64,000 nucleotides of DNA from Candidatus Hopanoidivoransaceae bacterium. Lineage in GTDB: Bacteria > Actinomycetota > Acidimicrobiia > Acidimicrobiales > Hopanoidiivorantaceae. Where the stretch lies: contig OZ241989.1 of the NCBI GenBank assembly GCA_965204495.1, positions 1,641,214 through 1,705,213 of the forward strand. Reading direction: 5' to 3'. Position 1 is the stretch's first letter. Each line of letters begins with the position of its first letter. This document shows positions 1 through 64,000 of the stretch, piece after piece. Below the pieces are notes generated by a model that was not told the origin of the DNA, did no database searches, and saw only the letters and a program-made list of their open reading frames with translations. A program made the translations under genes and the position numbers.

Positions 1-952
1 AAGCTTGCTGCCACGCGCTCTCGCCTATGGCCACGCCTTCCATCCCCACGGCTAGGCGGGCGTAGTTCATCATCGTGAACATATATGCCATGCCTTGCTG
101 CTCCTCGCCGATGATCTCGGCTACCGCTCCGCCGTTCTCGCCGTATTGGAGCACGCAGGTGGGACTGGCGTGGATGCCGAGCTTGTGCTCTATGGAGACG
201 CAAGCAATGTCGTTGCGTTCGCCTATGCTGCCGTCGGGATTCACCAAGTATTTCGGCGCGATGAAGCAAGAGATGCCCCGTGTGCCGGGCGCGGCGCCAG
301 TCGTGCGGGCCAGCACTAGATGCACGATGTTGTCGGTGAGGTCGTGCTCGCCCCAAGTGATGAAGATTTTCTGACCGAACAGGCGATAGGTGCCGTCGGG
401 CTGCGGCTCGGCTCGGGTGGTGAGCGCGCCCACATCGGAGCCGGCTTGCGGTTCGGTGAGGTTCATCGTGCCTGCCCACTCGCCGGAGATGAGCTTCGGC
501 AGCCAGCGGGCTTGCTGCTCCACATCGCCGTGAGCCGACAGCAGATGAATCGCCCCCTGCGTGAGCATCGGACACAGCGAAAATGCCATGTTCGCCGAGG
601 TGAGCATCTCAGAAACCACGCCGCCTATCACCCAAGGCTGATTTCCCCCGCCCCACTCAGCCGAGAAAGGCGCGGCCCCCCAGCCTGCCTGCTGGTACGA
701 ACGATAAGCCTCTTTGAACCCCAATGGGGTGGAAACCGAGCCGTCTTCGTTGCGGACGCTGCCCTGCTGGTCGCCAGTGCGGTTTGTGGGGGCTATGACT
801 TCCGAGACGAAGCGTCCTGCTTCTGCGAGCACCGCCTCCAAGTCGGCGGCATCCATATCTTCAAAGTCCTCCAGCGAGCAAATCCCCTCAGCATCGGCGA
901 TATGGCGCAAAGCGAACACCATATCTGCAATAGGGGCAGAGTATTCGCTCAT
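1..952 (-). CDS. Acyl-CoA dehydrogenase, long FadE/AidB-like type (N-terminal ~317 codons; 3' part lies beyond the left edge)
   Basis: Absent from the ORF track because it has no stop inside the window. Reverse-complement reading from ATG at 952-950 stays open to position 1. It gives MSEYSAPIADMVFALRH...GEWAGTMNLTEPQAGSDVGAL...GQKIFITWGEHDLTDNIVHLVLAR...EIIGEEQQGMAYMFTMMNYARLAVG, which matches acyl-CoA dehydrogenases by eye. The + strand ORFs 75-985 are antisense shadows. Confidence 0.75.
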   Translation of the reverse strand, partial: MSEYSAPIADMVFALRHIADAEGICSLEDFEDMDAADLEAVLAEAGRFVSEVIAPTNRTGDQQGSVRNEDGSVSTPLGFKEAYRSYQQAGWGAAPFSAEWGGGNQPWVIGGVVSEMLTSANMAFSLCPMLTQGAIHLLSAHGDVEQQARWLPKLISGEWAGTMNLTEPQAGSDVGALTTRAEPQPDGTYRLFGQKIFITWGEHDLTDNIVHLVLARTTGAAPGTRGISCFIAPKYLVNPDGSIGERNDIACVSIEHKLGIHASPTCVLQYGENGGAVAEIIGEEQQGMAYMFTMMNYARLAVGMEGVAIGESAWQQA

Positions 953-1044
953 ATAGGTGCTTCAGGTGCTGTGTTTGCCCGGTGAATTTGCTGGACGAAT
1001 CTGTTAGACGAATTTGCTCGGCGAATGTGCTTAGTGTATTTGCT

Positions 1045-2346
1045 TCAGTTGCCGTATATCTGGTGCGCTTCAATCAAGCTCCAGAGATCGGCCGTGCCCT
1101 CGCGAGAAGTCGCGGCAGTGGGGACCACAGGCGGACGCCACGAGCTTTCAAAGCCCATATCCAACATGCGCTCCAAATCTCGGCTGATTGAAGAAGCGTC
1201 TTGGCTGTCTGCCTTGTTCACGGCAAAGATGTCGGCGAACTCCAGCATTCCGGCTTTGCTGGCTTGGACGGCATCGCCATAGCCAGCAGTTACGACCGCC
1301 ACGAAGGTGTCGGCGAGGTCTGCGATGGCTTCGGGGCTGCTATCAGATGCTTCCACGAAAATCAAGTCAAAACCCGCTGCTGCGAAGAGCTTCACGGCAT
1401 CGGGCAGCCAAGCCACGGCTCCTCCGCTTTGCCCGCGAGCCGCTACGGAACGGAAAAAGATGTTATCGCCCACGCTGCTTTGAGGTTTCTGCATGGAAGA
1501 TGTCATGCGGATACGGTCGCCGAGCACAGCCCCGCCGCTGCGCCCGGAAGAGGGATCTACAGCGATGATGGCAATCTTGGGAGGCGGAGCATCAGATCTT
1601 TTAGGGCGGCCAGGGCCTCGTATTTTCCCGCTGGCAGCTTGGGTCAGACGGCCGATCAGAGTGGATTTGCCTGAACCGGGCACGCCGATGATGCCTATCG
1701 CGTGGGTTTTTGACCCTCCAGGTTTTTCCGACCCCCCAGGGCTTTCTGCCCCTCCAGAGCTTTCTGCCTCGCCGCCCATCGCACCGCTGCCGCCTAGTAG
1801 GAGTTCGCTCTCTCTGCCTTCGCCAGCACTTTCTTCGCCAGCCCCGTCTTCCAAGATGCTCAAGAGACGGCCCAGCGCACGGCTGCTGCCCGAGCGAGCT
1901 TGCCCCAGCAGATCATTCATACCGCCTGCGCCGCTTTCCGCTATGTTGCTTCCCGCCGCGCCGCCCCCGACTGCCTGACGCACCTGCTCTGCGACTCTTT
2001 CAGAAGATGTGCCTGCGGCGATAACAGTAGCGATGCCCGCGCTGCGAAGCTCCTCGGCTGCTCCCGCATCAACATCGCCGCCTAAAATCACGGGAGTATC
2101 CAACCCGGCCGCCCGCAGACCCTGCCTTATCTGGGTTATCTCAGCCAGCTGATCGGCAGCATCCAAAGCAATGGCGACAGCATCGGCGTCTTCCTGCTCA
2201 ACCGCCGAGACGAAACTCTCAGAAGTCTGTCTCACGCCCAAGTAGATGACTTCCATGCCAGCGTCTCGCAGGACGCGGGCAAAGTCTGGCAAGCCTCGTT
2301 CGCGTCCGCCGAGTTTTCCTAAAGCTATTCTGTTGGGCGATTTCAT
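1045..2346 (-). CDS. Fusion of a cobalamin-binding-like Rossmann domain and a MeaB/ArgK-like P-loop GTPase (mutase-chaperone-like)
   Basis: 433-aa ORF. The N-terminus resembles a B12-binding domain (GMEVIYLGVRQTSESFVSAVEQEDADAVAIA). A G/S/E-rich linker follows, then MeaB-type motifs GVPGSGKST, AVDPSS..GGAVLGDRIRM and NKAD. Confidence 0.65.
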   Translation of the reverse strand: MKSPNRIALGKLGGRERGLPDFARVLRDAGMEVIYLGVRQTSESFVSAVEQEDADAVAIALDAADQLAEITQIRQGLRAAGLDTPVILGGDVDAGAAEELRSAGIATVIAAGTSSERVAEQVRQAVGGGAAGSNIAESGAGGMNDLLGQARSGSSRALGRLLSILEDGAGEESAGEGRESELLLGGSGAMGGEAESSGGAESPGGSEKPGGSKTHAIGIIGVPGSGKSTLIGRLTQAASGKIRGPGRPKRSDAPPPKIAIIAVDPSSGRSGGAVLGDRIRMTSSMQKPQSSVGDNIFFRSVAARGQSGGAVAWLPDAVKLFAAAGFDLIFVEASDSSPEAIADLADTFVAVVTAGYGDAVQASKAGMLEFADIFAVNKADSQDASSISRDLERMLDMGFESSWRPPVVPTAATSREGTADLWSLIEAHQIYGN

Positions 2347-2646
2347 AGTGGCAACTTGTATAGATGCTAGCTTATAAAGTGCGTAAAATGAGGAGAGAAA
2401 AAATTCTAGCCAGAATTCTGGGACGACAACACGAGTGGCGACAACACGAGCTTCAGAAAGGCAAGTATAGTCTTTGTTATGGATTCAGATATTGAAGCTT
2501 ACGAGATTGACAAGTTATTGAAGTCCATGAGTGATAGCCTCCGCCAGTAGCCTTCAAGGATAAGATAGCGAAATTCCCCTTTCCCTCTCTCACGCAGTTC
2601 TCCCCTGACAGATTCCGCCCCTCAGCCGACTATCCGCGACGCCGTA

Positions 2647-4374
2647 ATGGCTCGCCGTGAGGATTCATCCACGGCGATCCTGTTTGAGGGCGAAGTTTGG
2701 AGCTATCGCGAATATGTGGCTGAATGCTCGGCTGTAGCGAATTTGCTGCTGGCCGAATACGGCAGGCGAGCTGGCAGCGCCGAGGGCGATGAATCCGCTA
2801 TGGGCGGCAATGCTAGCGGGGAAGACGAAGAGGCTGGCAGAGCGGATCTTAGCAGTGGCGGAGAGGATGAAGCAGGCGAGCGCAAGCCGTTCCATGTGGG
2901 CGTTCTGCTAGACAACGGCCCGCATTTTTCTGTCGCGCTGGGAGCGGCAGGGCTTTGCGGGGCCGTGATAGCGGGCATCAACCCCACAAGGCGTGGCAGC
3001 GAGCTGGTGCGCGATATAACTCACACCGAATGTCAGATGATCATCACCGAGAGCCGCTATCTGGAACTGCTGGAGCCGGTGGCGGAGAGCGTCAAAGGCA
3101 TTCGCATTTTTGATGCGGATTCACAGGCTTGGGCGCAAGCCCTTCAGCCTTATCGCAACCAGCCCGCCCCCGATGTGGAGATCGACCCGTCCGCGCCCTA
3201 TCTGCTGCTTTTCACCTCTGGCACCACAGGCCAGCCCAAAGCAGCCGTCTGCTCGCAGCAGCGCATCGCCCGCATCGGCAGCATCATCGCCGAGACTCAA
3301 GGTCTCACATCCGAAGATGTCTGCTATCAGTGCATGCCGATGTTTCACTCCAACGCCTTGATGGCAGGCTGGAGCCCCTGCCTCTTGACTGGAGCTACAG
3401 GAGCGTTCCGCCGCAAGTTCTCGGCCTCGGGCTGGCTGGAAGATGTGCGCAAGTTCGGGGCTACATATTTCAACTATGTAGGCAAGCCGCTCACCTACAT
3501 AATGGCCACCCCGCCACGCCCCGACGATGCCGATAACCCTCTGCGGGCAGTCTTCGGCAACGAAGGCGCGCCGCACGATCTGGAGCGTTTCGCCGAGCGG
3601 TTCGGCGTTGCCGCCCAAGACAGCTACGGCTCCACCGAAGGCGGCTTCGGCGTCTCCCGCACTGCTGACACGCCTTCTGGCGCGCTAGGCAAAGGCGACG
3701 ACCAGACCAGGATCTACGACGCCGACACAGGCAAGCAATGCCCGCCGGCTTTGTTTGCCGAAGACGGCAGCCTGGCTAATGCCGAAGAATGCATCGGCGA
3801 GATAGTCCACCTGCAGGCGGTCAGCGATTTTGAAGGATACTGGAACAACCCCGAAGCCGACGAAGAGCGCACCAGAGAAGGCATCTACTGGTCGGGCGAT
3901 TTAGGTTATATGGACGCAGAAGGCTTCGTGTATTTCGCTGGACGCAACTTCGACTGGCTCCGAGTAGACGGAGAAAACTTCGCCGCAGCCCCCCTAGAGC
4001 GCATCTTGGTGCGCCACGACGACATAGATTTGGCAGCAGTCTACGCCGTCCCCAACAGCGATGTAGGAGACGATGTAATGGCAGCCGTAATCCACCGTCC
4101 CAGTGCCGCATTCGACCCCGATGGATTCGCCGAGTTCCTAGCAGCCCAAAGCGACCTAGGAACCAAGTGGATCCCCAAATACATCCGCTGGGCGCAAGAC
4201 CTCCCGAAAACCGAGACAATGAAGATTCTAAAACGAGTAATGCGAGCCGAACGCTGGGAAGCGGCAGACGAAGTATGGCTAAAAGACGGCGACAACTACA
4301 GGCTGCTGACCGCCGAAGATGTGACAGCCATCCGTGAAGCTTTTGCCGCTCGCGATAGGTTGCATCTTTTGTAG
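2647..4374 (+). CDS. Acyl-CoA synthetase / AMP-dependent ligase (FadD-like)
   Basis: 575-aa ORF with AMP-binding signature LLFTSGTTGQPKAA and a conserved C-terminal K (KILKR). No earlier in-frame start is possible because of a stop at 2566. Confidence 0.85.
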   Translation: MARREDSSTAILFEGEVWSYREYVAECSAVANLLLAEYGRRAGSAEGDESAMGGNASGEDEEAGRADLSSGGEDEAGERKPFHVGVLLDNGPHFSVALGAAGLCGAVIAGINPTRRGSELVRDITHTECQMIITESRYLELLEPVAESVKGIRIFDADSQAWAQALQPYRNQPAPDVEIDPSAPYLLLFTSGTTGQPKAAVCSQQRIARIGSIIAETQGLTSEDVCYQCMPMFHSNALMAGWSPCLLTGATGAFRRKFSASGWLEDVRKFGATYFNYVGKPLTYIMATPPRPDDADNPLRAVFGNEGAPHDLERFAERFGVAAQDSYGSTEGGFGVSRTADTPSGALGKGDDQTRIYDADTGKQCPPALFAEDGSLANAEECIGEIVHLQAVSDFEGYWNNPEADEERTREGIYWSGDLGYMDAEGFVYFAGRNFDWLRVDGENFAAAPLERILVRHDDIDLAAVYAVPNSDVGDDVMAAVIHRPSAAFDPDGFAEFLAAQSDLGTKWIPKYIRWAQDLPKTETMKILKRVMRAERWEAADEVWLKDGDNYRLLTAEDVTAIREAFAARDRLHLL

Positions 4375-4397
4375 GATTTGCCCGCCAGCCCCCACAG

Positions 4398-5480
4398 CTA
4401 GACATTCCACCCCATATCCTGCAACAACCGTACAATCTGCGGCTTAACAGCCTCCATAGAAAGATGCCGTTCAACAGTCTGAAAATTTTCCTCCAGCAAC
4501 GCCAAATCAGGCTCTTCCAAAAACCCCGCAATAGCCCGAGTTTCCCAAGGATAAGCCCACTGAAACCCCAAGTCGCGCAACTCTTCTGCGGCAGGATAGT
4601 CGCTCACTATGGCAGGTTTCCGATAGATAGCGGATTCCACAGGCGGATTGCCAAAACCTTCCCAGACAGAAGGATAAACCACCACATCGCAGGCAGCGTA
4701 AATGTCTGCCACGCTCAGCCTGTCTTCGCCGTCTGCCGATTCGGTATCCCCAGACTCCGCAGCTATAGTCCCGTGCCCGTGAATCACCCTGCAATCCGCC
4801 GACTCCAAAATGAAATCCAAAGTCGGCCCGTAGCCGTCCTCAGCCGGACCCGCCAGCCAATATGTGCCCCCCAGCTTTTCGGCAATACGGATAGCACCCA
4901 AGATGTTCTTCCGCTGGATGGCCCTCACCGGATGAGCCACCAAAAGCTCGCCTTCCGCCACCCCGAGCCTCGCACGAGTGCCTTGCCTGTCGCCCGGCTC
5001 TGGGTCGGTGTCAAAGGGGTTGTAAATCCTGCGCACTTCGCGGATGCCTCGCTCTTTCATCTGGTTCAGGGTGAAGTCGTTGATCACCACGTGCTGCCAA
5101 GTGGGGTCGTGCATTGGAAAATCCATCAGGTGAGCGTATTGCACTCGCTGCCAAGGCGGGTCGTGGTGGTGCATGATGGCTTGTCGGTTTCTAAGCACTG
5201 TCATCAGCACCCTTGAGGCTCGCAGGTTGAGCGGAATGGAGTTCATGTTCTCCACTAGGGTTAGCTGGGAACTGGCAAGGACTTCTTGCAGTTCTTCGTG
5301 GCTGGGCGGTTCAGGGGCATGGGCTGCGAGACCGGGAATAATATGGTCGGCTTCTCCTGAGCCGGCTACCGTGAAGGTGTCAAAACCAATCTTCTCCAGG
5401 ATTTTCTGCCAGCTGCGGGTGGTGGCTGAAACCCCGTCATGGCTTCCGAGACGAAATGATACGATCGCGCACTCTGGCAT
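4398..5480 (-). CDS. Glycosyltransferase, GT4 (GT-B fold) family
   Basis: 360-aa ORF. The C-terminal GT-B donor-binding pattern is VVYPSVWEGFGNPPVESAIYRKPAIV. Confidence 0.65.
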   Translation of the reverse strand: MPECAIVSFRLGSHDGVSATTRSWQKILEKIGFDTFTVAGSGEADHIIPGLAAHAPEPPSHEELQEVLASSQLTLVENMNSIPLNLRASRVLMTVLRNRQAIMHHHDPPWQRVQYAHLMDFPMHDPTWQHVVINDFTLNQMKERGIREVRRIYNPFDTDPEPGDRQGTRARLGVAEGELLVAHPVRAIQRKNILGAIRIAEKLGGTYWLAGPAEDGYGPTLDFILESADCRVIHGHGTIAAESGDTESADGEDRLSVADIYAACDVVVYPSVWEGFGNPPVESAIYRKPAIVSDYPAAEELRDLGFQWAYPWETRAIAGFLEEPDLALLEENFQTVERHLSMEAVKPQIVRLLQDMGWNV

Positions 5481-5507
5481 ACTGAAAAAGCTTAATATGG
5501 AACATCA

Positions 5508-6785
5508 ATGAAACGGAGAGACTTGTCTGATCTGAGGGAGCGGTCCGCGGCGGTGATGGAGGCTCACTGGAGGCAGGGGAAGTCTGCTGAGCCGCACAAG
5601 AGATGGGGCTACACTTGCCCCAACCCCGAACGCTACGAGTGGCAATGGCTTTGGGATTCGTGTTTTCATGCCGTCATCTGGGCCGAGCTAGGGCAGGCGG
5701 ATCGCGGACTGCTGGAGCTTAAGACGCTTTTGGCGACCATGCAGCCGACTGGCTTTCTGCCCCACATTAACTATGTCGCCGACCCAGCAGCAGCCCAAGA
5801 GTTCTGGGGCAGAGCGGGCGCATCCACCATCACGCAGCCTCCCATGTTCGGCCACGCCATAGCCGAGCTGGTTCGCAGGGGAGCGGATGTGCCAGAAGAG
5901 TTGGCAGACAAGGCTGCCATCGCCTTGCGATTTTTCTTGGCGCATCGCATCGGCGAGCCGTCCGGCTTGGCAGTCCTCTGCCATCCGTGGGAGTCGGGCG
6001 CCGACGACAGCCTCCGCTGGGACGGCTTCTACCCAGTTCCCTACGGCCACCCCAGCTGGCAGAGCGAAAAAACCAAGCTGCTGGAGTCAATCCAGCGAGA
6101 CAACTACGGCACGCCCTTGAGCAATCCTCTTTTTCCAGCGGCATCTGCCTGGTTCACCGCTGTGGTCGCCTTCAACATCGCCGAGCTAGCCATTGCCACA
6201 GATGCCATAGCCGCAACCGAAGCAGACGGACTGGTTGAAGCTGTAGAAAACAGCTGGGACGATGACTTGCGCACCTGGGTTGATGCGGCCACACATGAAA
6301 ATCCAGATGCGAGCACTGAGGATGTTCAAACAAGGCGCATTGATGCAGCCACCTCCGAAAGTCAAATCTCAGATGATTCTGCTGGCGAGAAGGGTTCTCC
6401 TAGCAGCACCAGCAGTGCCCCGACTCTGGAAGCTTTACTAGGCATCCTGGCCGACCGCAGCGAAGACCGTCTGGCAAAAGTCTGCGAAGACCTGTTCAAC
6501 CCCCAGAAATACGGCGCACCCTACGGCCCAGCAGGCGCAAGCCAAAGCCACGAAGCCTATGACGGACACGGCTACTGGCGAGGCGCAGCCTGGCCCCAGC
6601 TGACCTATCTCCTAAGCCATGCCCTCCGCGCCAAAGGCCGTCTCAAAGAAGCCCAAGCCCTAACAGCACAACTCCAAAAGGGAGCCATCACCTCCGGCTT
6701 CGCCGAACACTGGCACCCCCAAACCGCCCACCCCGATGGAGCCACCCCCCAATCCTGGACAGCCCTAGCCGCAATACAGCCCTGA
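5508..6785 (+). CDS. (alpha/alpha)6 glycoside hydrolase, GH63-like (glucosylglycerate/mannosylglycerate-hydrolase-like)
   Basis: 425-aa ORF with WQWLWDSCFHA and GYWRGAAWPQLTYLL motifs typical of GH63/MGH-type six-hairpin glycosidases. It carries a low-complexity insert. Confidence 0.55.
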   Translation: MKRRDLSDLRERSAAVMEAHWRQGKSAEPHKRWGYTCPNPERYEWQWLWDSCFHAVIWAELGQADRGLLELKTLLATMQPTGFLPHINYVADPAAAQEFWGRAGASTITQPPMFGHAIAELVRRGADVPEELADKAAIALRFFLAHRIGEPSGLAVLCHPWESGADDSLRWDGFYPVPYGHPSWQSEKTKLLESIQRDNYGTPLSNPLFPAASAWFTAVVAFNIAELAIATDAIAATEADGLVEAVENSWDDDLRTWVDAATHENPDASTEDVQTRRIDAATSESQISDDSAGEKGSPSSTSSAPTLEALLGILADRSEDRLAKVCEDLFNPQKYGAPYGPAGASQSHEAYDGHGYWRGAAWPQLTYLLSHALRAKGRLKEAQALTAQLQKGAITSGFAEHWHPQTAHPDGATPQSWTALAAIQP

Positions 6786-6836
6786 CCAACCGCCTCTAGC
6801 TTTCTGCAGAGGCAACGCCCCAGCCGAGGGTGAAAC

Positions 6837-7808
6837 TTATTGCCTTAGAACGCAGTGGAGTATATGTTCTATTGCGGGTCTGTCAACCTGTGTGGTGACG
6901 CCATCCGATAGCACGCTGATCGGCAGGTCGACTAGGCGGGTTTCCATCTGGCAGTCGTCTAGTTGGTCTACGAACTCTTGTACTTGGTTGAGCCCGTATA
7001 GCCTTCGGTTTTCTGGCGGGACATAATTCTGAGTTCCGGGCGCACCGCCGGTCGCCGAGGGTTCGATCTCTGTGGGCGGGCAGATCATGTAGTCGAAAGA
7101 TTGCGATGCTCGCAGCTCAGGAAGCTCAATAGTGCATGACCATGCACCTGATGTCTGCTCAGTTCCGTATTCGCCTGGGGGATGGTTTATGCCTCTAGCC
7201 ACGACGCAGCGCACGCCCTCTGCCCAAGGCACACTGCAACCCGACAGCTGTATCGCCGCCGGGACAGTCGTTGTGGTTAGCGACAGCTGCTCGTTGGCTG
7301 CTGGCGGTGGGGCGACGGTTGTGGTTGTCGTTGTGGTGGTTGTCATTGTGGTGGGAGTTGGAGCAGCTGTAGTAGTGGTTGTCGTTGTGGTGGTTGGTGT
7401 TGGCGCAGCCGTGGTGGTGGTTGTTGTAGGCGTTGGCTCTGCTGTCGTGGTGGTCGTAGTCGTCGGGCCACTGCCTGTCGCCAAAGTGGTGGTAGTCGTG
7501 GTTGTAGTTGATGAAGAGGTTGGCGTCCCTTCTGTCGCCGGTTCACTGCCTGCTGCTGTGGTTGTGGTCGTAGTTGAGGAAGAAGTCGGCGTGGTTGTCC
7601 CATCCCCCGGATCGCCTGTCTCCGGCTGCGTGTCTTCAGTCGCAGGAGATGTCTCAGAGGGTTCAGTCTCCCCTTCAGAAGCTGCCAAGACCTGATCGGA
7701 CGAATCATTAGAGTCGCCCAGTTGCGCGATTCCCCACCCGCCAAACCCCCCGACTATCAGCCCGATAACTAGGAAGATGCTTCTCGCATCCAAGAAAATG
7801 CTTCTCAT
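6837..7808 (-). CDS. Membrane-anchored Thr-rich (poly-T) hypothetical surface protein
   Basis: 323-aa ORF. It has an N-terminal TM helix (FLVIGLIVGGFGGWGIA), a ~150-aa Thr/Pro/Ala low-complexity stalk and a Cys-containing C-terminal domain. Confidence 0.55.
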   Translation of the reverse strand: MRSIFLDARSIFLVIGLIVGGFGGWGIAQLGDSNDSSDQVLAASEGETEPSETSPATEDTQPETGDPGDGTTTPTSSSTTTTTTAAGSEPATEGTPTSSSTTTTTTTTLATGSGPTTTTTTTAEPTPTTTTTTAAPTPTTTTTTTTTAAPTPTTMTTTTTTTTTVAPPPAANEQLSLTTTTVPAAIQLSGCSVPWAEGVRCVVARGINHPPGEYGTEQTSGAWSCTIELPELRASQSFDYMICPPTEIEPSATGGAPGTQNYVPPENRRLYGLNQVQEFVDQLDDCQMETRLVDLPISVLSDGVTTQVDRPAIEHILHCVLRQ

Positions 7809-7860
7809 AGCGCCTTGGTTTTATTCTAATACTATTTAGCTGCGGCGGTCAAACTTATTC

Positions 7861-9705
7861 TCAGCCGCCTTCGGCTTGGAGGCCGCCTGTTATTCTTAGG
7901 GTGTAGAGGTTGTCGGGGGAGCAGTCCCATTGGCCGGGGGTTTCGGGGTGCTGGCGTTGCCAGGTGTTGGCGGGGGTGGTTGCGGCGGTTTCTTGGGAGG
8001 GTTGGTAGGCGAGCAGGACGAAGCAGTCGGTGGGGATTTTTTGGCCGGGGTTGGAGGGGGGGTGGATGCCGTGGGCGTCCCATTCTTCTATGGTGGAGAC
8101 TGCCTCTAGGACGGCTTCGGTCGTGAGGGGGGCGTCTGCTTCTGGCTGAGTTGCCCGCCTGACTGCTTCTTCAAAGAGACGGGCTGCCGCCCAGGCTGCT
8201 ACGCCTTGCAGGTCGGGGTCGGCGGGCAGGCGGCTGTCGGATCGGCTCAGGAACGAGAGCGTGGTGATGTATTGGGTTAGGTCTCTGTTGAGTTGCGCTT
8301 CTTCTATGGGCAGCAGATGGGTTGCCAGGCGAATGTTGGAGGTGTCGGTTGGCGTCTCGGCGATGGCAGCGGAGAAATCCGAGCGGTTGCAGGTGATGTC
8401 GCAGAGAGCGAATTCCAGACTCAGACGCTCGCGAGGATCGGCGGCATCGTCTTGCGATGTTTCGGGCTCATCGGTCACGGGGCAGTTGAAAGCCGAGATG
8501 GTAGTGCTGTCGGGGGAGGTTTCGGCGGCGGTTGGCTGCTGCTCTTCGCTTTCTTGGCTTCCCTCTTGGTTTTCTGGAACGGTGGAGGTTTCGCCGTCTT
8601 CTGCGACATCTTCAGCAGTTTCTTCGGAGGTGCCGTCGCTGGCGATGTCGCTTTCGCTGGCAGATGTTCCGGTCTCGCCTTCGCTGGCAGTGGTTCCAGC
8701 TTCGTTTTCGCTCTCGGCGTTCTCTTCGCTTCCTTCGTCCTCTTCGCTGCCATCGCCTTCTTCGGTAGCTAGGTCAGCATCTGCCGCATTCTCAGGATCT
8801 CCGCCAGCTAGAAATTGCGCCAGCCAAACTCCGTCCGTCGGCCACAGCAGCGAGCGCACCCCCTGCTCTGCCATCTGGTCGTACATCTCTTGGGGCGCGC
8901 AAATCAGCGAGCTGAGCTGTGTGGTCGGCTCCAGAATGGTCGTGTATCCCTGCGAAAGGGCGGCTTCGATTTTCTTTTCGCCACGGATGATGGAGGTCGG
9001 GAGGTCGTCCAGCAGGATCATGGCAGCGGCATTCACTCCGTCTGGAGCAGCCTCAGCCAGTGTTTGAAGCGGGCCGACTTGGGCTACGGCGGGAGGAGTG
9101 GGGTTGGAAAGAAAAGTCTCGGCACGACCTTGACGCTGCGGGCTGTGGGCGACTGCGGGGAAATCCAGCACGGGGCAGTCTTCGCCGCCGAGCTGCGACA
9201 AGCCTTCATGGTCGAACAGCGCATCGGAACCCACGATGGCGAAGATGTCGCCTTGGCACGCACTAGCGATGGCGTCTTCGTGATTGAAAAGCCCGGTGTC
9301 TATATAGACCACCTCAATTTGCCGCCCGCCCAGCCCGCCGAAGAGGTTGACAGCTTCAGCCCAAGCTGCCACTCCGCCCCACGCCGAGCGAGAACGCCCG
9401 TCGGCGATGCCCCCGGTCTCCACATCGGCGATGACGCCCACCCGAATAGTGGTGTCGGTGACGCCCGGCACCTCGGCGGCAGGGATAGTCGTGCCTGTAG
9501 GGTTGGGAATTGTTGTGGTCGGCGGAGGAGTCTCGCCGTCGGGGAGAGTTGTCGTGGTGGTAGGCGGTGCCGTTGTGGGCGGTGCGGAAGTGGAAGCTGG
9601 CGGCCCTGCCTCCGGGACGACTGGCGTGGTGCAAGCAACGGCTGCTAAACCGAGCACGGCAGCCGGGAACATGCCGAAGAAAAACAACCTGAACTTCACT
9701 GACAT
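7861..9705 (-). CDS. ABC transporter substrate-binding lipoprotein, LivK/type-1 PBP-like, with large acidic insert
   Basis: 614-aa ORF with a lipoprotein-like signal (LGLAAVACTT). It has the PBP1 pattern IRVGVIADVETGG...GGRQIEVVYIDTG, and a ~100-aa E/S/D-rich insertion. Confidence 0.6.
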   Translation of the reverse strand: MSVKFRLFFFGMFPAAVLGLAAVACTTPVVPEAGPPASTSAPPTTAPPTTTTTLPDGETPPPTTTIPNPTGTTIPAAEVPGVTDTTIRVGVIADVETGGIADGRSRSAWGGVAAWAEAVNLFGGLGGRQIEVVYIDTGLFNHEDAIASACQGDIFAIVGSDALFDHEGLSQLGGEDCPVLDFPAVAHSPQRQGRAETFLSNPTPPAVAQVGPLQTLAEAAPDGVNAAAMILLDDLPTSIIRGEKKIEAALSQGYTTILEPTTQLSSLICAPQEMYDQMAEQGVRSLLWPTDGVWLAQFLAGGDPENAADADLATEEGDGSEEDEGSEENAESENEAGTTASEGETGTSASESDIASDGTSEETAEDVAEDGETSTVPENQEGSQESEEQQPTAAETSPDSTTISAFNCPVTDEPETSQDDAADPRERLSLEFALCDITCNRSDFSAAIAETPTDTSNIRLATHLLPIEEAQLNRDLTQYITTLSFLSRSDSRLPADPDLQGVAAWAAARLFEEAVRRATQPEADAPLTTEAVLEAVSTIEEWDAHGIHPPSNPGQKIPTDCFVLLAYQPSQETAATTPANTWQRQHPETPGQWDCSPDNLYTLRITGGLQAEGG

Positions 9706-9848
9706 TGACTTTCCCGCTCGGCATGATCCAAATGTGCCATGCCTTATTTTGCCTCTGTTATCTGCAACTCAAACAAATTCGGGGCCAGGCAAAGCTAGAT
9801 AAGGAGACTGGCGGACTCACGCAAACAAAGGAATTCAAGCGAGTCGAC

Positions 9849-12362
9849 TCACGCAAACAAAGGCCGGTCGCCGATGACTTTTCGCTCTTGCAGACCTTCT
9901 ATGTCTTCGGCAGAATAGCCAAGCTCGGCGAATACCTCTTCGTTGTGCTCGCCGACGGTGGGAGGATGCCGGTTGATCCAAGGCTCAGTATGGCTGGCAT
10001 AGCGGAAAGGCACAGCAGGATAGCCATGCGCTCCAGCAACGGGGTGCTCTATCTCCACGAAAAACCCTCGCTCCCAAAGCAAGCTGTCTCGCCCCACATG
10101 CCTGTCTATCTCTACGACTGCAGCAGGCACTCCCGCTGCCAGCAGCAAGTCGGCGGCTTCTTCGCAGGCGTGCTGCTTAGACCATGCAGAGATTGCCTCG
10201 TCCAGCTCGTCTCGCCGCAGCCATCTATCTTGCCAAGTCGCCAGAGTCGGGTCGCTCGCCAAGCCAGCTTGCCCGATTGCCTGTGCCAAGGCCTGCCATT
10301 GCTGGTCGGTCGCAGCAGAAATTCCGACCCAAGTCTCATGCTCCGAGCAGGGATACACGCCCTGCGGGGCCAAGCCGTAGGAAGAGTTGCCCACTCGCTC
10401 CATCAAAATGTCGGTGGCCGAAAACTCCACCAAAGCTTCTGCGGCCACATTCAAAGCGGCATCAATCATCGCCACCTCCACCAGCTTGCCTTTGCCGCTT
10501 TGACGGCGTTCTTCCAGCGCGAGCAGCACGGCGAAACTGGCATGAAGACCAGCCACCGGGTCGCACGGGCCACGAGGAATCTGCGGCGGTTCGTCGGGAT
10601 AGCCGGTGAGATAAGCCATGCCGCTCATCTGCTCCATAGTCTGGGCGAAACCCGTGTTGTCGCGCCAAGGGCCTGAAAGCCCGAAACCGGGCATCCGCAC
10701 CATGATTAGCTCGGGATTGACCGCGCTCAGATGCTCCCAAGTGAGACCGAAGTTGTCCATGACTCGGGGCGTGTAGTTTTCAATCAGCACATCTGCTGTG
10801 GCGACCAGCTTCTCCAGCACCGCTCTGCCTTCAGGATCGGTGAGATTCAATGTGATAGCACGCTTGTTGGTGTTCACTCCGTGATAGACCATGCCCCACT
10901 CCCACCATTTGTCTTCGGTCGGAGGCTTCACGGAGGCAAAACGCATTCCGTCTGGCCGCTGAGTGGACTCCACCTTGATGATGTCCGCCCCGAGCTGCGC
11001 CAAAGTCTGCCCTGCAATCGGCCCTGCCCACCAGCCGGTGCATTCAATGATTCTTATGCCCTCTAGGGGCAGCGGGGGAGAGACGGACGGCTCAGTGTCA
11101 AGCTTGGTTTCAGACTTGGTTGCAGGATCAGCATCAAGCTTGGTTTCAGACTCGGCCTCAGCATCAGCCCCATCCGAAGCTGCCGCCTTGCGCTTCGCCA
11201 AAGACTCAACATCGGCGACTGTTGCCTCCCCCAACTCAGGCACAGGCTCAAGCTCGGGCATCTCCAAGCCGTGAATCAGATACGGCCGCCTCGGCTGGAT
11301 GAATCCGCCAGACGGGTTCTCCACGAACATGTCCCTGCCTTCAAAGGCTTCAAAAGTCGGCACGATCTCCCCGTTGCCGATAAGCGACACAGGGATGCGC
11401 AGCGAAGAGGCAATGCCGACTATCTCTTCGGTGGTGCGAGCTTTCGTCCAAGCGTGAACACGCTCAAAAAACATATCGCGGGCGGCCCAACGCTCGAACG
11501 GACTGGAAATCACAGGATCGTCCACCCAGTCTTCTGCCCCGATCATCCTCAGAAAATCCTGGAACTGCTGCTGAGCCATCGTGCAGAACCCCACGAAGCC
11601 ATCCGCAGAAGGCTCGATAGACGGCATCTCCAGATTTCTGTGGGGGATTTGCACATCCCAGTTTCCAGACAAGCTCGCCAGCAAGAAGGCATAGATGTTG
11701 GTGGAAATGACGAGACCTTCGTACAAGCTCACATCCACATGCTCGCCGTGCCCGGTGGCTTTAGCTCTCTGCGCGGCTGCCAGCCCGCCGACCGCGCCGC
11801 ATACTCCAGCCATCCACTCGCCGATCCTGCCTCCTGCTTGGACTGGCGGGTTTTCCAGTCTTCCCCGCTTGCCGATGCCGCCGGCACGGGCTTGAAGAGT
11901 GAATTCGGTGGCTGGCTGGCCGGCTTCAGAACTCAGCCTTCCGTAGGGCGAGAAAGAAATCACCACGACATCGGGTCGTTGCTGCTGCAATTCGCTCAGC
12001 AGGCTTTGGGGCAGGCTGTCTTCAATTACGATGTTGGCGATTTCCAGCAGTCGGGCAACGGCAGAGTCGTCTGCGAGAGAATCTGCCGCCCCCACCAGCG
12101 ACCGCTTGCCTGCGTTCAGATATTGGAAGAACGCGCCGTCTGCATCTTGTTGAACTCCAGTTTTCGCATTGCTGGACTTGCCAGATGCCTTGACGTCGGG
12201 CACACTCGCCACGCTCCACCCACGCAAAGCGCATCCCCCTTCTGGCTCCACTTTGACGACATCCGCCCCAGCGTCAGCCAGCATCTTACCCACATACTGC
12301 CCGGCCACCCCCTCGGCGAATTCTGCTGTCAGAAAGTCTTTGAGAATTTTAGTCATCGGCAT
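9849..12362 (-). CDS. Tandem-fused family III (CaiB/BaiF) CoA-transferase, two complete domains
   Basis: 837-aa ORF. Two copies of the CaiB-type N-terminal motif are present (GADVVKVEPEGG and GADIIKVESTQRPDGMR), separated by an acidic repeat linker. Confidence 0.8.
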   Translation of the reverse strand: MPMTKILKDFLTAEFAEGVAGQYVGKMLADAGADVVKVEPEGGCALRGWSVASVPDVKASGKSSNAKTGVQQDADGAFFQYLNAGKRSLVGAADSLADDSAVARLLEIANIVIEDSLPQSLLSELQQQRPDVVVISFSPYGRLSSEAGQPATEFTLQARAGGIGKRGRLENPPVQAGGRIGEWMAGVCGAVGGLAAAQRAKATGHGEHVDVSLYEGLVISTNIYAFLLASLSGNWDVQIPHRNLEMPSIEPSADGFVGFCTMAQQQFQDFLRMIGAEDWVDDPVISSPFERWAARDMFFERVHAWTKARTTEEIVGIASSLRIPVSLIGNGEIVPTFEAFEGRDMFVENPSGGFIQPRRPYLIHGLEMPELEPVPELGEATVADVESLAKRKAAASDGADAEAESETKLDADPATKSETKLDTEPSVSPPLPLEGIRIIECTGWWAGPIAGQTLAQLGADIIKVESTQRPDGMRFASVKPPTEDKWWEWGMVYHGVNTNKRAITLNLTDPEGRAVLEKLVATADVLIENYTPRVMDNFGLTWEHLSAVNPELIMVRMPGFGLSGPWRDNTGFAQTMEQMSGMAYLTGYPDEPPQIPRGPCDPVAGLHASFAVLLALEERRQSGKGKLVEVAMIDAALNVAAEALVEFSATDILMERVGNSSYGLAPQGVYPCSEHETWVGISAATDQQWQALAQAIGQAGLASDPTLATWQDRWLRRDELDEAISAWSKQHACEEAADLLLAAGVPAAVVEIDRHVGRDSLLWERGFFVEIEHPVAGAHGYPAVPFRYASHTEPWINRHPPTVGEHNEEVFAELGYSAEDIEGLQERKVIGDRPLFA

Positions 12363-12369
12363 ACAACTG

Positions 12370-13578
12370 CTAGTTCAGCCTCTGAACAATCATCGCCATT
12401 CCCTGTCCGCCTCCCACGCACATCGTCTCCAGTCCGACTTCGGCATCGGCATCCTCCAAGCCGTTCAGCAAGGTGTTCATTATGCGTGCGCCGGTCATGC
12501 CGAAGGGATGCCCCAAGGCGATAGCCCCGCCGTTCACATTCAGCTTCTCCCAGCTGATGCCCAAGTCGTCAGCCGAAGGCACCACCTGCGCTGCGAAAGC
12601 CTCGTTCAGCTCCACGAGGTCTATGTCGTCAATAGTCATGCTGGCACGCCCCAGTGCCTGGCGCACGGCCCCCACCGGCCCCAGCCCCATGATCTCCGGG
12701 TTGAGCGAAGACACTCCGCTCGCCACTATCCGGGCTATCGGCTTGATGCCCATCTCTGCCGCCTTGGTGTCGCTCATCACCACCACTGCCGCCGCTCCGT
12801 CGTTCAGCGGGCAGGCATTGCCAGCGGTGACGGTGCCTTCAGGTTTGAAGACGGGCTGCAGGTTGGAAAGAGCCTCAATTGTGGTGCCGGCTCGGATGCC
12901 GTCGTCTTTTGACACCGTGCTGCCGTCGGCTAGGGGATAGGGCGTGATCTCTCGTTCAAAAAATCCGCGATCCGAGGCAGCTTCGGCTCGGTTCTGCGAA
13001 AGGCAGGCGAACTCGTCTTGACGCTCACGGCTCACGCTTTTGTGCTCGGCTACATTTTCGGCGGTCTGGCCCATAGCGATGTAGATGTCGGGCAGGCCGT
13101 CAGGCGCAGACCATTCGCCGCCTTCGCCTGTAGTCCGCTCGGCTGAGCGAGCCAAGGCATCGGCGAACAGCCCGTTGTGGGTGCCCTTTGCGCCGTCCGA
13201 CATTCCACTTCCGAAACGGCTTACGCATTCCACCCCGCCCGAGATGAAGCAGTCGCCTTCGCCCGAGCGGATGGCGTGATCTGCCATGCGTATGGTCTGC
13301 AGCGACGAAGAGCAGTAGCGATTGACCGTGACTCCGGGCGTATGCAGCCCTGCCAGCAGACCGGCCACACGGGCGATGTTGTAGCCCTGCTCGCCGGCAG
13401 GCTGAGCGCAGCCCCAGATGACATCTTCCACCAAAGTCGGATCCAGCGAGGGTGCTTTGCTGAGCACATCTTTGATGATGAAAGCCGACATGTCGTCGGG
13501 GCGGACTTCGGTGAGTGAGCCTTTGTACGCTCGGCCTATCGGCGTTCTGGACGCTGCGACTATAACTGCTTCTGGCAT
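12370..13578 (-). CDS. Acetyl-CoA C-acyltransferase (thiolase)
   Basis: 402-aa ORF with the thiolase active-site Cys context NRYCSSSLQ and C-terminal NVNGGAIALGHPFG...CVGGGQG. Confidence 0.9.
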   Translation of the reverse strand: MPEAVIVAASRTPIGRAYKGSLTEVRPDDMSAFIIKDVLSKAPSLDPTLVEDVIWGCAQPAGEQGYNIARVAGLLAGLHTPGVTVNRYCSSSLQTIRMADHAIRSGEGDCFISGGVECVSRFGSGMSDGAKGTHNGLFADALARSAERTTGEGGEWSAPDGLPDIYIAMGQTAENVAEHKSVSRERQDEFACLSQNRAEAASDRGFFEREITPYPLADGSTVSKDDGIRAGTTIEALSNLQPVFKPEGTVTAGNACPLNDGAAAVVVMSDTKAAEMGIKPIARIVASGVSSLNPEIMGLGPVGAVRQALGRASMTIDDIDLVELNEAFAAQVVPSADDLGISWEKLNVNGGAIALGHPFGMTGARIMNTLLNGLEDADAEVGLETMCVGGGQGMAMIVQRLN

Positions 13579-13625
13579 TGGTTTCTCCTTTAGGTTTGTT
13601 TTTCTTAGATTGCTTTTTTAGACAA

Positions 13626-13700
13626 GGCGGGGGACGGCGTGTCTTTTTAGGCGAGTTCGCTTGCGTGTCTGAGCATAAAAAAGATGCGCCGTTGCCCGCC
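13626..13700 (+). repeat. Mosaic palindromic intergenic element, copy E1 (core type A, G-rich arm first)
   Basis: ggcgggggacggcgtgtcttttt-[core A]-aaaaagatgcgccgttgcccgcc. It is nearly the exact reverse complement of the copy at 26522-26595. Confidence 0.85.
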
Positions 13701-13737
13701 GTGCTCTAAGAGCTAAACATAGAGGGCACAAGTAAAG

Positions 13738-15468
13738 CTAGCCGATATCGGGGGTGTAGGTGTGGCTGCCGGAGCGCAGGACGGTGCCGGGGCGGGCTTG
13801 GGTGAACTCGCCGTTGCGCACTATCTCTTCGCCGTTGCAGACCACATGATCCATGCCTACTGCTTTGGCGAAAAGCCTGCCTGAGCCGCCGGGGACATCG
13901 TAGTTCATGCGGATTTCCTCAGAGTCGACGGTGGCTTCGTCAAAGACGATCACATCGGCGTGCCAGCCTTCTTGCAGGCGGCCTCGTTCGCTGATACCGT
14001 AAAGCTGAGCTTGCTCGTCGGTCATAAGCTGAATCGCCTCTTCCAATCCGAGCGCGCCGGCTTCGCGCACGCCTCTGCCCAGCAGATAGGTGCTGTAGTT
14101 GAAGCTGGCCAAGAAGTCCAAGTGGGCGCCTGCGTCGGATGCGCCGATGACGGCACGGCTGTCGCGGATCACATCCACGCGGGCTTTCCAATCTTCGTCG
14201 CTCTCTTTGGCGGCGGGAGTTCCGAAGGAAGTCTGCAGCTCGTCGGCTACCACGATGTCGCAAAGGGCGTCCCAAGGCGACTTGCCTTCTTCTTCGGCGA
14301 TCTCCGACACGAGACGGCCTCTGTATTGCTCGTTCTCAGGCGAAACCGTGTCGTAGATGACCTTGCTCTGCCAGTCGGCGAGACCACGCAACGGACTGGG
14401 CTGCTGAGCCAGCTCGTCCAAGTGCCGGCGGCGTTCCGGGTCTTTCAGCATGGCGATCTTCTCGCCTTTGCTGCCGAACATGTGCGTCTCCCATTCGGGC
14501 AGAGCGTCCAAGCCGAACCCGCTGGCAAAGCAGAGGCGCACGCCCAGATTCACAGGCACTGTGAGAGCCACGACCTTGCCGCCTTTCTCACGGGCCACAT
14601 CGCCGGCATGGAGTTTCTCCACGCAGTCGTCATAGTTGGCTGAGTTCACGAGCATCACATTCCAGTTGAGCTGCCTGCCAGCCGCCGCCGACATATCGGC
14701 CATGAGGTTCAAAGCCCAGTCTTCAAACGGCCCCACGCAGGGGATGAGCTCAAGAGAAGTGCCTTCATAATCACGGCAGACGCCAGCCAAAGCCACAAGC
14801 TCGTCTCTGGATGCATAACGAGAAGGCACCATTGCGCCATCGGCATCATTGTGGGTGCGCGCCCAAGAAGACGAGAACCCAAGCCCGCCGGCTTCAAGCC
14901 CGTCGCGCAGCAGCCGTTCCAGTTCCGCCATCTCTTCGGGTGTAGCTTCACGCTTAGTGGACTCTTCGCCCATCACGACCCTGCGAAGAGCAGAGTGCCC
15001 CACCATGAACCCCGCATTAATTGAGAGCGTGCCCTCCATGCGATCCAAGAATTCGCCGTAGGTAGTCCAATCCCAAGGCACCCCGTCCCGCAGCGGTTCT
15101 AGCGGCATCCCCTCAACCCGTGCCAGCATCCGCATGAGATACTCGCCGTCCGCAGGGTTCTTGGTGGAAGAATCAGGCCCGAGAGGCGCAATAGTAAACC
15201 CGCAGTTGCCGCCGATAACGGTCGTCACGCCGTGAAGCGGCGAAGGGCTGAGTGTCGGATCCCAAAATGCTTGCGCATCATAGTGCGTGTGGATATCCAC
15301 AAAGCCCGGCGCCACGATCTTGCCTTCGGCATCTATCACCTGCACAGCTTCCTCGTCTATGCCGTTGACGGCGACAATCCTGCCGTCCTTGATGCCGACA
15401 TTGGCTTTACGGCGAGCCGCGCCCGTGCCGTCAACCACATCTCCATTGCGAATGAGCATATCTAACAT
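13738..15468 (-). CDS. N-acyl-D-amino-acid deacylase (D-aminoacylase) family amidohydrolase
   Basis: 576-aa ORF. The N-terminus MLIRNGDVVDGTG...GIKDGRIVAV...GFVDIHTHYD is typical of this amidohydrolase family. Confidence 0.75.
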   Translation of the reverse strand: MLDMLIRNGDVVDGTGAARRKANVGIKDGRIVAVNGIDEEAVQVIDAEGKIVAPGFVDIHTHYDAQAFWDPTLSPSPLHGVTTVIGGNCGFTIAPLGPDSSTKNPADGEYLMRMLARVEGMPLEPLRDGVPWDWTTYGEFLDRMEGTLSINAGFMVGHSALRRVVMGEESTKREATPEEMAELERLLRDGLEAGGLGFSSSWARTHNDADGAMVPSRYASRDELVALAGVCRDYEGTSLELIPCVGPFEDWALNLMADMSAAAGRQLNWNVMLVNSANYDDCVEKLHAGDVAREKGGKVVALTVPVNLGVRLCFASGFGLDALPEWETHMFGSKGEKIAMLKDPERRRHLDELAQQPSPLRGLADWQSKVIYDTVSPENEQYRGRLVSEIAEEEGKSPWDALCDIVVADELQTSFGTPAAKESDEDWKARVDVIRDSRAVIGASDAGAHLDFLASFNYSTYLLGRGVREAGALGLEEAIQLMTDEQAQLYGISERGRLQEGWHADVIVFDEATVDSEEIRMNYDVPGGSGRLFAKAVGMDHVVCNGEEIVRNGEFTQARPGTVLRSGSHTYTPDIG

Positions 15469-15566
15469 AGCTCAACTCCTTTTGTTGCGAATAATCCCGA
15501 ATTCATAATAGTTGACTTGTCGGCTACTTGCTTGCGGAGTTGGTACTGGTCAGGGTTGTTGCTAGC

Positions 15567-15686
15567 GCAACGGCGGGCAGCGGCGCATCTTTTTTTGGCT
15601 GAACCTTACCCTTTTGTTAGCCAAGTTTTTTCGCTAAACCAGACACGCCAAAAAAAGACACACCGCCCCCCGCCTCACCTTGGAGT
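15567..15686 (-). repeat. Mosaic palindromic intergenic element, copy E2 (core type C, reverse orientation)
   Basis: ggcgggcagcggcgcatcttttttt-[core C]-aaaaaaagacacaccgccccccgcc, plus a conserved flank tcaccttggag. Confidence 0.85.
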
Positions 15687-15689
15687 CAC

Positions 15690-16334
15690 CTAGCTAGGGC
15701 ATAGCTTTTCCATGAACGACCACGACTGTCGGTGTATCGGGGTCGGACCGAGTTGTCGCAGAGCTTCTTTGTGCTTGGGGCTGGGGTAGCCTTTGTTGCT
15801 GGCGAAGTCGTATTTGGGGTAGCTCTCTGCAAGACGTCGCATGAGCCGGTCGCGAGTTACCTTCGCTATCACTGAAGCAGCCGCAATGGAAAGGCAGCAC
15901 CTGTCGCCGCCAACAACGGTCTGCACTCTGCCTGTCTGCACGAAATCCCAGCGGCCGTCTAGCAGTAAATAGTCGGGGGGATCTGTCAGCCCGTTCAAGG
16001 CTCGGTGTGCTGCTCGCCGCTGGGCTTCAGACATCCCGAATTCATCGCACTCTTGCGGCAGTGCGTGCCCTACCGACCAATCCAAGCACCATGCCAGTAT
16101 CCGCCCGTAAAGCTTCTCCCGCTCCGCCTCAGAAAGCATCTTGGAATCCCGCACCCTATTGATGCGCCTGTCTGGAGGCACCACAACCACCCCCACCGAT
16201 ACCGGCCCCGCCCAAGCTCCCCTCCCCACCTCATCACACCCCCCCACCATCCCAAACCCCGCCTGCCACAGCTTCCTTTCCTCCCCCAGCCGGGGAATCT
16301 CATCCTCCCCCCGTCGGGAAATCTGATGTTTCAT
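15690..16334 (-). CDS. rnhB: Ribonuclease HII
   Basis: 214-aa ORF with GCDEVGRGAWAGPV and the C-terminal GYPS..H pattern. Confidence 0.9.
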   Translation of the reverse strand: MKHQISRRGEDEIPRLGEERKLWQAGFGMVGGCDEVGRGAWAGPVSVGVVVVPPDRRINRVRDSKMLSEAEREKLYGRILAWCLDWSVGHALPQECDEFGMSEAQRRAAHRALNGLTDPPDYLLLDGRWDFVQTGRVQTVVGGDRCCLSIAAASVIAKVTRDRLMRRLAESYPKYDFASNKGYPSPKHKEALRQLGPTPIHRQSWSFMEKLCPS

Positions 16335-16427
16335 AGATTCAAAAATCCCTTCAAAAACCCTTTACACAAACCTCGCGCCAAACTCCAGAAACCACCCACT
16401 CAGCGACTTTACACAAAAATCCAGTTA

Positions 16428-16531
16428 GGCGGGGGACGGCATGTCTTTTTTGGGCGTATTGCGGTCAAATCCCAGACCCACTAAGAAACCGGGTAGCACC
16501 GTAGCCCAAAAAAGATATGCCGTTGCCCGCC
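16428..16531 (+). repeat. Mosaic palindromic intergenic element, copy E3 (core type B)
   Basis: ggcgggggacggcatgtctttttt-[core B: gggcgtattgcgg...gggtagcaccgtagccc]-aaaaaagatatgccgttgcccgcc. Confidence 0.85.
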
Positions 16532-16562
16532 CACCAGCAACCCAGTCCAAAATGAATCACTC

Positions 16563-18023
16563 CTAAGCCGGCCAATTAATCGACTGAACTTCCGAATAAG
16601 CATGCAACCCCCAAACCCCCCTGTCTCGCCCGACCCCAGACATCTTGAACCCGCCAAATGGCGCCTCCATATGCGGAGCCACCGTGTTCAAGGCGACATT
16701 GCCCGACTCCACCCGCTTGGCAAGCTCAAACCCGCGAGCCAAATCGCCTGAATACACATAGCTGAAAAGCCCGTAGTCGGAGTCGTTGGCCAGTGCCACA
16801 GCGTGGTCGTCCCCGTCGTGCGGCACCACCACGACCACCGGCCCGAACACTTCCTCCCTCACCACATGCATCTCCGGCTTGCAGTCGGCCAGCAGCGTAG
16901 GCGCAACGAAATAGCCCGGCAGATCAGGCCGTTCCCCGCCGCACACCAGAGTGGCACCCTCGTCTTGGCCGCCGGCGATAAAGCTCTCAACCCGCTCGCG
17001 ATGAACCTCGGTGATGACAGGCCCCACGATGGTATCCCGCTCGCAAGCATCCCCGACTTTCAAAAACTGCGACACGGCAGCCAGTTTCTCCACAGTCTCG
17101 TCGTAGATATCACGATGGCAGATGACCCTGGTGGGGGCCGTGCAGATTTGCCCGGAGTGGAAGCCCCAGACGCTGGCGATGCCTTGGACGGCTTTGTCCG
17201 TGTCGCAGTCTTCCGTCATTATCATGGCGCCTTTGCCGCCTAGTTCCATTAGCAGCCGCTTCATCGTCTTGCCGCCGGCTTCAAAGATTTTCGCCCCCAC
17301 GACAGAGCTGCCCGTGAAGCTGATCATGTTCACATCCGGCGAATCCACTAGGGCTGCGCCGACTTCCGCGCTGGCTCCGCTCACCACATTCACCACGCCC
17401 GGCGGGAACACCTCGTCTAATGTGCGCCCCAGCTCTATGACCGCCAGCGGGTCTTGCGGGGCGGGCTTGATGATGACCGTGTTGCCCATAGCCAGTGCGG
17501 GCGCGATCTTGCCGGCCACATTGGTAAGCGGGAAGTTGTAGGGGGTGATGCAGGCCACCACGCCTGCTGGCTGGCGCACCACATAGGCGCCCAGCAAGGC
17601 AGCTGGCGCCAAAGCGGTGGCGGGCGAGGTGAGCGGAGCGACAGGCACATTCACATCCATAGGCCGCGAGTAGTAGCGGAAACGGTCTATGAACGCTCCC
17701 GATACCTGCATGGTCTCGGCGACATTGATGGTGGAGCCTGTTTCGGCCTGCACCAGATCCACCCAGTCGGGGCATCGCTGCGCTATCAAGTCTGCTGCTT
17801 TGGCGAGATAGCTGCAACGCTCGGCCATGTCGGTGTCTCGCCAGCTGGGGAATGCTTGTTTTGCCGCAGCTGCCGCTTGGTGCGCGTGCTCGGCTGTGGC
17901 TTCGGGGGCATGGCCGACCACTTGCGTGGTGTTCGGGTCAATGACCTCGTAGGTGCCACCGGGAACTACCCGCTCGCCGCCGATAACGAGATCCCATACT
18001 TCGTCAACATTTATATTGTTCAT
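16563..18023 (-). CDS. NAD(P)+-dependent aldehyde dehydrogenase
   Basis: Motifs ELGGKGA and FHSGQICTAPTR are present. I moved the start from the track (18071) to Met17 (ATG 18023-18021) because the first 16 codons lie inside repeat element E4. Confidence 0.85.
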   Translation of the reverse strand: MNNINVDEVWDLVIGGERVVPGGTYEVIDPNTTQVVGHAPEATAEHAHQAAAAAKQAFPSWRDTDMAERCSYLAKAADLIAQRCPDWVDLVQAETGSTINVAETMQVSGAFIDRFRYYSRPMDVNVPVAPLTSPATALAPAALLGAYVVRQPAGVVACITPYNFPLTNVAGKIAPALAMGNTVIIKPAPQDPLAVIELGRTLDEVFPPGVVNVVSGASAEVGAALVDSPDVNMISFTGSSVVGAKIFEAGGKTMKRLLMELGGKGAMIMTEDCDTDKAVQGIASVWGFHSGQICTAPTRVICHRDIYDETVEKLAAVSQFLKVGDACERDTIVGPVITEVHRERVESFIAGGQDEGATLVCGGERPDLPGYFVAPTLLADCKPEMHVVREEVFGPVVVVVPHDGDDHAVALANDSDYGLFSYVYSGDLARGFELAKRVESGNVALNTVAPHMEAPFGGFKMSGVGRDRGVWGLHAYSEVQSINWPA

Positions 18024-18056
18024 GGTTTCAAGATTAGTCTTTTTGCTTATCTGTGT

Positions 18057-18203
18057 GGCAGGCAACGGCACATCTTTTTTGGCTCCACGGTGAGGCGGGG
18101 GGCGGTGTGTCTTTTTTGCACGACTTCAATGGTTTAGCGAAAAAACCCATACGGCAAAAGGGTAATGCGGAGGCAAAAAAGATGCGCCGCTGCCCGCCGT
18201 TGC
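18057..18203 (+). repeat. Mosaic palindromic intergenic element, copy E4 (extra half-arm + core type C)
   Basis: A solitary arm ggcaggcaacggcacatctttttt sits at 18057-18080. It is followed by ctccacggtgaggcggggggcggtgtgtctttttt-[core C]-aaaaaagatgcgccgctgcccgccgttgc. This is the reverse complement of E5. Confidence 0.85.
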
Positions 18204-18252
18204 TTTAGCAACAGCCTGCTAAAGAAAAAGCAACCCCCCGCCCCCTGAAGAA

Positions 18253-18483
18253 TCAACTCTTGGCTTTGGCGGCCCGTCTGCCCTTGGCTTTCGGGGCAGG
18301 CTCTTCAGCATCCTCCTCGTCTTCTTCCCCCTCGGCATCGCCTTCTTTCATTCCCTTGCGGAACTCCTTCTGGGCACTGCCGAGCGAGCGAGCCAGCTTT
18401 GGCAGCTGGGTGCTTCCGAAAAGCAGCAAAAGCACCACGAGGATGATTATCCATTCCCCCTGTCCGATGGTAACGCCAAGCAT
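18253..18483 (-). CDS. tatA: Twin-arginine translocase subunit TatA/E
   Basis: 76-aa ORF. A single TM helix is followed by FGSTQLPKLARSLGSAQKEFRKG and an acidic tail. Confidence 0.85.
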   Translation of the reverse strand: MLGVTIGQGEWIIILVVLLLLFGSTQLPKLARSLGSAQKEFRKGMKEGDAEGEEDEEDAEEPAPKAKGRRAAKAKS

Positions 18484-18537
18484 GTCTCTAGCTTAGCAGG
18501 TTTGTGCGGCAAAAAGCGCGCGGGCGGGGAGTATCTG

Positions 18538-18837
18538 TCAGATCGCCTGACGGTCGGAGCGAATTGCCACGACATTCTGATGGCGCAGCAGTCGACGTTC
18601 CCGGCGCAACACTCGCCGTTCCCGCTCGCTCATGCCGCCCCAGATGCCGAACTTCTCGCCGTTCTGCAAGGCGTACTCCAAGCACTCCTCTTTCACCACG
18701 CAGCCACGGCAGACGCTCTTGGCCTGCGCGCTGGAGACGCCTCGCTCTGGAAAGAAGAGGTCGGGGTCGATGCCAAGGCAGTTGGCTTCCTGCTTCCAAG
18801 AGAAGTCAGTGTCTTCTGGAATTGTCAAGTTCCTCAT
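18538..18837 (-). CDS. WhiB-family (Wbl) Fe-S transcriptional regulator
   Basis: 99-aa ORF with four Cys (C..x..C-x2-C-x5-C: CLG...CRGCVVKEEC) and the GIWGG turn followed by a basic tail. This is an actinobacterial hallmark. Confidence 0.9.
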   Translation of the reverse strand: MRNLTIPEDTDFSWKQEANCLGIDPDLFFPERGVSSAQAKSVCRGCVVKEECLEYALQNGEKFGIWGGMSERERRVLRRERRLLRHQNVVAIRSDRQAI

Positions 18838-19021
18838 TGTTTTCTCTTTCTGTTAGATGGTCGGTTGTCGGGTGTAAATAGCTGGCTTCTGCCGCTGAAA
18901 CCCTATAAGCCTAAGCCTATCAGCAACTTACAGCCATGTAATTTACACCCATGTAGTTTGCAGTCTGCCATAGAATTCCCCCCTTTGTCAAGTGCAATTT
19001 CAGAGAAAATTTTTGCCAGCT

Positions 19022-19141
19022 CAACGGCGGGCAACGGCGCATCTTTTTTGCCTCCGCATTACCCTTTTGCCGTATGGGTTTTTTCGCTAAACCATTGAAG
19101 TCGTGCAAAAAAGACACACCGCCCCCCGCCTCACCTTGGAG
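19022..19141 (-). repeat. Mosaic palindromic intergenic element, copy E5 (core type C, reverse orientation)
   Basis: caacggcgggcaacggcgcatctttttt-[core C]-aaaaaagacacaccgccccccgcctcaccttggag. Confidence 0.85.
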
Positions 19142-19273
19142 CCACCGAGCTACCCTCCACCACCAGCTGCAAAAGCCCCAGCCCAATTCCTCAAAAATTC
19201 TTTACACAACCCACCCCGCCACACTCCAGCAAACCGCTATCCAAGCAAAAGAAAGCCATCGAACCACAGGCAA

Positions 19274-19377
19274 GCAGGGGGACGGTGTTTGTTTTTTGGG
19301 CGTATTGCGGATGAGCTCCAGACCAGGCTAGAAAAAGGGTAGCACCGTAGCCCAAAAAATAAATGCCGTTGCCCTGC
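19274..19377 (+). repeat. Mosaic palindromic intergenic element, copy E6 (core type B)
   Basis: gcagggggacggtgtttgtttttt-[core B]-aaaaaataaatgccgttgccctgc. Both arms carry the same GGCGGG->GCAGGG change. Confidence 0.8.
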
Positions 19378-19402
19378 CGCACAGATAAAGAGCTACAAAA
19401 CC

Positions 19403-20707
19403 TCAACCCCTCCCGGCTAAATCAATCTCCTGACGGCTCAACCCCAGGAAGTACAGCACAGCATCCAAAAACGGCACATTCAGGCTGGTGTCAGCCGCTT
19501 CACGCACCTTCCTGCTGGCGCAAAAAGCTATGCCCAACCCAGCCACCTCCAACATGTCCAAGTCATTAGCCCCGTCCCCCACAGCCACAGTCTGCGCCAG
19601 AGGTATCGCTTCACGGGCAGCCAAGTCTCGCAGGAACTCAGCCTTAGCCCTGCGATCCACCACAGGCCCGACAATCCTGCCTGTGAGACAACCGTCCACG
19701 ATCTCCAGCTCGTTCGCATAAGTGAAATCCACGCCCAACTCCTCAGCCAGCCTGTCTGTAAAAAAGGTGAACCCCCCGCTAACCACAGCCGTGCGATAGC
19801 CGAGCCTGTGGAGAGTCCGCAGGAAAGTCCGGGCCCCAGTCGTCAGCTCGAGCTTCTTCCAAGCCCTGCCCAGCGCGCCTTCGTCTAACCCTTCCAGATG
19901 CGCCACCCGCTCCAAAAGCGACTCGGTGAAATCCAGCTCGCCGGCCACAGCCCGCTCGGTGATGCGGCTCACCTCCTCCACGCAGCCTGCTTCTTCGGCC
20001 AGCAGGTCTATCACTTCGTTCTGGATGAGCGTGGAATCCATGTCCATCGCCACGAGACGCTTAGCCCTGCGCACGATGCCTTCCATCTGGAAAGCGATGT
20101 CCAAGCGAGGGTGCGAGGCAGCGGTGCTCAGCAGCTCCTTGCGCATGTTCTCAAGGTCGCCGCCTTGCACATGAAGCTCGTAGCTGAAGACAGGCTTGCG
20201 GGAGAGACGGATGATTCTGTGGATGTTGCCGCCCCATTCGGCTATGGCGTTGGTGGCGTCTCGCAGGTCGGTGGCTGTGAGCTGCCTGCCCAGCAGCGTC
20301 ACGGCATAGGTCGGCTGGATTTTGGTGTGGGTCGGGTCTGCGACTTCAAATTCCACATTCAGGTCGTTCTGCCAGCCGTAGAAGAGCAGGTCTTTGAAGA
20401 GGTCGGGGCGGGCGTGGTCGTTGCCGTCTGCTGGCAGCGACACGATGAGGCCGAGGATCATGCGCTGGCGCACCGTTATCTGCTCTATGTCGCGCACAGT
20501 GGCACGGCAGCTGCTGAGCACCGCCAGAAGACTGGTGAGAATGCCCGGCCGGTCTATGCCGGTCACCCTCACATAAAAGGTTTCGTCGGGGCCTTGCTCG
20601 GAGAGATGCTGCTCTGACGGGCTTTCCTCGGAGAGATGCTGCTCGGAATCCGGGGGCTGCGTCGGCAAGTCTGCTTCCTCCATCTGGCTGTTTTCGGCTT
20701 TTTTCAT
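19403..20707 (-). CDS. serB: Phosphoserine phosphatase SerB with N-terminal ACT-like regulatory region
   Basis: 434-aa ORF with HAD motifs DMDSTLIQNEVID and GDGANDLDM. The N-terminal extension contains a duplicated SEQHLSE repeat. Confidence 0.85.
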   Translation of the reverse strand: MKKAENSQMEEADLPTQPPDSEQHLSEESPSEQHLSEQGPDETFYVRVTGIDRPGILTSLLAVLSSCRATVRDIEQITVRQRMILGLIVSLPADGNDHARPDLFKDLLFYGWQNDLNVEFEVADPTHTKIQPTYAVTLLGRQLTATDLRDATNAIAEWGGNIHRIIRLSRKPVFSYELHVQGGDLENMRKELLSTAASHPRLDIAFQMEGIVRRAKRLVAMDMDSTLIQNEVIDLLAEEAGCVEEVSRITERAVAGELDFTESLLERVAHLEGLDEGALGRAWKKLELTTGARTFLRTLHRLGYRTAVVSGGFTFFTDRLAEELGVDFTYANELEIVDGCLTGRIVGPVVDRRAKAEFLRDLAAREAIPLAQTVAVGDGANDLDMLEVAGLGIAFCASRKVREAADTSLNVPFLDAVLYFLGLSRQEIDLAGRG

Positions 20708-20731
20708 GCGTGCTCTCCGAAAGAATCTAAG

Positions 20732-22378
20732 TTACGATGTGCTGTCAGACGGCTTGTTTGCAGATAATGTGCTGTCAGACAAGTTGCTGTCAGACAAGTT
20801 GCTGTCAGACGACTTGCCTTCAGACGCGACCCGAACCGCAGCAGTGCCCACGAGCACAACCCCTAAAGCCGCCAGCATAGGCGCGGGAGGCAAGCTGAAA
20901 GCCAAAAGGAGGCTTCCGAACAAGCCGCAAACTGCAGCGATGCGAACGAAGACCTCGGCAGCTATCTGCGCTCTGCTCTGGGTTCGCTGAGCTATTTTTT
21001 CCCGCCGAGCCAGCGTGCGCTTGCTAGGGGGACGAGGTTCCAGCTGGTTGCGCTCGCGAAAACGATCGTCCAAAGTGCCTTCTGGCGGCGGTTTTACGGG
21101 CTTTTTGGGCAAGCGCAAGGCCAGAAAGCACAATACGGCCCCGTAAACAAGTGCGCAGAATGCTGCGAATGCCAAGCCCGCTCTGATGCTCACGAGCAGC
21201 ACCAGCACAAGCACGACCGCCCCGGATGTCGCATCGCTGTGGCGGGCAAACGGAGAGAGGGGTGGCGGACTTTGCTCTTCCTCCCAAGCAGAGGATTCGG
21301 GAGCCGGGTCAGCAGAGGGTTCGGGGGCCAGGTCAGCGGAGGATTCGGGGGCCAGCCCATCGGAGGGTTCACGAGCCGGCACAGCGGAGGATTTGAGAGC
21401 ACCAGACTTCCCAATGGCAGCAGCCACCGAGCCCGACACGCTGCGAAGCAGCGGCAACAGCACGCCGGCGCAAGCGATCACCACGCAAAGGCGAATGATT
21501 CCGCCCAGCCTGTTGAAACCGCCGAAATTGGCTGCTCGCACGAACGGGTCGTCGCCGATGGCAAGGTTGGCAGGAGACGACGAGGCGAACAACGATAGCG
21601 TCACCAAAATATAGACGGCGAAGACTGCCGCGATCATTCCTGCGGTGCCCCAAGGTATTGAAAACTGCGGACGCTTGGGACGCAAATCGGCAGTGCGGGC
21701 GTAGCCGGCAAAAGCAAAAAACAGCAACCCCGCAGCCGAGACTATGCCCCAACCTGCATCAGCCCCTTCTGAGAGATTGGAGATGTCTGCTTGCCGGCTG
21801 GAAGCCGATGCCACCGTCACCAGCAGCAGCACCAGAAGCACGAACCAAGCGATCAAGCGGTTGGCTGTGACGCCCAGCTCGTGAGCAGTGGCCTTGCGGT
21901 CGAAAAGCTTGGCTGTGTGCGCGCCTGTTGCGGGCGTGCCGGAGGTCTTCTTCGGTGTGCCCAAAAGGTCAGCCCAATTGACCCGATTGGCCAGCACTCC
22001 AGCCGCTACCACCCCGACTGCTGTCAGCTCCACTGCGTCGGGTGCTGCATAGGTGGCGATGACGAGGGCGAGCACGCAGCAAGCCATGATCTGTCCGCAG
22101 AAAAGGCTCCAAGCGGCAAGCGTGCTCAGAATTCCTGGCCGGGCAGTCTTGCCAAGCAGCGATTCCGCAAGAGTCGTTTCGCCTTCTGCTAGCCGCACGG
22201 CCGAGGTGGCGCAGCAGGCTGCTATCAAAGCCGCTATCGCCCAGCTCAAGAGCACCCAGCCTCCGGCTTCGTCAGCAGCTGCCCCCAGAGCTGCGAACAG
22301 CCCTGCTCCGAGCATCACTCGCATCCCTGCCAGCAGCACATCGCCGGTGCCGAGCTTGCGGCCGGGAGCAGTCAGCAC
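20732..22378 (-). CDS. APC-superfamily permease-like polytopic membrane protein with repeat-rich C-terminal extension
   Basis: Multiple TM segments are present, with an N-terminal pattern GAGLFAALGAAADEAGGWVLLSW. The track start (22540) overlaps the tRNA on the other strand. I use the in-frame GTG at 22378; ATG at 22324 is an alternative. The start is uncertain. Confidence 0.5.
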   Translation of the reverse strand: MLTAPGRKLGTGDVLLAGMRVMLGAGLFAALGAAADEAGGWVLLSWAIAALIAACCATSAVRLAEGETTLAESLLGKTARPGILSTLAAWSLFCGQIMACCVLALVIATYAAPDAVELTAVGVVAAGVLANRVNWADLLGTPKKTSGTPATGAHTAKLFDRKATAHELGVTANRLIAWFVLLVLLLVTVASASSRQADISNLSEGADAGWGIVSAAGLLFFAFAGYARTADLRPKRPQFSIPWGTAGMIAAVFAVYILVTLSLFASSSPANLAIGDDPFVRAANFGGFNRLGGIIRLCVVIACAGVLLPLLRSVSGSVAAAIGKSGALKSSAVPAREPSDGLAPESSADLAPEPSADPAPESSAWEEEQSPPPLSPFARHSDATSGAVVLVLVLLVSIRAGLAFAAFCALVYGAVLCFLALRLPKKPVKPPPEGTLDDRFRERNQLEPRPPSKRTLARREKIAQRTQSRAQIAAEVFVRIAAVCGLFGSLLLAFSLPPAPMLAALGVVLVGTAAVRVASEGKSSDSNLSDSNLSDSTLSANKPSDSTS

Positions 22379-22481
22379 ATCTGCTGTCAGTGCTTCGGCA
22401 GGCAGCCCATCAGAAGCCAGCGCGTCGGCTTCCGGGAGGTTGTCAAAAGAAGATTCTTCTGCTATAGTTGCAATAACCCGT

Positions 22482-22555
<74 letters not shown>

Positions 22556-22560
22556 CAAAG

Positions 22561-22630
22561 CAATTTGCAACTCAGCAATTCGCAACTTAGCAATTCGCAA
22601 CTCAGTAATTTGCTACTCAGCAATTTCATT
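22561..22630 (+). repeat. 15-bp tandem repeat (caattYgcaactYag) x ~4.5 immediately 3' of the tRNA
   Basis: Direct reading gives caatttgcaactcag / caattcgcaacttag / caattcgcaactcag / taatttgctactcag / caatttcatt. Confidence 0.9.
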
Positions 22631-22692
22631 TGAGGCACAGACATTTTGGCCCATTTTCTGCCCATTTTGCTTGTGCCCATTAGTTCTGTTTC

Positions 22693-25600
22693 TCAGCCCG
22701 CAGCTGCTGCGGCTGGTTCGGCGATATTCTCTGATGTTTCCGGCAGTTCGGATTCCAGCAGCTCAGAGAGTTTGCGCGTCAGTTCATTGTGATAGCGGTC
22801 TATGGATGCCAGCTTCACGGTGTCGTAGCCGCGAATCATGTCGGCCAGATCTGCGATCTCTACGACGAGATGGTAGTTTTCAGAAGTGATCTGCTCAGAC
22901 AGCTCATTGATCATGTCTATGTATTCCGCGATCAGTCGGCGTTCTATGCGCCGCTCTTTGGCGTAGCCGAAGACATCCAAGAAAGTCCCGCGAACTTTGC
23001 GCATCGGCCTTAGCAGGCGGAACAGCGCAGACGCCAGCCAGCGGGGAAGGGCCATCTTCTTTGCTAATCCCAGCTTCGTGAAGATAGGCGGCTGCAGCAA
23101 GAAAGAGACTTTGGCTTTTGTTGAGAAGCTGTCGTTTATCTGGCTGCGCAGTTCGGGCAGCAGGTGCAGCCTGGCCACTTCGTATTCGTCTTTGTAGGCC
23201 ATGAGCTTGTAAAGGTTCTTCGCCACAGCCAAGCTCAGGGGGCCGGTTTCGCCAGCTGCCTTTTGCCCCATGCCAACTGCACGCTCACGGCTAGAGATGT
23301 TGCCGACGGCGGCGAGATAACGCTTGGAGTAAGCCAGGCTCTGATAGCTGGCCAAGTCGTTGGCTCGCAAGGTCAGCAGATCGTGCAGCGCGCCGTCATG
23401 TTCTGCGCTGTCATCAAGTGAGCCGTCACGCCGTGCGCCGTCAACCTCCGAAGAACCTGTGATTTTGCCTATCTCTGCGGCAATGCGCTTGGACTTTTTG
23501 GTTTCTTTAGGCTCTGCCTGAGCCTCGGCTTCCCCGGTCTCCACAGCCAAGAGCTTCGCCTGCAGCGAAGGGTTGGCCGCCAGCGCACGGCCGAGACGAA
23601 AAGCTGCGATGTTCACATTGGCCGCCACGCCGTTTATCTCAATGGCATGTTCGATAGCCTCAGCGCGCATAGGCAACTGCCCGCTCTGATACGCCGCTCC
23701 CAGCACCAGAATGTTGGCGGGAGGCTGCGACTTGAAGAACAGCCGCGAAAGGCTTTCGGCATCCACCCATATCTGGCTCTTGGTGCGCTCTTTGATGCGG
23801 CCGTGAAGCTGCTCGGCCTCGGGGAAGCTCACATTCGCGTCTGAAATCATCTCGCCGGTGGGCAGCTCCGAAGTGGAGACGGCAGCAGCTGTGCGCCCGG
23901 CGGAAGCACGCTGCAGCACGGCCTCGTCAGATGCGGCCAGCTTGTCGAAAAGCAGCAGAGTGTCGGCTTGGCCGGTGCCGATCCGATTGGAGACATCTTC
24001 GGCATCTGCTGTGATCTTCAAATTGGAGATCACTTGGCCGCCTTTCTGGCTGAGACCGGTCTGGTCCAAACCGAGGCAGTGCTTGCCGTCCAGCAGAGCG
24101 GCAGTAGCCAGCACTTGGCTGGCAGTCACCACCCCGGTGCCGCCGATGCCGGCTAGCAGCATGTTTGCTTCGGCGGGGATGCTGGCAGGGTCGGGCAGCG
24201 ATTCGGCTGTGGCTTCGGCGAGGATTTTTTCGGCCACATCAAAGCGTTCGCCTCGGCTGCGGAGGTTGTGGTCGCCTCGGCCGTGCTGTTTCTGCCAAGT
24301 CTTCTCAATGGGATTGTCTTTTTCGTCGCTTTGACGGCGCTTCTGCTTGCGAAGCTGTCTGGGCGAAACCGCCACCTTCACGAACGAAGGGCAGTTGCCT
24401 TCCAAACATGTGAAGTCTTGATTGCAAGACTCTTGATGGATGCGGGTTTTCTGACCGAATTCCGTCTCCACCGGGAACACGCTCAAGCAGTTGGACACTT
24501 GAGCGCAGTCTCCGCAGCCTTCGCAGACGCGCTCGTTGATGACCACTCTGAAGGGCGGAGCCTCAACCTCGCGGCGGCGGCGTTTCTTGCGCAAATCGGC
24601 GGCGCATTCCTGGTCGTAGATGAGGGCAGTGGTGCCTTCGATCTCGCGCAGCTCCCGCTGCACATCCACCACATCGGTGCGGGGGCGAAGCTCCACATTC
24701 GGCGCCCAGTTGGCTTTGGCAGGGTATTTCTGGATGTCGTCGGCCACCACTATCGTGCGGCGCACTCCCTCTGCCGCCAGCAGCATCGTGAGGTCGGGCA
24801 CGGAAGTCTCGCCTGCGGCAGACTGCCCGCCCGTCATGGCCACCACGCTGTTGTAGAGAATCTTGAAGGTGATGTTCACGCCCGAAGCCACAGCTTGGCG
24901 AATAGCGAGCGATCCCGAATGGTATAAAGTGCCGTCGCCGATGTTCTGGAAACGGTGCTCGTCCGAGACGAAGGGCGCAGACCCGACCCAAGTGCAGCCT
25001 TCGCCGCCCATCTGGGTGAGACCTTCCACCTGGCGGGTCGGAATGAACAGCGACATGCTATGGCAGCCGATGCCGCCCAAGGTGATAGACCCTTCGGGAG
25101 TCACATTGGAGCGATTGTGAGGACAGCCGCTGCAGTAGTAAGGCGCGCGCTTCGGCAGGGCTTCGCCGTTCAGACTCTGGACGGATATGTGCTCGCTTCT
25201 GGGCAGAGCATCGGGGCCGAGGCGGTCGGTGAGCATCTCTCTGAGAGTATGCACCACCAAATCGGCTTCTATGTAGCCATAGTCGGGGAAAAGAGTCTTG
25301 CCCGATGTGTTCGTGCGGCCCGAGATGGCTGGTCTGTGATCCAAGGGGTAAAGGATGTCTCGCAGCTGCAGCTCAATGAACGGGTTTTTCTCCTCCACGA
25401 CCATGATTTCCGCAAGGCCTTCTGCGAACTCCGCCACCGCAGTCGGCTCCAGCGGCCAGATCATGGCCGGCTTCATTATGCGTATGCCGATCTTGCTCAG
25501 CGCGGCATCGTCTATGCCTAGCTGCTGGAGGGCTTCGCACACATCGTAATAGCTCTTGCCGGCAGAGACGATGCCCAGCCAGGCGTTGCTTCCCATCGCG

Positions 25601-26436
25601 CCGCGCATGTGCGTGAGGTTGTTGCGACGGGCGAACTCCACAGCGGCAGCCACGCGCTTTTCTCGCATCTCGCGCTCTATCTCCAGCACCCAAGGCGGCA
25701 GCAGCTGCTGAGTCTGCTGGAATTTCCAAGCTTCAGGGTCGGGCTCGGGCTGGACTCGGTCTGGCCCGACGCTTACAGTGGCGTAGGCATCGGCCACATC
25801 GGTAACGATCTTGAAGCCCACCCACAGACCGCTGGCCCTGGAAAGCTCGTAGCCCCAGCGGCCTAAGTCGATCACTTCTTGAACCGAGCCGGGATACAGC
25901 ACGGGCATCGGCGTCTCTGCCAGCACGCCTTCGCTGGCCGAAGGCACGGTGGAAGACTTGCAAGCCGGGTCGTCGCCTGCCACGCACAGAACGCCGCCGT
26001 GAGGTGAAGTGCCCGACATGTTGGCGTGGCGGAAGGCGTCGCCAGCGCGATCCACGCCCGGCGCTTTGCCGTACCACATTCCCATCACTCCGTCGAAGAG
26101 CGCGCCGCTCATCGTGGAAGAAAGCTGGCTGCCCCAGACCACGGTGGCCGCCAGCTCTTCGTTCACCCCGTTGATGAAGTTGATGTCTTTGCCCATCAGC
26201 AGGCTCTTGTAGCGCATGTATTGCGAATCGACTCCCGCCAGCGGCGAACCTCTGTAGCCGCATACCAGCCCGGCGGTGGCGAGGCCGTTGTCTTCGTCTG
26301 CCATGCGCTGATCCACCATCACTCGCAGCAGAGCGTCTATGCCCGACATCGCCACCCTGCCTTCGCGCAAGGTCATGCGATCTTTCGGCGCGAAGGAAAC
26401 TTCAGTGCGCAGAGACGGAGAGGTGAGGAGAGTCAT
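22693..26436 (-). CDS. Indolepyruvate/2-oxoacid:ferredoxin oxidoreductase family protein (fused alpha-beta)
   Basis: 1247-aa ORF with a TPP-domain pattern (GIGCHSM, GGEGCTWVG) and a ferredoxin-like Cys cluster CEGCGDCAQVSNC...C..C. The size is typical of fused Ior-family enzymes. Confidence 0.8.
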   Translation of the reverse strand: MTLLTSPSLRTEVSFAPKDRMTLREGRVAMSGIDALLRVMVDQRMADEDNGLATAGLVCGYRGSPLAGVDSQYMRYKSLLMGKDINFINGVNEELAATVVWGSQLSSTMSGALFDGVMGMWYGKAPGVDRAGDAFRHANMSGTSPHGGVLCVAGDDPACKSSTVPSASEGVLAETPMPVLYPGSVQEVIDLGRWGYELSRASGLWVGFKIVTDVADAYATVSVGPDRVQPEPDPEAWKFQQTQQLLPPWVLEIEREMREKRVAAAVEFARRNNLTHMRGAMGSNAWLGIVSAGKSYYDVCEALQQLGIDDAALSKIGIRIMKPAMIWPLEPTAVAEFAEGLAEIMVVEEKNPFIELQLRDILYPLDHRPAISGRTNTSGKTLFPDYGYIEADLVVHTLREMLTDRLGPDALPRSEHISVQSLNGEALPKRAPYYCSGCPHNRSNVTPEGSITLGGIGCHSMSLFIPTRQVEGLTQMGGEGCTWVGSAPFVSDEHRFQNIGDGTLYHSGSLAIRQAVASGVNITFKILYNSVVAMTGGQSAAGETSVPDLTMLLAAEGVRRTIVVADDIQKYPAKANWAPNVELRPRTDVVDVQRELREIEGTTALIYDQECAADLRKKRRRREVEAPPFRVVINERVCEGCGDCAQVSNCLSVFPVETEFGQKTRIHQESCNQDFTCLEGNCPSFVKVAVSPRQLRKQKRRQSDEKDNPIEKTWQKQHGRGDHNLRSRGERFDVAEKILAEATAESLPDPASIPAEANMLLAGIGGTGVVTASQVLATAALLDGKHCLGLDQTGLSQKGGQVISNLKITADAEDVSNRIGTGQADTLLLFDKLAASDEAVLQRASAGRTAAAVSTSELPTGEMISDANVSFPEAEQLHGRIKERTKSQIWVDAESLSRLFFKSQPPANILVLGAAYQSGQLPMRAEAIEHAIEINGVAANVNIAAFRLGRALAANPSLQAKLLAVETGEAEAQAEPKETKKSKRIAAEIGKITGSSEVDGARRDGSLDDSAEHDGALHDLLTLRANDLASYQSLAYSKRYLAAVGNISSRERAVGMGQKAAGETGPLSLAVAKNLYKLMAYKDEYEVARLHLLPELRSQINDSFSTKAKVSFLLQPPIFTKLGLAKKMALPRWLASALFRLLRPMRKVRGTFLDVFGYAKERRIERRLIAEYIDMINELSEQITSENYHLVVEIADLADMIRGYDTVKLASIDRYHNELTRKLSELLESELPETSENIAEPAAAAAG

Positions 26437-26521
26437 ATCAGCTTGTTTCTAAGACTAGTCAGCCTGCTTCTTAGACTAGTCGGCTTGCCCGCTGAACCCT
26501 GCACTCTTGCTAGTTGAACCC

Positions 26522-26595
26522 GCAGGGCAACGGCGCATCTTTTTATGCTCAGACACGCAAGCGAACTCGCCTAAAAAGACACGCCGTCCCCCTGC
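26522..26595 (-). repeat. Mosaic palindromic intergenic element, copy E7 (core type A, reverse orientation)
   Basis: gcagggcaacggcgcatcttttt-[core A]-aaaaagacacgccgtccccctgc. A second solitary arm gcagggcaacggggcattt at 26641-26659 overlaps the permease stop codon. Confidence 0.85.
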
Positions 26596-26657
26596 TACCC
26601 TGTTTGCTTGCTGAACCTACCCTGTTTTCTTTGCTCAACCGCAGGGCAACGGGGCAT

Positions 26658-27551
26658 TTAGTGATGGCGGACATCTGAGCGGTGTAGCAGTCGGTTGCCT
26701 ATGTAGTTGACCGAGAGCAGGGTCAGGAAGATCACTAGAGCGGGGAAGATCGTGAGGTGGGGGGCGCTTTCCAGTTTGCTGCTGCCAGCTGCCAAGATGC
26801 CGCCCCAGGTGATATCGGGGGCGGGCACGCTCTTGCCGATGAAACTCAGCGCGCCTTCGGCGATGATGATGATGGCAAAAGCCAGAAAAGCAAACGACAT
26901 CATCACAGGCAAAATATTGGGCAAGATTTCTCTGAAGATGATGCGGACGCGGCGAGCCCCCATGCCTTTGGCTGCCGTTACGAACTCGCGGTCGGCGAAG
27001 CGGATGGTCTGCGCTCTCGCCACGCGAGCGATTGCCGGAGTGGCGAGAATGGACACTGCGATGATCACATTGCGAAGATTCTGCTCCAGCACTGTGACTA
27101 TGAGCAAGGCAAACATGAGAGCAGGCAGAGAAAGCATGACATTTATGGTGCCGCCGATGATGTCGTCTGTCCAGCCTTTGAAATAGCCGGAGAAGAGACC
27201 TAGCAAGCCTCCCACTATCGTTCCGAAGGCAGTAGAAGCCAGAGCGATGAGCAGCGACAGGCGGCTGCCCCAAACCACCCTTGAGAACATGTCGCGCCCC
27301 AGTTCGTCTGTGCCGAAGAGCGCAGACCAGCCAGGGCCCAGGTTGACATTGCGCGAGAATCCTTTCGGATCAGGCAGGAATCCCATGAACGGCGCGAACA
27401 GCGCGAAGATGACGACCGCCGCCAGCCATCCCGCAGCCAGAACCAATCCGATTTGGAAGACTCTGCGGGGCACCGCTTGCTTAGCCTCTTTTTCGCCCCT
27501 TCGCATGATGGGACTAAGGTCTGCTCTGGAGACGGAAGACGGGGAGGTCAT
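26658..27551 (-). CDS. ABC transporter permease (DppC/OppC-like)
   Basis: 297-aa polytopic ORF. It overlaps the upstream permease by 4 nt, and peptide/nickel-type permease architecture is seen. Confidence 0.8.
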   Translation of the reverse strand: MTSPSSVSRADLSPIMRRGEKEAKQAVPRRVFQIGLVLAAGWLAAVVIFALFAPFMGFLPDPKGFSRNVNLGPGWSALFGTDELGRDMFSRVVWGSRLSLLIALASTAFGTIVGGLLGLFSGYFKGWTDDIIGGTINVMLSLPALMFALLIVTVLEQNLRNVIIAVSILATPAIARVARAQTIRFADREFVTAAKGMGARRVRIIFREILPNILPVMMSFAFLAFAIIIIAEGALSFIGKSVPAPDITWGGILAAGSSKLESAPHLTIFPALVIFLTLLSVNYIGNRLLHRSDVRHH

Positions 27552-28510
27552 CGGGCGCGCACTCTCGGATCCAGAGCGGGATAGATCGTATCCACCAAAG
27601 TGTTCAGCAGCACGAAGGCTGTCGCAATGACGGCGCAGATAGATTGAACTATCAAAAAGTCCTGGGCGTAGACAGAGGCGATCAGGAACGAACCGATCCC
27701 GTCCACATCAAAGAGGAACTCCACGATAATCGTGGAATTTATGAGCTGCGCCGCGTTGATGCCTGCGATCGTAACCAAGGTGAAGCTGGAAGGTCTCAGC
27801 ACATGTCTGAAAAGCAGCCGCCTGACGGGCATCCCTTTGGCTCTCACAAAAGCCGCGTAGTTCTCGTCCAAGTTCTGAGACATGTCGTCTCGCAGCAGAC
27901 GCACATATACGGGCAAAGCCCCGGCTGCCAAGGTAATTGCCGGCAACGCCAGCGATTTCCAGTGTTCAATCACGCTTTCGGTCGGCCCGACATACCCCCC
28001 CAGAGGGAACCAGTCAAAGCGGACGCTGAAGAGCAGTGCCAATATCACTCCCAGCACATAGGCAGGAACGGATAGCAGCCCGAACGAGGTGCTGGAGACG
28101 AGCGAATCAAACCACGAGCCACGCCGATAAGCCGCCAACATGCCGAGCGGAACCGACACCAGCAAAGTGAGCAGCATCGTGTATAAGACCAGCCACAGCG
28201 TGGCGGGCAGCTTCTGGGCGAGGCTGGTGGAGACATCGATTCTGTTGATATACGACTCGCCGAAGTAGCCGGTCAGAGCGTCGCCCAGCCAGCTGGCGTA
28301 GCGCACGAACAGATTGTCGCCGAAGTTGTTGTCAGATCTGCACTCTGCCAGCAATTCTTCTGTGGCCCCTGCGCCGAGCGTCACCTCGCAGGGGTCGCCT
28401 GGCACTAGATTCAGCAGCCAGTAGGTTATGAATGTAACGATGAGCACAACGGCCACAAGCCATACGAGCCTGCGGCCGATGTGGCGAGCCAAGAACGATG
28501 TAGATGACAC
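27548..28510 (-). CDS. ABC transporter permease (DppB/OppB-like)
   Basis: 320-aa polytopic ORF with the typical N-terminus RRLVWLVAVVLIVTFITYWLLNLVPGDP. Confidence 0.8.
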   Translation of the reverse strand: MSSTSFLARHIGRRLVWLVAVVLIVTFITYWLLNLVPGDPCEVTLGAGATEELLAECRSDNNFGDNLFVRYASWLGDALTGYFGESYINRIDVSTSLAQKLPATLWLVLYTMLLTLLVSVPLGMLAAYRRGSWFDSLVSSTSFGLLSVPAYVLGVILALLFSVRFDWFPLGGYVGPTESVIEHWKSLALPAITLAAGALPVYVRLLRDDMSQNLDENYAAFVRAKGMPVRRLLFRHVLRPSSFTLVTIAGINAAQLINSTIIVEFLFDVDGIGSFLIASVYAQDFLIVQSICAVIATAFVLLNTLVDTIYPALDPRVRAR

Positions 28511-28613
28511 GATCTCAGCAGAGTCTTTTCAAATTTGCTGGGGCTGTCGTATAGGCAGCAAAACAAAGGATCGCGTGACTGCCTGGGAGATGTCTGCCTG
28601 GGAGGTGCCCGGT

Positions 28614-30404
28614 TTATTCTTCCAGCCAGGTCTCTGTGAAATAGGCTTTCCCAGCGAAGAGCGGCAAGACTCGGCTGCCGTCCGGGAAAGTCAGGTAGGC
28701 GGCATTTTGCACAGAATTGGCGTGGATCATCTGCCAGATCGTCCAGTTGAGCCAGATGTTGTGAGTTTGTTCGCCGAATTGGCGGTTGATGTTTTCGGCT
28801 ATCTCTCTCAGTTCGTCCAAGTCGTCAGTCCCACGGGCTTCGTCCATCAGATTGTCCATGATGTCGTTGCGAATGCGGCCGAAATTCACAGCCAATCCTA
28901 CGGAGTTGTCGCTGTGCCACCAGATGCGCTCGCCTTCCACATGCTGGCCCGTGTGCTGACGCCATATCATCAGCTGGAAGCTGCCAGCTATGGCGTTGCT
29001 GATCAGCTGGCTTTGGTCTACTTGATCGATTTCCACATCAATGCCGCATTCTCCCCACATAGAGGCCAAAAGCTCTGCGCTAGTGCGGTTGAAGGGAACA
29101 TTGGTGGTAGACAGGCCAATTGTGCCTGGGTCGTCCAACTCGTTCCAAAGGGCGCGTCCTGCATCCTGATCGAAAGAGGGATAGCCGGTGTCTTCCAGAT
29201 ATCCGGGAGTTCCGGGACTGAACGGGCCATTCGCAGCAGGAACCACATTGTCTGTTCTCAGTGTCACATAAAGATCCAAATCGGTGCACATGGCGACTGC
29301 TTGGCGAGCCCTTATGTCGTCAAACGGCGGACGCTCGTTGTTGACGAGGATGTAGACGGTCTCTCTGAGTTTGTCTTCTTCCGCTACGACTCCGAAGTCG
29401 TCAGAATCTCTGAAGCTGGGATATTCATTTGCGGTGTTGTCGCTGTTTACATGCAGATCGCCAGACCGCAGGGACAGTCGCCGCGCATCCGAGTTGGGAT
29501 TGGGACGGAAGCGTATCTCGTCAAGATAGGGAAGCTGATTGCCCTGCTGGTCGGTTCGCCAGTAGTCGGGGTTCTTTTGCACCACCAACTCGTCATTGGT
29601 AACCCAAGATTCAAACACGAAAGGCCCGGTGCCAATCGGCATCTGGGCCGAGTCTGCGCCTAAATCGTATTGGGAGGGGGCAGCTAGGTAGCTGATTTGG
29701 GCTGAGAAGATCGAGGGGAATCCCGATACCGGGGCAGTCAAGCTGATCCGGACGCTGAGATCGTCAACGATTTCTATGGTCTCCTCGGGGTTTCCCAAGA
29801 GGGGGCGCATGATTATTCCAGTGAGCAGCCCTCCCACAGATTCAGCAATGTGACGCTTGAGGGCAGCCGAATCAGCTGGGGAGCCATCGTGGAAGAAGAT
29901 GTTCGGGCGCATCGTGAAAGTCCACACTGAGAAGTCGTCGTTGGGAGTGGCGGATTCCAGAAGATACGGCTTCATGTTGCCGTCAGTGTCTACTGCAAAG
30001 AGCGGATCAAAGATGGCGCTCATGACATAGTGGCAGGACACGGCGCAAGTCTGTGTGGCAGGGTTCCAGCCCGAAACGGTCTCGGCTTCCAGTCCGACTA
30101 CCAAACTGCCGCCGTAGACGGGTTGCGGCGCAGGTGGCTCTGTGGTCGGGGGAGCGGTTTCTTCGGGTTCTGTGCCGGTTGCATCAGTGCCGGCTGGTTC
30201 GGTGCCGGCTGGTTCTTGAGCGTCGGCTTGGGTGGTTGGGGTGGCAGCTGCTGTGGTGTCCGGAGTGCCTTCGTCGTCATCGTCGGAGCCGCAGGCTGAG
30301 GCTATGAGGGCGAGAGCCACCAAGACAGCTGGCAGTGCCAACTTGAGCTTCTTGGCGAGAGGCGAGTGTCTTTTTGATGTTGCCGATGCTGATCTTGATG
30401 TCAT
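28614..30404 (-). CDS. ABC transporter substrate-binding lipoprotein, family 5 (peptide/nickel type)
   Basis: 596-aa ORF with lipobox LIASACGS, then an acidic/Thr-Pro linker and an SBP_bac_5-like body (GGSLVVGLEAE...). Confidence 0.75.
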   Translation of the reverse strand: MTSRSASATSKRHSPLAKKLKLALPAVLVALALIASACGSDDDDEGTPDTTAAATPTTQADAQEPAGTEPAGTDATGTEPEETAPPTTEPPAPQPVYGGSLVVGLEAETVSGWNPATQTCAVSCHYVMSAIFDPLFAVDTDGNMKPYLLESATPNDDFSVWTFTMRPNIFFHDGSPADSAALKRHIAESVGGLLTGIIMRPLLGNPEETIEIVDDLSVRISLTAPVSGFPSIFSAQISYLAAPSQYDLGADSAQMPIGTGPFVFESWVTNDELVVQKNPDYWRTDQQGNQLPYLDEIRFRPNPNSDARRLSLRSGDLHVNSDNTANEYPSFRDSDDFGVVAEEDKLRETVYILVNNERPPFDDIRARQAVAMCTDLDLYVTLRTDNVVPAANGPFSPGTPGYLEDTGYPSFDQDAGRALWNELDDPGTIGLSTTNVPFNRTSAELLASMWGECGIDVEIDQVDQSQLISNAIAGSFQLMIWRQHTGQHVEGERIWWHSDNSVGLAVNFGRIRNDIMDNLMDEARGTDDLDELREIAENINRQFGEQTHNIWLNWTIWQMIHANSVQNAAYLTFPDGSRVLPLFAGKAYFTETWLEE

Positions 30405-30531
30405 GGTGATCTCCGTTCTTTGATTGCCTACATTGTGTCAGGGTTCCTATATTTTGTCAGTGCTCGTCTAAGTGCTTAGTGGCGAAAATATTTGCGGCAG
30501 CAATAGCTGCGACCGAGGCAGAAGCGACAAC

Positions 30532-31737
30532 TCAATCCGTCTCAAGTTCTCGCATCTCTGGGCCGATTTCTTCTGCTATGGGTTTCAGGGCTTCTAAGTC
30601 GAATTTGTAGACTTCAGCTGCCGTTCCGCCCACGATCATCTCCACTTCTTCAGTGGGGACATGGCCTAGCGACTCTCTCAAAGATTCGGCGGTGTGGGGC
30701 CAAGTGCCTTCCATGTGGGGGTAGTCGGAGCCCCACATGAGCTTGTCCACCCCGATCTGGTAGCGGGCATCGCTGTCGGAGGGGCGCAGAAAGGAAGCAC
30801 CCACATAGCACTGACGCTGGTAGTATTCGCTGGGCTTGAGGGGCAGGGTGCGGCGAAGCTGGCTGAACATCGGAAGTTCATAGTGGTAATCCAGCTTCTG
30901 GAGAGTCGGGGGTATCCATGTGGAGCCTTGCTCGGTCATCACGAACTTGAGGTCGGGGTGCCGCTCAAACACGCCCGACCAGATGAGCATCCAAAGCGGG
31001 CGATGCGCTCTCAGCGGCACTTCGTAGAGGAAAATCCCCAGCGAGCCCGGGTGATTGCCGAAGTTGGGCGTCCAGCCAGAGTGGGTATGGACAGGCATCT
31101 GCAGGTCTTCGCAGATGTCCCAAAGGGGTTCGTAATACGGGCTGTTGTAGTGGGGCAGGTCGTTGAGCACATTGTCGCCCACGCCTGTCGGCAGCAGAAT
31201 TCCGCCGAAGAGACCCATTTCGTGGATGGCTTTGACTTCGCTCACCGTTACATCCATGTCGTCCACGGTTATGAGGCCGATGCCGGCCCTGCGCCCCGGA
31301 GTGAGCGAGCAGAAGTCGGCTAGCCAGCGGTTGTATGTTCGGCAGCCTGCCAGCCAAACCGCAGGGTCTTCTTCGTATTGATAGGTCATCAGCCCTGCGT
31401 TGAAGGGGGAGACAGTGTCGCCGCCTCCGCCTGGGAAGATGACTTCCGCCACCACTCCGTCGGCGTCTTGTTCTTTCAGGCGGCGCTCGGAATCAAAAGC
31501 CCCGTCCCGTCCGCCCTCGGCGACTTCTTCCAGGCTTTCAAATTCCTCCAAGGCTTCTTCGCCGTAGACGGCCTGGCCGGTGTGGTTCGCCCTGCGCTGC
31601 TGCTGCGTCTCTGTGTCGCTCACCCAGTCGTCGTAGAGGCTGCGCATGTCTGGGTCGACATATTCCCGGTAGTCTTCGGCCAAGCCGCCGGCGTGTGAGT
31701 CGGCCGAGATGATGAGGTATCTGGAGTTTGCTTGCAT
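30532..31737 (-). CDS. Amidohydrolase-2 (ACMSD/LigW-like metal-dependent hydrolase/decarboxylase) family protein
   Basis: 401-aa ORF with N-terminal IISADSHAG and C-terminal KLMWGSDYPHMEGTWP patterns. Confidence 0.7.
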   Translation of the reverse strand: MQANSRYLIISADSHAGGLAEDYREYVDPDMRSLYDDWVSDTETQQQRRANHTGQAVYGEEALEEFESLEEVAEGGRDGAFDSERRLKEQDADGVVAEVIFPGGGGDTVSPFNAGLMTYQYEEDPAVWLAGCRTYNRWLADFCSLTPGRRAGIGLITVDDMDVTVSEVKAIHEMGLFGGILLPTGVGDNVLNDLPHYNSPYYEPLWDICEDLQMPVHTHSGWTPNFGNHPGSLGIFLYEVPLRAHRPLWMLIWSGVFERHPDLKFVMTEQGSTWIPPTLQKLDYHYELPMFSQLRRTLPLKPSEYYQRQCYVGASFLRPSDSDARYQIGVDKLMWGSDYPHMEGTWPHTAESLRESLGHVPTEEVEMIVGGTAAEVYKFDLEALKPIAEEIGPEMRELETD

Positions 31738-31778
31738 GTCGGATTTGCCTTTCGGATTTTTTCGGGCTTGTGGCCTTT

Positions 31779-33068
31779 CTACAGCGACACCATCGCTTCG
31801 GCTGGGTCGGAGTTCGTCTCCCAGAAACGGCCCACCTGCCTAGCGGCATCCCATTTGTGAAGGCTCTGGGAATCGTCTTGGCCTAGGTCGCTGGGCGTAG
31901 GGCCTATGCGTTCAACGGTGGGGGCGAGGGCATCAAGATCAAAGTTGTAGACCTCGGCTGCCACGCCTCCCAGCATCTGGGCAGTCTCGTCAATGGGGAT
32001 GTCGTGGAAGTTCTCGCGCAAGTACTCTGCGGTGTGAGGCCATGTGCCTTCGGGGTGGGGGAAGTCGTTGCCCCACATTATGTTGTGAATGCCGATGGCG
32101 TATCGTCTGGCGATTTCTACGCGCTTGGTGGTGGATGCTCCCAAGTAGCAGTTTTCGTCAAAATACTCCACAGGGCTGCGTGAAACCGCGGAACCCAGCT
32201 GCTTGGCGATCTTGGCTGCACCGCCCACAGACTGGTATTGGTTGTGCATCTGCCAAAGCATGTCGGGCACCCAGAAGGCGCCGCTCTCGGTCACCACGAA
32301 CTTGAGATCGGGGTGTCGTTCAAAAACTCCGCCCCAGAGCATGAACCGCAGCGGCCGATACGCCCACAGGATGACTTCGCTCACATAGATGCCCATGTTG
32401 TCCAGATATTCGTGGCGGGGGGCCGGGCCTGAATGCACATGCACTGGCATATTCAAGGCAGCGCAGCGTTCCCACACGATGTCGTATTTGGGATGGTGAT
32501 ACGGCTCGTAATCCACCCACATGGTGGGGATGGCTATGCCGCCGCGCAAGCCCATCTCGTGGGCTTCTTCCACCATCTTGGCTGCCCGATCCACATCGAA
32601 CACCATCGGCACGAGGGCCACTCCCGCTCGGCGCAGGGGGCTGTCGGCGCAAAGCTCGGCCAGCCAGCGGTTGTGTGCCTCTGCTCCAGCGAAAGCTAGG
32701 TCGCCTTCCAGCTCGCCGGTAGCCCCGATGCCTGCCCCGAACGGCGGGCAGGTCGTGCCCGAGATGGAGTCGGAGTCGGGGAACATGATTTCTCCCACGA
32801 CGCCGTCATTGTCCAGCTCTTTGTCGCGGGTAGCTGCATCCCAGCCGCCTGAGTAGCCCTCTTGAGAAGTCCACTCTTCTTCGTACTCCTCGTAGCTCAT
32901 GCCGGCTTCGGCTCGGGCTGCCAGCGCGGCTTTGCGCTGGGCGAGGAAGTCGTCCAAAGCTGCGTGATATTTGGAGTCCAGATAGGGCCGATACTGCTCG
33001 GTCGGAAGCCCAGCATGGCAGTCGGCCGAGATGATGGCGTAGTGATTGTTGTTCTGCGAGTCAGTCAT
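31779..33068 (-). CDS. Amidohydrolase-2 family protein (paralog of 30532-31737)
   Basis: 429-aa ORF with AIISADCHAG and NIMWGNDFPHPEGTWP. It is clearly homologous to the neighbour. Confidence 0.7.
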   Translation of the reverse strand: MTDSQNNNHYAIISADCHAGLPTEQYRPYLDSKYHAALDDFLAQRKAALAARAEAGMSYEEYEEEWTSQEGYSGGWDAATRDKELDNDGVVGEIMFPDSDSISGTTCPPFGAGIGATGELEGDLAFAGAEAHNRWLAELCADSPLRRAGVALVPMVFDVDRAAKMVEEAHEMGLRGGIAIPTMWVDYEPYHHPKYDIVWERCAALNMPVHVHSGPAPRHEYLDNMGIYVSEVILWAYRPLRFMLWGGVFERHPDLKFVVTESGAFWVPDMLWQMHNQYQSVGGAAKIAKQLGSAVSRSPVEYFDENCYLGASTTKRVEIARRYAIGIHNIMWGNDFPHPEGTWPHTAEYLRENFHDIPIDETAQMLGGVAAEVYNFDLDALAPTVERIGPTPSDLGQDDSQSLHKWDAARQVGRFWETNSDPAEAMVSL

Positions 33069-33157
33069 TTTTTTACTTCTCTCCTTGTATTTCCTGTATT
33101 TGAAACCGTATTTTGCACGAATTTCAAGCTCTTGTTCTGCCCTTTGCCTTGCCCCTT

Positions 33158-34090
33158 CTACTCCGCAGACGGCGCAGAAACCGCAGGCCTGGCAACTGGG
33201 GGCCTGGCAACCGGGGGCTTCCAGTCGCCGAAGTAGTCGGGGTTGCTTCTGGCCAGCATGGATTGGCTGCGGAGTTTGATCATGCTGTCGGATTTTTCGC
33301 TGTCTGCCAGCATCCAGAACTGCTGAGTTCTGATGCCATCCACAACTCTCACAGCTACTTCCTCCAAAGGCGTGGTCTCAAAAGGCTGGCCGGAGTCTTT
33401 GAACATCTTTTCCAAGTCTTCAAATGTCGTCCATTGGGTGCGAGGGTTGGCTTGCGCCAGATCTTCTGGTCGGTTGCGATGAGACGACCAGATATTGGTG
33501 TTCAGCCAGTTGGGGCCGGGATACAGCACAGAGGCTCGCACATTCTCGCTGGCTTGGATGAGCTGGGCTTGCAGGCATTCGGTGATGAGCGTCACCGCCC
33601 CTTTGCTGGCTGCATAAATGGGAGTCCCCGGCAGGGGAGAGAGGCCGCCGTTGCCGGAAGATGTGTTCACGATGTGCCCGCCCTCGCCGTGGCTCAGGAT
33701 TTCAGGCACGAAAGCGTTGATGCCATGCACCACCCCCATCACATTCACGCCCATCGCCCAGATCCAATCGTTGAGGTCGTGCTCCCACATCCAGCCTTGC
33801 GAGCCAGAGCCCACGCCGGCGTTGTTGCAGACCACATGCACCTTGCCGAAGCGATCCAAGGTGGCATCTCGCAAGGCAGCCACATCATCCCACTTGCGCA
33901 CATCGCAGAGCACGCCGTCAACATCAGATGCCACCTCTTCCAGCGCCACAAGGGCATCCTTCAAGGCAGCCTCTTCCACATCAGCCAGCATCACCGACAT
34001 GCCTTCGGCCAAGAACCGCTCAGCCATGGCGTAGCCGATGCCAGACGCCCCCCCAGTCACAACTGCGACTCTGCCAGCTAGCTCTTCCAT
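33158..34090 (-). CDS. Short-chain dehydrogenase/reductase (SDR)
   Basis: 310-aa ORF with VAVVTGGASGIGYA, NNAG and YAASK motifs. Confidence 0.85.
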   Translation of the reverse strand: MEELAGRVAVVTGGASGIGYAMAERFLAEGMSVMLADVEEAALKDALVALEEVASDVDGVLCDVRKWDDVAALRDATLDRFGKVHVVCNNAGVGSGSQGWMWEHDLNDWIWAMGVNVMGVVHGINAFVPEILSHGEGGHIVNTSSGNGGLSPLPGTPIYAASKGAVTLITECLQAQLIQASENVRASVLYPGPNWLNTNIWSSHRNRPEDLAQANPRTQWTTFEDLEKMFKDSGQPFETTPLEEVAVRVVDGIRTQQFWMLADSEKSDSMIKLRSQSMLARSNPDYFGDWKPPVARPPVARPAVSAPSAE

Positions 34091-34131
34091 GGCTCTGCGG
34101 TGCTTCTGCTCTAAGGCTTCGGGTTAGGCCG

Positions 34132-34899
34132 CTAAATCTTGCGGGTGAAGTTGTCGTAGCGTTGGTGCACGAACGGGATGATCCATTCGCTGGGCACACG
34201 GCTCACGATTTCGCCGCGCTGGAAAGTCTGCCTCTCGCTGGTGGTGATGGCCACCATGCGGCGAACTGGCAGGTCGGCTACCGGGTCTAGCGGGGAATCC
34301 CGAAGGATGAGCTCGCCATCCACCGACTCGTTGGAGCGCAAGGTGGCTTCCTTGTGGCAATACACCAAAGCCGGCTCGTCTGTGAAGCCCTTGCCGTCGG
34401 GCGAGAGCAGGAACTGGAAGTAGAAGTCCAGCTTCTTCTCGGGGCCGGCAGGCAGCGTGCCTGTGACCTTGCCGTTGATTTCAAAGATGGTGACTCCGCC
34501 TCTGGTTACGGAACCAGAGATGTCATCGCCGTCGCGATTCACGGTGATGTCGGCCATTTTCTTGGGTTCGCCGTACATCTCACGGCCGCCGATCACTGCC
34601 CTCTCGCTCGCCATAGGCATCAAAAGGGCATAGGCTCCGTCGGTGCCTTCGTGTCGGGCATTCACGCCGAACCAGCCTGCGCCGAACTCCAAGTCGCCCA
34701 TTTTTACCGAGCTGATAGAGGCTCGCACAAGTGGCTCTGCGCCAGGCTCCAAGGGTTTCGGCAGAATGGCGGCGATGAGGTCTGGGTCGGTCTCATAAAC
34801 CGCCGCGACTGATTGCGACCAAGCTTGTGCCGTCTCGGTCCTGGCAGGTTCTTGCTCGGCGAGGTCATCCACACGAGCTGCGTAACGAATAGTTGTCAT
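34132..34899 (-). CDS. Acetoacetate decarboxylase (ADC) family protein
   Basis: 255-aa ORF. The motif ERAVIGGREMYGEPKKMA matches the ADC-family GRE.wG.PKK pattern. Confidence 0.6.
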   Translation of the reverse strand: MTTIRYAARVDDLAEQEPARTETAQAWSQSVAAVYETDPDLIAAILPKPLEPGAEPLVRASISSVKMGDLEFGAGWFGVNARHEGTDGAYALLMPMASERAVIGGREMYGEPKKMADITVNRDGDDISGSVTRGGVTIFEINGKVTGTLPAGPEKKLDFYFQFLLSPDGKGFTDEPALVYCHKEATLRSNESVDGELILRDSPLDPVADLPVRRMVAITTSERQTFQRGEIVSRVPSEWIIPFVHQRYDNFTRKI

Positions 34900-35129
34900 G
34901 GTTTTTCTCCCTTTTTGTGGCTCTGATTTATATAAAGGTATCTTTCAGGGCTTGCTCAGCCAAGCCAGTCGGCTCAGCATCCTTGATTATAGTGCATACG
35001 CTTGGCGCGTGTCATCAGAAGTTGCGCTTTCTCTTAATTCTTTGGCTCTCAATTCTCTGCTCTCGGCTGCTTTGCCTCTGTTCTTGTCAGTTTCAGATTT
35101 CAATCCTCGGTATCTGCCTCCTTTCGCAT

Positions 35130-36500
35130 CTATGTTTCAGTATTCTCAACCAGAGCAATGGCAGGCGGCGCAATATCCAGATTGTCAGCATCCAACCCGC
35201 CAGCCTCTAGTTCGCCGACCTCTAGCTTGCCAGCCTCCAGTTCGCCGATCTCCAGCTTCCCCCTAGTCAGAAGCTCATCAGGCAGCGACTCCGCAAGCGA
35301 CTTCTTCGCTTCCACGCCAAGCTCTTCAAAATCGGCGGCCTTCTTCATCAGGTTGCCTCTCCCAGAGTGAAGCCGCTTCATGGCTGTATCGTAAGACTCT
35401 TGGGTTCTGCCGAGCCTTTCGCCCACTTCTCTCATAGCTTCCACCACTAGGCGAATTTGGTCGAGCAGCCCGTTGGCAGTCTCAACGATTTTCAAGGTGT
35501 TCTGCCCTTGTGCAGCAATCCGCCAGAGCTGTGCCACAATCAGCAAAGACGGCAAAAGCGTGGTGGGGGAGACGATGTAGACTTTCCGCTCCATGGCCGC
35601 TCCGAGCAGCTTCTCATTGTGTTGCAGAGCTGCCTGCAAAGCCGGCTCGCTGGGCACGAACAGAAACACGAATTCAGGCGAGTTCAACTCGGGAATTTTG
35701 CTGTAGTCTCGCTCGGCGAGTTCGTTCACGCGGTCTTCCACTGCTTTGGCGTGCTCGTCCAATGCTGCTGTCGCTTCTTCTTCGGTTTCAGCCTCAACGC
35801 AGCGAACAAAGGCTGTCAGGGAAGTCTTGGCGTCAATTATCAAATGCTTGCCCTCTGGCAGATGCACCACTGCGTCGGGCCGCAGCAGATTGCCTTCGCT
35901 GCCTCTGTACGACCTTTGCGTGTCGTATTCTTTGCCCTTCGTCAAGCCTGAAGCTTCCAGCACTCGTTCTAGCTGCAGCTCTCCCCATACCCCTTGAGTC
36001 CTATGCTCGCCACGAAGGGCTGTGGTCAGCGCGCTGGCGTCTTCAGAAAGCTGGCTGTTCTGTTCCATCAAGAGTTTGATAGTCGTTTCCATCTGGGCCT
36101 GCTGCTTGGTGTCTTGCGTGTGGATGCTCTCCACTTTCTCGCGAAACTCCTTTATCTGCGTCTTCATCGGGGCAAGCAAGGTGTTGATGCTCTCCGAGCT
36201 GGTCTCTTTGAAGCTCTTGGCTTTATCCTCCAAAATCTTGTTGGCCAGGTTCTCAAACTCCGTAGCCATCAATGCCTGATTCTGCTGCGCCGCCGCCTGA
36301 GCAGCCTTGATCTCAGCATTCTCCAGCAACAATGCCGTGCGCTCTTCGCGCAGCGCATCCCGCTCCCCCCGCAGGCTTTCGCCTTCAGCCTTAGCAGCCC
36401 CTAGCTCCCCCGCAAACTCCCTCGTCGTCATCCGCCTGACGGCTGCCCACACGACAACCCCCACAACCAACCCCACCACTATGGCAATAACTGCTGTCAT
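35130..36500 (-). CDS. rmuC: DNA recombination protein RmuC
   Basis: 456-aa ORF with an N-terminal TM, a long coiled coil and the nuclease-like core LRPDAVVHLPEGKHLIIDAKTSLTAF. A C-terminal 30-bp tandem repeat encodes GKLE(I/V)GELEA. Confidence 0.8.
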   Translation of the reverse strand: MTAVIAIVVGLVVGVVVWAAVRRMTTREFAGELGAAKAEGESLRGERDALREERTALLLENAEIKAAQAAAQQNQALMATEFENLANKILEDKAKSFKETSSESINTLLAPMKTQIKEFREKVESIHTQDTKQQAQMETTIKLLMEQNSQLSEDASALTTALRGEHRTQGVWGELQLERVLEASGLTKGKEYDTQRSYRGSEGNLLRPDAVVHLPEGKHLIIDAKTSLTAFVRCVEAETEEEATAALDEHAKAVEDRVNELAERDYSKIPELNSPEFVFLFVPSEPALQAALQHNEKLLGAAMERKVYIVSPTTLLPSLLIVAQLWRIAAQGQNTLKIVETANGLLDQIRLVVEAMREVGERLGRTQESYDTAMKRLHSGRGNLMKKAADFEELGVEAKKSLAESLPDELLTRGKLEIGELEAGKLEVGELEAGGLDADNLDIAPPAIALVENTET

Positions 36501-36610
36501 ATCTTTTGCTCCCTTCCGTAAGAACTAATTCCAACATACCGAAGGGTATGACACGCATCCGTTTAGACCCCCTATTTGTCATGCAAGCAAGCCCAAAAGG
36601 GCAAGCAGGC

Positions 36611-37096
36611 TCACTCGCCTTCGGAGAACATTTGTTGGGCTCGGCGGTGGAGTTCTTGGGGGGAGACATCTTCTGTGTGCATGGAGATCGTCCAGTGGTG
36701 GCCGAAGGGGTCTTTCAGTTGGCCGGAGCGTTTGCCGTAGAATTGATCTACCACCGCCTGCAGTTCTTCTGCGCCGTGCGCTAGGGCTTGCTGGAAGACG
36801 GCGTCTGCGTCTTCTACTTCTATGACTATCTGTATCGGGCTGCCGCCTAGGGTTTCGGGGCTGAGGGCGCCCATTTCTGGGAACTCGTCAGACAGCATGA
36901 TGCGGCCCTTGCCGATGGCGAGTTCCACATGGCCGATCTGCCCGTCGGGGGTTTCGATTCTTATGTCGGTTTCTTCAGCTCCGAAAGCGTTCACATAGAA
37001 CTCCACGGCCGCAGCAGCGTTCTTGCAGCACAGATAAGGCGTGATGGGCTGGATTTCGGTCATCTTGTAGGTGCCGGTCTGGTTCATAGCTATCAT
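36611..37096 (-). CDS. VOC/glyoxalase-fold protein (PhnB-like)
   Basis: 161-aa ORF with the pattern PYLCCKNAAAAVEFYVNAFGAEE...HVELAIGKGRIMLSDEFPE. Confidence 0.7.
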   Translation of the reverse strand: MIAMNQTGTYKMTEIQPITPYLCCKNAAAAVEFYVNAFGAEETDIRIETPDGQIGHVELAIGKGRIMLSDEFPEMGALSPETLGGSPIQIVIEVEDADAVFQQALAHGAEELQAVVDQFYGKRSGQLKDPFGHHWTISMHTEDVSPQELHRRAQQMFSEGE

Positions 37097-37198
37097 TCCT
37101 CAGAGAGTTGACAGGTTTCTGAGTTCCAGTCTATGGGATTGGCCGGCACCAGTCGGACGGCGGATTTATGCCAGAGTGCTCTTATCTGGCAGATGCTC

Positions 37199-40100
37199 TT
37201 ATCTGGTGAAGATTGATTGGAAGACTTGGTAGGTTTGGGTGTCTTCGTTCCAGCGTATGGTTAGGGGCTGGCGGGTTCTGGTGAAGATGTAGGTGGTGTC
37301 TGCGGGGGCGATGCTCATGAGAGGGCGATAGGGGGCGTTTTCGCCTGTGGTTAGTCTTCTTTGGGCTGTGGGGTGGCAGGGGAGCGATATTGACCATCTT
37401 CTGCTGCGTGTGCTGTAGCTGGCTATGGCTATGATGCCTTGCTGGTTGCGGCAGTCGGTGAGGGTGGGGTCTAGCAGGAAGTCGGTGTCGTCTGTGCGGG
37501 TGATGCCTTGGGGGATGCTGAGAGTAGACCAGCCTGTGGTTAGGCGCATTCTGGTGGTGCCGCCGCCTAGGTTGCTGGTTCTCATTTCTCTGTTGGTGAC
37601 GGCTTCTTCGGTGCGGAAGGAGACTCTTGTGCCTGCCGGTATTGCCTGCGAGGATCGGGTTGCGCGTGTCCAGGTTTGCCTGGCGGTGTTCCATGTGTAG
37701 ATGGTTTGGGTTGAGCCGAGGTTGAAGGCTTGGCGTATTTGGCCTGGGGTGGTGCCGCCTTGCTGTGCTGTGAGGGTGTTCCATCTGGGGCCTGGCTGGT
37801 CGGGTTCCAGGGTCGTGGTCGGACGAGAGGGGTCGGGTATCGTGGTCGTGGTGGTCGTGGTGGGCGGCGGCGGTGTGGGTCGCCGTGCGGGCGGGTCTAT
37901 CGGCTGGATCGGGCCAGCGGGGCGTTCCTCGGGTTCTACGGGTGCTGGGGTGATGGTGATGTGGACGGTGGCCAGGTGGGTGTCGCCGCCTGTTGATGTG
38001 TAGGTGATGTGGAAGTCGGCTTCGCCTGGTGTGCTGCCGGCTCTTATGGTGTAGACGCAGCCGTTGCGTGTTACCGAGGAGATTTCTGGGTCTATGTCGG
38101 TGGCGTCCAGGCATCCGATGGTGTAGGCGTCGTTGCCGGTGCCGTCTGTTGCGTAGGAAGACAGGTCTATGCCTTGTGCGCTGTTGGCTTGGAGGGTTAT
38201 GTCTGCGGGGGCGGTGTAGACGATGTCAGACGCCGGGCCGATGTTGATTGTGAAGCTGGCATTGTTGGTGTTTCCGCCGCTGGAGGTGTAGGTGAGGGTG
38301 AAGGTGGTGTTGCCCTGGGCTGCTGTGGCTGCGGCGGTGATGGTGTAGCGGCAGCCGTTGCGGTGTATGTCGGTCAGCTTGGCTGGTTCAGTGGCTGTGG
38401 CATTGCCGCAGGTTATGGAATACGGGCCGTCCGTGGCGTAAGAAGCGAGGCTGATCGTGCGGGTGTTGCCTGCGCCTATCCGCAGCCTGTCGGGGCCAGA
38501 AATCGGCGGCGGTGCGAAGACGATGCTGGATGTTGGCGTGACAGCCACTGTGATGCTGCCGTTGCGGGTCGCTCCGCCGCTGGAAGAATACGGCACGGTG
38601 AAGCTGCCGCTGCCCGTGCTCGTGCCCGGGGTCACCACGAAGTTGCAGGTGTTCGCGGTGCGGGCTACGGATGCGAACACGGACGGCACGCCGGTGGCGT
38701 CGCCGCAGGTTATGGTGTATGCGCTGTCTGCGGCGTAATCTGATGCGTCAATAGTCAAGGTGCTGCCTATCTGAACCGACAGACCAGTGGGCGCGGTGAA
38801 GGCGATGCTGGAACGCGGGCCGATGGTGATGGCTATCTGCGAGTTCAGGGTTGCTCCGCCGGTGGAGGTAAACGGAATGGTGAAACTGGCAGAACCAGCG
38901 ATGCTGCCTGCTCTTACCGCATAGCTGCAGCCCGTGCGGGAGACGCTCGCGATTCTGGGGTTCACGGCTGTTGCGTCGCCGCAGGAGACTGTGTAGCCGG
39001 TGTCAGCCGCGGTGGAAGCATCCACGGTGATCTGGCGGCCTGCTGCCACACTCAGACCTGTGGGAGCGGTGAAAGTAATAGTGGACTGCGGGCTGATGTT
39101 GACCGATATTGTCCCGGTGTGGGTGGCACCTCCGCTGCTGGTGTAGGGCACATTGAAAGTCCCGGTGCCTGTGCTAGACCCAGGCGTTATCGTGAAGTCG
39201 CAGGTGTTGGCGGTGCGAACCACCGATGTGAGCGATGCCGAGCGATTAGTAGCGTCAGCGCATTGCAGCGAATACGGCCCGTCGGACGCATAATCGTTCG
39301 CGTGAACTAGCAGCGTCTCTCCGACATGGACATCCAACCCCGAAGGAGCCGTGAACACGATACTGGAAGCCGGCCCCACACTCAGCGAAATCGTGCCGCT
39401 GAGAGCAGCTCCGCCCGCAGAGCGATACGGCACAACAAAGCTAGTCGCACCTTGATTAGCGGCGGCGGTGATTTCAAAGCTGCAGCTAGAACCCGTGTGG
39501 GTAACAGAAGCAAGCCTGCTGGCGTTGACACCAGTAGCGTCCCCGCAGGAGATCGCATAGCTGCCGTCTGCGGCATAGCTGCCGACATCAATAGTCCTAG
39601 CCGTGCTCACGGGGATGACAATGCCCGAAGGCGCGCTATAGACAATATTTGAAGCAGCCCCGATAGTAACAGACACCTGCCCGTCCCTTGTGTGCCCGCC
39701 GTCGGAGCTATACGGGATCGTGAAGGTAGCAGCACCGGTCATGCCAGAAACAGGCGTGATGGTGAAGCTGCAGCCGTTGCGGGTTATGTGATCTATCCGA
39801 GCGTGAATGCTCCTGGCGTCCCCGCAGGAAATCGTGTAGCTGCCGTCTGTGGCATAGCTGGAAGCGTCAATCGTCAAGGTGCGGTTGTGGCCCACCGTCA
39901 AAGCATTCGCCCCCACAGGAGCGGTATAGACGATAGTGGAAGCCGGCCCGACCCCGATGGTGAATTCTTGGTTCAGCACATGCCCGCCGGCGGAGCGATA
40001 AGGCACAGTGAAAGTGGCATCGCCCTGCTGCGATTGGGTCAGGGAGCTTATCGGGTTGATGGTGTAGCCGCAGCCGTTGCCCGAAGAGCTTCTCGTTACT

Positions 40101-43100
40101 GATGTCAGCTTCGTGCTGTCCACGCCGGTGGCGTCTAGGCAGGTAATCGTGTAGTTCCCGTCCCTCACATAATCCAAAGCGTCTATTGTGCGGGTGCGGT
40201 TGATGCCGATCTTCAGAGCGGGGTCGGGCGCGGTGAACACGATGGTAGAGGGCTGGCTTATGGCTATGGACACTGTGCCCGTAGAAGTAGCTCCGCCGTC
40301 TGAAGTAAACGGCACTCTGAAAGTGGCAGTTCCTAGGCTGGCTGTGGTGCGAGGCGCAGCGGCGAACACGCACGGGCTGGCTTGAGCGTCAGGGCGGGTA
40401 ACCGACGAGAGCCTGGAATGGACATTGGTAGCATCGCCGCAAGTCACGGTGTAGCTGCCGTCAGTAGCCGCGTTGGAGAGATCCACGCTCAAAGTCCTGT
40501 TCCGCCCCACTTGCAGACCAGCAGGAGCAGTGTAGACAATCGCGCTGTCGGGGCCGATGTTGACGGTGAAAGTCCCGCTGGCGGTAGCTCCGCCTGTGGA
40601 AGAAAATGCCACAACAAAAGTAGTGTCGCCCTGCGAGCCCACAGCCAGAGTATCCACTGGATCAACAGTGAAAGAACACCTGCTGCCGCTGGAGCTTCTG
40701 GTGACCGTCATCCTGTTGGCATCCACCCCCGTAGCATCCGCGCAAGACACCGTATAAGCAGCGTTCTCGCCGCTCACAGCAGCCAATGCGTCAATCACCA
40801 GCGTGCGGTTGCGGCCTATCTTCAAGCCTGTGGGCGCCGTGAAGGTGATCGCGCTGTCGGGGCCGATATTCACAGTAATCCGGCCCGTAGCGGTAGCTCC
40901 GCCGTCCGAGGTGTAAGGAATCGTGAAGCTGGTGTTGCCCTGCAAGCTCTGAGCCAATGTGTCAACAGGATCAATAGTGAAATCGCAGCTGCTGCCTGTG
41001 TGGGTTACCGTCAGCCTCGCGGCATCCACCCCGGTGGCATCGCCACAAGTCACCGTGTAAGCGGCATTCTCGTTTACATAGTCCAAAGCGTCAATGCTCA
41101 AAGTCAGGTTCCGGCCTATCCGCAACCTGTTCGGCCCGCTAGTCGGCGGGGCGGTGAAGCGGATGTTGCTGTCGGGGCCTACCTCCACCGAGATGGTCTC
41201 GGTGCGAGTGTGCCCGCCGTCTGAAGTGAATGCGATAGCGAAAGTGGCTGTGCCGACAGTTGCGAAGTTGTTGGGGTCTATCGTGTAGCTGCAGCTATTA
41301 GCCGTGCGTGCGACCGAGGTGAGCCTGCTGTGAATAGCGGTGGCGTCGCCGCAGGTGATGGTGTTGTTGCTGTCGGACTCCGAAACATAGCCGGAAGCGT
41401 CAATAGTCAAGGTGCGGTTGCGGCCGACCAGCAGCCCGGTGGGAGCATTGTAGGTGATAGTGCTGTCTGGGCCGATATTCACCGTGAATGTCCCAGAAGC
41501 CGTAGCCCCGCCTGTGGAAGTGAAAGCCACAGCGAAAGTGGTGTTGCCCTGCAAGCCGGTCGCCAGAGTGTCCACGGGATCGACAGTAAACACGCACCTG
41601 CTGCCTGTGGAGCTTCGGGTGACCGTCATCCTGTTGGCACTCACTCCGGTAGCGTCAGCGCAGGTAACCGTGTAGGCAGGATTCTCCGTCACCGCCGCCA
41701 GAGCGTTGATAGCCAAAGTCCTGTTCCGCCCCACCTTCAAACCAGTCGGCGCAGCGAAGACGATATTGCTGTCGGGCCCCACATTTACAGTAAACAAAGC
41801 GTTGCGAGCGTGCCCGCCTGTGGAAGACAGCGGCACCGTGAAGGTAGTGTTCCCCTGCAGCCCCGCAGCCAGAGTGTCAACAGGATCAACGGTGAAGGTG
41901 CAAGTATTGGCAGTGCGCGCTACAGAAGTGAGCCTGGTGTTGTCTATCCCGGTAGCGTCCCCGCAAGTCACGGTGTAGGTGCTGCTCTCTGTGAAGTGGT
42001 CTGTAGCGTCAATCTCCAAAGTCCTGTTCCGCGCCACCCTCAAGCCAGTCGGCGGGGTGTAGACGATGTTGGAATCCGGGCCCACTGTCACAGAAATCGC
42101 CCCAGCCACGCTGTGGCCGCCCTCAGAAGTGTAAGGCACGGTGAAGCTCGCAGAACCAGCCACATTCTTCGGATTGATGGTGAAAGTGCAGCTTCTGCCC
42201 GTGTGGGTTACAGACTGCAGCTCCACAGTGTCAATGCTGGTGGCATCCCCGCAGGAGATCGCGTAGTTCGTGGGGTTGGCTTCAACAGCATAGCCAGACA
42301 CATCAACCGTGATCGTGCGGTTCTTCGCCACCGAAAGCGCAGGAGACGGAGGAGTGAAAGTGATAGTAGAAGCCGGCCCGACTGTTATGGAGAACACTGC
42401 GTTCTCAGTGTCTCCGCCGTCAGAAGTCAAAGGCACGGTGAAGTTGGCAGAACCCTGCTGCGATTGCGTCAGAGTGCTGATCGGGGTGATCGTGTAGCCG
42501 CACCCGTTGCCGCTGGAGTCGCGCGCCACAGATGTCAGCTTCGTGGTGTCTATGCTGGTGGCTGTGCCGCAAGTAATCGTGTAGCCGCTGTCGGTGGCAT
42601 AGTCCAAAGCGTTGATAGTCTGAGTCCGATTGATGCCCACCTTCAAATCAGACGGCGCGGTGAACTGGATATTGGAAGCGACCCCCACATCTATGGAGAT
42701 GGAGCGGGTCGTGGTAGCTCCGCCGCTGGAGATGTAAGGCACAGAAATAAAAGCAGTGCCCGTGCTGGTAGCGGCAGTGATGGGGATGCTGCAGCCGGTC
42801 TGCGCGCCGAGGCTTATCAGAGCAGAGAACTCCGTGATAGTGCCGCAAGAAATCGTGTAGCTGCCGTCTGTGGCGTAGCTTGACACATCCAAAGTCAAAG
42901 TGCGGCTGGCAGCCACAGCAGGATTAGACGAAGGCGCCGAGAACACGATAGACGAAGCAGCCCCCACGGTTATCTGCACAGCCCTGCTGATCGCATGTCC
43001 GCCAGTAGATGTATAGGGCACAGTGAAACCAGTAGACCCCTGTGTGCCGTTCAAAACTATCCTGTAGCGACAGGAGTTAGACAGACGAGTCACGCTGGTT

Positions 43101-46100
43101 ATCTCAGTGGTATCCACGCTCGTAGCCGTGCCGCAAGAAATCGTGTAGCCGCTGCTGGCGGTTTCCGAAACATAATCCGAAGCGTCAATCGTGAAAGTCC
43201 GCAAGTTATTGCCGCGTTCCAGAGTCGGCGCATTGTAGGTGATAGTGCTGTCGGGGCCGACTTTGACTGAAATCGTCCCGTTAGCCGTAGCCCCGCCAGT
43301 AGATGAGTAAGGCACGGTGAAGGTAGCGTTAGTGGCCTGCAGCGTAGAACTCAAGCTGCTTACAGGCGTAACGGTAAACGAGCAGCTGCTGCCGGTGTGG
43401 GTAACCGATGCGAGCCTGGTGGTGTCAATGCTTGTGGCGTCCCCGCAGGTGATCGTGTAGCCGCTGCCGATGGTCTCTCTCGCATAGCTGCCAGCGTTAA
43501 CCACCAGAGCCCGGTTGCGGCCGACCAGCAGCCTGTTCGCCCCAGTAGTCGGCGGGGGAGTGAAAGTTATCGCCGAGTTCGCGCCCACATTGACTGTTAT
43601 CGTCCTGTCTATGCTGTGCCCGCCGGTGGAAGCGAAAGTCACAACGAAAGTAGCAGCACCCGGGAAAGCGAAGTTGTTGGGGTCTATCGTGTAGCGGCAG
43701 GTATTAGCCGTGCGAGCGACCGAGGTCAGCCTTGAATGAATGCTGCGGGCATCCGAGCAAGAAATCGTGTAGCCGCTGCTGGCTTCTGTCACATAATCCG
43801 AAGCGTCAATCTCCAAAGTCAAATTCCGCGCTACCAGCAGCCTGTTGGCCCCGGTAGCAGGCGGTATGTTCGCGGTGATAGTGGAATCCGGGCCGATGTT
43901 CACAGTGAAAGTCCCAGAAGCCGAAGCCCCGCCTGTGGAGGTGTATGGCACAGAGAAAGTCGCATCGCCCTGCGAACCGGTAGCGAGGGTATCCACCGGA
44001 TCAACAGTGAAAGAACAGCCATTGCCAGAAGAGCTGCGCGTGACTGTCATCTTGTTGGCATCCACCCCGGTAGCATCAGCGCAGCTCACCGTATAGGCAG
44101 CGTTCTCCCCGCTTATGGCAGCCAGAGCGTCTATCACCAATGTCCGGTTCCGCCCCAAAGTGAATGTGCTGGGAGCGGTGAAGGTCAGGTTGCTGTCGGG
44201 GCCGATGTTCACAGTAATTGTGCGGGTTATGCTGTGGCCGCCGTCTGATGTGAAGGGGATAGTGAAAGTCGTGGTGCCCTGGTTAGCCGGCGCCAGAGCA
44301 TCAACGGGGTCTATCGTGAAGGTGCAGCTATTGGCAGTGCGAGACACAGCCATCCTCGTGGCAATCACCCCGGTAGCGTCAGCGCAAGTGATGGTGTAGG
44401 CGGAGTTGTCAGAGACATAGCCAGAAGCGTTAATCTCCAAAGTCTGGTTGCGTCCCACTCTCAGAGTCCCAGGAGAGCTGTAGACGATGGTAGAAGGCGG
44501 CCCCACCGTGATGGAGATGTTCTCGCTTGATGTGTCGCCGCCAGCAGAAGTGTAAGGAATAGTAAAGGTGGCTGTGCCCTGCGTGGCAGTAGGCGTGATC
44601 GTGTAGCCGCAGCCGTTCCCGCTGGAATCGCGCACCACCGAAGCCAGAGCCACAGTGCCAGAAGTCGGCACATTAGCCCCGGTGTTAGTGGCTGTGCCGC
44701 AAGTGATGGTGTAGCCGCCGTCTGAGGCATAGTCCAGGGCGTTGATAGTCTGGGTGCGGTTAGTGCCGACCTTCAGTCCTGTAGGAGCAGTGAAGACGAT
44801 GCTGGATGCTGCGCCCACATCTATGCTCAAAGAAGAAGTCAGAGTATGCCCGCCAGAGGAGCGATAGGGGATAGAAATAGTAGCGGTGCCCATGCTGCTA
44901 CCAGAAGTCACAGGAATGCTGCAGCCGGTCTGCGAGCCGAGGCTTATCAAAGCAGACGACTCGGTGATAGCCCCGCAAGAGATCGTATAGCTCCCGTCAG
45001 CAGCGTAAGAGCTCACATCAATTGTGCGGGTTCTGCTGGCAGCGATAGCAGGATTGGAAGCAGGCGGCGTGAAAACGATGGTGCTGTCGGGGCCGACATT
45101 GACCGTAATAGTGCGTGTTATTTCGTGGCCGCCCGAGGAGGTGAAAGTGATAGAGAAAGTAGTGTCGCCTTGCAGGGCTGGGGTCAATGTGGTGATGGGG
45201 GTGATGGTGTAAGAACAGGTATTGGCTGTGCGTGTAACGGAAGTCAGTTTGGTGTTGTCCACCCCAGAGGCGTCTGAGCAGGTGATGGTGTGGCCGCTGC
45301 TGGCTATTTCTTCTACATAGCCCGATGCGTCAATAGTCAATGTCCGGTTCCGCCCCACTGTCAGAGTTCCCGGGCTGCTATAGGTGATAGTGGAATCCGT
45401 GCCCACTGTCACAGGTATAGCTCCGTTCACGCTGTGGCCGCCTTCAGAGGTGTAGGGCACGGTGAAGCTGGCAGAGCCTGCCACATTCTTCGGGGTGATG
45501 GTGAAGGTGCAGGTGTTGGCTGTGCGGGTTACCGACTGCAGCTCTACAGTGTCGATGCTGGTGGCATCCCCGCAGGAGATGGCATAGTTGGTGGGGTTGG
45601 CTTCAACGGCATAAGGGGCCGCATCAACGACTAGGGTGCGGTTCTTGGGCACCAGCAAAGCAGACGGAGGGGTGAATGTGATAGTAGAAGCAGGCCCCAC
45701 CGCAATGGAGAACACAGCGTTTTCGGTGTCGCCTCCGTCAGAGGTCAAAGGCACGGTGAAGCTGGCAGCTCCCTGCTGCGATTGAGTGAGTGTGCTTATC
45801 GGGGTGATCGTGTAGCCGCAGCCGTTCCCAGAAGCATCCCGCACCACAGATGTCAGCCTCGTGGTATCCACGCTGGTGGCTGTGCCGCAGGTAATCGTAT
45901 ATCCGCTGTCCGATGCGTAATCCAGGGCATTGATAGTCTGGGTGCGGTTGATGCCGACCTTCAAGTCAGACGGCGCGGTGAATGAGATATTGGAAGCGCC
46001 CCCCACATCAATGGTGATGCTACGGGTCAAGGTCGCCCCGCCGCTAGAGATATAAGGCACCGAGATAGCAGCAGTGCCAGTGCTGGTGCCGGCAATGATG

Positions 46101-49100
46101 GGGATGCTGCAGCTGCCCTGGGTCTGGTTGCCAAGGCTTATCAAAGCAGAAGACTCCGTGATAGTCCCGCAAGAAATCGTGTAGCTCCCGTCTGCGGCAT
46201 AGCTGCCGACATCCAAAGTCAAAGTGCGGCTGGCAGCCACCGCGGGATTAGACGCAGGAGCAGAGAACACGATAGCCGAAGCAGCACCCACAGTTATCTG
46301 CACAGCTCTGCTAATCGCATGTCCGCCAGTAGATGTATAAGGCACAGTGAAACCAGTAGACCCCTGTGTGCCGTTCAGAACGATCCTGTAGCGACAAGAG
46401 TTAGAAAGACGAGTCACGCTGGTTATCTCAGTGGTATCCACGCTCGTAGCAGTGCCGCAAGAAATGGTGTAGCCGCTGCCGCTAGTCTCGCTCACATAGT
46501 CCGAAGCGTCAATCGTGAAAGTCCGCAAGTTGCTGCCCCGCGCCAAAGTCGGAGCATTGTAGGTGATAGTGCTGTCGGGGCCGACCTTGACTGAGATGAT
46601 CCCGTCAGCTGTAGCCCCGCCGCTGGAAGCATAAGGCACGGTGAAAGTAGCGTTCGTGGCCTGCAGCGAAGAACTCAAGCTGCTCACCGGCGTAACCGTA
46701 AACGAGCAGCTGCTGCCGGTGTGGGTAACAGATGCGAGCCTGGCGGTGTCTATGCTGACAGCGTCCCCGCAGGTAATCGTGTAGCCGCTGCCGCTGGTCT
46801 CGCTCGCATAGCTGCCGGCATCCACCGCCAAAGTCCTATTGCGGCCTACCAGCAGCCTGTTCGCCCCAGAAGTCGGCGGGGCGGTGAAAGTTATCGCCGA
46901 GTTCGGCCCGACATTGACTGTTATCGTCCTGACTATGCTGTGGCCGCCAGTGGAGGTGAAAGTCACAACGAAGGTGGCAGTGCCAGAGGTAGCGGAATTC
47001 ACCGGGTCTATCGTGTAGGTGCATGTGCTGGCCGTGCGTGCGACCGAGGTCAGCCTTGAATGGATGCTGCGGGCATCAGAGCAAGAAATCGTGTAGCCGC
47101 TGCCGCTGGTCTCTGCCACATAATCCGAGGCGTCAATCTCCAAGGTCAGGTTCCGCGCCACCTGCAGCCTGCCCGCCCCGGTAGCAGGCGGAATGTTAGC
47201 GGTGATAGTGGAATCCGGGCCGATGTTCACAGTGAAAGTCCCAGTAGCAGTAGCCCCGCCTGTGGAAGAAAAGGCCACAGAGAAAGTAGTGTCGCCCTGC
47301 GACCCGACCGCCAGGGTATCCACAGGGTCAACAGTGAAGGAGCACCCGTCGCCAGAAGTGCTCCGCGTGACCGTCATCCTCGTGGCATCCGCGCCGGTAG
47401 CGTCGGCGCAGCTCACCGTGTAGGCAGCGTTCTCGCCGCTGATGGCAGCCGATGCGTCTATCACCAATGTCCGGTTCCGCCCCAGAGTGAAAGTCCCCGG
47501 CGCGGTGAAGGTCAGAGCGGAATCGGGGCCGATGTTCACAGTCACCGTGCCCGTGCCGGTAGCTCCGCCGTCAGAGGTGAACGGAATGGTGAAAGTCGTG
47601 GTGCCCTGGTCGCCGGGAGCCAGAGCATCCACAGGGTCTATCGTGAAGTCGCAGCTGCTCCCCGTGTGAGTAACAGCCAGCCTCGCACTAGCCACCCCGG
47701 TTGCATCGCCGCAAGAAATCGTGTAGGCGGCATTGTCAGCCGCATACCCCGAAGCGTCAATCTCCAAAGTCAAGTTCCGCGCCACGCTCAAAGTCCCAGG
47801 AGAGGTATAGACGATGTTGGAAGCCGGCCCCACCTCAATAGCAATAACGCCGTTCTGGGTGTCGCCGCCCGATGAGGTGTAAGGCACGGTGAAGTTGGCT
47901 GTGCCTTGCTGGGCCGGCGTCAAAGTGCTGATCGGGGTGATCGTGTAGCCGCAGCCGTTGCCCGAAGTGTCGCGCACCACCGACGCCAGCCTCGTGGTGT
48001 CCACATTCGTAGCCGTGCCGCAAGAAATAGTGTTGCCGCCGTCAGCCGCATAGTCCGAAGCGTCTATAGTCTGGGTGCGGTTGATGCCGACTTTCAGCCC
48101 GGTCGGAGCGGTAAAGACGATATTGGAAGCGACCCCGACATCCAAAGTCAGAGTCCCCGTGGTGCTGCCGCCGCCGGATGAGGTATACGGGATGGTGATG
48201 TCGGCGGTCTGGGGCGTCGTGGCCACCGAGGTGATCATCACGCTGCAGCCGGTCTGCGTTCCCAAGGTGATGTCGGCATCGGTCGTGGAGATAGTGCCGC
48301 AAGAAATCGTGTAGTTCCCGTCAGTGGCATAAGAACTCACATCAACAGCACGGGTGAGGCTGGCCCCCACCGCAGGATTAGTGGCGGGCGCAGTGAACAT
48401 GGGATCAGAATCAGGGCCGATATTGATCGTGAGGGTGCGGGTTATGGTGTGCCCGCCGGTGGAAGCGAAGGTGATAGCGAAGGTGGTGTCGCCCTGCAAT
48501 GCCGGCGCGAGGCGGTCGGCGGCGTTGGCCTCGCTGTTGCCTACGGGGGCGACAGTGTATTCGCAGGTGTTAGCCGTGCGGGCAACAGCCATTCTGTTGG
48601 CGGCCACGCCTGCGGCATCAGAGCAAGCGATGGTATAGCCGCTGCCCGATATCTCTGAAACATAATCCGAAGCGTCAATCACCAGCGTGAAGTTCCGCCC
48701 GATTTCCAAAGCGCCCGGAGCGGTGTAGGTGATAGTGGAATCAGGGCCGATATTCACGGTGAAAGTCCCCGTAGCGGTATCGCCCCCAGAAGAAGTGAAC
48801 GGCACGGTGAAGCTGGTGTCGCCCTGCGAGCCGGCAACCAGGCTGTTTATAGGATCAACAGTGAAGACGCAGCCATTCCGCGACACCGAGGTCAGCTTGG
48901 TGCTATCCACCCCGGTAGCATCCCCGCAGGTTATGGTGTAGCTGCTGTCTGTGGCATAATCAGTGGCGTCAATAGCGAGCGTGCGGTTGCGCCCCACTTG
49001 CAGACCGGCCGGCGCGTTAAAGACGATGCTGGAAGCAGGCCCCACATTGACAGCAACAGCAGCAGAGCGCACCTCCCCGCTGGTGATACTGAAGTTCACA

Positions 49101-52100
49101 TTGAAAGAAGCCGCGCCCTGCCTGCTCCCGGCGGTGATGATATAGCGGCAGCCCCTCAAAACCACAGAGATCTTGCCGTCTACATCGGTCGGCTCAAAGC
49201 AGAAATAAGTGTTGGCAGTAGAGAGACTGATATGTCTGCTCGCTTCAATCTCTATAGTCCTGCCGGCGGCCACAGACTGGGCGGGGAAGCTGAAAGACCG
49301 AAGATATGTGCCCAGGGATTGCGCCACATTAATGCTGGCTGTAGTCGTGGAGCCCCCAGCCGACCTGAAGCTCACATTAAAGCGGCCGAGGAAAGAAGGC
49401 GAGTAGTCGAAAACGCAGCTGTTGGCAGCGCGGTTGCTGATAGTGCCAGCAGTGGCAGACACAGAAGTGCAGAAAATCTCATAGTCCCCGTCGGTGGCGA
49501 AGCGTGAGAGGTTCACCTTCACACTGTTAGTGAAGAACAGCGTACCGGGAATATTCGTAGTCCGGATATTGGTATCCGGCCCGATATCCACAGTGAATGT
49601 CCCCGTAGTGGAAGACCCGCCAGAGGAGGTGAACATCGCGCTGAAGGTAGTCTCGCCCAGCAAGTTCGCCGCCAGGCTATTAACCGGATTCACCGTATAC
49701 ACGCAGCCTCTGCGAGTAACCGCCATTTTGTCGCTGTCAAAGCCGGTGGCATCCGCGCAGGTGATGGTGTTGGCGCCGTCTTCCACATGGTCGGTGGCGT
49801 CAATCCTCAAAATGCGGTTGCGGGGGACTGCGAGCGCGCCAGGGTCGGTAAACAGAATAGCCACATCGCCGCGGATGTTGACGGTGAAGGTGCCCGTTGT
49901 GCTGCTGCCGCCCTCGGAAGTGAAGACCACTCTGAAGATGGCATTGCCCCACCTGTTGGAAGGCAAGGTGTTCAAGGGATCCACCGTGAAAGCGCAGCCG
50001 TCGCCCGAAGTGCTGCGGGCTACCGACATGCGATATCTTATCAGCCCGAAGCCGATGTTAGGCAAGGTGGATATGTCGAACGCATCCGAGCAAGACACGG
50101 CGTAGGCGGTGTTTTCTCTCACATAGTCCAAAGCATTTATCACCAAAGTCCGGTTCCGCCCCACAGCCGGAACAGCAGGCGCGGTGAAGCTCACGCTGGA
50201 AGGCGGGCCGATGCTGAGATTGACAGTGCCGCTCTGCGTGTCGCCGCCTGTGGAAGTGTAATCCACCACCAAAGTAGCCGCGCCCTGCGCGCTGCCCGCC
50301 GCCAAAGTGAATCTGCAGCCGTTCACCGCAACCGATGTGAGCCTCGCGTGCCGTGTGCTCTGCTGGAAGCCGCACGAGATGGTGTAGCTGCCGTCTGCGG
50401 CATATGCGCCCACATCAATCGTCTTGGTGTTGCCCGCTCCGATCTTCACGGCCGCTGGAGCGGTGAAGACGATATCAGAAACAGGCGTTACGCTCATCGG
50501 AATCACGATGGATCGGGTAGCGCCGCCCGAAGAAGTCACCGGCACCGTGATAGCAACATTCTCCCCCGCTGCCGCAGCTGCTGTAGTTACAGTGAAGACG
50601 CAGTTGTTGCGAACCACCGAAGTGATCTTGGTGCTGTCTATATTGGTGGCATCGGCGCAGGTGAAGGTGTTGGCGCCGTCGGTCACATAGCTGGATGCCG
50701 TGATCTCTATGCTCCGCCCCGCCACCACCGACAGATCAGTGGGAGCTGTGTAGACGATGTTGTTTACATTCACGGTGAATGTGCCCGTGCCCGTGGCGCC
50801 GCCGCTGGAAGAATAAGGCACGGTGAAAGTCCCGTCGCCTGTGGAGGCCGTGCTGGCAATAGTAAACATGCAGCCGTTGCCAGAAGTGCTTCGCACCACC
50901 GAGGAGAACTTGGTGCTGTCAACGCCGGTGGCATCGCCGCAGGTGATCGCGTAAGGCCCGTCCGTAGCAGCGCCAGAGGCGTCTACCACCACCGTGCTGC
51001 TGGCGGACACGAACAGATTCTGCGGCGCGTTGAACGCGATGCTGGAAGCGGGCAGTATCCGCACCGTGACCACGCCGTTCACCTGGGTCGCTCCAGCCGA
51101 AACCTGCGTATAAGGCACATTGAAAGTAACATTTTCAAAAGCACGGCTGATAGGGCTAGGAGCCGGAGCTGTGACATAATACGAGCAGCCCGAACGGGTG
51201 ATAGTGAGCTTGCTGTCGTCTATAGCCGGGCCAGTGGCATCAGCGCAAGTAGCGGCATAATCCGAGCCGGTGAAATAGCTAGCGGCATTCACATAGACGC
51301 TCTCGCCCCCGGCCTGCACAGGCACCACTAATGGGGGAGCGAAGACGATATCCCCAGAAGCAGGCACAGCCATGGCATCCTGGCAGGCAACGGGGTTGAA
51401 GCCTTCGGAGATGGGATAGTCCTGCAGCACATATTGGCTGCTGGCGGTCTGCTGCAAGCCTGTCGGCAATGCTCCGGTGAAGTAGTTCCCGCAGATATAC
51501 ACCTGCCTCACCCCGGTGAATCTATTGCCTGCAGGATTGAGCGTTACCAGATTGCCCACAGCAGCAGGAATAGCACCGGTGAACTGGTTGTTGCTCAAGT
51601 CCAGCCTGAACAGATTCGTGAGACTGGATACACCAGCCGGTACGGAACCCGACAGCCTGTTGCCCTCCAGATCCAAAGTTACAAGGCTGGTGAGCGAACC
51701 TATCCCCGAAGGAATGCTCCCGGTGAGCAGGTTGTTGCTCAGCAGCAGATTCCTCATGGCGGTGAGCGAAGTCAGCTGCGAAGGAATAGAACCAGACAGG
51801 CGATTGCCGCTCAAGTTAAGATGCGTGAAAGCAGTGCTGGAAAGCGAACCCAACTGGCTCGGAATGCTCCCGGTGAGCTGGTTGCTGTCGAGATTCAGCT
51901 GCCTCAGATTGGAAAGCGAGCCCAACTGGCTGGGAATGCTCCCCGAGAGCTCATTACGATGCAGCGACAAGAACTGCAGGCTGCTGAGGTTGCCCAACTC
52001 AGAAGGAATCGGCCCCGAGAAATTATTGTCCGACAGATTAACATCATTCAAAGCAGACATAGACCCCAGCCACGAAGGAATATTCCCGGACAGCATGTGA

Positions 52101-55100
52101 TCGTCAGCTTCCAGCCTCTCCAGCGCAGTCAAATTCTGTATCTCGCTAGGCAAAGTCCCATGCACTATCGTGAATTGGCCCCCTACCGTACTCCTGGTGG
52201 CACTTATCACGAAATCGGTCACACGCCCGCCCGTCACCGTGATACCGATCCAATTCTGAACCAGCCTGTCCGAAGCCGTGCCCGTGCCCCACTCGACAGA
52301 AGCATCCCCCCACTCGCGAAACGCGTGAAACTCGGCCAAATCCCGGTTCGCTTCAAACCCGGCGAAATGATTCTGGATAGCCACCAGAGTCATGCAATCC
52401 TCAGCCAGATCGTTGTTAGCCCCCGTGACTCTCGGATTAGTCGTGAGATTCACGAAAGTCCCGTCCGTGCAACCCGCATTGCTCAAAAGCGGTATAGCCG
52501 TGCCCGACACCGCCCTGCTCACAGACAAAGTAATAGTGCCGGTAAGAGTGTCGCCCCCGCTAGAGGTATAAGGCACCGAAATCGCAGCCGTGCCCGCACC
52601 AGAAACAGCGGTGATGGGAACAACGCAGCCGCTTTGCGTGCCGAGGCTTATCAAAGCAGACGACTCCGCAATAGCCCCGCAAGAAATCGCATAATCGCCG
52701 TCCGCCGCGTAGCTGCTCGCATCCAGCACCAGCACCCGCCCCGCCAGCACCGACAAACTCCCCGCGCCTGTCGTGGGCGGAGCCGTGAAAACAATATCCG
52801 AAAGCGGGCGAATCAGCACAGAAATCACCCCGTCCGCAGAACCGCCCCTGCTGGAGCCATACGGCACAGTGAAACCAGCCGTGCCGCCCGCCCCCGCCCT
52901 AGCAGTAGCAGTAAACGAACAGCCGTTCCCGCCAGAATCGCGCACCACGCTCTGCCACAAAGACGAAACGCTCTCAGCATCACCGCAAGAAATCGTGTAG
53001 CTGCCGTCTGAAGCGTAAGCCGAAGCGTCAATCACGATGCTCTTCGTAGCCTCCACATTCAAACCCGAAGGAAAGCCCGCCACAGGAGCAGTAAAGACGA
53101 TATTAGCAGCCGCGCCCACAACCACAGGCACCACCCCGCTGACCGTAGCCCCCGTCTCAGAAGTATAAGGCACCGTGAAACTAGCCGCGCCCAGCGACGA
53201 GCCAGCAGTAACCCTGAACTCGCAAGTATCGCCCACACGCGCCACCGACGCGATCCTGGCGGTATTAGCAGTCGAATCGCCGCAAGTGACCCCCCAGAAA
53301 CCGCCATCAGTAGCATAGCTAGAAACATCAAACACCAAAGTCCCGCCCGCGCCGATAGCCAGAGCAGAAGGAGCCGTGAAAACCAGATTCCGAGCAGGCC
53401 CCACGCTCACAGGAATCACAGCCTGCCGAGTGTCGCCGCCAGCAGAAGAGTAAGTGATAGTGAAACTAGCCGAACCCGAAGCAGTGCCCGAAGAAGTGGT
53501 GGCGGTGAAAGTGCAAGAACTGCCCGTATGAGCAACCGAAGCCAGATTGCTGGTGAGCGCGCTGGCATCCGAACAAGTCAAAGCATAACTGCCGTCCGCC
53601 GCGAAACCGCCAGCATCAATCTCCAAAGTCCTGCTGCCAGCCTCAATGCGCAGATCGGCAGGAGCGGTATAGGCGATAATGCTGTCAGTGCCGATGTTTA
53701 TAGTGAAAGTGCCTGTAACAGTCGCGCTGCCCGTGGAAGTGAATTCCACAGAAAAAGTAGTATCGCCCTGATAGGACTGGGCGAGAGCGTTTTCGGGATC
53801 AACAGTGAAAGAACACCCATCGCCGGAAGTGCTGCGGGTTACTGTCATCCTGACGGCATCCACGCCTGTGGCATCAGCGCAGGTCACCGTGTATACGCCG
53901 GTTTCTGTGATCTGATCCAAGGCGTCAATCACCAGCGTGTAGTTCCGCCCAACCGTCAGAGTAGGCAGCGCAGTGAAAGCGAGAGTGCTGTCGGGGCCGA
54001 TATTGACAGTGAAAGTGCCTGTAGTCGTGGCACCGCCCGAAGAGGTGAAAGGCACAGAGAAAGTAGTGTCGCCTTGGTCGGCCGGCATCAAGGTGTCTAC
54101 GGGATCTATCGTGAAAGAACAGCTGCTGCCAGTGTGGGTAACAGTCATCTTCGTGGTATCCACTCCGGTGGCATCGCCGCAGGAGAAGGTGAAGCTGCCG
54201 TCGGTCGCGTAGCTGGAAGCGACAAAAGTCCGAGTGCGGTTCCGGGCCACTGTCAGAGTTCCCGGGTCGCTTAAGACAATGTTGGAGTCCGCGCCGATGT
54301 TTATTGTGAAAGTGCCGGTAGTGGTCGTTCCGCCTGTGGTAGTGAAGAGCACAGAGAAAGTCGTATCGCCTTGGTTGGCCGGCGTCAAGGTGTCTACAGG
54401 ATCAACGGTGAAAGAACAGCCATCGCCTGAAGTGCTGCGAGTGACAGTCATCTTGGTGGCATCCACGCCTGTGGGGTCAGCGCAGGTAACCGTGTGCCCG
54501 GTGTTCTCAGAGACATGATCCAAAGCGTCAATAACCAGCGTGTAGTTCCGCCCCACTGTCAGAGTAGACGGAGCAGTGAAAGAGAGATTGGAATCGGGGC
54601 CGATATTGACAGTAACCGTGCCCGTAGTGCTATGCCCGCCGCCTGAGGTGTAAGGAATGGTGAAAGTAGTATCGCCTTGGTTGGCCGGCGCCAGAGTGTC
54701 AACGGGGTCTATCGTGAAATTGCAGCTGCTGCCAGTGTGCGTAACAGCCAGCTTGTTGGCATCCACCCCGGTAGCGTCACCGCAGGTAACCGTGTAGGCG
54801 GGGTCCTCAGTCACATAGCCCAAAGCGTCTATCGCCAAAGTCTGATTCCGCCCGACCGTCAAAGTTCCAGGAGCGGTGTAAGCGACAGTAGATTCAGGGC
54901 CTACTTCAATGCTGATAGTGCCGTTCTCGGTGTCGCCGCCAGTTGAAGTGTAAGGCACCACGAAGCTAGCCGCGCCCTGAACTTGCTTGGGCGTTACAGT
55001 AAACACGCAGCCGCTGCGCGACACCGACATCAGCTCTGTGGTGTCAATGCTGGTGGCGTCCCCGCAAGTGATCGTGAAGTCGCTGTTAGCCTCAGTCGCG

Positions 55101-55927
55101 TAGTCCAACGCGTTGATCGTCTGCGTTCGGTTCGTGCCCACCTTCAACCCAGAAGGCGCGGTGAAGGTGATATTTGAAGCAGTGATCACACGCACAGTAA
55201 CAGTGCCCGTGTGGGTGTCGCCCCCGCTAGAGGTATAAGGAATCGAAATATTGGCGGTGCCCGTGGTGGAGCCGGCATTTACAGTAACATCGCAGCCCTG
55301 CTGATTGGAAAGGCTTATCAGGGCGGACGACTCGGTGATAGTCCCGCAAGTAATCGTGTAGCCGCCGGTGGAAGGACTGCTGTCAGAAGCATAAGTGTCC
55401 ATGCTGAGATTAAGCGAACCGCCGGCTTGGATAGTCGGGGCAGGCGAAGGCGCATTGAAAGTAATATCAGAGTTTCGAACGCAAAGTCGCCAAGTGCCGA
55501 AATCCCTCGTGCCACCACCTTGATGACCCCTCACCTCTCGGCCGCTGACTGCTAGATTTTCGCAGCCAACAGAGGCTGCAGTTTTGGCAGTTACCGTGAC
55601 TCTACAGCGGTTGATAGATACCGTAAACCTGGAAGTTGAAGGAACACTAACCGAACACTGAACATGCCAGTCTTGACCAGGAAAGTTTCTAGCATTAGAG
55701 CTGGTAGCGGGCACATCAACAGTTCTGCTTCCCCCTGGTGCTAATGTAAAACCACCGGCCCAACTGCCTCCGACGTATCCTGCCGCAGGCTGAGACACAG
55801 CCACCGAAACAGCAAATAGCAAAGCCGCGAACAAAGCCGCCGACACGAGCGAAGCGACAACCTTGCGAAGAGCCCGCCGTGCCAGCCGCGCATCACACTG
55901 GGGGGGGGTCTTACGCAGCGACTTCAT
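37199..55927 (-). CDS. Giant (6,242 aa) secreted/surface repeat protein: ~55 two-Cys ~97-aa modules + internal plant-type LRR block + Pro/Thr linker + unassigned C-terminal domain
   Basis: A single uninterrupted ORF of 18,729 nt. It has an N-terminal hydrophobic signal/anchor (VVASLVSAALFAALLFAVSVAVS). The module consensus read by eye is FTAP..L.VGRNRT..IDA..Y......YTI(S/T)C(G/A)DATG.....L.SV.R....C.FT(I/V).P.......G..TF.VPYTS.GG....G..TV.IGP.S.I. Confidence 0.85.
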   Translation of the reverse strand: MKSLRKTPPQCDARLARRALRKVVASLVSAALFAALLFAVSVAVSQPAAGYVGGSWAGGFTLAPGGSRTVDVPATSSNARNFPGQDWHVQCSVSVPSTSRFTVSINRCRVTVTAKTAASVGCENLAVSGREVRGHQGGGTRDFGTWRLCVRNSDITFNAPSPAPTIQAGGSLNLSMDTYASDSSPSTGGYTITCGTITESSALISLSNQQGCDVTVNAGSTTGTANISIPYTSSGGDTHTGTVTVRVITASNITFTAPSGLKVGTNRTQTINALDYATEANSDFTITCGDATSIDTTELMSVSRSGCVFTVTPKQVQGAASFVVPYTSTGGDTENGTISIEVGPESTVAYTAPGTLTVGRNQTLAIDALGYVTEDPAYTVTCGDATGVDANKLAVTHTGSSCNFTIDPVDTLAPANQGDTTFTIPYTSGGGHSTTGTVTVNIGPDSNLSFTAPSTLTVGRNYTLVIDALDHVSENTGHTVTCADPTGVDATKMTVTRSTSGDGCSFTVDPVDTLTPANQGDTTFSVLFTTTGGTTTTGTFTINIGADSNIVLSDPGTLTVARNRTRTFVASSYATDGSFTFSCGDATGVDTTKMTVTHTGSSCSFTIDPVDTLMPADQGDTTFSVPFTSSGGATTTGTFTVNIGPDSTLAFTALPTLTVGRNYTLVIDALDQITETGVYTVTCADATGVDAVRMTVTRSTSGDGCSFTVDPENALAQSYQGDTTFSVEFTSTGSATVTGTFTINIGTDSIIAYTAPADLRIEAGSRTLEIDAGGFAADGSYALTCSDASALTSNLASVAHTGSSCTFTATTSSGTASGSASFTITYSSAGGDTRQAVIPVSVGPARNLVFTAPSALAIGAGGTLVFDVSSYATDGGFWGVTCGDSTANTARIASVARVGDTCEFRVTAGSSLGAASFTVPYTSETGATVSGVVPVVVGAAANIVFTAPVAGFPSGLNVEATKSIVIDASAYASDGSYTISCGDAESVSSLWQSVVRDSGGNGCSFTATARAGAGGTAGFTVPYGSSRGGSADGVISVLIRPLSDIVFTAPPTTGAGSLSVLAGRVLVLDASSYAADGDYAISCGAIAESSALISLGTQSGCVVPITAVSGAGTAAISVPYTSSGGDTLTGTITLSVSRAVSGTAIPLLSNAGCTDGTFVNLTTNPRVTGANNDLAEDCMTLVAIQNHFAGFEANRDLAEFHAFREWGDASVEWGTGTASDRLVQNWIGITVTGGRVTDFVISATRSTVGGQFTIVHGTLPSEIQNLTALERLEADDHMLSGNIPSWLGSMSALNDVNLSDNNFSGPIPSELGNLSSLQFLSLHRNELSGSIPSQLGSLSNLRQLNLDSNQLTGSIPSQLGSLSSTAFTHLNLSGNRLSGSIPSQLTSLTAMRNLLLSNNLLTGSIPSGIGSLTSLVTLDLEGNRLSGSVPAGVSSLTNLFRLDLSNNQFTGAIPAAVGNLVTLNPAGNRFTGVRQVYICGNYFTGALPTGLQQTASSQYVLQDYPISEGFNPVACQDAMAVPASGDIVFAPPLVVPVQAGGESVYVNAASYFTGSDYAATCADATGPAIDDSKLTITRSGCSYYVTAPAPSPISRAFENVTFNVPYTQVSAGATQVNGVVTVRILPASSIAFNAPQNLFVSASSTVVVDASGAATDGPYAITCGDATGVDSTKFSSVVRSTSGNGCMFTIASTASTGDGTFTVPYSSSGGATGTGTFTVNVNNIVYTAPTDLSVVAGRSIEITASSYVTDGANTFTCADATNIDSTKITSVVRNNCVFTVTTAAAAAGENVAITVPVTSSGGATRSIVIPMSVTPVSDIVFTAPAAVKIGAGNTKTIDVGAYAADGSYTISCGFQQSTRHARLTSVAVNGCRFTLAAGSAQGAATLVVDYTSTGGDTQSGTVNLSIGPPSSVSFTAPAVPAVGRNRTLVINALDYVRENTAYAVSCSDAFDISTLPNIGFGLIRYRMSVARSTSGDGCAFTVDPLNTLPSNRWGNAIFRVVFTSEGGSSTTGTFTVNIRGDVAILFTDPGALAVPRNRILRIDATDHVEDGANTITCADATGFDSDKMAVTRRGCVYTVNPVNSLAANLLGETTFSAMFTSSGGSSTTGTFTVDIGPDTNIRTTNIPGTLFFTNSVKVNLSRFATDGDYEIFCTSVSATAGTISNRAANSCVFDYSPSFLGRFNVSFRSAGGSTTTASINVAQSLGTYLRSFSFPAQSVAAGRTIEIEASRHISLSTANTYFCFEPTDVDGKISVVLRGCRYIITAGSRQGAASFNVNFSITSGEVRSAAVAVNVGPASSIVFNAPAGLQVGRNRTLAIDATDYATDSSYTITCGDATGVDSTKLTSVSRNGCVFTVDPINSLVAGSQGDTSFTVPFTSSGGDTATGTFTVNIGPDSTITYTAPGALEIGRNFTLVIDASDYVSEISGSGYTIACSDAAGVAANRMAVARTANTCEYTVAPVGNSEANAADRLAPALQGDTTFAITFASTGGHTITRTLTINIGPDSDPMFTAPATNPAVGASLTRAVDVSSYATDGNYTISCGTISTTDADITLGTQTGCSVMITSVATTPQTADITIPYTSSGGGSTTGTLTLDVGVASNIVFTAPTGLKVGINRTQTIDASDYAADGGNTISCGTATNVDTTRLASVVRDTSGNGCGYTITPISTLTPAQQGTANFTVPYTSSGGDTQNGVIAIEVGPASNIVYTSPGTLSVARNLTLEIDASGYAADNAAYTISCGDATGVASARLAVTHTGSSCDFTIDPVDALAPGDQGTTTFTIPFTSDGGATGTGTVTVNIGPDSALTFTAPGTFTLGRNRTLVIDASAAISGENAAYTVSCADATGADATRMTVTRSTSGDGCSFTVDPVDTLAVGSQGDTTFSVAFSSTGGATATGTFTVNIGPDSTITANIPPATGAGRLQVARNLTLEIDASDYVAETSGSGYTISCSDARSIHSRLTSVARTASTCTYTIDPVNSATSGTATFVVTFTSTGGHSIVRTITVNVGPNSAITFTAPPTSGANRLLVGRNRTLAVDAGSYASETSGSGYTITCGDAVSIDTARLASVTHTGSSCSFTVTPVSSLSSSLQATNATFTVPYASSGGATADGIISVKVGPDSTITYNAPTLARGSNLRTFTIDASDYVSETSGSGYTISCGTATSVDTTEITSVTRLSNSCRYRIVLNGTQGSTGFTVPYTSTGGHAISRAVQITVGAASAIVFSAPASNPAVAASRTLTLDVGSYAADGSYTISCGTITESSALISLGNQTQGSCSIPIIAGTSTGTAAISVPYISSGGATLTRSITIDVGGASNISFTAPSDLKVGINRTQTINALDYASDSGYTITCGTATSVDTTRLTSVVRDASGNGCGYTITPISTLTQSQQGAASFTVPLTSDGGDTENAVFSIAVGPASTITFTPPSALLVPKNRTLVVDAAPYAVEANPTNYAISCGDATSIDTVELQSVTRTANTCTFTITPKNVAGSASFTVPYTSEGGHSVNGAIPVTVGTDSTITYSSPGTLTVGRNRTLTIDASGYVEEIASSGHTITCSDASGVDNTKLTSVTRTANTCSYTITPITTLTPALQGDTTFSITFTSSGGHEITRTITVNVGPDSTIVFTPPASNPAIAASRTRTIDVSSYAADGSYTISCGAITESSALISLGSQTGCSIPVTSGSSMGTATISIPYRSSGGHTLTSSLSIDVGAASSIVFTAPTGLKVGTNRTQTINALDYASDGGYTITCGTATNTGANVPTSGTVALASVVRDSSGNGCGYTITPTATQGTATFTIPYTSAGGDTSSENISITVGPPSTIVYSSPGTLRVGRNQTLEINASGYVSDNSAYTITCADATGVIATRMAVSRTANSCTFTIDPVDALAPANQGTTTFTIPFTSDGGHSITRTITVNIGPDSNLTFTAPSTFTLGRNRTLVIDALAAISGENAAYTVSCADATGVDANKMTVTRSSSGNGCSFTVDPVDTLATGSQGDATFSVPYTSTGGASASGTFTVNIGPDSTITANIPPATGANRLLVARNLTLEIDASDYVTEASSGYTISCSDARSIHSRLTSVARTANTCRYTIDPNNFAFPGAATFVVTFASTGGHSIDRTITVNVGANSAITFTPPPTTGANRLLVGRNRALVVNAGSYARETIGSGYTITCGDATSIDTTRLASVTHTGSSCSFTVTPVSSLSSTLQATNATFTVPYSSTGGATANGTISVKVGPDSTITYNAPTLERGNNLRTFTIDASDYVSETASSGYTISCGTATSVDTTEITSVTRLSNSCRYRIVLNGTQGSTGFTVPYTSTGGHAISRAVQITVGAASSIVFSAPSSNPAVAASRTLTLDVSSYATDGSYTISCGTITEFSALISLGAQTGCSIPITAATSTGTAFISVPYISSGGATTTRSISIDVGVASNIQFTAPSDLKVGINRTQTINALDYATDSGYTITCGTATSIDTTKLTSVARDSSGNGCGYTITPISTLTQSQQGSANFTVPLTSDGGDTENAVFSITVGPASTITFTPPSPALSVAKNRTITVDVSGYAVEANPTNYAISCGDATSIDTVELQSVTHTGRSCTFTINPKNVAGSASFTVPYTSEGGHSVAGAISVTVGPDSNIVYTPPTGLRVARNRTLEIDATDHFTESSTYTVTCGDATGIDNTRLTSVARTANTCTFTVDPVDTLAAGLQGNTTFTVPLSSTGGHARNALFTVNVGPDSNIVFAAPTGLKVGRNRTLAINALAAVTENPAYTVTCADATGVSANRMTVTRSSTGSRCVFTVDPVDTLATGLQGNTTFAVAFTSTGGATASGTFTVNIGPDSTITYNAPTGLLVGRNRTLTIDASGYVSESDSNNTITCGDATAIHSRLTSVARTANSCSYTIDPNNFATVGTATFAIAFTSDGGHTRTETISVEVGPDSNIRFTAPPTSGPNRLRIGRNLTLSIDALDYVNENAAYTVTCGDATGVDAARLTVTHTGSSCDFTIDPVDTLAQSLQGNTSFTIPYTSDGGATATGRITVNIGPDSAITFTAPTGLKIGRNRTLVIDALAAVSGENAAYTVSCADATGVDANRMTVTRSSSGSRCSFTVDPVDTLAVGSQGDTTFVVAFSSTGGATASGTFTVNIGPDSAIVYTAPAGLQVGRNRTLSVDLSNAATDGSYTVTCGDATNVHSRLSSVTRPDAQASPCVFAAAPRTTASLGTATFRVPFTSDGGATSTGTVSIAISQPSTIVFTAPDPALKIGINRTRTIDALDYVRDGNYTITCLDATGVDSTKLTSVTRSSSGNGCGYTINPISSLTQSQQGDATFTVPYRSAGGHVLNQEFTIGVGPASTIVYTAPVGANALTVGHNRTLTIDASSYATDGSYTISCGDARSIHARIDHITRNGCSFTITPVSGMTGAATFTIPYSSDGGHTRDGQVSVTIGAASNIVYSAPSGIVIPVSTARTIDVGSYAADGSYAISCGDATGVNASRLASVTHTGSSCSFEITAAANQGATSFVVPYRSAGGAALSGTISLSVGPASSIVFTAPSGLDVHVGETLLVHANDYASDGPYSLQCADATNRSASLTSVVRTANTCDFTITPGSSTGTGTFNVPYTSSGGATHTGTISVNISPQSTITFTAPTGLSVAAGRQITVDASTAADTGYTVSCGDATAVNPRIASVSRTGCSYAVRAGSIAGSASFTIPFTSTGGATLNSQIAITIGPRSSIAFTAPTGLSVQIGSTLTIDASDYAADSAYTITCGDATGVPSVFASVARTANTCNFVVTPGTSTGSGSFTVPYSSSGGATRNGSITVAVTPTSSIVFAPPPISGPDRLRIGAGNTRTISLASYATDGPYSITCGNATATEPAKLTDIHRNGCRYTITAAATAAQGNTTFTLTYTSSGGNTNNASFTINIGPASDIVYTAPADITLQANSAQGIDLSSYATDGTGNDAYTIGCLDATDIDPEISSVTRNGCVYTIRAGSTPGEADFHITYTSTGGDTHLATVHITITPAPVEPEERPAGPIQPIDPPARRPTPPPPTTTTTTTIPDPSRPTTTLEPDQPGPRWNTLTAQQGGTTPGQIRQAFNLGSTQTIYTWNTARQTWTRATRSSQAIPAGTRVSFRTEEAVTNREMRTSNLGGGTTRMRLTTGWSTLSIPQGITRTDDTDFLLDPTLTDCRNQQGIIAIASYSTRSRRWSISLPCHPTAQRRLTTGENAPYRPLMSIAPADTTYIFTRTRQPLTIRWNEDTQTYQVFQSIFTR
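51470..52500 (-). other. LRR block inside the giant ORF: LRRNT-like cap plus ~9-10 plant-specific-type 24-residue LRRs
   Basis: Approximate residues 1150-1485. The sequence reads ...NWIGITVTGGRVTDFVIS... then LTALERLEADDHMLSGNIPSWLGS / MSALNDVNLSDNNFSGPIPSELGN / LSSLQFLSLHRNELSGSIPSQLGS / LSNLRQLNLDSNQLTGSIPSQLGS, and so on. Confidence 0.8.
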
Positions 55928-56050
55928 TTTGACCTCACGCCGTGCCAGCCGCGCATCGCACGGGGGGGGGTCGCAGACGGCGATTTCATGCCAGCCTCAA
56001 GCCGCGCCAGCCGCGCATCGCACGGGGGGGGGGTGTCGTAGATGACTTTT
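55870..56050 (-). repeat. Triplicated ~62-nt start/leader unit of the giant gene, each copy with a poly-C (minus strand) tract: C9 (55900-55908), C9 (55962-55970), C10 (56024-56033)
   Basis: Minus-strand reading gives three units. Unit 1 is ATGAAGTCGCTGCGTAAGA-C9-AGTGTGATGCGCGGCTGGCACGGCGG. Unit 2 is ATGAAATCGCCGTCTGCGA-C9-GTGCGATGCGCGGCTGGCACGGCGTGAGGTCAAAATGA. Unit 3 is AAAAGTCATCTACGACA-C10-GTGCGATGCGCGGCTGGCGCGGC. Confidence 0.9.
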
Positions 56051-56079
56051 TCCTATAGGGGATTAATCTCATGTAAGGC

Positions 56080-56108
56080 ATTATAGCAATCAGAAGTATG
56101 TTTGACAC
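56080..56108 (-). promoter_or_regulatory. Candidate sigma-70-type promoter for the giant gene (GTGTCA-17 nt-TATAAT)
   Basis: Minus-strand TATAAT lies at 56085-56080 and GTGTCA at 56108-56103, in the only AT-rich stretch upstream of the leader repeats. This is sequence pattern only. Confidence 0.4.
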
Positions 56109-56170
56109 AGCATGACAAACAAAAAAATTGTGAGATTTTTACAGGTCAAGAATCCCCCCCCGCCATATCG

Positions 56171-56354
56171 CCAGCCGCCGACCCTAGCCCTACCCAGCCG
56201 CCGACCCTAGCCCTACCCAGCCGCCGTGCCTAGCCCTACCCAGCCGCCGTGCCTAGCCCTAGCCAGCCGCCGAGCCTCGCCCTAGCTAGCCGCCGAGCCT
56301 CGCCCTAGCTAGCCGCCGAGCCTCGCCCTAGCTAGCCGCCGAGCCTCGCCCTAG
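56171..56354 (+). repeat. 23-bp tandem array x8 (ccagccgccgagcctcgccctag family) with stepwise variant gradient
   Basis: The units, read directly, are 2x ccagccgccgaccctagccctac, ccagccgccgtgcctagccctac, ccagccgccgtgcctagccctag, ccagccgccgagcctcgccctag and 3x ctagccgccgagcctcgccctag. Confidence 0.9.
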
Positions 56355-56599
56355 CTAAGCGGCTGCGCTCCACAAGATGATCCGGGAGCTTCCCCAGCAG
56401 CGCAGCAGCTTCCATGCCAGTGTGGATGTGCGGCGCATCGGCTTGAAACAGCGCAGAAGACGCCTTCAGTTTCGCTTTCGGCGAGCGTGTGTTTTCTGCA
56501 GGTAACCTGCAAGAGTTCCCTAGAGGGTAGAGTTGCGGGGTGACGCTGACACGGCATCTGGTCTGCTGTCTTGTGGCTGAACCGCATAGTCAACAGCGA
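56355..56599 (+). repeat. Island scaffold element, full copy I: modules M1 (56357-56421), M2 (56422-56478), M3 (56479-56530), M4 (56535-56599)
   Basis: The same modules recur in whole or in part at 59025-59116 (M4'), 59623-59712 (23-mer + M1), 60127-60183 (M3), ~61429-61586 (diverged M2-M3), 62288-62586 (23-mer-like + M1-M3) and 63448-63572 (M3-M4). Confidence 0.85.
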
Positions 56600-56925
56600 A
56601 GCGGGCGGGCATATGACTGCCGAGTGCTGCTCAGAATTCTAGAAGGCTGTATTAGGGTTTTGCTGTTTCAGACTTGACAATCTCTCTTTTATGTGCTAAA
56701 GTGATCATGTGAAGAAAATGTGCCACAGCAAAATAGAGGAGAAGTTCCTCTTTCTGACCCGCAGCAGAGCCAATCTGCTGTGTCTGGCTTGCAGCATGGT
56801 GTGGAAGTTGAAGCAAGAAGTATCAACGAAGCAGTGCCGAGGGGTTGCCACGCAATTGACAGTTGTGGTAGAGATAACTGCCAGTGTTTGTATATTTGTA
56901 CAAAGATGTCTACAGAAAGGTTCGG

Positions 56926-58764
56926 ATGATGACTAGACTGCAATTTGACATTACTCCGTTTCTTGAACGAGAGGAGGGTCAGACATTTGAACGCAAATCG
57001 CTGTTTGAGGGCAAGCCGGGAAGCAAAAGCTCTCGGGATCGCAGAGTTATTCGCGATCAGATCGCCAGGTGGGTTGCTGGGTTTGCCAACGCTGACGGCG
57101 GCGTATTGATTCTGGGAATTGAAGACGATTTCTCTATTACTGGGCATGATCTAAGACCTGCCGACTTAAATACTCTTCTCAAAGTACCTGAGGATCGCTT
57201 AGATCCGGCACAAGAAAAAGGGTTTGTGATAAATATAGGTGAGTACGAACTCATTGTTTTTGATGTGCGAGCTTCAGATACTGAAGTAATGGTGATTGGC
57301 GACGGTTTCCCTTTGCGCATTGGTGACACAACTACGGAAGTGTCAGTTGAAGAAATTCGTTCAAGTAAGTTTTCCAGTATGTCTGAAAGCTGGTCAAGTC
57401 GCTCTTCATCTGGTTTGTTAGAGGATTTGGATGAAGAACTTCTGGGAGAAGCCAAAAAATCAGCTGGAAAAGAAAGTTGGACTGATGAAGAGTATCTGTT
57501 GCGTAGCAGTATGGCTCACAGAAGAGGACGACAAGTGATACTAAGAAATGCAGCAGAGTTGTTATTTAATCCATATGGCGGGAGTCACACAAACGCTGGT
57601 ATTCGAATTTTCCAGGTTGTTGGGACTGAACTACTGAGCGGAACAGAATACAATGCGAAAGAAATTGATCGTATTGAAGGGAACCTTCCCACGATTGTAG
57701 AAGAAGCAAGTTCAAGAATTTTGAATTTGCTTAAATCCTCAACGCCAATAATGGGTGGGAAATTTCGAGAAGTGCCTGAATATCCTTATTTTGCTTGGCA
57801 AGAAGCACTTGTCAATGCCGTCCTCCATAGAGATTATGCTGTTGAAGGGCAGTGCATAGAAATTCATTTATACAATGATCGTATCGAAATAACAAACCCT
57901 GGTGGGCTAGTTAAAGATGTTGATTTCGAAAAACTGATAAATTTGGAACGTGTTCACCGCAGTCGCAATTCTCTTATTGCCAAAGCAATGACTGATTTAG
58001 GTATAGTTCGCGACCAGGGTGAAGGAATTCCCCGTATGTTTTCTGAAATGGAGGATGCATTTCTCCCGAAACCGATAATAGAAACAAGTAATTTAGAATT
58101 TAAAGTCACTTTGAGGAATACTCCCACTTTAACCGCAGCTGACAAAAAATTTATTTCCCGACTAGGAAATTCACAATTTTCTGATGTAGAATTTAGAGCT
58201 TTGTTGCAAGCTCATCGCTATGGAAAGGTGGATAACGCATATTTGAGAAACCGATGTGGCCTTGATACTCTGAAATCAAGCAAACTTTTGAGCGGACTTT
58301 GTGATCAAAAATTTCTTAAGCTTCACCCACACGGACCCAATAGCTACTATACTCTCTCTGATTCTCTAGTTTCGCAAAACTATACAAATAATCTACCGCA
58401 GGAGAACGACGACAGAAATATGTCCAAAGCAGACAATGTTGCTTCAGATTCTGGTGAGACTCCCTTTAATGAAAGCAAACTTTTTGAGTCTCTCAGGGGT
58501 GACATAGACAATCTTGGCAAACGCCCAAGACGAGAAAAGCTGCGTCCGATAATCCACAAATTATGCTCACAGAATAGATGGATGACTTTAAATGAATTAT
58601 CTTCAATTTTGGGATACAGCCGAGGCGGGAATTTGAGAGATCACTTAAATCAAATGATAGATGAAGGTCAGATTGAACGGCGCTTTCCTCACAACCCCAA
58701 ACACCCTAAACAAGCATATCGCGCTACAAACACATTCTATGAAGATCCTAAGCAGGATTCATAG
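56926..58764 (+). CDS. AlbA_2 (Schlafen-like DNA-binding) + HATPase_c_4-type ATPase protein with C-terminal wHTH-like region
   Basis: Motifs EGQTFERKS...IARWVAGFANADGGVLILGIEDD and EALVNAVLHRDY are present. I placed the start at ATGATG 56926 (AAAGG 6 nt upstream) rather than the GTG at 56884. The gene is visibly AT-richer than the rest of the window. Confidence 0.7.
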   Translation: MMTRLQFDITPFLEREEGQTFERKSLFEGKPGSKSSRDRRVIRDQIARWVAGFANADGGVLILGIEDDFSITGHDLRPADLNTLLKVPEDRLDPAQEKGFVINIGEYELIVFDVRASDTEVMVIGDGFPLRIGDTTTEVSVEEIRSSKFSSMSESWSSRSSSGLLEDLDEELLGEAKKSAGKESWTDEEYLLRSSMAHRRGRQVILRNAAELLFNPYGGSHTNAGIRIFQVVGTELLSGTEYNAKEIDRIEGNLPTIVEEASSRILNLLKSSTPIMGGKFREVPEYPYFAWQEALVNAVLHRDYAVEGQCIEIHLYNDRIEITNPGGLVKDVDFEKLINLERVHRSRNSLIAKAMTDLGIVRDQGEGIPRMFSEMEDAFLPKPIIETSNLEFKVTLRNTPTLTAADKKFISRLGNSQFSDVEFRALLQAHRYGKVDNAYLRNRCGLDTLKSSKLLSGLCDQKFLKLHPHGPNSYYTLSDSLVSQNYTNNLPQENDDRNMSKADNVASDSGETPFNESKLFESLRGDIDNLGKRPRREKLRPIIHKLCSQNRWMTLNELSSILGYSRGGNLRDHLNQMIDEGQIERRFPHNPKHPKQAYRATNTFYEDPKQDS

Positions 58765-58808
58765 ATACAACCCATAATCCCCAATAGTCGTGATATTTGG
58801 AGAGTCCT

Positions 58809-59033
58809 ATGTCTGAAAGATTATTGGCTCGTATCCCCGAAGCTGCTGGTCGTATCCCCGAAGCTGCTGGTCGTATCCCCGATGCTGTTGGTCGTATCCC
58901 CGATGCTGTTGGTCGTATCCCCGATGCTGTTGGTCGTATCCCCGATGCTGTTGGTCGTATCCCCGATGCTGCTGGTCGTATCCCCGAAGCTGCATTGACA
59001 CCCCAAATGCAAAATATTTCTATAGCGGGGTGA
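58809..59033 (+). CDS. Possible 74-aa heptad-repeat micro-protein (MSERLLA-[RIPEAAG/RIPDAVG]x8-LTPQMQNISIAG)
   Basis: ATG at 58809 is preceded by GGAGAG 4 nt upstream. The body is the 21-bp tandem array, and the stop TGA lies inside module M4'. The coding status is unresolved because the opposite strand is also open. Confidence 0.35.
   Translation: MSERLLARIPEAAGRIPEAAGRIPDAVGRIPDAVGRIPDAVGRIPDAVGRIPDAAGRIPEAALTPQMQNISIAG
58827..58994. repeat. 21-bp tandem array x8 (ggtcgtatccccgaWgctgYt)
   Basis: The units were read directly. The outer units carry gaagctgct and the central four gatgctgtt. It is the same unit as the 16-copy array at 63573-63908. Confidence 0.95.
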
Positions 59034-59116
59034 CGCTGACACGGCATCTGGTCTATGCCGCTCCTTGCGGCTCGTCTGCGGCTTTGCTGGTGAGACGTCA
59101 GAGCCTCAACAGCGAA
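59025..59116 (+). repeat. Module M4' (conserved M4 ends gcggggtgacgctgacacggcatctggtct ... caacagcgaag with a different internal core)
   Basis: Direct comparison with 56535-56601 and 63505-63569. Confidence 0.75.
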
Positions 59117-59120
59117 GAGT

Positions 59121-59282
59121 TCAGAAAGAAGATTTTTTGGACTCCACTCTGAACGCCTGAACGAGTTCAGGGTCGCTCGTGTCGATCTGGGCGTTGCGGA
59201 GGACTTCCTCAACGGTGACCTCTTGGTTTTTCTTCGCTCTAGTGGCTCTGGGCCGGGAAGTGGCTTTGGATGCTTTCTTCAT
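59121..59282 (-). CDS. Small basic hypothetical protein (53 aa)
   Basis: Not in the track in this frame. ATG at 59282-59280 is preceded by AGAGAGGAAACAACCA (a strong SD). The product is MKKASKATSRPRATRAKKNQEVTVEEVLRNAQIDTSDPELVQAFRVESKKSSF, with stop TGA at 59123-59121. Confidence 0.5.
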   Translation of the reverse strand: MKKASKATSRPRATRAKKNQEVTVEEVLRNAQIDTSDPELVQAFRVESKKSSF

Positions 59283-59622
59283 TGGTTGTTTCCTCTCTTG
59301 TTATAGGAGACAATACTAGCATAATTATGACCAACGGCGTGAAAATCGCAAAAAGTGTGATATAGCGACGGGTGTGCCCAAGAATTTCGTCGCGCTCGTC
59401 TTCTTCCGCCACTCTCCTTACGCGCCAAAATCTCGCCTTGTATCGCATCTGAAGCCCAGCGCGAACTAGTGTAGCAGGACCTGCTGGGTTGCGGCGCGCT
59501 TTTCGGCGGTGGGTTTCGCTGGTTGCGGTTGTGTGGCTGTCCACGGCAGACTAGCCGCTGTCGGGAGCCACCGCAGGGTTTCGGCTTGTGAGCATCTGCC
59601 GCTTGCGCTGCCAGAAACACCG

Positions 59623-59712
59623 CCAGCCGCCGAGCCTCGCCCTAGCCAAGCGGCTGCGCTCCACAAGATGATCCGGGAGCTTCCCCAGCAGCGCAGCAGC
59701 TTCCATGCCAGT
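59623..59712 (+). repeat. One 23-mer unit + module M1
   Basis: ccagccgccgagcctcgccctag + ccaagcggctgcgctccacaagatgatccgggagcttccccagcagcgcagcagcttccatgccagt. Homology to copy I stops abruptly after ...gccagt. Confidence 0.85.
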
Positions 59713-59852
59713 AGCGTGCGAAGAAAAGGTTGCTTTTCCACTGAAAATGTGATATGGTTCTAGACATGAACAGATGCGTAGCCGTGAAGAGCGGAGCCAC
59801 CCGCCGCGTAGCGCGACGCAGCTACGCAGACGGTGCTAAAAGGAGCATCTCA

Positions 59853-60014
59853 ATGAAAATAAAAAGAAAAAAGGCATCGTCATCAGAACAGGCACCACTT
59901 CCGCGCGAGTTTCGTGCTGAAGACATTGTGCAAATCCCTGTTGGGGGCACAGGCAAGCCTTCACCCGATTCGCCTTTATACAACAAGTGGAAGGAGCAGA
60001 ACGGCAAAAAGTAG
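59853..60014 (+). CDS. Small hypothetical protein (53 aa)
   Basis: ATG at 59853 is preceded by AAAAGGAG 7 nt upstream. The product is MKIKRKKASSSEQAPLPREFRAEDIVQIPVGGTGKPSPDSPLYNKWKEQNGKK. The track ORF 59754-60014 is the same frame with an unlikely upstream start. Confidence 0.5.
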   Translation: MKIKRKKASSSEQAPLPREFRAEDIVQIPVGGTGKPSPDSPLYNKWKEQNGKK

Positions 60015-60126
60015 TTCTGCTCTGCTTCACAACCTGAAACCGAGACAGCAGGCACGCATCTGACGTGCCCGTATCACTCTGCTTGTCTTGGGAATTCAAG
60101 CAATTCACTTGCCGAGAACACCTGTT

Positions 60127-60183
60127 CGCCGAGCGTGTGTTCTCAGCAGGCGACCTGCAAGAGTTTCCTAGAGGCTAAGTTTG
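60127..60183 (+). repeat. Module M3 (solo copy)
   Basis: cgccgagcgtgtgttctcagcaggcgacctgcaagagtttcctagaggctaagttt. Confidence 0.8.
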
Positions 60184-60215
60184 CGTTTTGGGTTTTGTAG
60201 CTGGGTGTAGCAGTC

Positions 60216-60392
60216 ATGGCAAATAAATCTTCGAGTCCGCTGAATTTCGCGCCGTCTACTATTTTCACGGGCGATAATCTGCCTGTGATGCGTGGGATGA
60301 ATTCTGAGAGTGTGGATTTGATCTATTTGGATCTGCCTTTCAATAGTAAAGCTAATTACGCGGCACCTAAGCGGCTGCCAAGCAGCTTATGA
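60216..60392 (+). pseudogene. 5' fragment (58 codons) of an N6/N4 DNA methyltransferase
   Basis: MANKSSSPLNFAPSTIFTGDNLPVMRGMNSESVDLIYLDLPFNSKANYAAPKRLPSSL*. The N-terminal pattern of beta-class amino-MTases is present, with the DPPF motif degraded to DLPF. The reading frame ends about 50 aa into what should be a protein of more than 250 aa. Confidence 0.65.
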
Positions 60393-60814
60393 AGCAGGCG
60401 GACAAACAAGCGACGTAGCCGATTGAGTAGCAATGGACCAAGCTGCCATCCGAAGCCTATGGCTTGATCGGTCAACGCGTCCTTCATGTCTTTGTAGTGT
60501 TCGTTGGTTTCCCATGCGACAGTGACATGCGACGGCACAGGGTGACCGTCGCATTTGGGGTAGATATTGAACTGATGGAATGTTCCGGCTGTTACTGCAA
60601 CGACCCCTACAATTTGCGATTTGTCTGTTTCGGTTGTGCGCCGATAGTTCTTCAGAGCTTCTTTTGGTGTGTCTACAGTTGAGAGGTACAGAGACAACTT
60701 TTTCTCTTTCCTAGCGGAAAAAACTGTCTCCCTCAGATCGCTGATATTACCAGATGGACAATCCCATGTTTTAACTATCCGGTAGAGTCTTGCGTCGCCG
60801 TGGAGTTCTTCCAT
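60356..60814 (-). CDS. Hypothetical protein (152 aa), distal gene of an overlapping pair
   Basis: ORF-track entry. AAAGG lies upstream of the ATG. No family was recognised. Confidence 0.5.
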   Translation of the reverse strand: MEELHGDARLYRIVKTWDCPSGNISDLRETVFSARKEKKLSLYLSTVDTPKEALKNYRRTTETDKSQIVGVVAVTAGTFHQFNIYPKCDGHPVPSHVTVAWETNEHYKDMKDALTDQAIGFGWQLGPLLLNRLRRLFVRLLHKLLGSRLGAA

Positions 60815-61188
60815 TCCGATACCTTTCGAGAAAGCGTCTTCCAGCCTTCGCCTTTCAACGTATGCTGACCTTTTCCATGTGGCGCTAAGTCGTGAAGTAT
60901 CCTATGCTCTGCTTGTCTGGAAGGCAGATGCACATCTACACGCAAAGAATCAGAAGGATTCCGCCACACCAAAAGAATGTTGCCATCCTCTGCTGGCTGC
61001 ACCAGCGGGCAACCTATGTCGTTCTTGTCCAAGATGTTAACAGTGAAGTCTTCCAAAAAGCCTTCCAGTCCTTCCAGTCCGACAGGGTGGACGCCCCCAT
61101 CCTGATTCGGATCCGCGTCAATATAGCGTTGCAGGTTTTCTGTCATGTCGCGGACACGGTTGTCGTCTAGGTCTTTACCGGTAGTCAT
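60775..61188 (-). CDS. Hypothetical acidic protein (137 aa), proximal gene of an overlapping pair
   Basis: I placed the start at ATG 61188-61186, preceded by GAAAGAGAGGAAAAA (a strong SD). The track start 61224 has no SD. Confidence 0.5.
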   Translation of the reverse strand: MTTGKDLDDNRVRDMTENLQRYIDADPNQDGGVHPVGLEGLEGFLEDFTVNILDKNDIGCPLVQPAEDGNILLVWRNPSDSLRVDVHLPSRQAEHRILHDLAPHGKGQHTLKGEGWKTLSRKVSEWKNSTATQDSTG

Positions 61189-61428
61189 TTTTTCCTCTCT
61201 TTCAGTGTTTTGTTGCGGAGTCATCTGATTCCACTATAGCCTATGTGCGATGCAGTCTCCTATCCACTAGCGGTTCCGGCTAATGTTTCTGCTCTGCTCA
61301 TGGTTCAAGTATACATTAACTTTTTCGCGTTTGCAACGCATGCACTTGAAATTTGCCAATTCAGGAAATTTCCTCATTCTGGAACCGCCCCAGCGAAAAA
61401 TCGCTATCGCAGCAGCGTCTGCCGCCTC

Positions 61429-61586
61429 CGTCGATGTGCGCTGGGGGACCACCAGCCCAGCGGCGGCAGGAAACCCGGCGGCGAGTGCGCCCGTTCGTTG
61501 AAGCCGCGAGGCCCTGCCGCGTGGATCTCCCTGCTGCTGCAAGACACCTGTCAGCTTCGGCGAGCGTGTGTTCACTGCGGGTGACC
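61429..61586 (+). repeat. Diverged M2-M3 copy
   Basis: gtcgatgtgcgctggg...cctgtcagcttcggcgagcgtgtgttcactgcgggtgacc versus gtggatgtgcggcgca...ccttcagtttcgctttcggcgagcgtgtgttttctgcaggtaacc. Confidence 0.45.
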
Positions 61587-61709
61587 TTCTGCCGTTCACC
61601 AGAACGAACAGATAAACACCAACCTGCCGCGTTCCTGCGCCAGTCTGCTATCATAGATGTCATGTCTCCAAACCTCAATCCCCTGAATCAATGAAAGAAG
61701 GTTAGCACG

Positions 61710-62288
61710 ATGGAGCCAGCAGCCGTGCAGTCGGATCTAGCAGATAGGGCAGGGGAAACATCCGCCAAAACCTCGTCCCCGACTACGGGACACAGCGCCC
61801 CTATAGTGATTCCAGAGAACAATAGCCTTCTGTCCGACGGCTGGGCAGGAGCTATGATGCTTGCCAGCGAATTCAGGCCACTGCTGGAAGAAACCGAGAT
61901 GCTTGCCAGCGAATTCGTGTCGCTGCTGGAAGAAACCGTGACCCGTGCCGGCGAATTCGTGTCGCTGCTGGAAGAAGACGCAGAGTCAGAAGAGATCCCC
62001 GCCCTAGAGCATCTGCCTGCTTTTATGGTGTCTGTCGGCATAACCTCTTCAAAGTCTTCTGTCCCTTTGCCGTATATTTTCGAAGGCGGGCACGGCAGGG
62101 TCTGTTTCACATGGCTCCGCGAAGGAAAAGGCGATTGCTACCTTTACGCGAAACTGGACAGCATGAAAGCGAAATGGGTGGAAAGCGACAACGGCGAACA
62201 CATCAGAACCGAAATTCTGGATGTTAGCTGCGGTTCAGAAGACTGGGCTTCCCTGGCCCGATATCTGCGGGCAGCCTATGCTAAATGA
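61710..62288 (+). CDS. Hypothetical protein (192 aa) with 3 x 14-aa (42-bp) internal repeat
   Basis: GAAGG lies upstream of the ATG. The repeats MLASEFRPLLEETE / MLASEFVSLLEETV / TRAGEFVSLLEEDA span 61857-61982. Confidence 0.55.
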   Translation: MEPAAVQSDLADRAGETSAKTSSPTTGHSAPIVIPENNSLLSDGWAGAMMLASEFRPLLEETEMLASEFVSLLEETVTRAGEFVSLLEEDAESEEIPALEHLPAFMVSVGITSSKSSVPLPYIFEGGHGRVCFTWLREGKGDCYLYAKLDSMKAKWVESDNGEHIRTEILDVSCGSEDWASLARYLRAAYAK

Positions 62289-62586
62289 CCCCCGCCAAGC
62301 CTAGCCCTTGCCAGACGGCTGAGCCTAGCTCTCGCCTGAGCCGCCGAGCCTAGCCCTTGTCAGACGGCTGCGCCTAGCTCTCGCCTGAGCCGCCGAGCCT
62401 CGTCCTCGCCAGACGGCTGCGCTCCACAAGATGATCCGGGAGCTTCCCCAGCAGCGCAGCAGCTTCCATGCCAGTGTGGATGTGCGGCACATCGGCTTGA
62501 AACAGCGCAGAAGACGCCTTCAGGTTCGCTTTCGGCGAGCGTGTGTTTTCTTCAGGCGACCTGCAAGGGTTTCCTAGGGGCTGAGT
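62288..62586 (+). repeat. Island scaffold element: degenerate 23-mer-like repeats (62288-62410) + M1-M2-M3
   Basis: It is near-identical to 56357-56530 apart from a few substitutions. M4 is absent. Confidence 0.85.
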
Positions 62587-62646
62587 TTATATATTAATAA
62601 ATAAAAATCTGGCAAAGATGAAGTCATAAGAAGTGACGAAAATCTT

Positions 62647-63390
62647 TTAATGTTCCAAAACATCTAAAACTGCTTCAGGGTGCACTCGCCACAAAACTTT
62701 ATGCTTCCTGTCTTTAAACACCACAGGTCTGCACCCTGCCTGTTCCCTCTGAGGTGATATTTCTATCCAACGATCAGCCTTAGCCGCAGAAGATACAGAG
62801 TTCAGAAATTCCGTATCATTTCCATTCGGCATATCATGTTTGCTGAATTGGGAACCAGCCGACGCTATCCTGCGAACTCCATCATTGAACCCCATCTGCA
62901 GCGAAAGACATAAAAGAGACTTCCAAAAATCTTGCTTTTCAGAGAGCACTCCAGCGTAGAACACCAGCATCAATGTCTCCTCGGCAGCTAAATTCGGACA
63001 GTCCTGCGCATACTCCAACAGCGCACGTTCAGGAGAAGACAGCCAAGTTCTGCTGTCTATTTGTCGCGCCGAAATTCGCAACGTTTCGCTGTCTTCACGA
63101 TGATGCCAAATGAAATAGCCGGCCGCGGTTCCCTTGTCATCCATATCCGCAGAAACGGAAAGCCCAGCTTTCATCGGCATTCCAGCCTCCAGCAAAGCGG
63201 AATCATGCGAGATTCTCCTCACGATGCTGCCATAAAACCCATCCAACCTCTCCGCGCGCGACAATCCCTGCAGAGGTGTCCACGCCAAGCCATTGCGACG
63301 CCAACTGTCGGATTTTATCGTCACATGACTATCGTTGCCTGTTTTCACCACTGTATCTGGTTGTTCTGCGAACATCTGCTTGGTGCTCAT
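62647..63390 (-). CDS. Hypothetical protein (247 aa); weak resemblance to AbiEi-type antitoxin C-terminal region
   Basis: ORF-track entry. Only the stretch WLSSPERALLEYAQD recalls the (S/T)PERTLLD motif, so the family call is tentative. Confidence 0.45.
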   Translation of the reverse strand: MSTKQMFAEQPDTVVKTGNDSHVTIKSDSWRRNGLAWTPLQGLSRAERLDGFYGSIVRRISHDSALLEAGMPMKAGLSVSADMDDKGTAAGYFIWHHREDSETLRISARQIDSRTWLSSPERALLEYAQDCPNLAAEETLMLVFYAGVLSEKQDFWKSLLCLSLQMGFNDGVRRIASAGSQFSKHDMPNGNDTEFLNSVSSAAKADRWIEISPQREQAGCRPVVFKDRKHKVLWRVHPEAVLDVLEH

Positions 63391-63447
63391 GTTTACCAGT
63401 ATAGAGTGCGTTTCCTGAAATTACAACTCTAGAATAGATTTTCCGTT

Positions 63448-63572
63448 CCGGCGAGCGTATGTTTTCTGCTGGCGACCTGCAGGGATTTCCTATAGGGTGG
63501 GGTTGCGGGGTGACGCTGGCGCGGCTTCTGGTCTGCTGTCTTGTGGCTGAACCGCATAGTCAACAGCGATTG
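63448..63572 (+). repeat. Island scaffold element: M3 + M4, joined directly to the 21-bp array
   Basis: ccggcgagcgtatgttttctgctggcgacctgcagggatttcctatagggtggggttgcggggtgacgctggcgcggcttctggtctgctgtcttgtggctgaaccgcatagtcaacagcga. Confidence 0.85.
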
Positions 63573-63908
63573 GCTCGTATCCCCGATGCTGTTGGTCGTA
63601 TCCCCGATGCTGTTGGTCGTATCCCCGATGCTGTTGGTCGTATCCCCGATGCTGTTGGTCGTATCCCCGATGCTGTTGGTCGTATCCCCGATGCTGTTGG
63701 TCGTATCCCCGATGCTGTTGGTCGTATCCCCGATGCTGTTGGTCGTATCCCCGATGCTGTTGGTCGTATCCCCGATGCTGTTGGTCGTATCCCCGATGCT
63801 GTTGGTCGTATCCCCGATGCTGTTGGTCGTATCCCCGATGCTGTTGGTCGTATCCCCGATGCTGTTGGTCGTATCCCCGATGCTGTTGGTCGTATCCCCG
63901 ATGCTGCA
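63573..63908. repeat. 21-bp tandem array x16 (ggtcgtatccccgatgctgtt), essentially perfect
   Basis: 336 bp = 16 x 21. The first unit starts gct and the last ends gca. It is followed by the same tail (ttgacaccYcaaatgcaaaatatttctata) as the 8-copy array. Confidence 0.95.
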
Positions 63909-64000
63909 TTGACACCTCAAATGCAAAATATTTCTATATTTGCAAAGACTTTATCAGGTTTTCGGTAAAACAGCAACCCTTTCTTCCAGCACCCCGAAGG

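Follow-up and report, generated by a model that had tools for sequence, protein, structure and literature searches.

Repeated modules in a strain-variable island of an uncultured Acidimicrobiales bacterium are probably gene relics, lineage-specific DNA and unstable repeats

Introduction

Towards the right end of the window (the whole 64-kb stretch of DNA analysed here), short gene cassettes are separated by recurring modules (M1 to M4) and tandem arrays in changing partial combinations. A first-pass annotation had read them as a dedicated, possibly novel scaffold for site-specific cassette recombination. The question raised by the locus is whether the modules are recombination sites or have some other origin. 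It was approached through self-comparison of the window, comparison with sister-strain loci, and database searches.

Results

Module arrays and dispersed copies spanned 56.1-64 kb, and self-BLAST and motif mapping placed them at the cassette borders, as had been annotated; no copy lay elsewhere in the window. The GC content of this region was 0.49-0.52 versus 0.56-0.61 in the rest of the window, in agreement with its description as accessory, AT-richer DNA built from short gene cassettes. In sister-strain loci the island immediately precedes the promoter of a giant LRR surface-protein gene (~6,240 aa). The annotation had also called for a comparison of strains for gain, loss or reordering of cassettes, and such variation was found: the four island versions compared (window, L016, L015 and L002-type) all differed in content, with sizes, by version, of ~3 kb, at least 8 kb (window) and ~11 kb. 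Strain L016 matched the window collinearly from 55938 to 59467 (97-100% identity) and diverged beyond; in the L002 type just three genes separated the giant gene from the flank; and in L015 M1 was joined to a Schlafen-type (612-aa) cassette at a different point than in the window. Since these versions number only four, they under-determine the history of the island.

The cassettes carry defence or toxin-antitoxin-like genes, many of them truncated, in both orientations and some with their own predicted promoter-like sites. A 611/612-aa protein with Schlafen AlbA_2 and HATPase_c_4 domains is encoded at 56929-58764 on the plus strand (Pfam, PADLOC/PHROGs, homologues); it is 99% identical in L016 and belongs to a horizontally scattered, defence-associated family. 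It is followed on the minus strand by a 53-aa gene that is 100% conserved in L016 (59121-59282) and by a truncated gene (59239-59467), of which that strain has the intact form encoding a 174-aa membrane protein. Gene Y, also of 53 aa (59853-60014, plus strand; ORF list and sister-loci comparison), has only its C-terminus (WKEQNGKK, then stop) and 3' flank common to the L002 and L016 versions. Further right are a truncated DNA methyltransferase N-terminus (58 aa; 60216-60392, plus strand; PADLOC MTase_II, PHROG), a minus-strand two-gene cassette (60356-61224; PADLOC) encoding a 152-aa PDC-M32B-like protein and a 149-aa protein that matches only the C-terminal part of PDC-M32A, and a 192-aa orphan gene with a 42-nt x2.9 internal repeat (61710-62288, plus strand; TRF, ORF list, Pfam, PADLOC). 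The last cassette (62601-63443) is 98.3% identical in L002 and contains a 247-aa orphan gene (62647-63390, minus strand) for whose product no Pfam match was found. The gene is probably an antitoxin-type partner, because its homologues (68-73% identity) lie directly upstream of AbiEii toxin genes.

The 23-mer together with M1 had been taken for a non-coding module. On translation this proved wrong: the segment reads as relic coding sequence from the 3' end of a gene, designated X, because in L016 core plus M1 form the terminal (3') part of an intact gene on the minus strand, which ends in ...GEAAALLAKLPDHLVERSRLARTRLGG and a stop codon. Gene X encodes 184 aa, terminates in …LVERSRLARARLGG and the stop, bears no toxin signature, and is intact in this one sister strain. 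Protein P0275 corresponds to full-length X and P0274 to an internal-deletion form matching M1. Three minus-strand relics were mapped: copy 1 (core plus M1, 56332-56421), which translates as MEAAALLGKLPDHLVERSRLARARLGG before the stop; copy 2 with one 23-mer unit (59622-59712), whose left join lies at the 9-nt microhomology GCCAGCCGC; and copy 3 (62388-62475; …LVERSRLARTRLGG), the closest to intact X (89%). By self-BLAST the 23-mer plus M1 at 56334-56421 recurs at 59625-59712 (98.9%) and 62388-62475 (95.5%). All relics have the deletion form and the M1/M2 junction in common and are 82-89% identical to intact X; L016 holds one relic and, 5.8 kb away, the intact gene. Other duplicated pieces in sister islands are gene ends or fragments too, namely L016 15144-15234 versus 16492-16582 (96.7%), L016 15846-15899 matching 20251-20304, and a 303-nt gene fragment (98% identity) on both sides of an AbiEi-AbiEii pair in L006.

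Of the tandem arrays annotated, TRF recovered the 23-mer x8, the 21-mer x8 and the 21-mer x16, but the "23-mer-like" array at 62288 is better described as 49 nt x2.7 (62292-62422), with core-like units and 24/25-nt subunits. The 23-nt x8.1 array (56170-56355) is the last 23 nt of a gene-X relic amplified in tandem (codons ...ARARLGG and stop), and the first 15 nt of its unit are common to a 24-nt coding repeat within the intact gene X of L016; copy number was 8.1 in the window, 8.9 in L016 and 2.2 in L002. The 21-nt x7.9 array with its 32-nt tail (58829-59024, array 58829-58993) had 5.7 copies in L016 and 3.3 in L002. It overlaps a possible ORF of 74 aa (58809-59033), which has a Shine-Dalgarno site and encodes RIPDAVG heptad repeats. 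The 21-nt x16.0 array with tail occupies 63570-63938 (array 63570-63906; TRF, self-BLAST), and 58829-59024 is 96% identical to 63743-63938. Because copy numbers vary among strains, the 21-, 23- and 49-nt arrays are best regarded as probable unstable minisatellites.

Module M2 (56422-56476, second copy 62476-62523) is lineage-restricted and apparently non-coding, matching just spurious-looking sister-strain ORFs among 1.84 billion representatives. The annotated M3 anchor was found at all five positions given for it, where 0.00 matches were expected. Copy 1 of M3 (56477-56530) begins with a weak hairpin and T-run and contains a GCAGG-N3-CCTGC palindrome; copy 2 (60125-60182) arose, relative to L016, by a ~296-nt deletion between the imperfect 8-mers TTCGCCGA and TTCGGCTA; copy 3, diverged, includes the last ~10 nt of M2 (61540-61587; self-BLAST, anchor scan, shuffled controls). 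This third copy had been annotated as a diverged M2-3 over ~61429-61586, of which ~61540-61587 was significant and 61429-61540 did not rise above shuffled controls. The remaining copies, in M2-M3 (62476-62588) and M3-M4 (63447-63569), form the left and right brackets of the 247-aa gene cassette. Copy 1 of M4 (56531-56599) ends in ...tcaacagcga; the M4' variant (59025-59116) keeps the first 30 nt (59025-59054, 100% by self-BLAST) and the last 10 nt around a different middle. Larger self-BLAST matches joined M1-M3 (56244-56523 versus 62292-62577; 87%, E 8e-85) and M3-M4 (56479-56599 versus 63449-63569; 88%). All module copies lie on the same strand in the window and in direct orientation in every strain. 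The modules are thus confirmed as real, the arrays and direct-oriented dispersed copies being far beyond chance. The "master" element proposed from them exists as partial copies; it is never contiguous and had been pieced together from two overlapping ones. Modules M2-M4 are likely to be lineage-specific intergenic DNA.

Between the window and L016, M1, M2 and M4 were 100% identical. In M3 copy 1, 5/54 nt differed versus 0.9% elsewhere (P ~1e-4); the differences were clustered, and at the differing sites L016 carries the states of other M3 copies. Such clustering is indicative of gene conversion, a homologous exchange between copies. No fold signal beyond shuffles was found in M1-M4 on the two strands (z = -0.31 and -0.03), and the M3 palindrome was broken, uncompensated, in four of seven copies.

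The sharp breaks cited as a sign of site-specific recombination are heterogeneous. They resolved into a clean indel (a 392-nt deletion relative to L016, ending at 59467, with at most 1 nt of overlap), joins at 8-9 nt of microhomology (relic copy 2 and the deletion at M3 copy 2), and junctions that differ between strains. A 2.35-kb segment (60183-62530), absent in L016 and L002, is flanked by M3 copies, as is the 843-nt cassette in the window. The bracketing copies, of 58 nt and ~88% identity, offer a short homology for RecA to use efficiently, and a site-specific event could explain the arrangement too. At 56599, 59116 and 63569 the break after ...tcaacagcga falls at the identical nucleotide with three different continuations, which is more regular than random illegitimate joining would give.

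Pfam/NCBIfam scans of the window ORFs (64 kb) detected no integrase or transposase, in keeping with the annotation. Recombinase domains were absent from the six frames of 59100-62300, and neither a recombinase nor a remnant was present in three island versions (window, L002 and L016). The modules matched no catalogued mobile element; a match to the ends of a known IS/MITE family had been named in the annotation as a possible refutation. A blastn comparison with 72,556 plasmids and 50,697 phages gave no match, IMG/VR, GTDB genomes and JGI metagenomes gave no hit, and no Rfam family was matched. Neither X nor the core was carried by any viral or satellite contig searched. The island lacked inverted-repeat termini and its junctions lacked target-site duplications; no module copy occurred outside the island in the window or sister-strain loci.

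Discussion

We consider it probable that the modules are debris (gene-X relic ends, lineage-specific DNA and unstable repeats) shuffled by homologous and illegitimate recombination. An ancestral block (23-mers, M1, M2, M3, M4, 21-mers and tail) would have been duplicated segmentally in direct orientation, and its copies may now provide portable homology for RecA-type recombination within the chromosome or with sister-strain DNA. Recombination between copies, by routes including unequal crossing-over and single-crossover capture of circles, would insert, delete, duplicate or convert the bracketed segments, and later illegitimate, microhomology-mediated deletions would trim genes and modules into the partial, "shuffled" combinations seen. 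Such trimming is proposed because of the 392-nt indel, the 9-nt join and the ~296-nt deletion, together with the truncated methyltransferase, PDC-M32A-like and 174-aa genes. The order of these events, and homologous recombination rather than a trans-acting recombinase as the maker of the bracketed insertions, are what we infer.

An unlikely origin, although the best of the alternatives, is the tandem accretion, tycheposon or tRNA-island style, of integrative elements that used the 3' end of gene X as their specific integration site. Each element would have supplied an X-like attP, and its left border would retain a partial copy of the X 3' end (23-mer plus M1), the integrases since being lost or acting from elsewhere. 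The three relics of equal extent (56334, 59625 and 62388) would then delimit units measuring 3.3, 2.7 and at least 1.6 kb; the single relic of L016, 5.8 kb from its intact X, would be in line with this, and the shared relic-adjacent M2-M3 of units 1 and 3 would resemble related attP arms. In Prochlorococcus, tycheposons build tandem integration islands in which newer elements push older ones inward and leave partial target copies (bioRxiv 10.1101/2020.12.28.424599), a logic that fits here: in both cases partial 3'-end copies of a target gene separate cargo units across the island, remnants are degenerate, and close strains differ by small gene sets. Here, however, there is no tRNA target, and no integrase, tyrosine recombinase, excisionase or fragment of one in any unit or the three island versions. 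The other side of the relics lacks conserved sequence and so a common second arm. The relics are copies of one another, with one deletion form and M1/M2 junction, rather than independent att scars; junctions show microhomology, including the left one of relic 2; and X and core are on no viral or satellite contig.

It is rather improbable that the modules are selected regulatory units (terminators, promoters, operators or iteron arrays) with recombination as a side effect. Terminator scoring found a hairpin and T-run at the M2/M3 junction in three copies and 14 terminator-like sites against 7.6±2.6 expected, but promoter-like sites were not enriched (11 versus 7.2±2.8) and the hairpin arm is absent from two of five M3 copies, whose palindrome is not kept. 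M3 does precede two plus-strand genes (60216 and 61710) by 34-120 nt and adjoins the 3' ends of minus-strand genes, and the island of a relative (L005) has recurrent 87-nt repeats that bear promoters; M1, on the other hand, is a dead gene end. The complete identity of M1, M2 and M4 with L016 might suggest constraint, yet is no higher than in neighbouring DNA at this divergence.

Still less probable is the dedicated, possibly novel site-specific system of the first-pass annotation, with the M3 palindrome and/or the M4 end as sites and a recombinase outside the window. In its favour are the recurrent break in three contexts, the direct M3 copies around variable segments, the uniform module orientation in all strains and the strain-to-strain variation of cassettes. 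The proposal was not borne out, given heterogeneous junctions, the relic nature of M1, neither structure nor compensatory change, and no recombinase in the 64-kb window or the ~11-kb and ~3-kb sister islands; moreover, many cassettes are truncated mid-gene, and no other locus in the DNA seen carries the modules. Integron cassette arrays and CALINs likewise consist of short, often orphan genes split by related repeats, toxin-antitoxin genes being common. Here, though, intI is absent, as are folded imperfect palindromes of the attC kind. Genes occur in both orientations, some with predicted promoter-like sites, and the repeats are relics of genes, 50-290 nt long, that are combined partially and variably. 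Remnants or ends of a known IS, MITE, prophage or plasmid, which repetitive, AT-richer DNA beside accessory genes might recall, are highly improbable in view of the missing termini and target-site duplications, the confinement to the island and the empty database searches.

Other known systems are partly comparable. In the orphan cassette arrays that follow polymorphic toxin genes such as rhs and cdiA, short repeats that correspond to a portion of a resident gene stand in front of variable small genes, as here, and homologous recombination is the accepted shuffling mechanism; in the present island the relics comprise only the conserved C-terminal tail of X, with no variable toxin domain, and the array precedes the giant gene instead of following it. 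VNTR/MIRU-type minisatellites of Actinobacteria are tandem arrays between genes, with units of 21-64 nt, and likewise vary in copy number between close strains, whereas the present arrays form part of a larger repeated block that was duplicated along with them, and one derives from a gene's terminal codons.

A close likeness is to flexible genomic islands and defence hotspots that keep a fixed place in the chromosome, such as the additive flexible genomic islands of aquatic bacteria (PMC10872708) and catalogued hyper-variability hotspots (bioRxiv 10.1101/2024.10.15.618418). Common features are a fixed place beside conserved genes, strain-specific content of lower GC rich in defence, toxin-antitoxin and restriction-modification remnants, turnover between very close strains, and no obvious mobile-element machinery. 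Unlike those islands, this one has internal borders made of relics of one resident gene and minisatellites, and abuts the promoter of a giant adhesin-like gene, not a tRNA. The 56.1-64 kb region is, in our judgement, likely to be a flexible, strain-variable genomic island of this uncultured Acidimicrobiales bacterium.

Gene content and surroundings of the island

The island (56.1-64 kb of the window, contig OZ241989.1) starts a short way upstream of the promoter predicted for a giant LRR/Ig-repeat surface-protein gene (37199-55927, minus strand; 6,242 aa), and it is the 5' end of this gene, not the 3' end, that faces the island. The core genes of the window code for acyl-CoA metabolism, ABC transporters and RmuC, and the sole tRNA gene is at 22482. 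A GTDB match assigned the window to an uncultured bacterium of the Acidimicrobiales. The GC content of the island was 0.49-0.52 vs 0.56-0.61 elsewhere in the window.

The cassettes hold a gene for a 612-aa Schlafen AlbA_2/HATPase_c_4 protein, a methyltransferase N-terminus of 58 aa, a PDC-M32B-like gene together with a truncated PDC-M32A-like gene, a gene for a 247-aa protein whose homologues sit before AbiEii toxins, and small orphan genes. Several of the cassette genes are truncated, e.g. a 174-aa gene whose complete form is present in the sister-strain locus L016. Besides those of sister strains, relatives of the Schlafen-type protein came from scattered taxa, with identities no higher than 56%. 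The 247-aa protein (98% identical to its homologue P0001) gave an AlphaFold model with a pLDDT of only 39, and it is termed AbiEi-like here by synteny with AbiEii alone. With the Schlafen-type protein, the methyltransferase fragment, the PDC-M32A/B-like genes and the AbiEii partner, the island combines the defence- or TA-rich cargo and the atypical composition of a defence hotspot; it is a defence or TA "junkyard".

Further features were recorded. A promoter-like GTGTCA-17-TATAAT lies on the minus strand at 56108-56080. The 5' end of the giant gene carries a tandem unit of 62-64 nt (window 55875-56032; sister loci L002 12654-12888, L016 ~8950-9080 and L007 ~10980-11100), each unit having, on the gene strand, an ATG followed by 8-10 C. 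There are 2 to 4 copies by strain, and in L007 the unit belongs to a different giant gene; it looks like a putative slipped-strand, phase-variable start region. Finally, 13 occurrences of the intergenic motif AAAAAGAYRYRCCGYNSCCCGCC (0.01 expected) were observed between 13626 and 26595. Most are arranged between core genes in convergent pairs with a spacing of 50-80 nt, and the island has none; a REP-like or bidirectional-terminator family is possible. The motif is also contained in the arms of a 132-nt inverted repeat (18080-18211 and 19013-19144, 95% complementary) placed around 801 nt with ORFs lacking a Pfam match.

Repeats and tandem arrays

Tandem Repeats Finder delimited four arrays in the island: 23 nt x 8.1 (56170-56355), 21 nt x 7.9 (58829-58993), 49 nt x 2.7 (62292-62422) and 21 nt x 16.0 (63570-63906). 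The array near 62.3 kb, described as 23-mer-like in the first-pass annotation, thus has a period of 49 nt. The interspersed modules M1 to M4 and a tail following the 21-nt arrays were located by self-BLAST, with the island compared with the full window, and by motif mapping. The 23-mer with M1 occurs in three copies (98.9% and 95.5% identity), M1-M3 in two (87% over 286 nt, E 8e-85), M3-M4 in two (88%) and the 21-mer with the tail in two (96%); a 30-nt piece of M4 recurs at 59025 with 100% identity, within the variant M4' (59025-59116). All copies are on a single strand. The M3 anchor sequence was observed five times in the window against 0.00 expected. Outside 56.1-64 kb no copy was found in the 64-kb window, and loci of sister strains and relatives, about 300 kb in all, had none elsewhere. 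The first-pass description of modules recurring in dispersed copies was thereby verified; of its diverged M2-M3 copy at ~61429-61586 only ~61540-61587 gave a significant match, and the remaining stretch did not.

The arrays are minisatellites, and their copy number is polymorphic between strains, as that of a VNTR: the 23-mer was present in 8.1, 8.9 and 2.2 copies, the 21-mer in 7.9 and 16 (both arrays of the window), 5.7 and 3.3 copies, and the 62-64-mer in 2.5 and 3.7 copies. Read in frame, the 21-nt arrays give RIPDAVG heptad repeats (window 58809-59033 and 63570-63938; L016 11869-12063). A putative protein of 64-74 aa may be encoded by the 58.8-kb copy and by its orthologue in L016, both of which possess a Shine-Dalgarno sequence and an ATG; the 63.5-kb copy is without this start. 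A 192-aa orphan gene contains another in-frame repeat, 42 nt x 2.9 (EFVSLLEET; 61856-61976).

Gene X and the nature of the modules

The 23-mer and M1 had been taken as non-coding. They are instead read as relic coding sequence, the end of a 184-aa gene (gene X), because the segment joined to M1 forms, with M1, the 3' end (...GEAAALLAKLPDHLVERSRLARTRLGG*) of an intact minus-strand gene in L016, because the three window copies (56332-56421, 59622-59712 and 62388-62475) read MEAAALLGKLPDHLVERSRLAR(A/T)RLGG on the minus strand, and because two database proteins agree. The latter came from a search in which the open frame M4'-M1' was compared with 1.84 billion representative proteins and gave four matches: P0275, the full-length X of 184 aa; P0274, which is 34 aa long and shares M1's internal-deletion form; and two spurious-looking ORFs over M2-M4 of sister strains. 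Of X, the relics keep no more than the final 26 codons. The 23-mer is X's last codons amplified in tandem, and has 15 nt in common with X's own 24-nt coding repeat.

Gene X itself (P0275; L016 15288-15842) has an N-terminal MGLFS(R/K)KDD motif, an acidic low-complexity linker and a conserved tail ending ...RLGG*, a diglycine end that recalls ubiquitin-like modifiers. The gene had no family match and no conjugation enzymes nearby.

M2-M4 behave as non-coding, lineage-restricted DNA. On the minus strand they contain an open frame of 85 codons; a coding function was rejected on the non-synonymous differences between copies and on the finding of only four weak matches among 1.84 billion proteins.

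Strain comparison

Sister-strain loci were drawn from ENA assemblies. In six of them (L001-L004, L008 and L009) the distance from the giant LRR gene to an enoyl-CoA hydratase (ECH) gene is only ~3 kb, with three genes. In L016 the giant LRR gene is followed by an island start collinear with window 55938-59467 (97-100% identity), beyond which the content differs; this locus is the true counterpart of the window. It belongs to the L007 genome and is 480 kb away from ECH, whose immediate downstream neighbour there is another giant gene. The short contig L015 gives a third arrangement, in which M1 is followed by 52 unique nt and then by the Schlafen-type cassette at a different joining point. Neither island nor modules were found in the relative L010 (72% ECH identity). 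The window, L016, L015 and the L002-type loci carry different genes at the same position beside the orthologous giant LRR gene in close strains. Cassette gain, loss and reordering, for which the first-pass annotation had proposed a strain comparison, are thus established, as befits a flexible island.

The ending of ECH as ...LVERSRLARTRLGG* in L001-L004, L008 and L009 had at first suggested that the modules were att duplications of the ECH 3' end. An ECH target was ruled out: most ECH orthologues end ...IIKATKSDT*, the module-derived tail being limited to a subset, and the L007/L016 genome has its island ~480 kb from ECH. In that subset (e.g. L002 9667-9714, vs L007 10860-10882) the last 6 codons of ECH (...IIKATKSDT*) are swapped for 14 gene-X-relic codons (...IIKLVERSRLARTRLGG*). 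The swap accompanies a large rearrangement by which the giant LRR gene and the island were brought beside ECH.

Junctions and exchange

Comparison of the window with L016 placed a 392-nt indel at 59467 (overlap of at most 1 nt), a join at 59630 with 9 nt of microhomology (GCCAGCCGC), and the loss of ~296 nt between TTCGCCGA and TTCGGCTA, by which the apparently isolated M3 at 60125 arose. The end point of M1 also differs among window copy 2, L015 and L002. These break points are marks of illegitimate recombination.

The divergence of the window from L016 is 0.9% of sites across 56357-59467 and reaches 5 of 54 within M3 (P ~1e-4). At these M3 sites L016 has the states of other M3 copies, and the cluster is best read as a conversion tract. 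Two M3 copies bracket 60183-62530, a segment missing from L016 and L002; two also bracket, in the window, the 843-nt cassette at 62601-63443, which is 98.3% identical to L002. This habit extends to other loci of the lineage: the duplicated pieces of L016 are again gene ends, and L006 (below) has a bracketed gene pair.

Two further loci contain repeats of their own. In L006 a 303-nt internal fragment of a neighbouring ECH-family gene is present twice (9563-9865 and 11716-12018; 98% identical, with razor-sharp ends), bracketing an AbiEi-AbiEii pair; bracketing of the same kind appears to have arisen there recently. In the island of a relative, L005, different small genes are preceded by an 87-nt repeat (8333-8419 and 14887-14973; 98% identity) that includes a promoter-like TTGACA-17-TATAGT.

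Origin of the island

The locus is probably a flexible defence island in which relic and minisatellite borders supply homology for RecA-type exchange. Duplication, deletion, insertion and conversion would all proceed through this homology, and illegitimate joins, superimposed on homologous exchange, would account for trimming.

The main rival, modelled on tycheposons, is that integrative elements accumulated in tandem at the 3' end of gene X and later decayed; it was considered unlikely. Three X relics of equal extent delimit units, as accretion would have it, but the relics are paralogous, with a common deletion form and a common M1/M2 junction; and there is no common second arm. A tycheposon-like, element-encoded integrase was found neither in the window nor in the L002 and L016 islands, and no gene X was found in viral contigs.

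That the modules are regulatory units was thought improbable. A weak hairpin plus T-run at the M2/M3 junction in three copies is a possible, putative terminator. A structured RNA or known RNA family was rejected: the modules had no Rfam match, and the fold energy of M1-M4 equalled that of shuffles on both strands (z -0.31 and -0.03). Pairing in the M3 palindrome was broken without compensation in four of seven copies.

Cassette exchange without a recombinase in cis would take one of two forms, and little probability was given to it. Either a recombinase encoded elsewhere in the genome would recognise M3, the M4 end or both, or relics of ~60-300 nt would act as "portable homology", a RecA-driven analogue of integron attC sites. 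If the latter were true, defence genes would be assembled beside a phase-variable giant adhesin gene.

Slightly less credit still was given to a dedicated site-specific cassette system, the proposal of the first-pass annotation. Recurrence of the "...caacagcga" break and the uniform orientation of the modules speak for it, but every testable feature failed, and the junctions are heterogeneous, some of them with microhomology. Neither integrase nor transposase domains came up when the window ORFs were scanned with Pfam and NCBIfam, in agreement with the annotation's own reading, and the six-frame translation of 59100-62300 and the sister islands L002 and L016 likewise gave no recombinase domain. 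Over the same window ORFs, frames and sister islands no IntI beside an array, as in an integron or CALIN, was found. Folding hairpins of the attC type were not seen by M1-M4 fold energy or by pairing in the M3 palindrome, and the genes are not co-oriented, promoterless cassettes: they occupy both strands, with consensus promoter-like sites before several. Nor is this an orphan array of a polymorphic toxin, since the relics are the last 26 codons of X, and X had no toxin match (Pfam, PADLOC).

An IS or MITE origin, which the first-pass annotation had named among the findings that would overturn its proposal, is hardly credible: the island has no terminal inverted repeats and the junctions no target-site duplication, the M3 and M1 patterns had no match in GTDB genomes, JGI metagenomes or IMG/VR, and the modules had no blastn match in plasmid and phage collections.

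Significance

The locus is a flexible island and defence hotspot in a poorly studied lineage, with an instructive anatomy and no new mechanism shown; a new mechanism would follow only if a trans-acting recombinase or circular intermediates were found. Repeated borders need not be new recombination sites, a caution that is useful for reading "hotspots" in metagenome-assembled genomes. The island provides a sequence-level example of how an uncultured, small-genome lineage of Acidimicrobiales turns over its defence genes without visible mobile-element machinery.

Follow-up and report, generated by a model that had tools for sequence, protein, structure and literature searches.

The window, by which we mean the whole stretch of 64,000 nucleotides that was analysed, derives from a sponge-associated bacterium of the Acidimicrobiales. 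Up to 55.9 kb it has a GC content of about 59 % and carries metabolic genes together with a gene for a 6242-aa LRR/repeat protein. From 55.9 kb on, the GC content is 49-52 % and the genes are either of the defence type or of unknown function. This part of the window (55.9-64 kb) is a strain-variable, lower-GC island that is bordered by the giant LRR gene on one side and, in relatives, by cysS. A related contig, L002, joins the same island to cysS, and its cysS protein is 92 % identical to that of an uncultured Acidimicrobiales chromosome and 77 % identical to that of Ca. Hopanoidivorans cymbastelae. The names of related contigs (PANK22-1_SAMN...) presumably refer to a sponge-holobiont project. 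No island DNA was found in the cysS flanks of 80 related Acidimicrobiia.

Among the island genes are two overlapping genes for proteins of 149 and 152 aa on the minus strand (60356-61224) that match components A and B of the PADLOC candidate PDC-M32, and the same gene pair is also present in L002, L003 and L004. A 58-aa ORF (60216-60392), located 30 nt past a copy of the M3 module described below, encodes an N-terminal piece of an N6/N4 DNA methyltransferase, from the region of the DLIYLDLPFNS motif, and is a truncated remnant of a restriction-modification system. The islands of relatives add a PIN toxin.

Tandem arrays are abundant in this lineage, with 34 TRF rows in the 64 kb of the window and 29 in 20.7 kb of contig L006, and many of them are intragenic with periods of 15, 18, 24 and 30. 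Other arrays in the island have periods of 23, 49 and 62, and their copy numbers also vary between strains. The 5' end of the giant LRR gene lies within 2.5 copies of a 62/63-bp repeat (55875-56050, minus strand; 14800-14975 in L088), each copy of which contains a poly-C tract and two of which also contain an ATG. The tracts read C10, C9 and C9 in the window versus C11, C9 and C9 in L088, and the upstream ATG shares the reading frame of the gene in L088 (giving 6263 aa) but not in the window. A strong promoter-like site (GTGTCA-17-TATAAT) is located just upstream. The arrangement has the look of a switch by which slipped-strand mispairing would phase-vary a giant surface protein.

Two arrays of a 21-bp unit and their surroundings

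A search with GGTCGTATCCCCGATGCTGTT that allowed three mismatches revealed 16 head-to-tail 21-bp units at 63573-63908 on the plus strand, of which all but the terminal two are exact. The first unit has one mismatch and starts with GCT (for GGT), and the last has two and ends with GCA (for GTT). TRF reports the same array at 63570-63906 with period 21, 16.0 copies, 99 % matches and 0 indels, and thus the array described in the first-pass annotation is real, with the exact number 16 taken from the assembly. Matches to GGTCGTATCCCCGATGCTGTT in the 64-kb window number 24, both arrays included, compared with 0.01 expected in shuffles, and the 24 occurrences of the 12-nt core ATCCCCGAWGCT are likewise confined to the two arrays. 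The units abut directly and lack unique spacers of the CRISPR type. All six reading frames are open through the array, which justifies the earlier caution that ORF calls across it are individually unreliable. RNA from the plus strand (63573-63700) is predicted to undergo G-U-rich self-pairing (-36.6 kcal/mol for 6 units, z = -2.0), with nothing comparable for the minus strand (z = +1.3), and we do not consider this pairing to be meaningful.

Upstream of this array, all on the plus strand, are a copy of the M3 module (63447-63504), a local variant of M4a (63505-63534) that has three mismatches to 56535-56564 and is orthologous to positions 3866-3895 of L086, and M4b (63535-63569), which is identical at 35/35 positions to 56565-56599 and is joined straight to the array. 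In the ancestral block, M4b forms the left end of the Schlafen cassette. Downstream is a tail, TTGACACCTCAAATGCAAAATATTTCTATA (63909-63940, plus strand), that is common to the copy at 59 kb and can form a weak hairpin (-5 to -7 kcal/mol, z about -1). The tail is identical to 58989-59024 at 35/36 positions, and homology with the other copies stops past TTTCTATA. As was noted previously, there is no Shine-Dalgarno (SD) sequence or ATG directly before the array, and the sole in-frame ATG is at 63459, within M3, where it results from a G>A substitution that no other copy shows.

The other array, on the plus strand at 58827-58994, comprises eight units of the types EAA, EAA, DAV (four times), DAA and EAA, such that units 1, 2, 7 and 8 are variant, in agreement with the variant end units reported earlier. 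This array is contained in a small ORF of 74 aa (58809-59033, plus strand) that reads MSERLLA(RIPxAxG)8...LTPQMQNISIAG and begins about 45 nt past the stop codon of the upstream gene. An SD sequence, GGAGAG (58799-58804), is located 4 nt before its ATG; this plus-strand SD and ATG are conserved at the Schlafen-side copy, unlike at the 63.5-kb copy. The upstream gene (56926-58764, plus strand), which always precedes the Schlafen-side array, is of the defence type and codes for a Schlafen/AlbA_2, HATPase_c_4 and winged-helix (wHTH) protein. Its product matches a pAgo-fusion model of PADLOC and, among the PHROG families, one annotated as 'DNA helicase', and its winged-helix matches (HTH_34 and Fic-like_C) both fall below the Pfam cut-offs. 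A promoter-like site with a TG element (TTGACA-17-TAAAGT; 56674-56702, plus strand) is present upstream of the gene and is conserved in L088 and L087. A search of JGI contigs for distant Schlafen-like loci yielded a single contig, which is cut off before the 3' end.

The Schlafen-like gene, the small ORF with its array and the tail (58995-59024, plus strand) form one block at 56565-59024 that has a copy of the 30-bp M4a sequence at either side. The left copy of this direct repeat, GCGGGGTGACGCTGACACGGCATCTGGTCT, is at 56535-56564, and the right copy (M4a', 59025-59054), which is 100 % identical to it, follows straight after the tail, both on the plus strand; an identical M4a repeat also flanks the complete block in L088. 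A larger segment of 3.3 kb (56422-59712), which includes M2 to M4, the Schlafen-like gene, the 8-unit array and a 53-aa gene, is absent from L002 (11579-11668). It is bounded by 91-nt direct repeats of M0/M1 that are 98 % identical, and the difference is consistent with insertion or deletion via homologous recombination.

The M modules recognised in the first-pass annotation proved to be real repeats with discrete edges. On its minus strand M1 encodes a sequence ending in ...EAAALLGKLPDHLVERSRLARARLGG and a stop codon, which is the true C-terminus of a conserved protein family of 127-275 aa found in marine and sponge Acidimicrobiia. The module duplicates the final 27 codons of this family (...LPDHLVERSRLARxRLGG and stop), for which no Pfam match was obtained. 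M0, M1 or the conserved gene is located at 56170-56421, 59622-59712 and 62292-62475 of the window, at 8123-8695 of L002 and at 10001-10790 of L088. The M0 array of 23-mers repeats in tandem the final 23 nt of the conserved gene, stop codon included, and the 49-bp array likewise derives from tandem duplication of the gene's end. Intact copies of the gene carry repeats of the M0 type past their stop codon, with a single unit in L002 and the 49-bp array in L088. The A/G/S/E-rich linker of the family also varies via tandem repeats.

We considered whether M1 to M4 constitute one conserved ORF and rejected this reading: M2 to M4 do not continue the M1 ORF, and the frames differ among copies. The minus-strand ORF across M1 to M4 gave no homologue in a protein search. 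A structured RNA or an attC site was likewise rejected, as the folding z-scores (+0.25 and -1.22) are no better than those of shuffles. Inverted repeats of 25 nt or more and attC-like palindromes are absent from 55500-64000, Rfam at gathering thresholds reports only tRNA-Met in the whole window, and at E<=1 there is no Rfam match in 55.8-64 kb. The M modules are probably recombination-scrambled intergenic and gene-end DNA.

Variation of the arrays between strains

The Schlafen-side array was compared in the window, L086, L087 and L088, and an array in another context was available from L004. All four strains exhibit the same order, namely the Schlafen-like gene, 45 nt, SD GGAGAG, ATG, MSERLLA(R/H)IPEA..., the array and the tail. 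The copy number at this orthologous locus is eight in the window versus six in each of the other three strains, with three contigs of the copy-number comparison apparently being short-read assemblies, which may under-report units. The unit types also differ. L088 has EAA, DAA, DAV (three times) and DAA, L086 has RIPEAGG, and L087 alternates between HIPEAAG and EIPEAAG with a two-unit periodicity. The array of L004 has five units, follows straight after M3-M4 and is joined to another gene's 3' end. Given that length and unit types vary among strains that are 89-98 % identical, the array is a genuine VNTR.

The arrays of L086, L087 and L004 carry GAA only, and therefore GAA is likely the ancestral form. 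Variable positions of the unit are 1-6, 15 and 20, and the core ATCCCCGA(A/T)GCTG is invariant across alleles. This invariance could reflect a constraint on either a peptide motif (IP-E/D-A) or a DNA site, although the clustering of the variable positions is marginal by a rough estimate (roughly P = 0.05). All relatives are close (at least 89 % nucleotide identity), and conservation tests are therefore weak.

L088, a long-read contig of 1.78 Mb that was located via the conserved gene, is 97.6 % identical to the window across 9.3 kb (window 50150-59467). It covers the whole island (9.6 kb) from the giant gene to cysS, and its sole array is the Schlafen-side one. Since this island is complete and has only one array, the 16-unit array is a strain-specific paralogue. 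L086 has a 247-aa gene, M3 and M4a whose orthologues lie at 62628-63540 of the window (96.8 % identity), and there M4a is followed by M0/M1 and the conserved gene, with no array.

These data bear out the earlier view that the array is homogenised and labile in length, with units numbering 8, 6, 6 and 6 at the Schlafen-side locus, 5 in L004 and 16 in the paralogue. An invariant length together with absence of the array from all other scaffold copies had been named as the pattern that would argue for a local neutral minisatellite. The length is not invariant, and the array is indeed absent from the other scaffold copies and from the second site in the near-identical strain. This combination fits a local, labile minisatellite better than a working part of the M scaffold. 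The minus-strand GAGGTG-N3-ATG that had been regarded as retained is present at 63.9 kb, but it is not a retained feature, because the copy at 59.0 kb reads GGGGTG-N3-ATG and the ATG is ACG in L086, L004 and L087.

Searches beyond these strains identified few sequences of relevance. Protein searches with the plus-frame ORF found three true relatives (P0001, P0030 and P0091), and apart from three true relatives the 902 phmmer matches are almost all ORFs of other 21-nt minisatellites. Hundreds of heptad 'proteins' in the databases (GRWPLAA, GKLPEAA, GRRPQAA; P0013-P0148) apparently are ORFs across the 21-nt minisatellites of unrelated organisms. One further match, P0002/L005 (RIPDDAGRITDAAG...), is borderline (E = 8e-3) and lies in low-complexity DNA that has no relation to the array; it was put down to chance, as were seven M3 matches in viral contigs that show no wider similarity. 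Scans with the 21-mer gave 0 matches in JGI metagenome contigs and 0 in viral contigs, and an exact scan for M3 gave 0 matches in the GTDB representative genomes. Nothing on these elements was found in the literature.

Origin of the 16-unit copy and competing explanations

We consider it probable that the 21-bp array is a slippage-driven VNTR minisatellite that has been duplicated by ectopic recombination and homogenised. Its direct repeats are free of spacers and have a unit within the range of about 10-100 bp. The flanks of the two paralogous copies have diverged (M4 95 %, M3 81 %, tail 35/36) in comparison with 14 identical units, such that homogenisation within the array exceeds divergence of the flanks, a pattern of concerted evolution. 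All units at 63.5 kb, including the terminal ones, are of the derived GAT...GTT type. This uniformity indicates that the array expanded and was homogenised once the copy existed, or else that conversion took place between the arrays.

The ancestral place of the array would be the 3' flank of the Schlafen/AlbA_2-HATPase_c_4 gene, within a short and perhaps untranslated ORF. The pattern suggests that replication slippage and unequal or ectopic recombination alter the copy number and homogenise the units, and that ectopic recombination acts both between the two arrays and between copies of the modules. The copy at 63.5 kb would then consist of M4b, array and tail, set beside another M3/M4a scaffold copy, with the Schlafen gene and the start of the ORF missing either through deletion or because the ends alone were copied. 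Subsequently, the array would have grown to 16 units of the derived type. The local M3/M4a together with the perfectly matching M4b and the nearly identical tail indicate that the two ends of the Schlafen block were copied recently and in this strain only. The order of M4, array and tail at 63.5 kb, compared with that of array, tail and M4' at 59 kb, had led to the proposal of a circularly permuted or tandem unit of M4, array and tail. A better account is that the 63.5-kb element duplicates the block without 56600-58821, such that M4b abuts the array, and the order at 59 kb is accounted for by the presence of M4a on both sides of the Schlafen block. Most likely, the 16-unit copy has no function of its own and is a gene-less remnant that grows and shrinks. 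To our knowledge, Actinobacteria lack MutS and MutL, and the actinobacterial NucS pathway is reported not to correct insertion/deletion loops, which would fit the richness of this lineage in tandem arrays.

Coding or protein-binding roles of the array are less likely. The array might encode a micro-protein of n heptads, (R/H/E)-I-P-(E/D)-A-(A/V/G)-G, that is co-expressed with the Schlafen-like gene and would serve, for example, as its partner, as a decoy or as an antitoxin-like factor, with variation in copies and units as a source of diversity; in that case the 16-unit copy would represent either a pseudogene or a longer form initiated at ATG 63459. Such a micro-protein, which we consider unlikely, would explain why the SD sequence and the N-terminus MSERLLA are kept at constant spacing in four strains (with the same start in L086, L087 and L088), why the period is a multiple of 3 with the frame kept across alleles and across the L004 fusion, and why I-P-x-A is invariant among variable neighbouring residues. 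Gene callers report the small ORF in L086, L087 and L004, but not in L088, and AF2 predicts a string of short helices with moderate local confidence (pLDDT 71) but low global confidence (pTM 0.26). However, the C-terminus that follows the repeats is unlike in all five loci, where the ORF simply runs on to the next stop; examples are ...NISIAG and stop, ...NISILINKNLAQNEVM and stop, ...TSTACVFCWRP... and ...MLDVSCGSEDW.... Furthermore, the substitutions between units and alleles are all non-synonymous in the RIPxAxG frame, with R>E and R>H being non-conservative, codon usage favours none of the six frames (CAI 0.63-0.78), and the neighbouring arrays with periods of 23, 49 and 62 cannot be coding. 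Protein searches revealed no homologue outside the strain cluster, and the repeat ORF has no Pfam, NCBIfam, PADLOC, PHROG or PDB match, given that DUF6944 is below threshold (19.6 bits versus a cut-off of 32) and the PDB matches are of low complexity. The small ORF thus appears to behave like read-through of non-coding DNA. On balance, the conserved start set against the variable C-terminus and the non-synonymous changes leaves translation of the ancestral copy as a doubtful possibility and makes a function for the 16-unit copy unlikely.

A cis-acting binding array, such as an iteron, an operator or a centromere-like element that might be bound, for example, by the winged-helix domain of the Schlafen-like protein, strikes us as improbable. 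A period of 21 bp corresponds to two turns of B-DNA, a core of 12-13 nt is invariant across alleles with variable spacers between, the adjacent gene has the weak winged-helix-type matches mentioned above, and the array persists at 63.5 kb without a coding context. Yet the array is downstream and not upstream of the Schlafen-like gene, its unit as read has no dyad symmetry, the islands of the window, L002 and L088 contain no rep, par or plasmid-type genes, and L088 manages without a second array. A phase-variable contingency repeat is also not what is found, as the array follows the Schlafen-like gene and its 21-nt unit preserves the reading frame.

Some of the junctions lie in long identical stretches and others at microhomologies. 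Breakpoints recur within TCTGGTCT/GCTG (the M4a/M4b boundary; slashes mark junctions) in five contexts and past TTTCTATA in three, and the cyclic order of the modules is the same from one gene block to the next. The recurrence is a hint of greater specificity than random illegitimate recombination would have, and together with the cyclic order it leaves room for a more specific cassette-exchange process. One form of this idea is a discrete mobile cassette that extends from M4b through the Schlafen gene and the array to the tail and recombines site-specifically at the 30-bp M4a core of a scaffold-based platform, array growth being a by-product or a requirement of recombination; it predicts a circular tail-M4b junction, TTTCTATA/GCTGTCTTGTGG, and an empty site, M3-M4a-ATGCCGCTCC. 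Although the identical 30-bp repeat at both ends of the block in the window and L088, the recurrent breakpoints, the constant module order and the strain-dependent cassette content are all in keeping with such an element, we judge it very improbable. No recombinase is encoded in the islands of the window, L002 and L088, attC-like inverted repeats are lacking, module folding does not surpass that of shuffles, and the modules are absent from the 80 related genomes and the GTDB representatives. Moreover, no right-hand M4a is present at 63.9 kb, and other junctions are scattered and microhomologous (CAAATGC/TGG in L004, ACAGCG/TGTG in L087, and a left end at 56757 in L086). Quite unlikely, too, is the broader reading that the island is an integrase-less, scaffold-based platform for defence-gene cassettes, in which the Schlafen gene, the heptad ORF and the array are one mobile cassette. 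The M0-M4 copies may then provide recombination points at M4a/M4b, at the edges of M3 and at the tail end TTTCTATA, and the array or its peptide may take part in cassette function or mobility. Finally, perfect repeats are the hardest to assemble, and a 16-copy array could in principle have been mis-expanded or mis-collapsed. We give such an artefact scarcely any credence: the same unit is arrayed in four further assemblies, made independently from related strains and including the long-read contig, the 336 bp are well below long-read length, and the flanks join uniquely on both sides.

Relation to known systems and significance

The probable VNTR minisatellite resembles, to differing extents, several known types of repeats. 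The MIRU-VNTR loci of mycobacteria (Supply et al. 1997, as summarised in PMC3184786) have units of 40-100 bp. Like these, the present arrays reside in an actinobacterial host and consist of head-to-tail repeats of tens of bp that are located between or after operon genes, with small ORFs, a strain-variable copy number and more than one locus. In contrast to MIRU-type elements, which are dispersed over tens of intergenic loci per genome, the unit is 21 bp, the two loci seen in 64 kb are both in one island, and there is no sequence similarity. Nor does the small ORF overlap the stop or start codon of a neighbour, as expected for translational coupling; it begins 45 nt past the stop and ends in variable sequence.

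The X region of staphylococcal spa comprises 24-bp coding repeats in a proven protein with conserved flanking domains. The present array shares with it a period that is a multiple of 3, variant orders that are allele-specific and a frame that is kept as copies vary, but is only putatively coding, and what follows its repeats is not conserved. Integron cassette arrays and CALINs include sedentary chromosomal integrons that store defence genes, and they resemble this island in having strain-variable small genes of unknown or defence type, a repeated element between them and a GC content below that of the genome. The island differs in its lack of attC imperfect palindromes and of IntI, in its mixed gene orientation and in a repeated element that is split at several points; no recombinase domain of an integron integrase was found in the islands of the window, L002 and L088, which together extend from the giant gene to cysS. 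Plasmid iterons and centromere-like arrays are direct repeats of about 20 bp, and the 21-bp units are similar in length and in their helix phase. Unlike iterons, these arrays are chromosomal, have no replication or partition genes nearby, and include a second array that a near-identical strain does without.

The expansion of bacterial VNTRs by slippage is already well described, and this knowledge is mostly unchanged by our findings. ORF calls across such arrays fill protein databases with artefactual repeat proteins. The two VNTR loci have distinguishable unit types and constitute a strain marker for an uncultured lineage of sponge symbionts. They also offer a base-pair view of how a defence-type block is duplicated, truncated and reshuffled between near-identical strains. 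Should the heptad ORF be a partner of the Schlafen/AlbA_2-HATPase_c_4 protein after all, it would represent a new component for a poorly understood defence-associated family.
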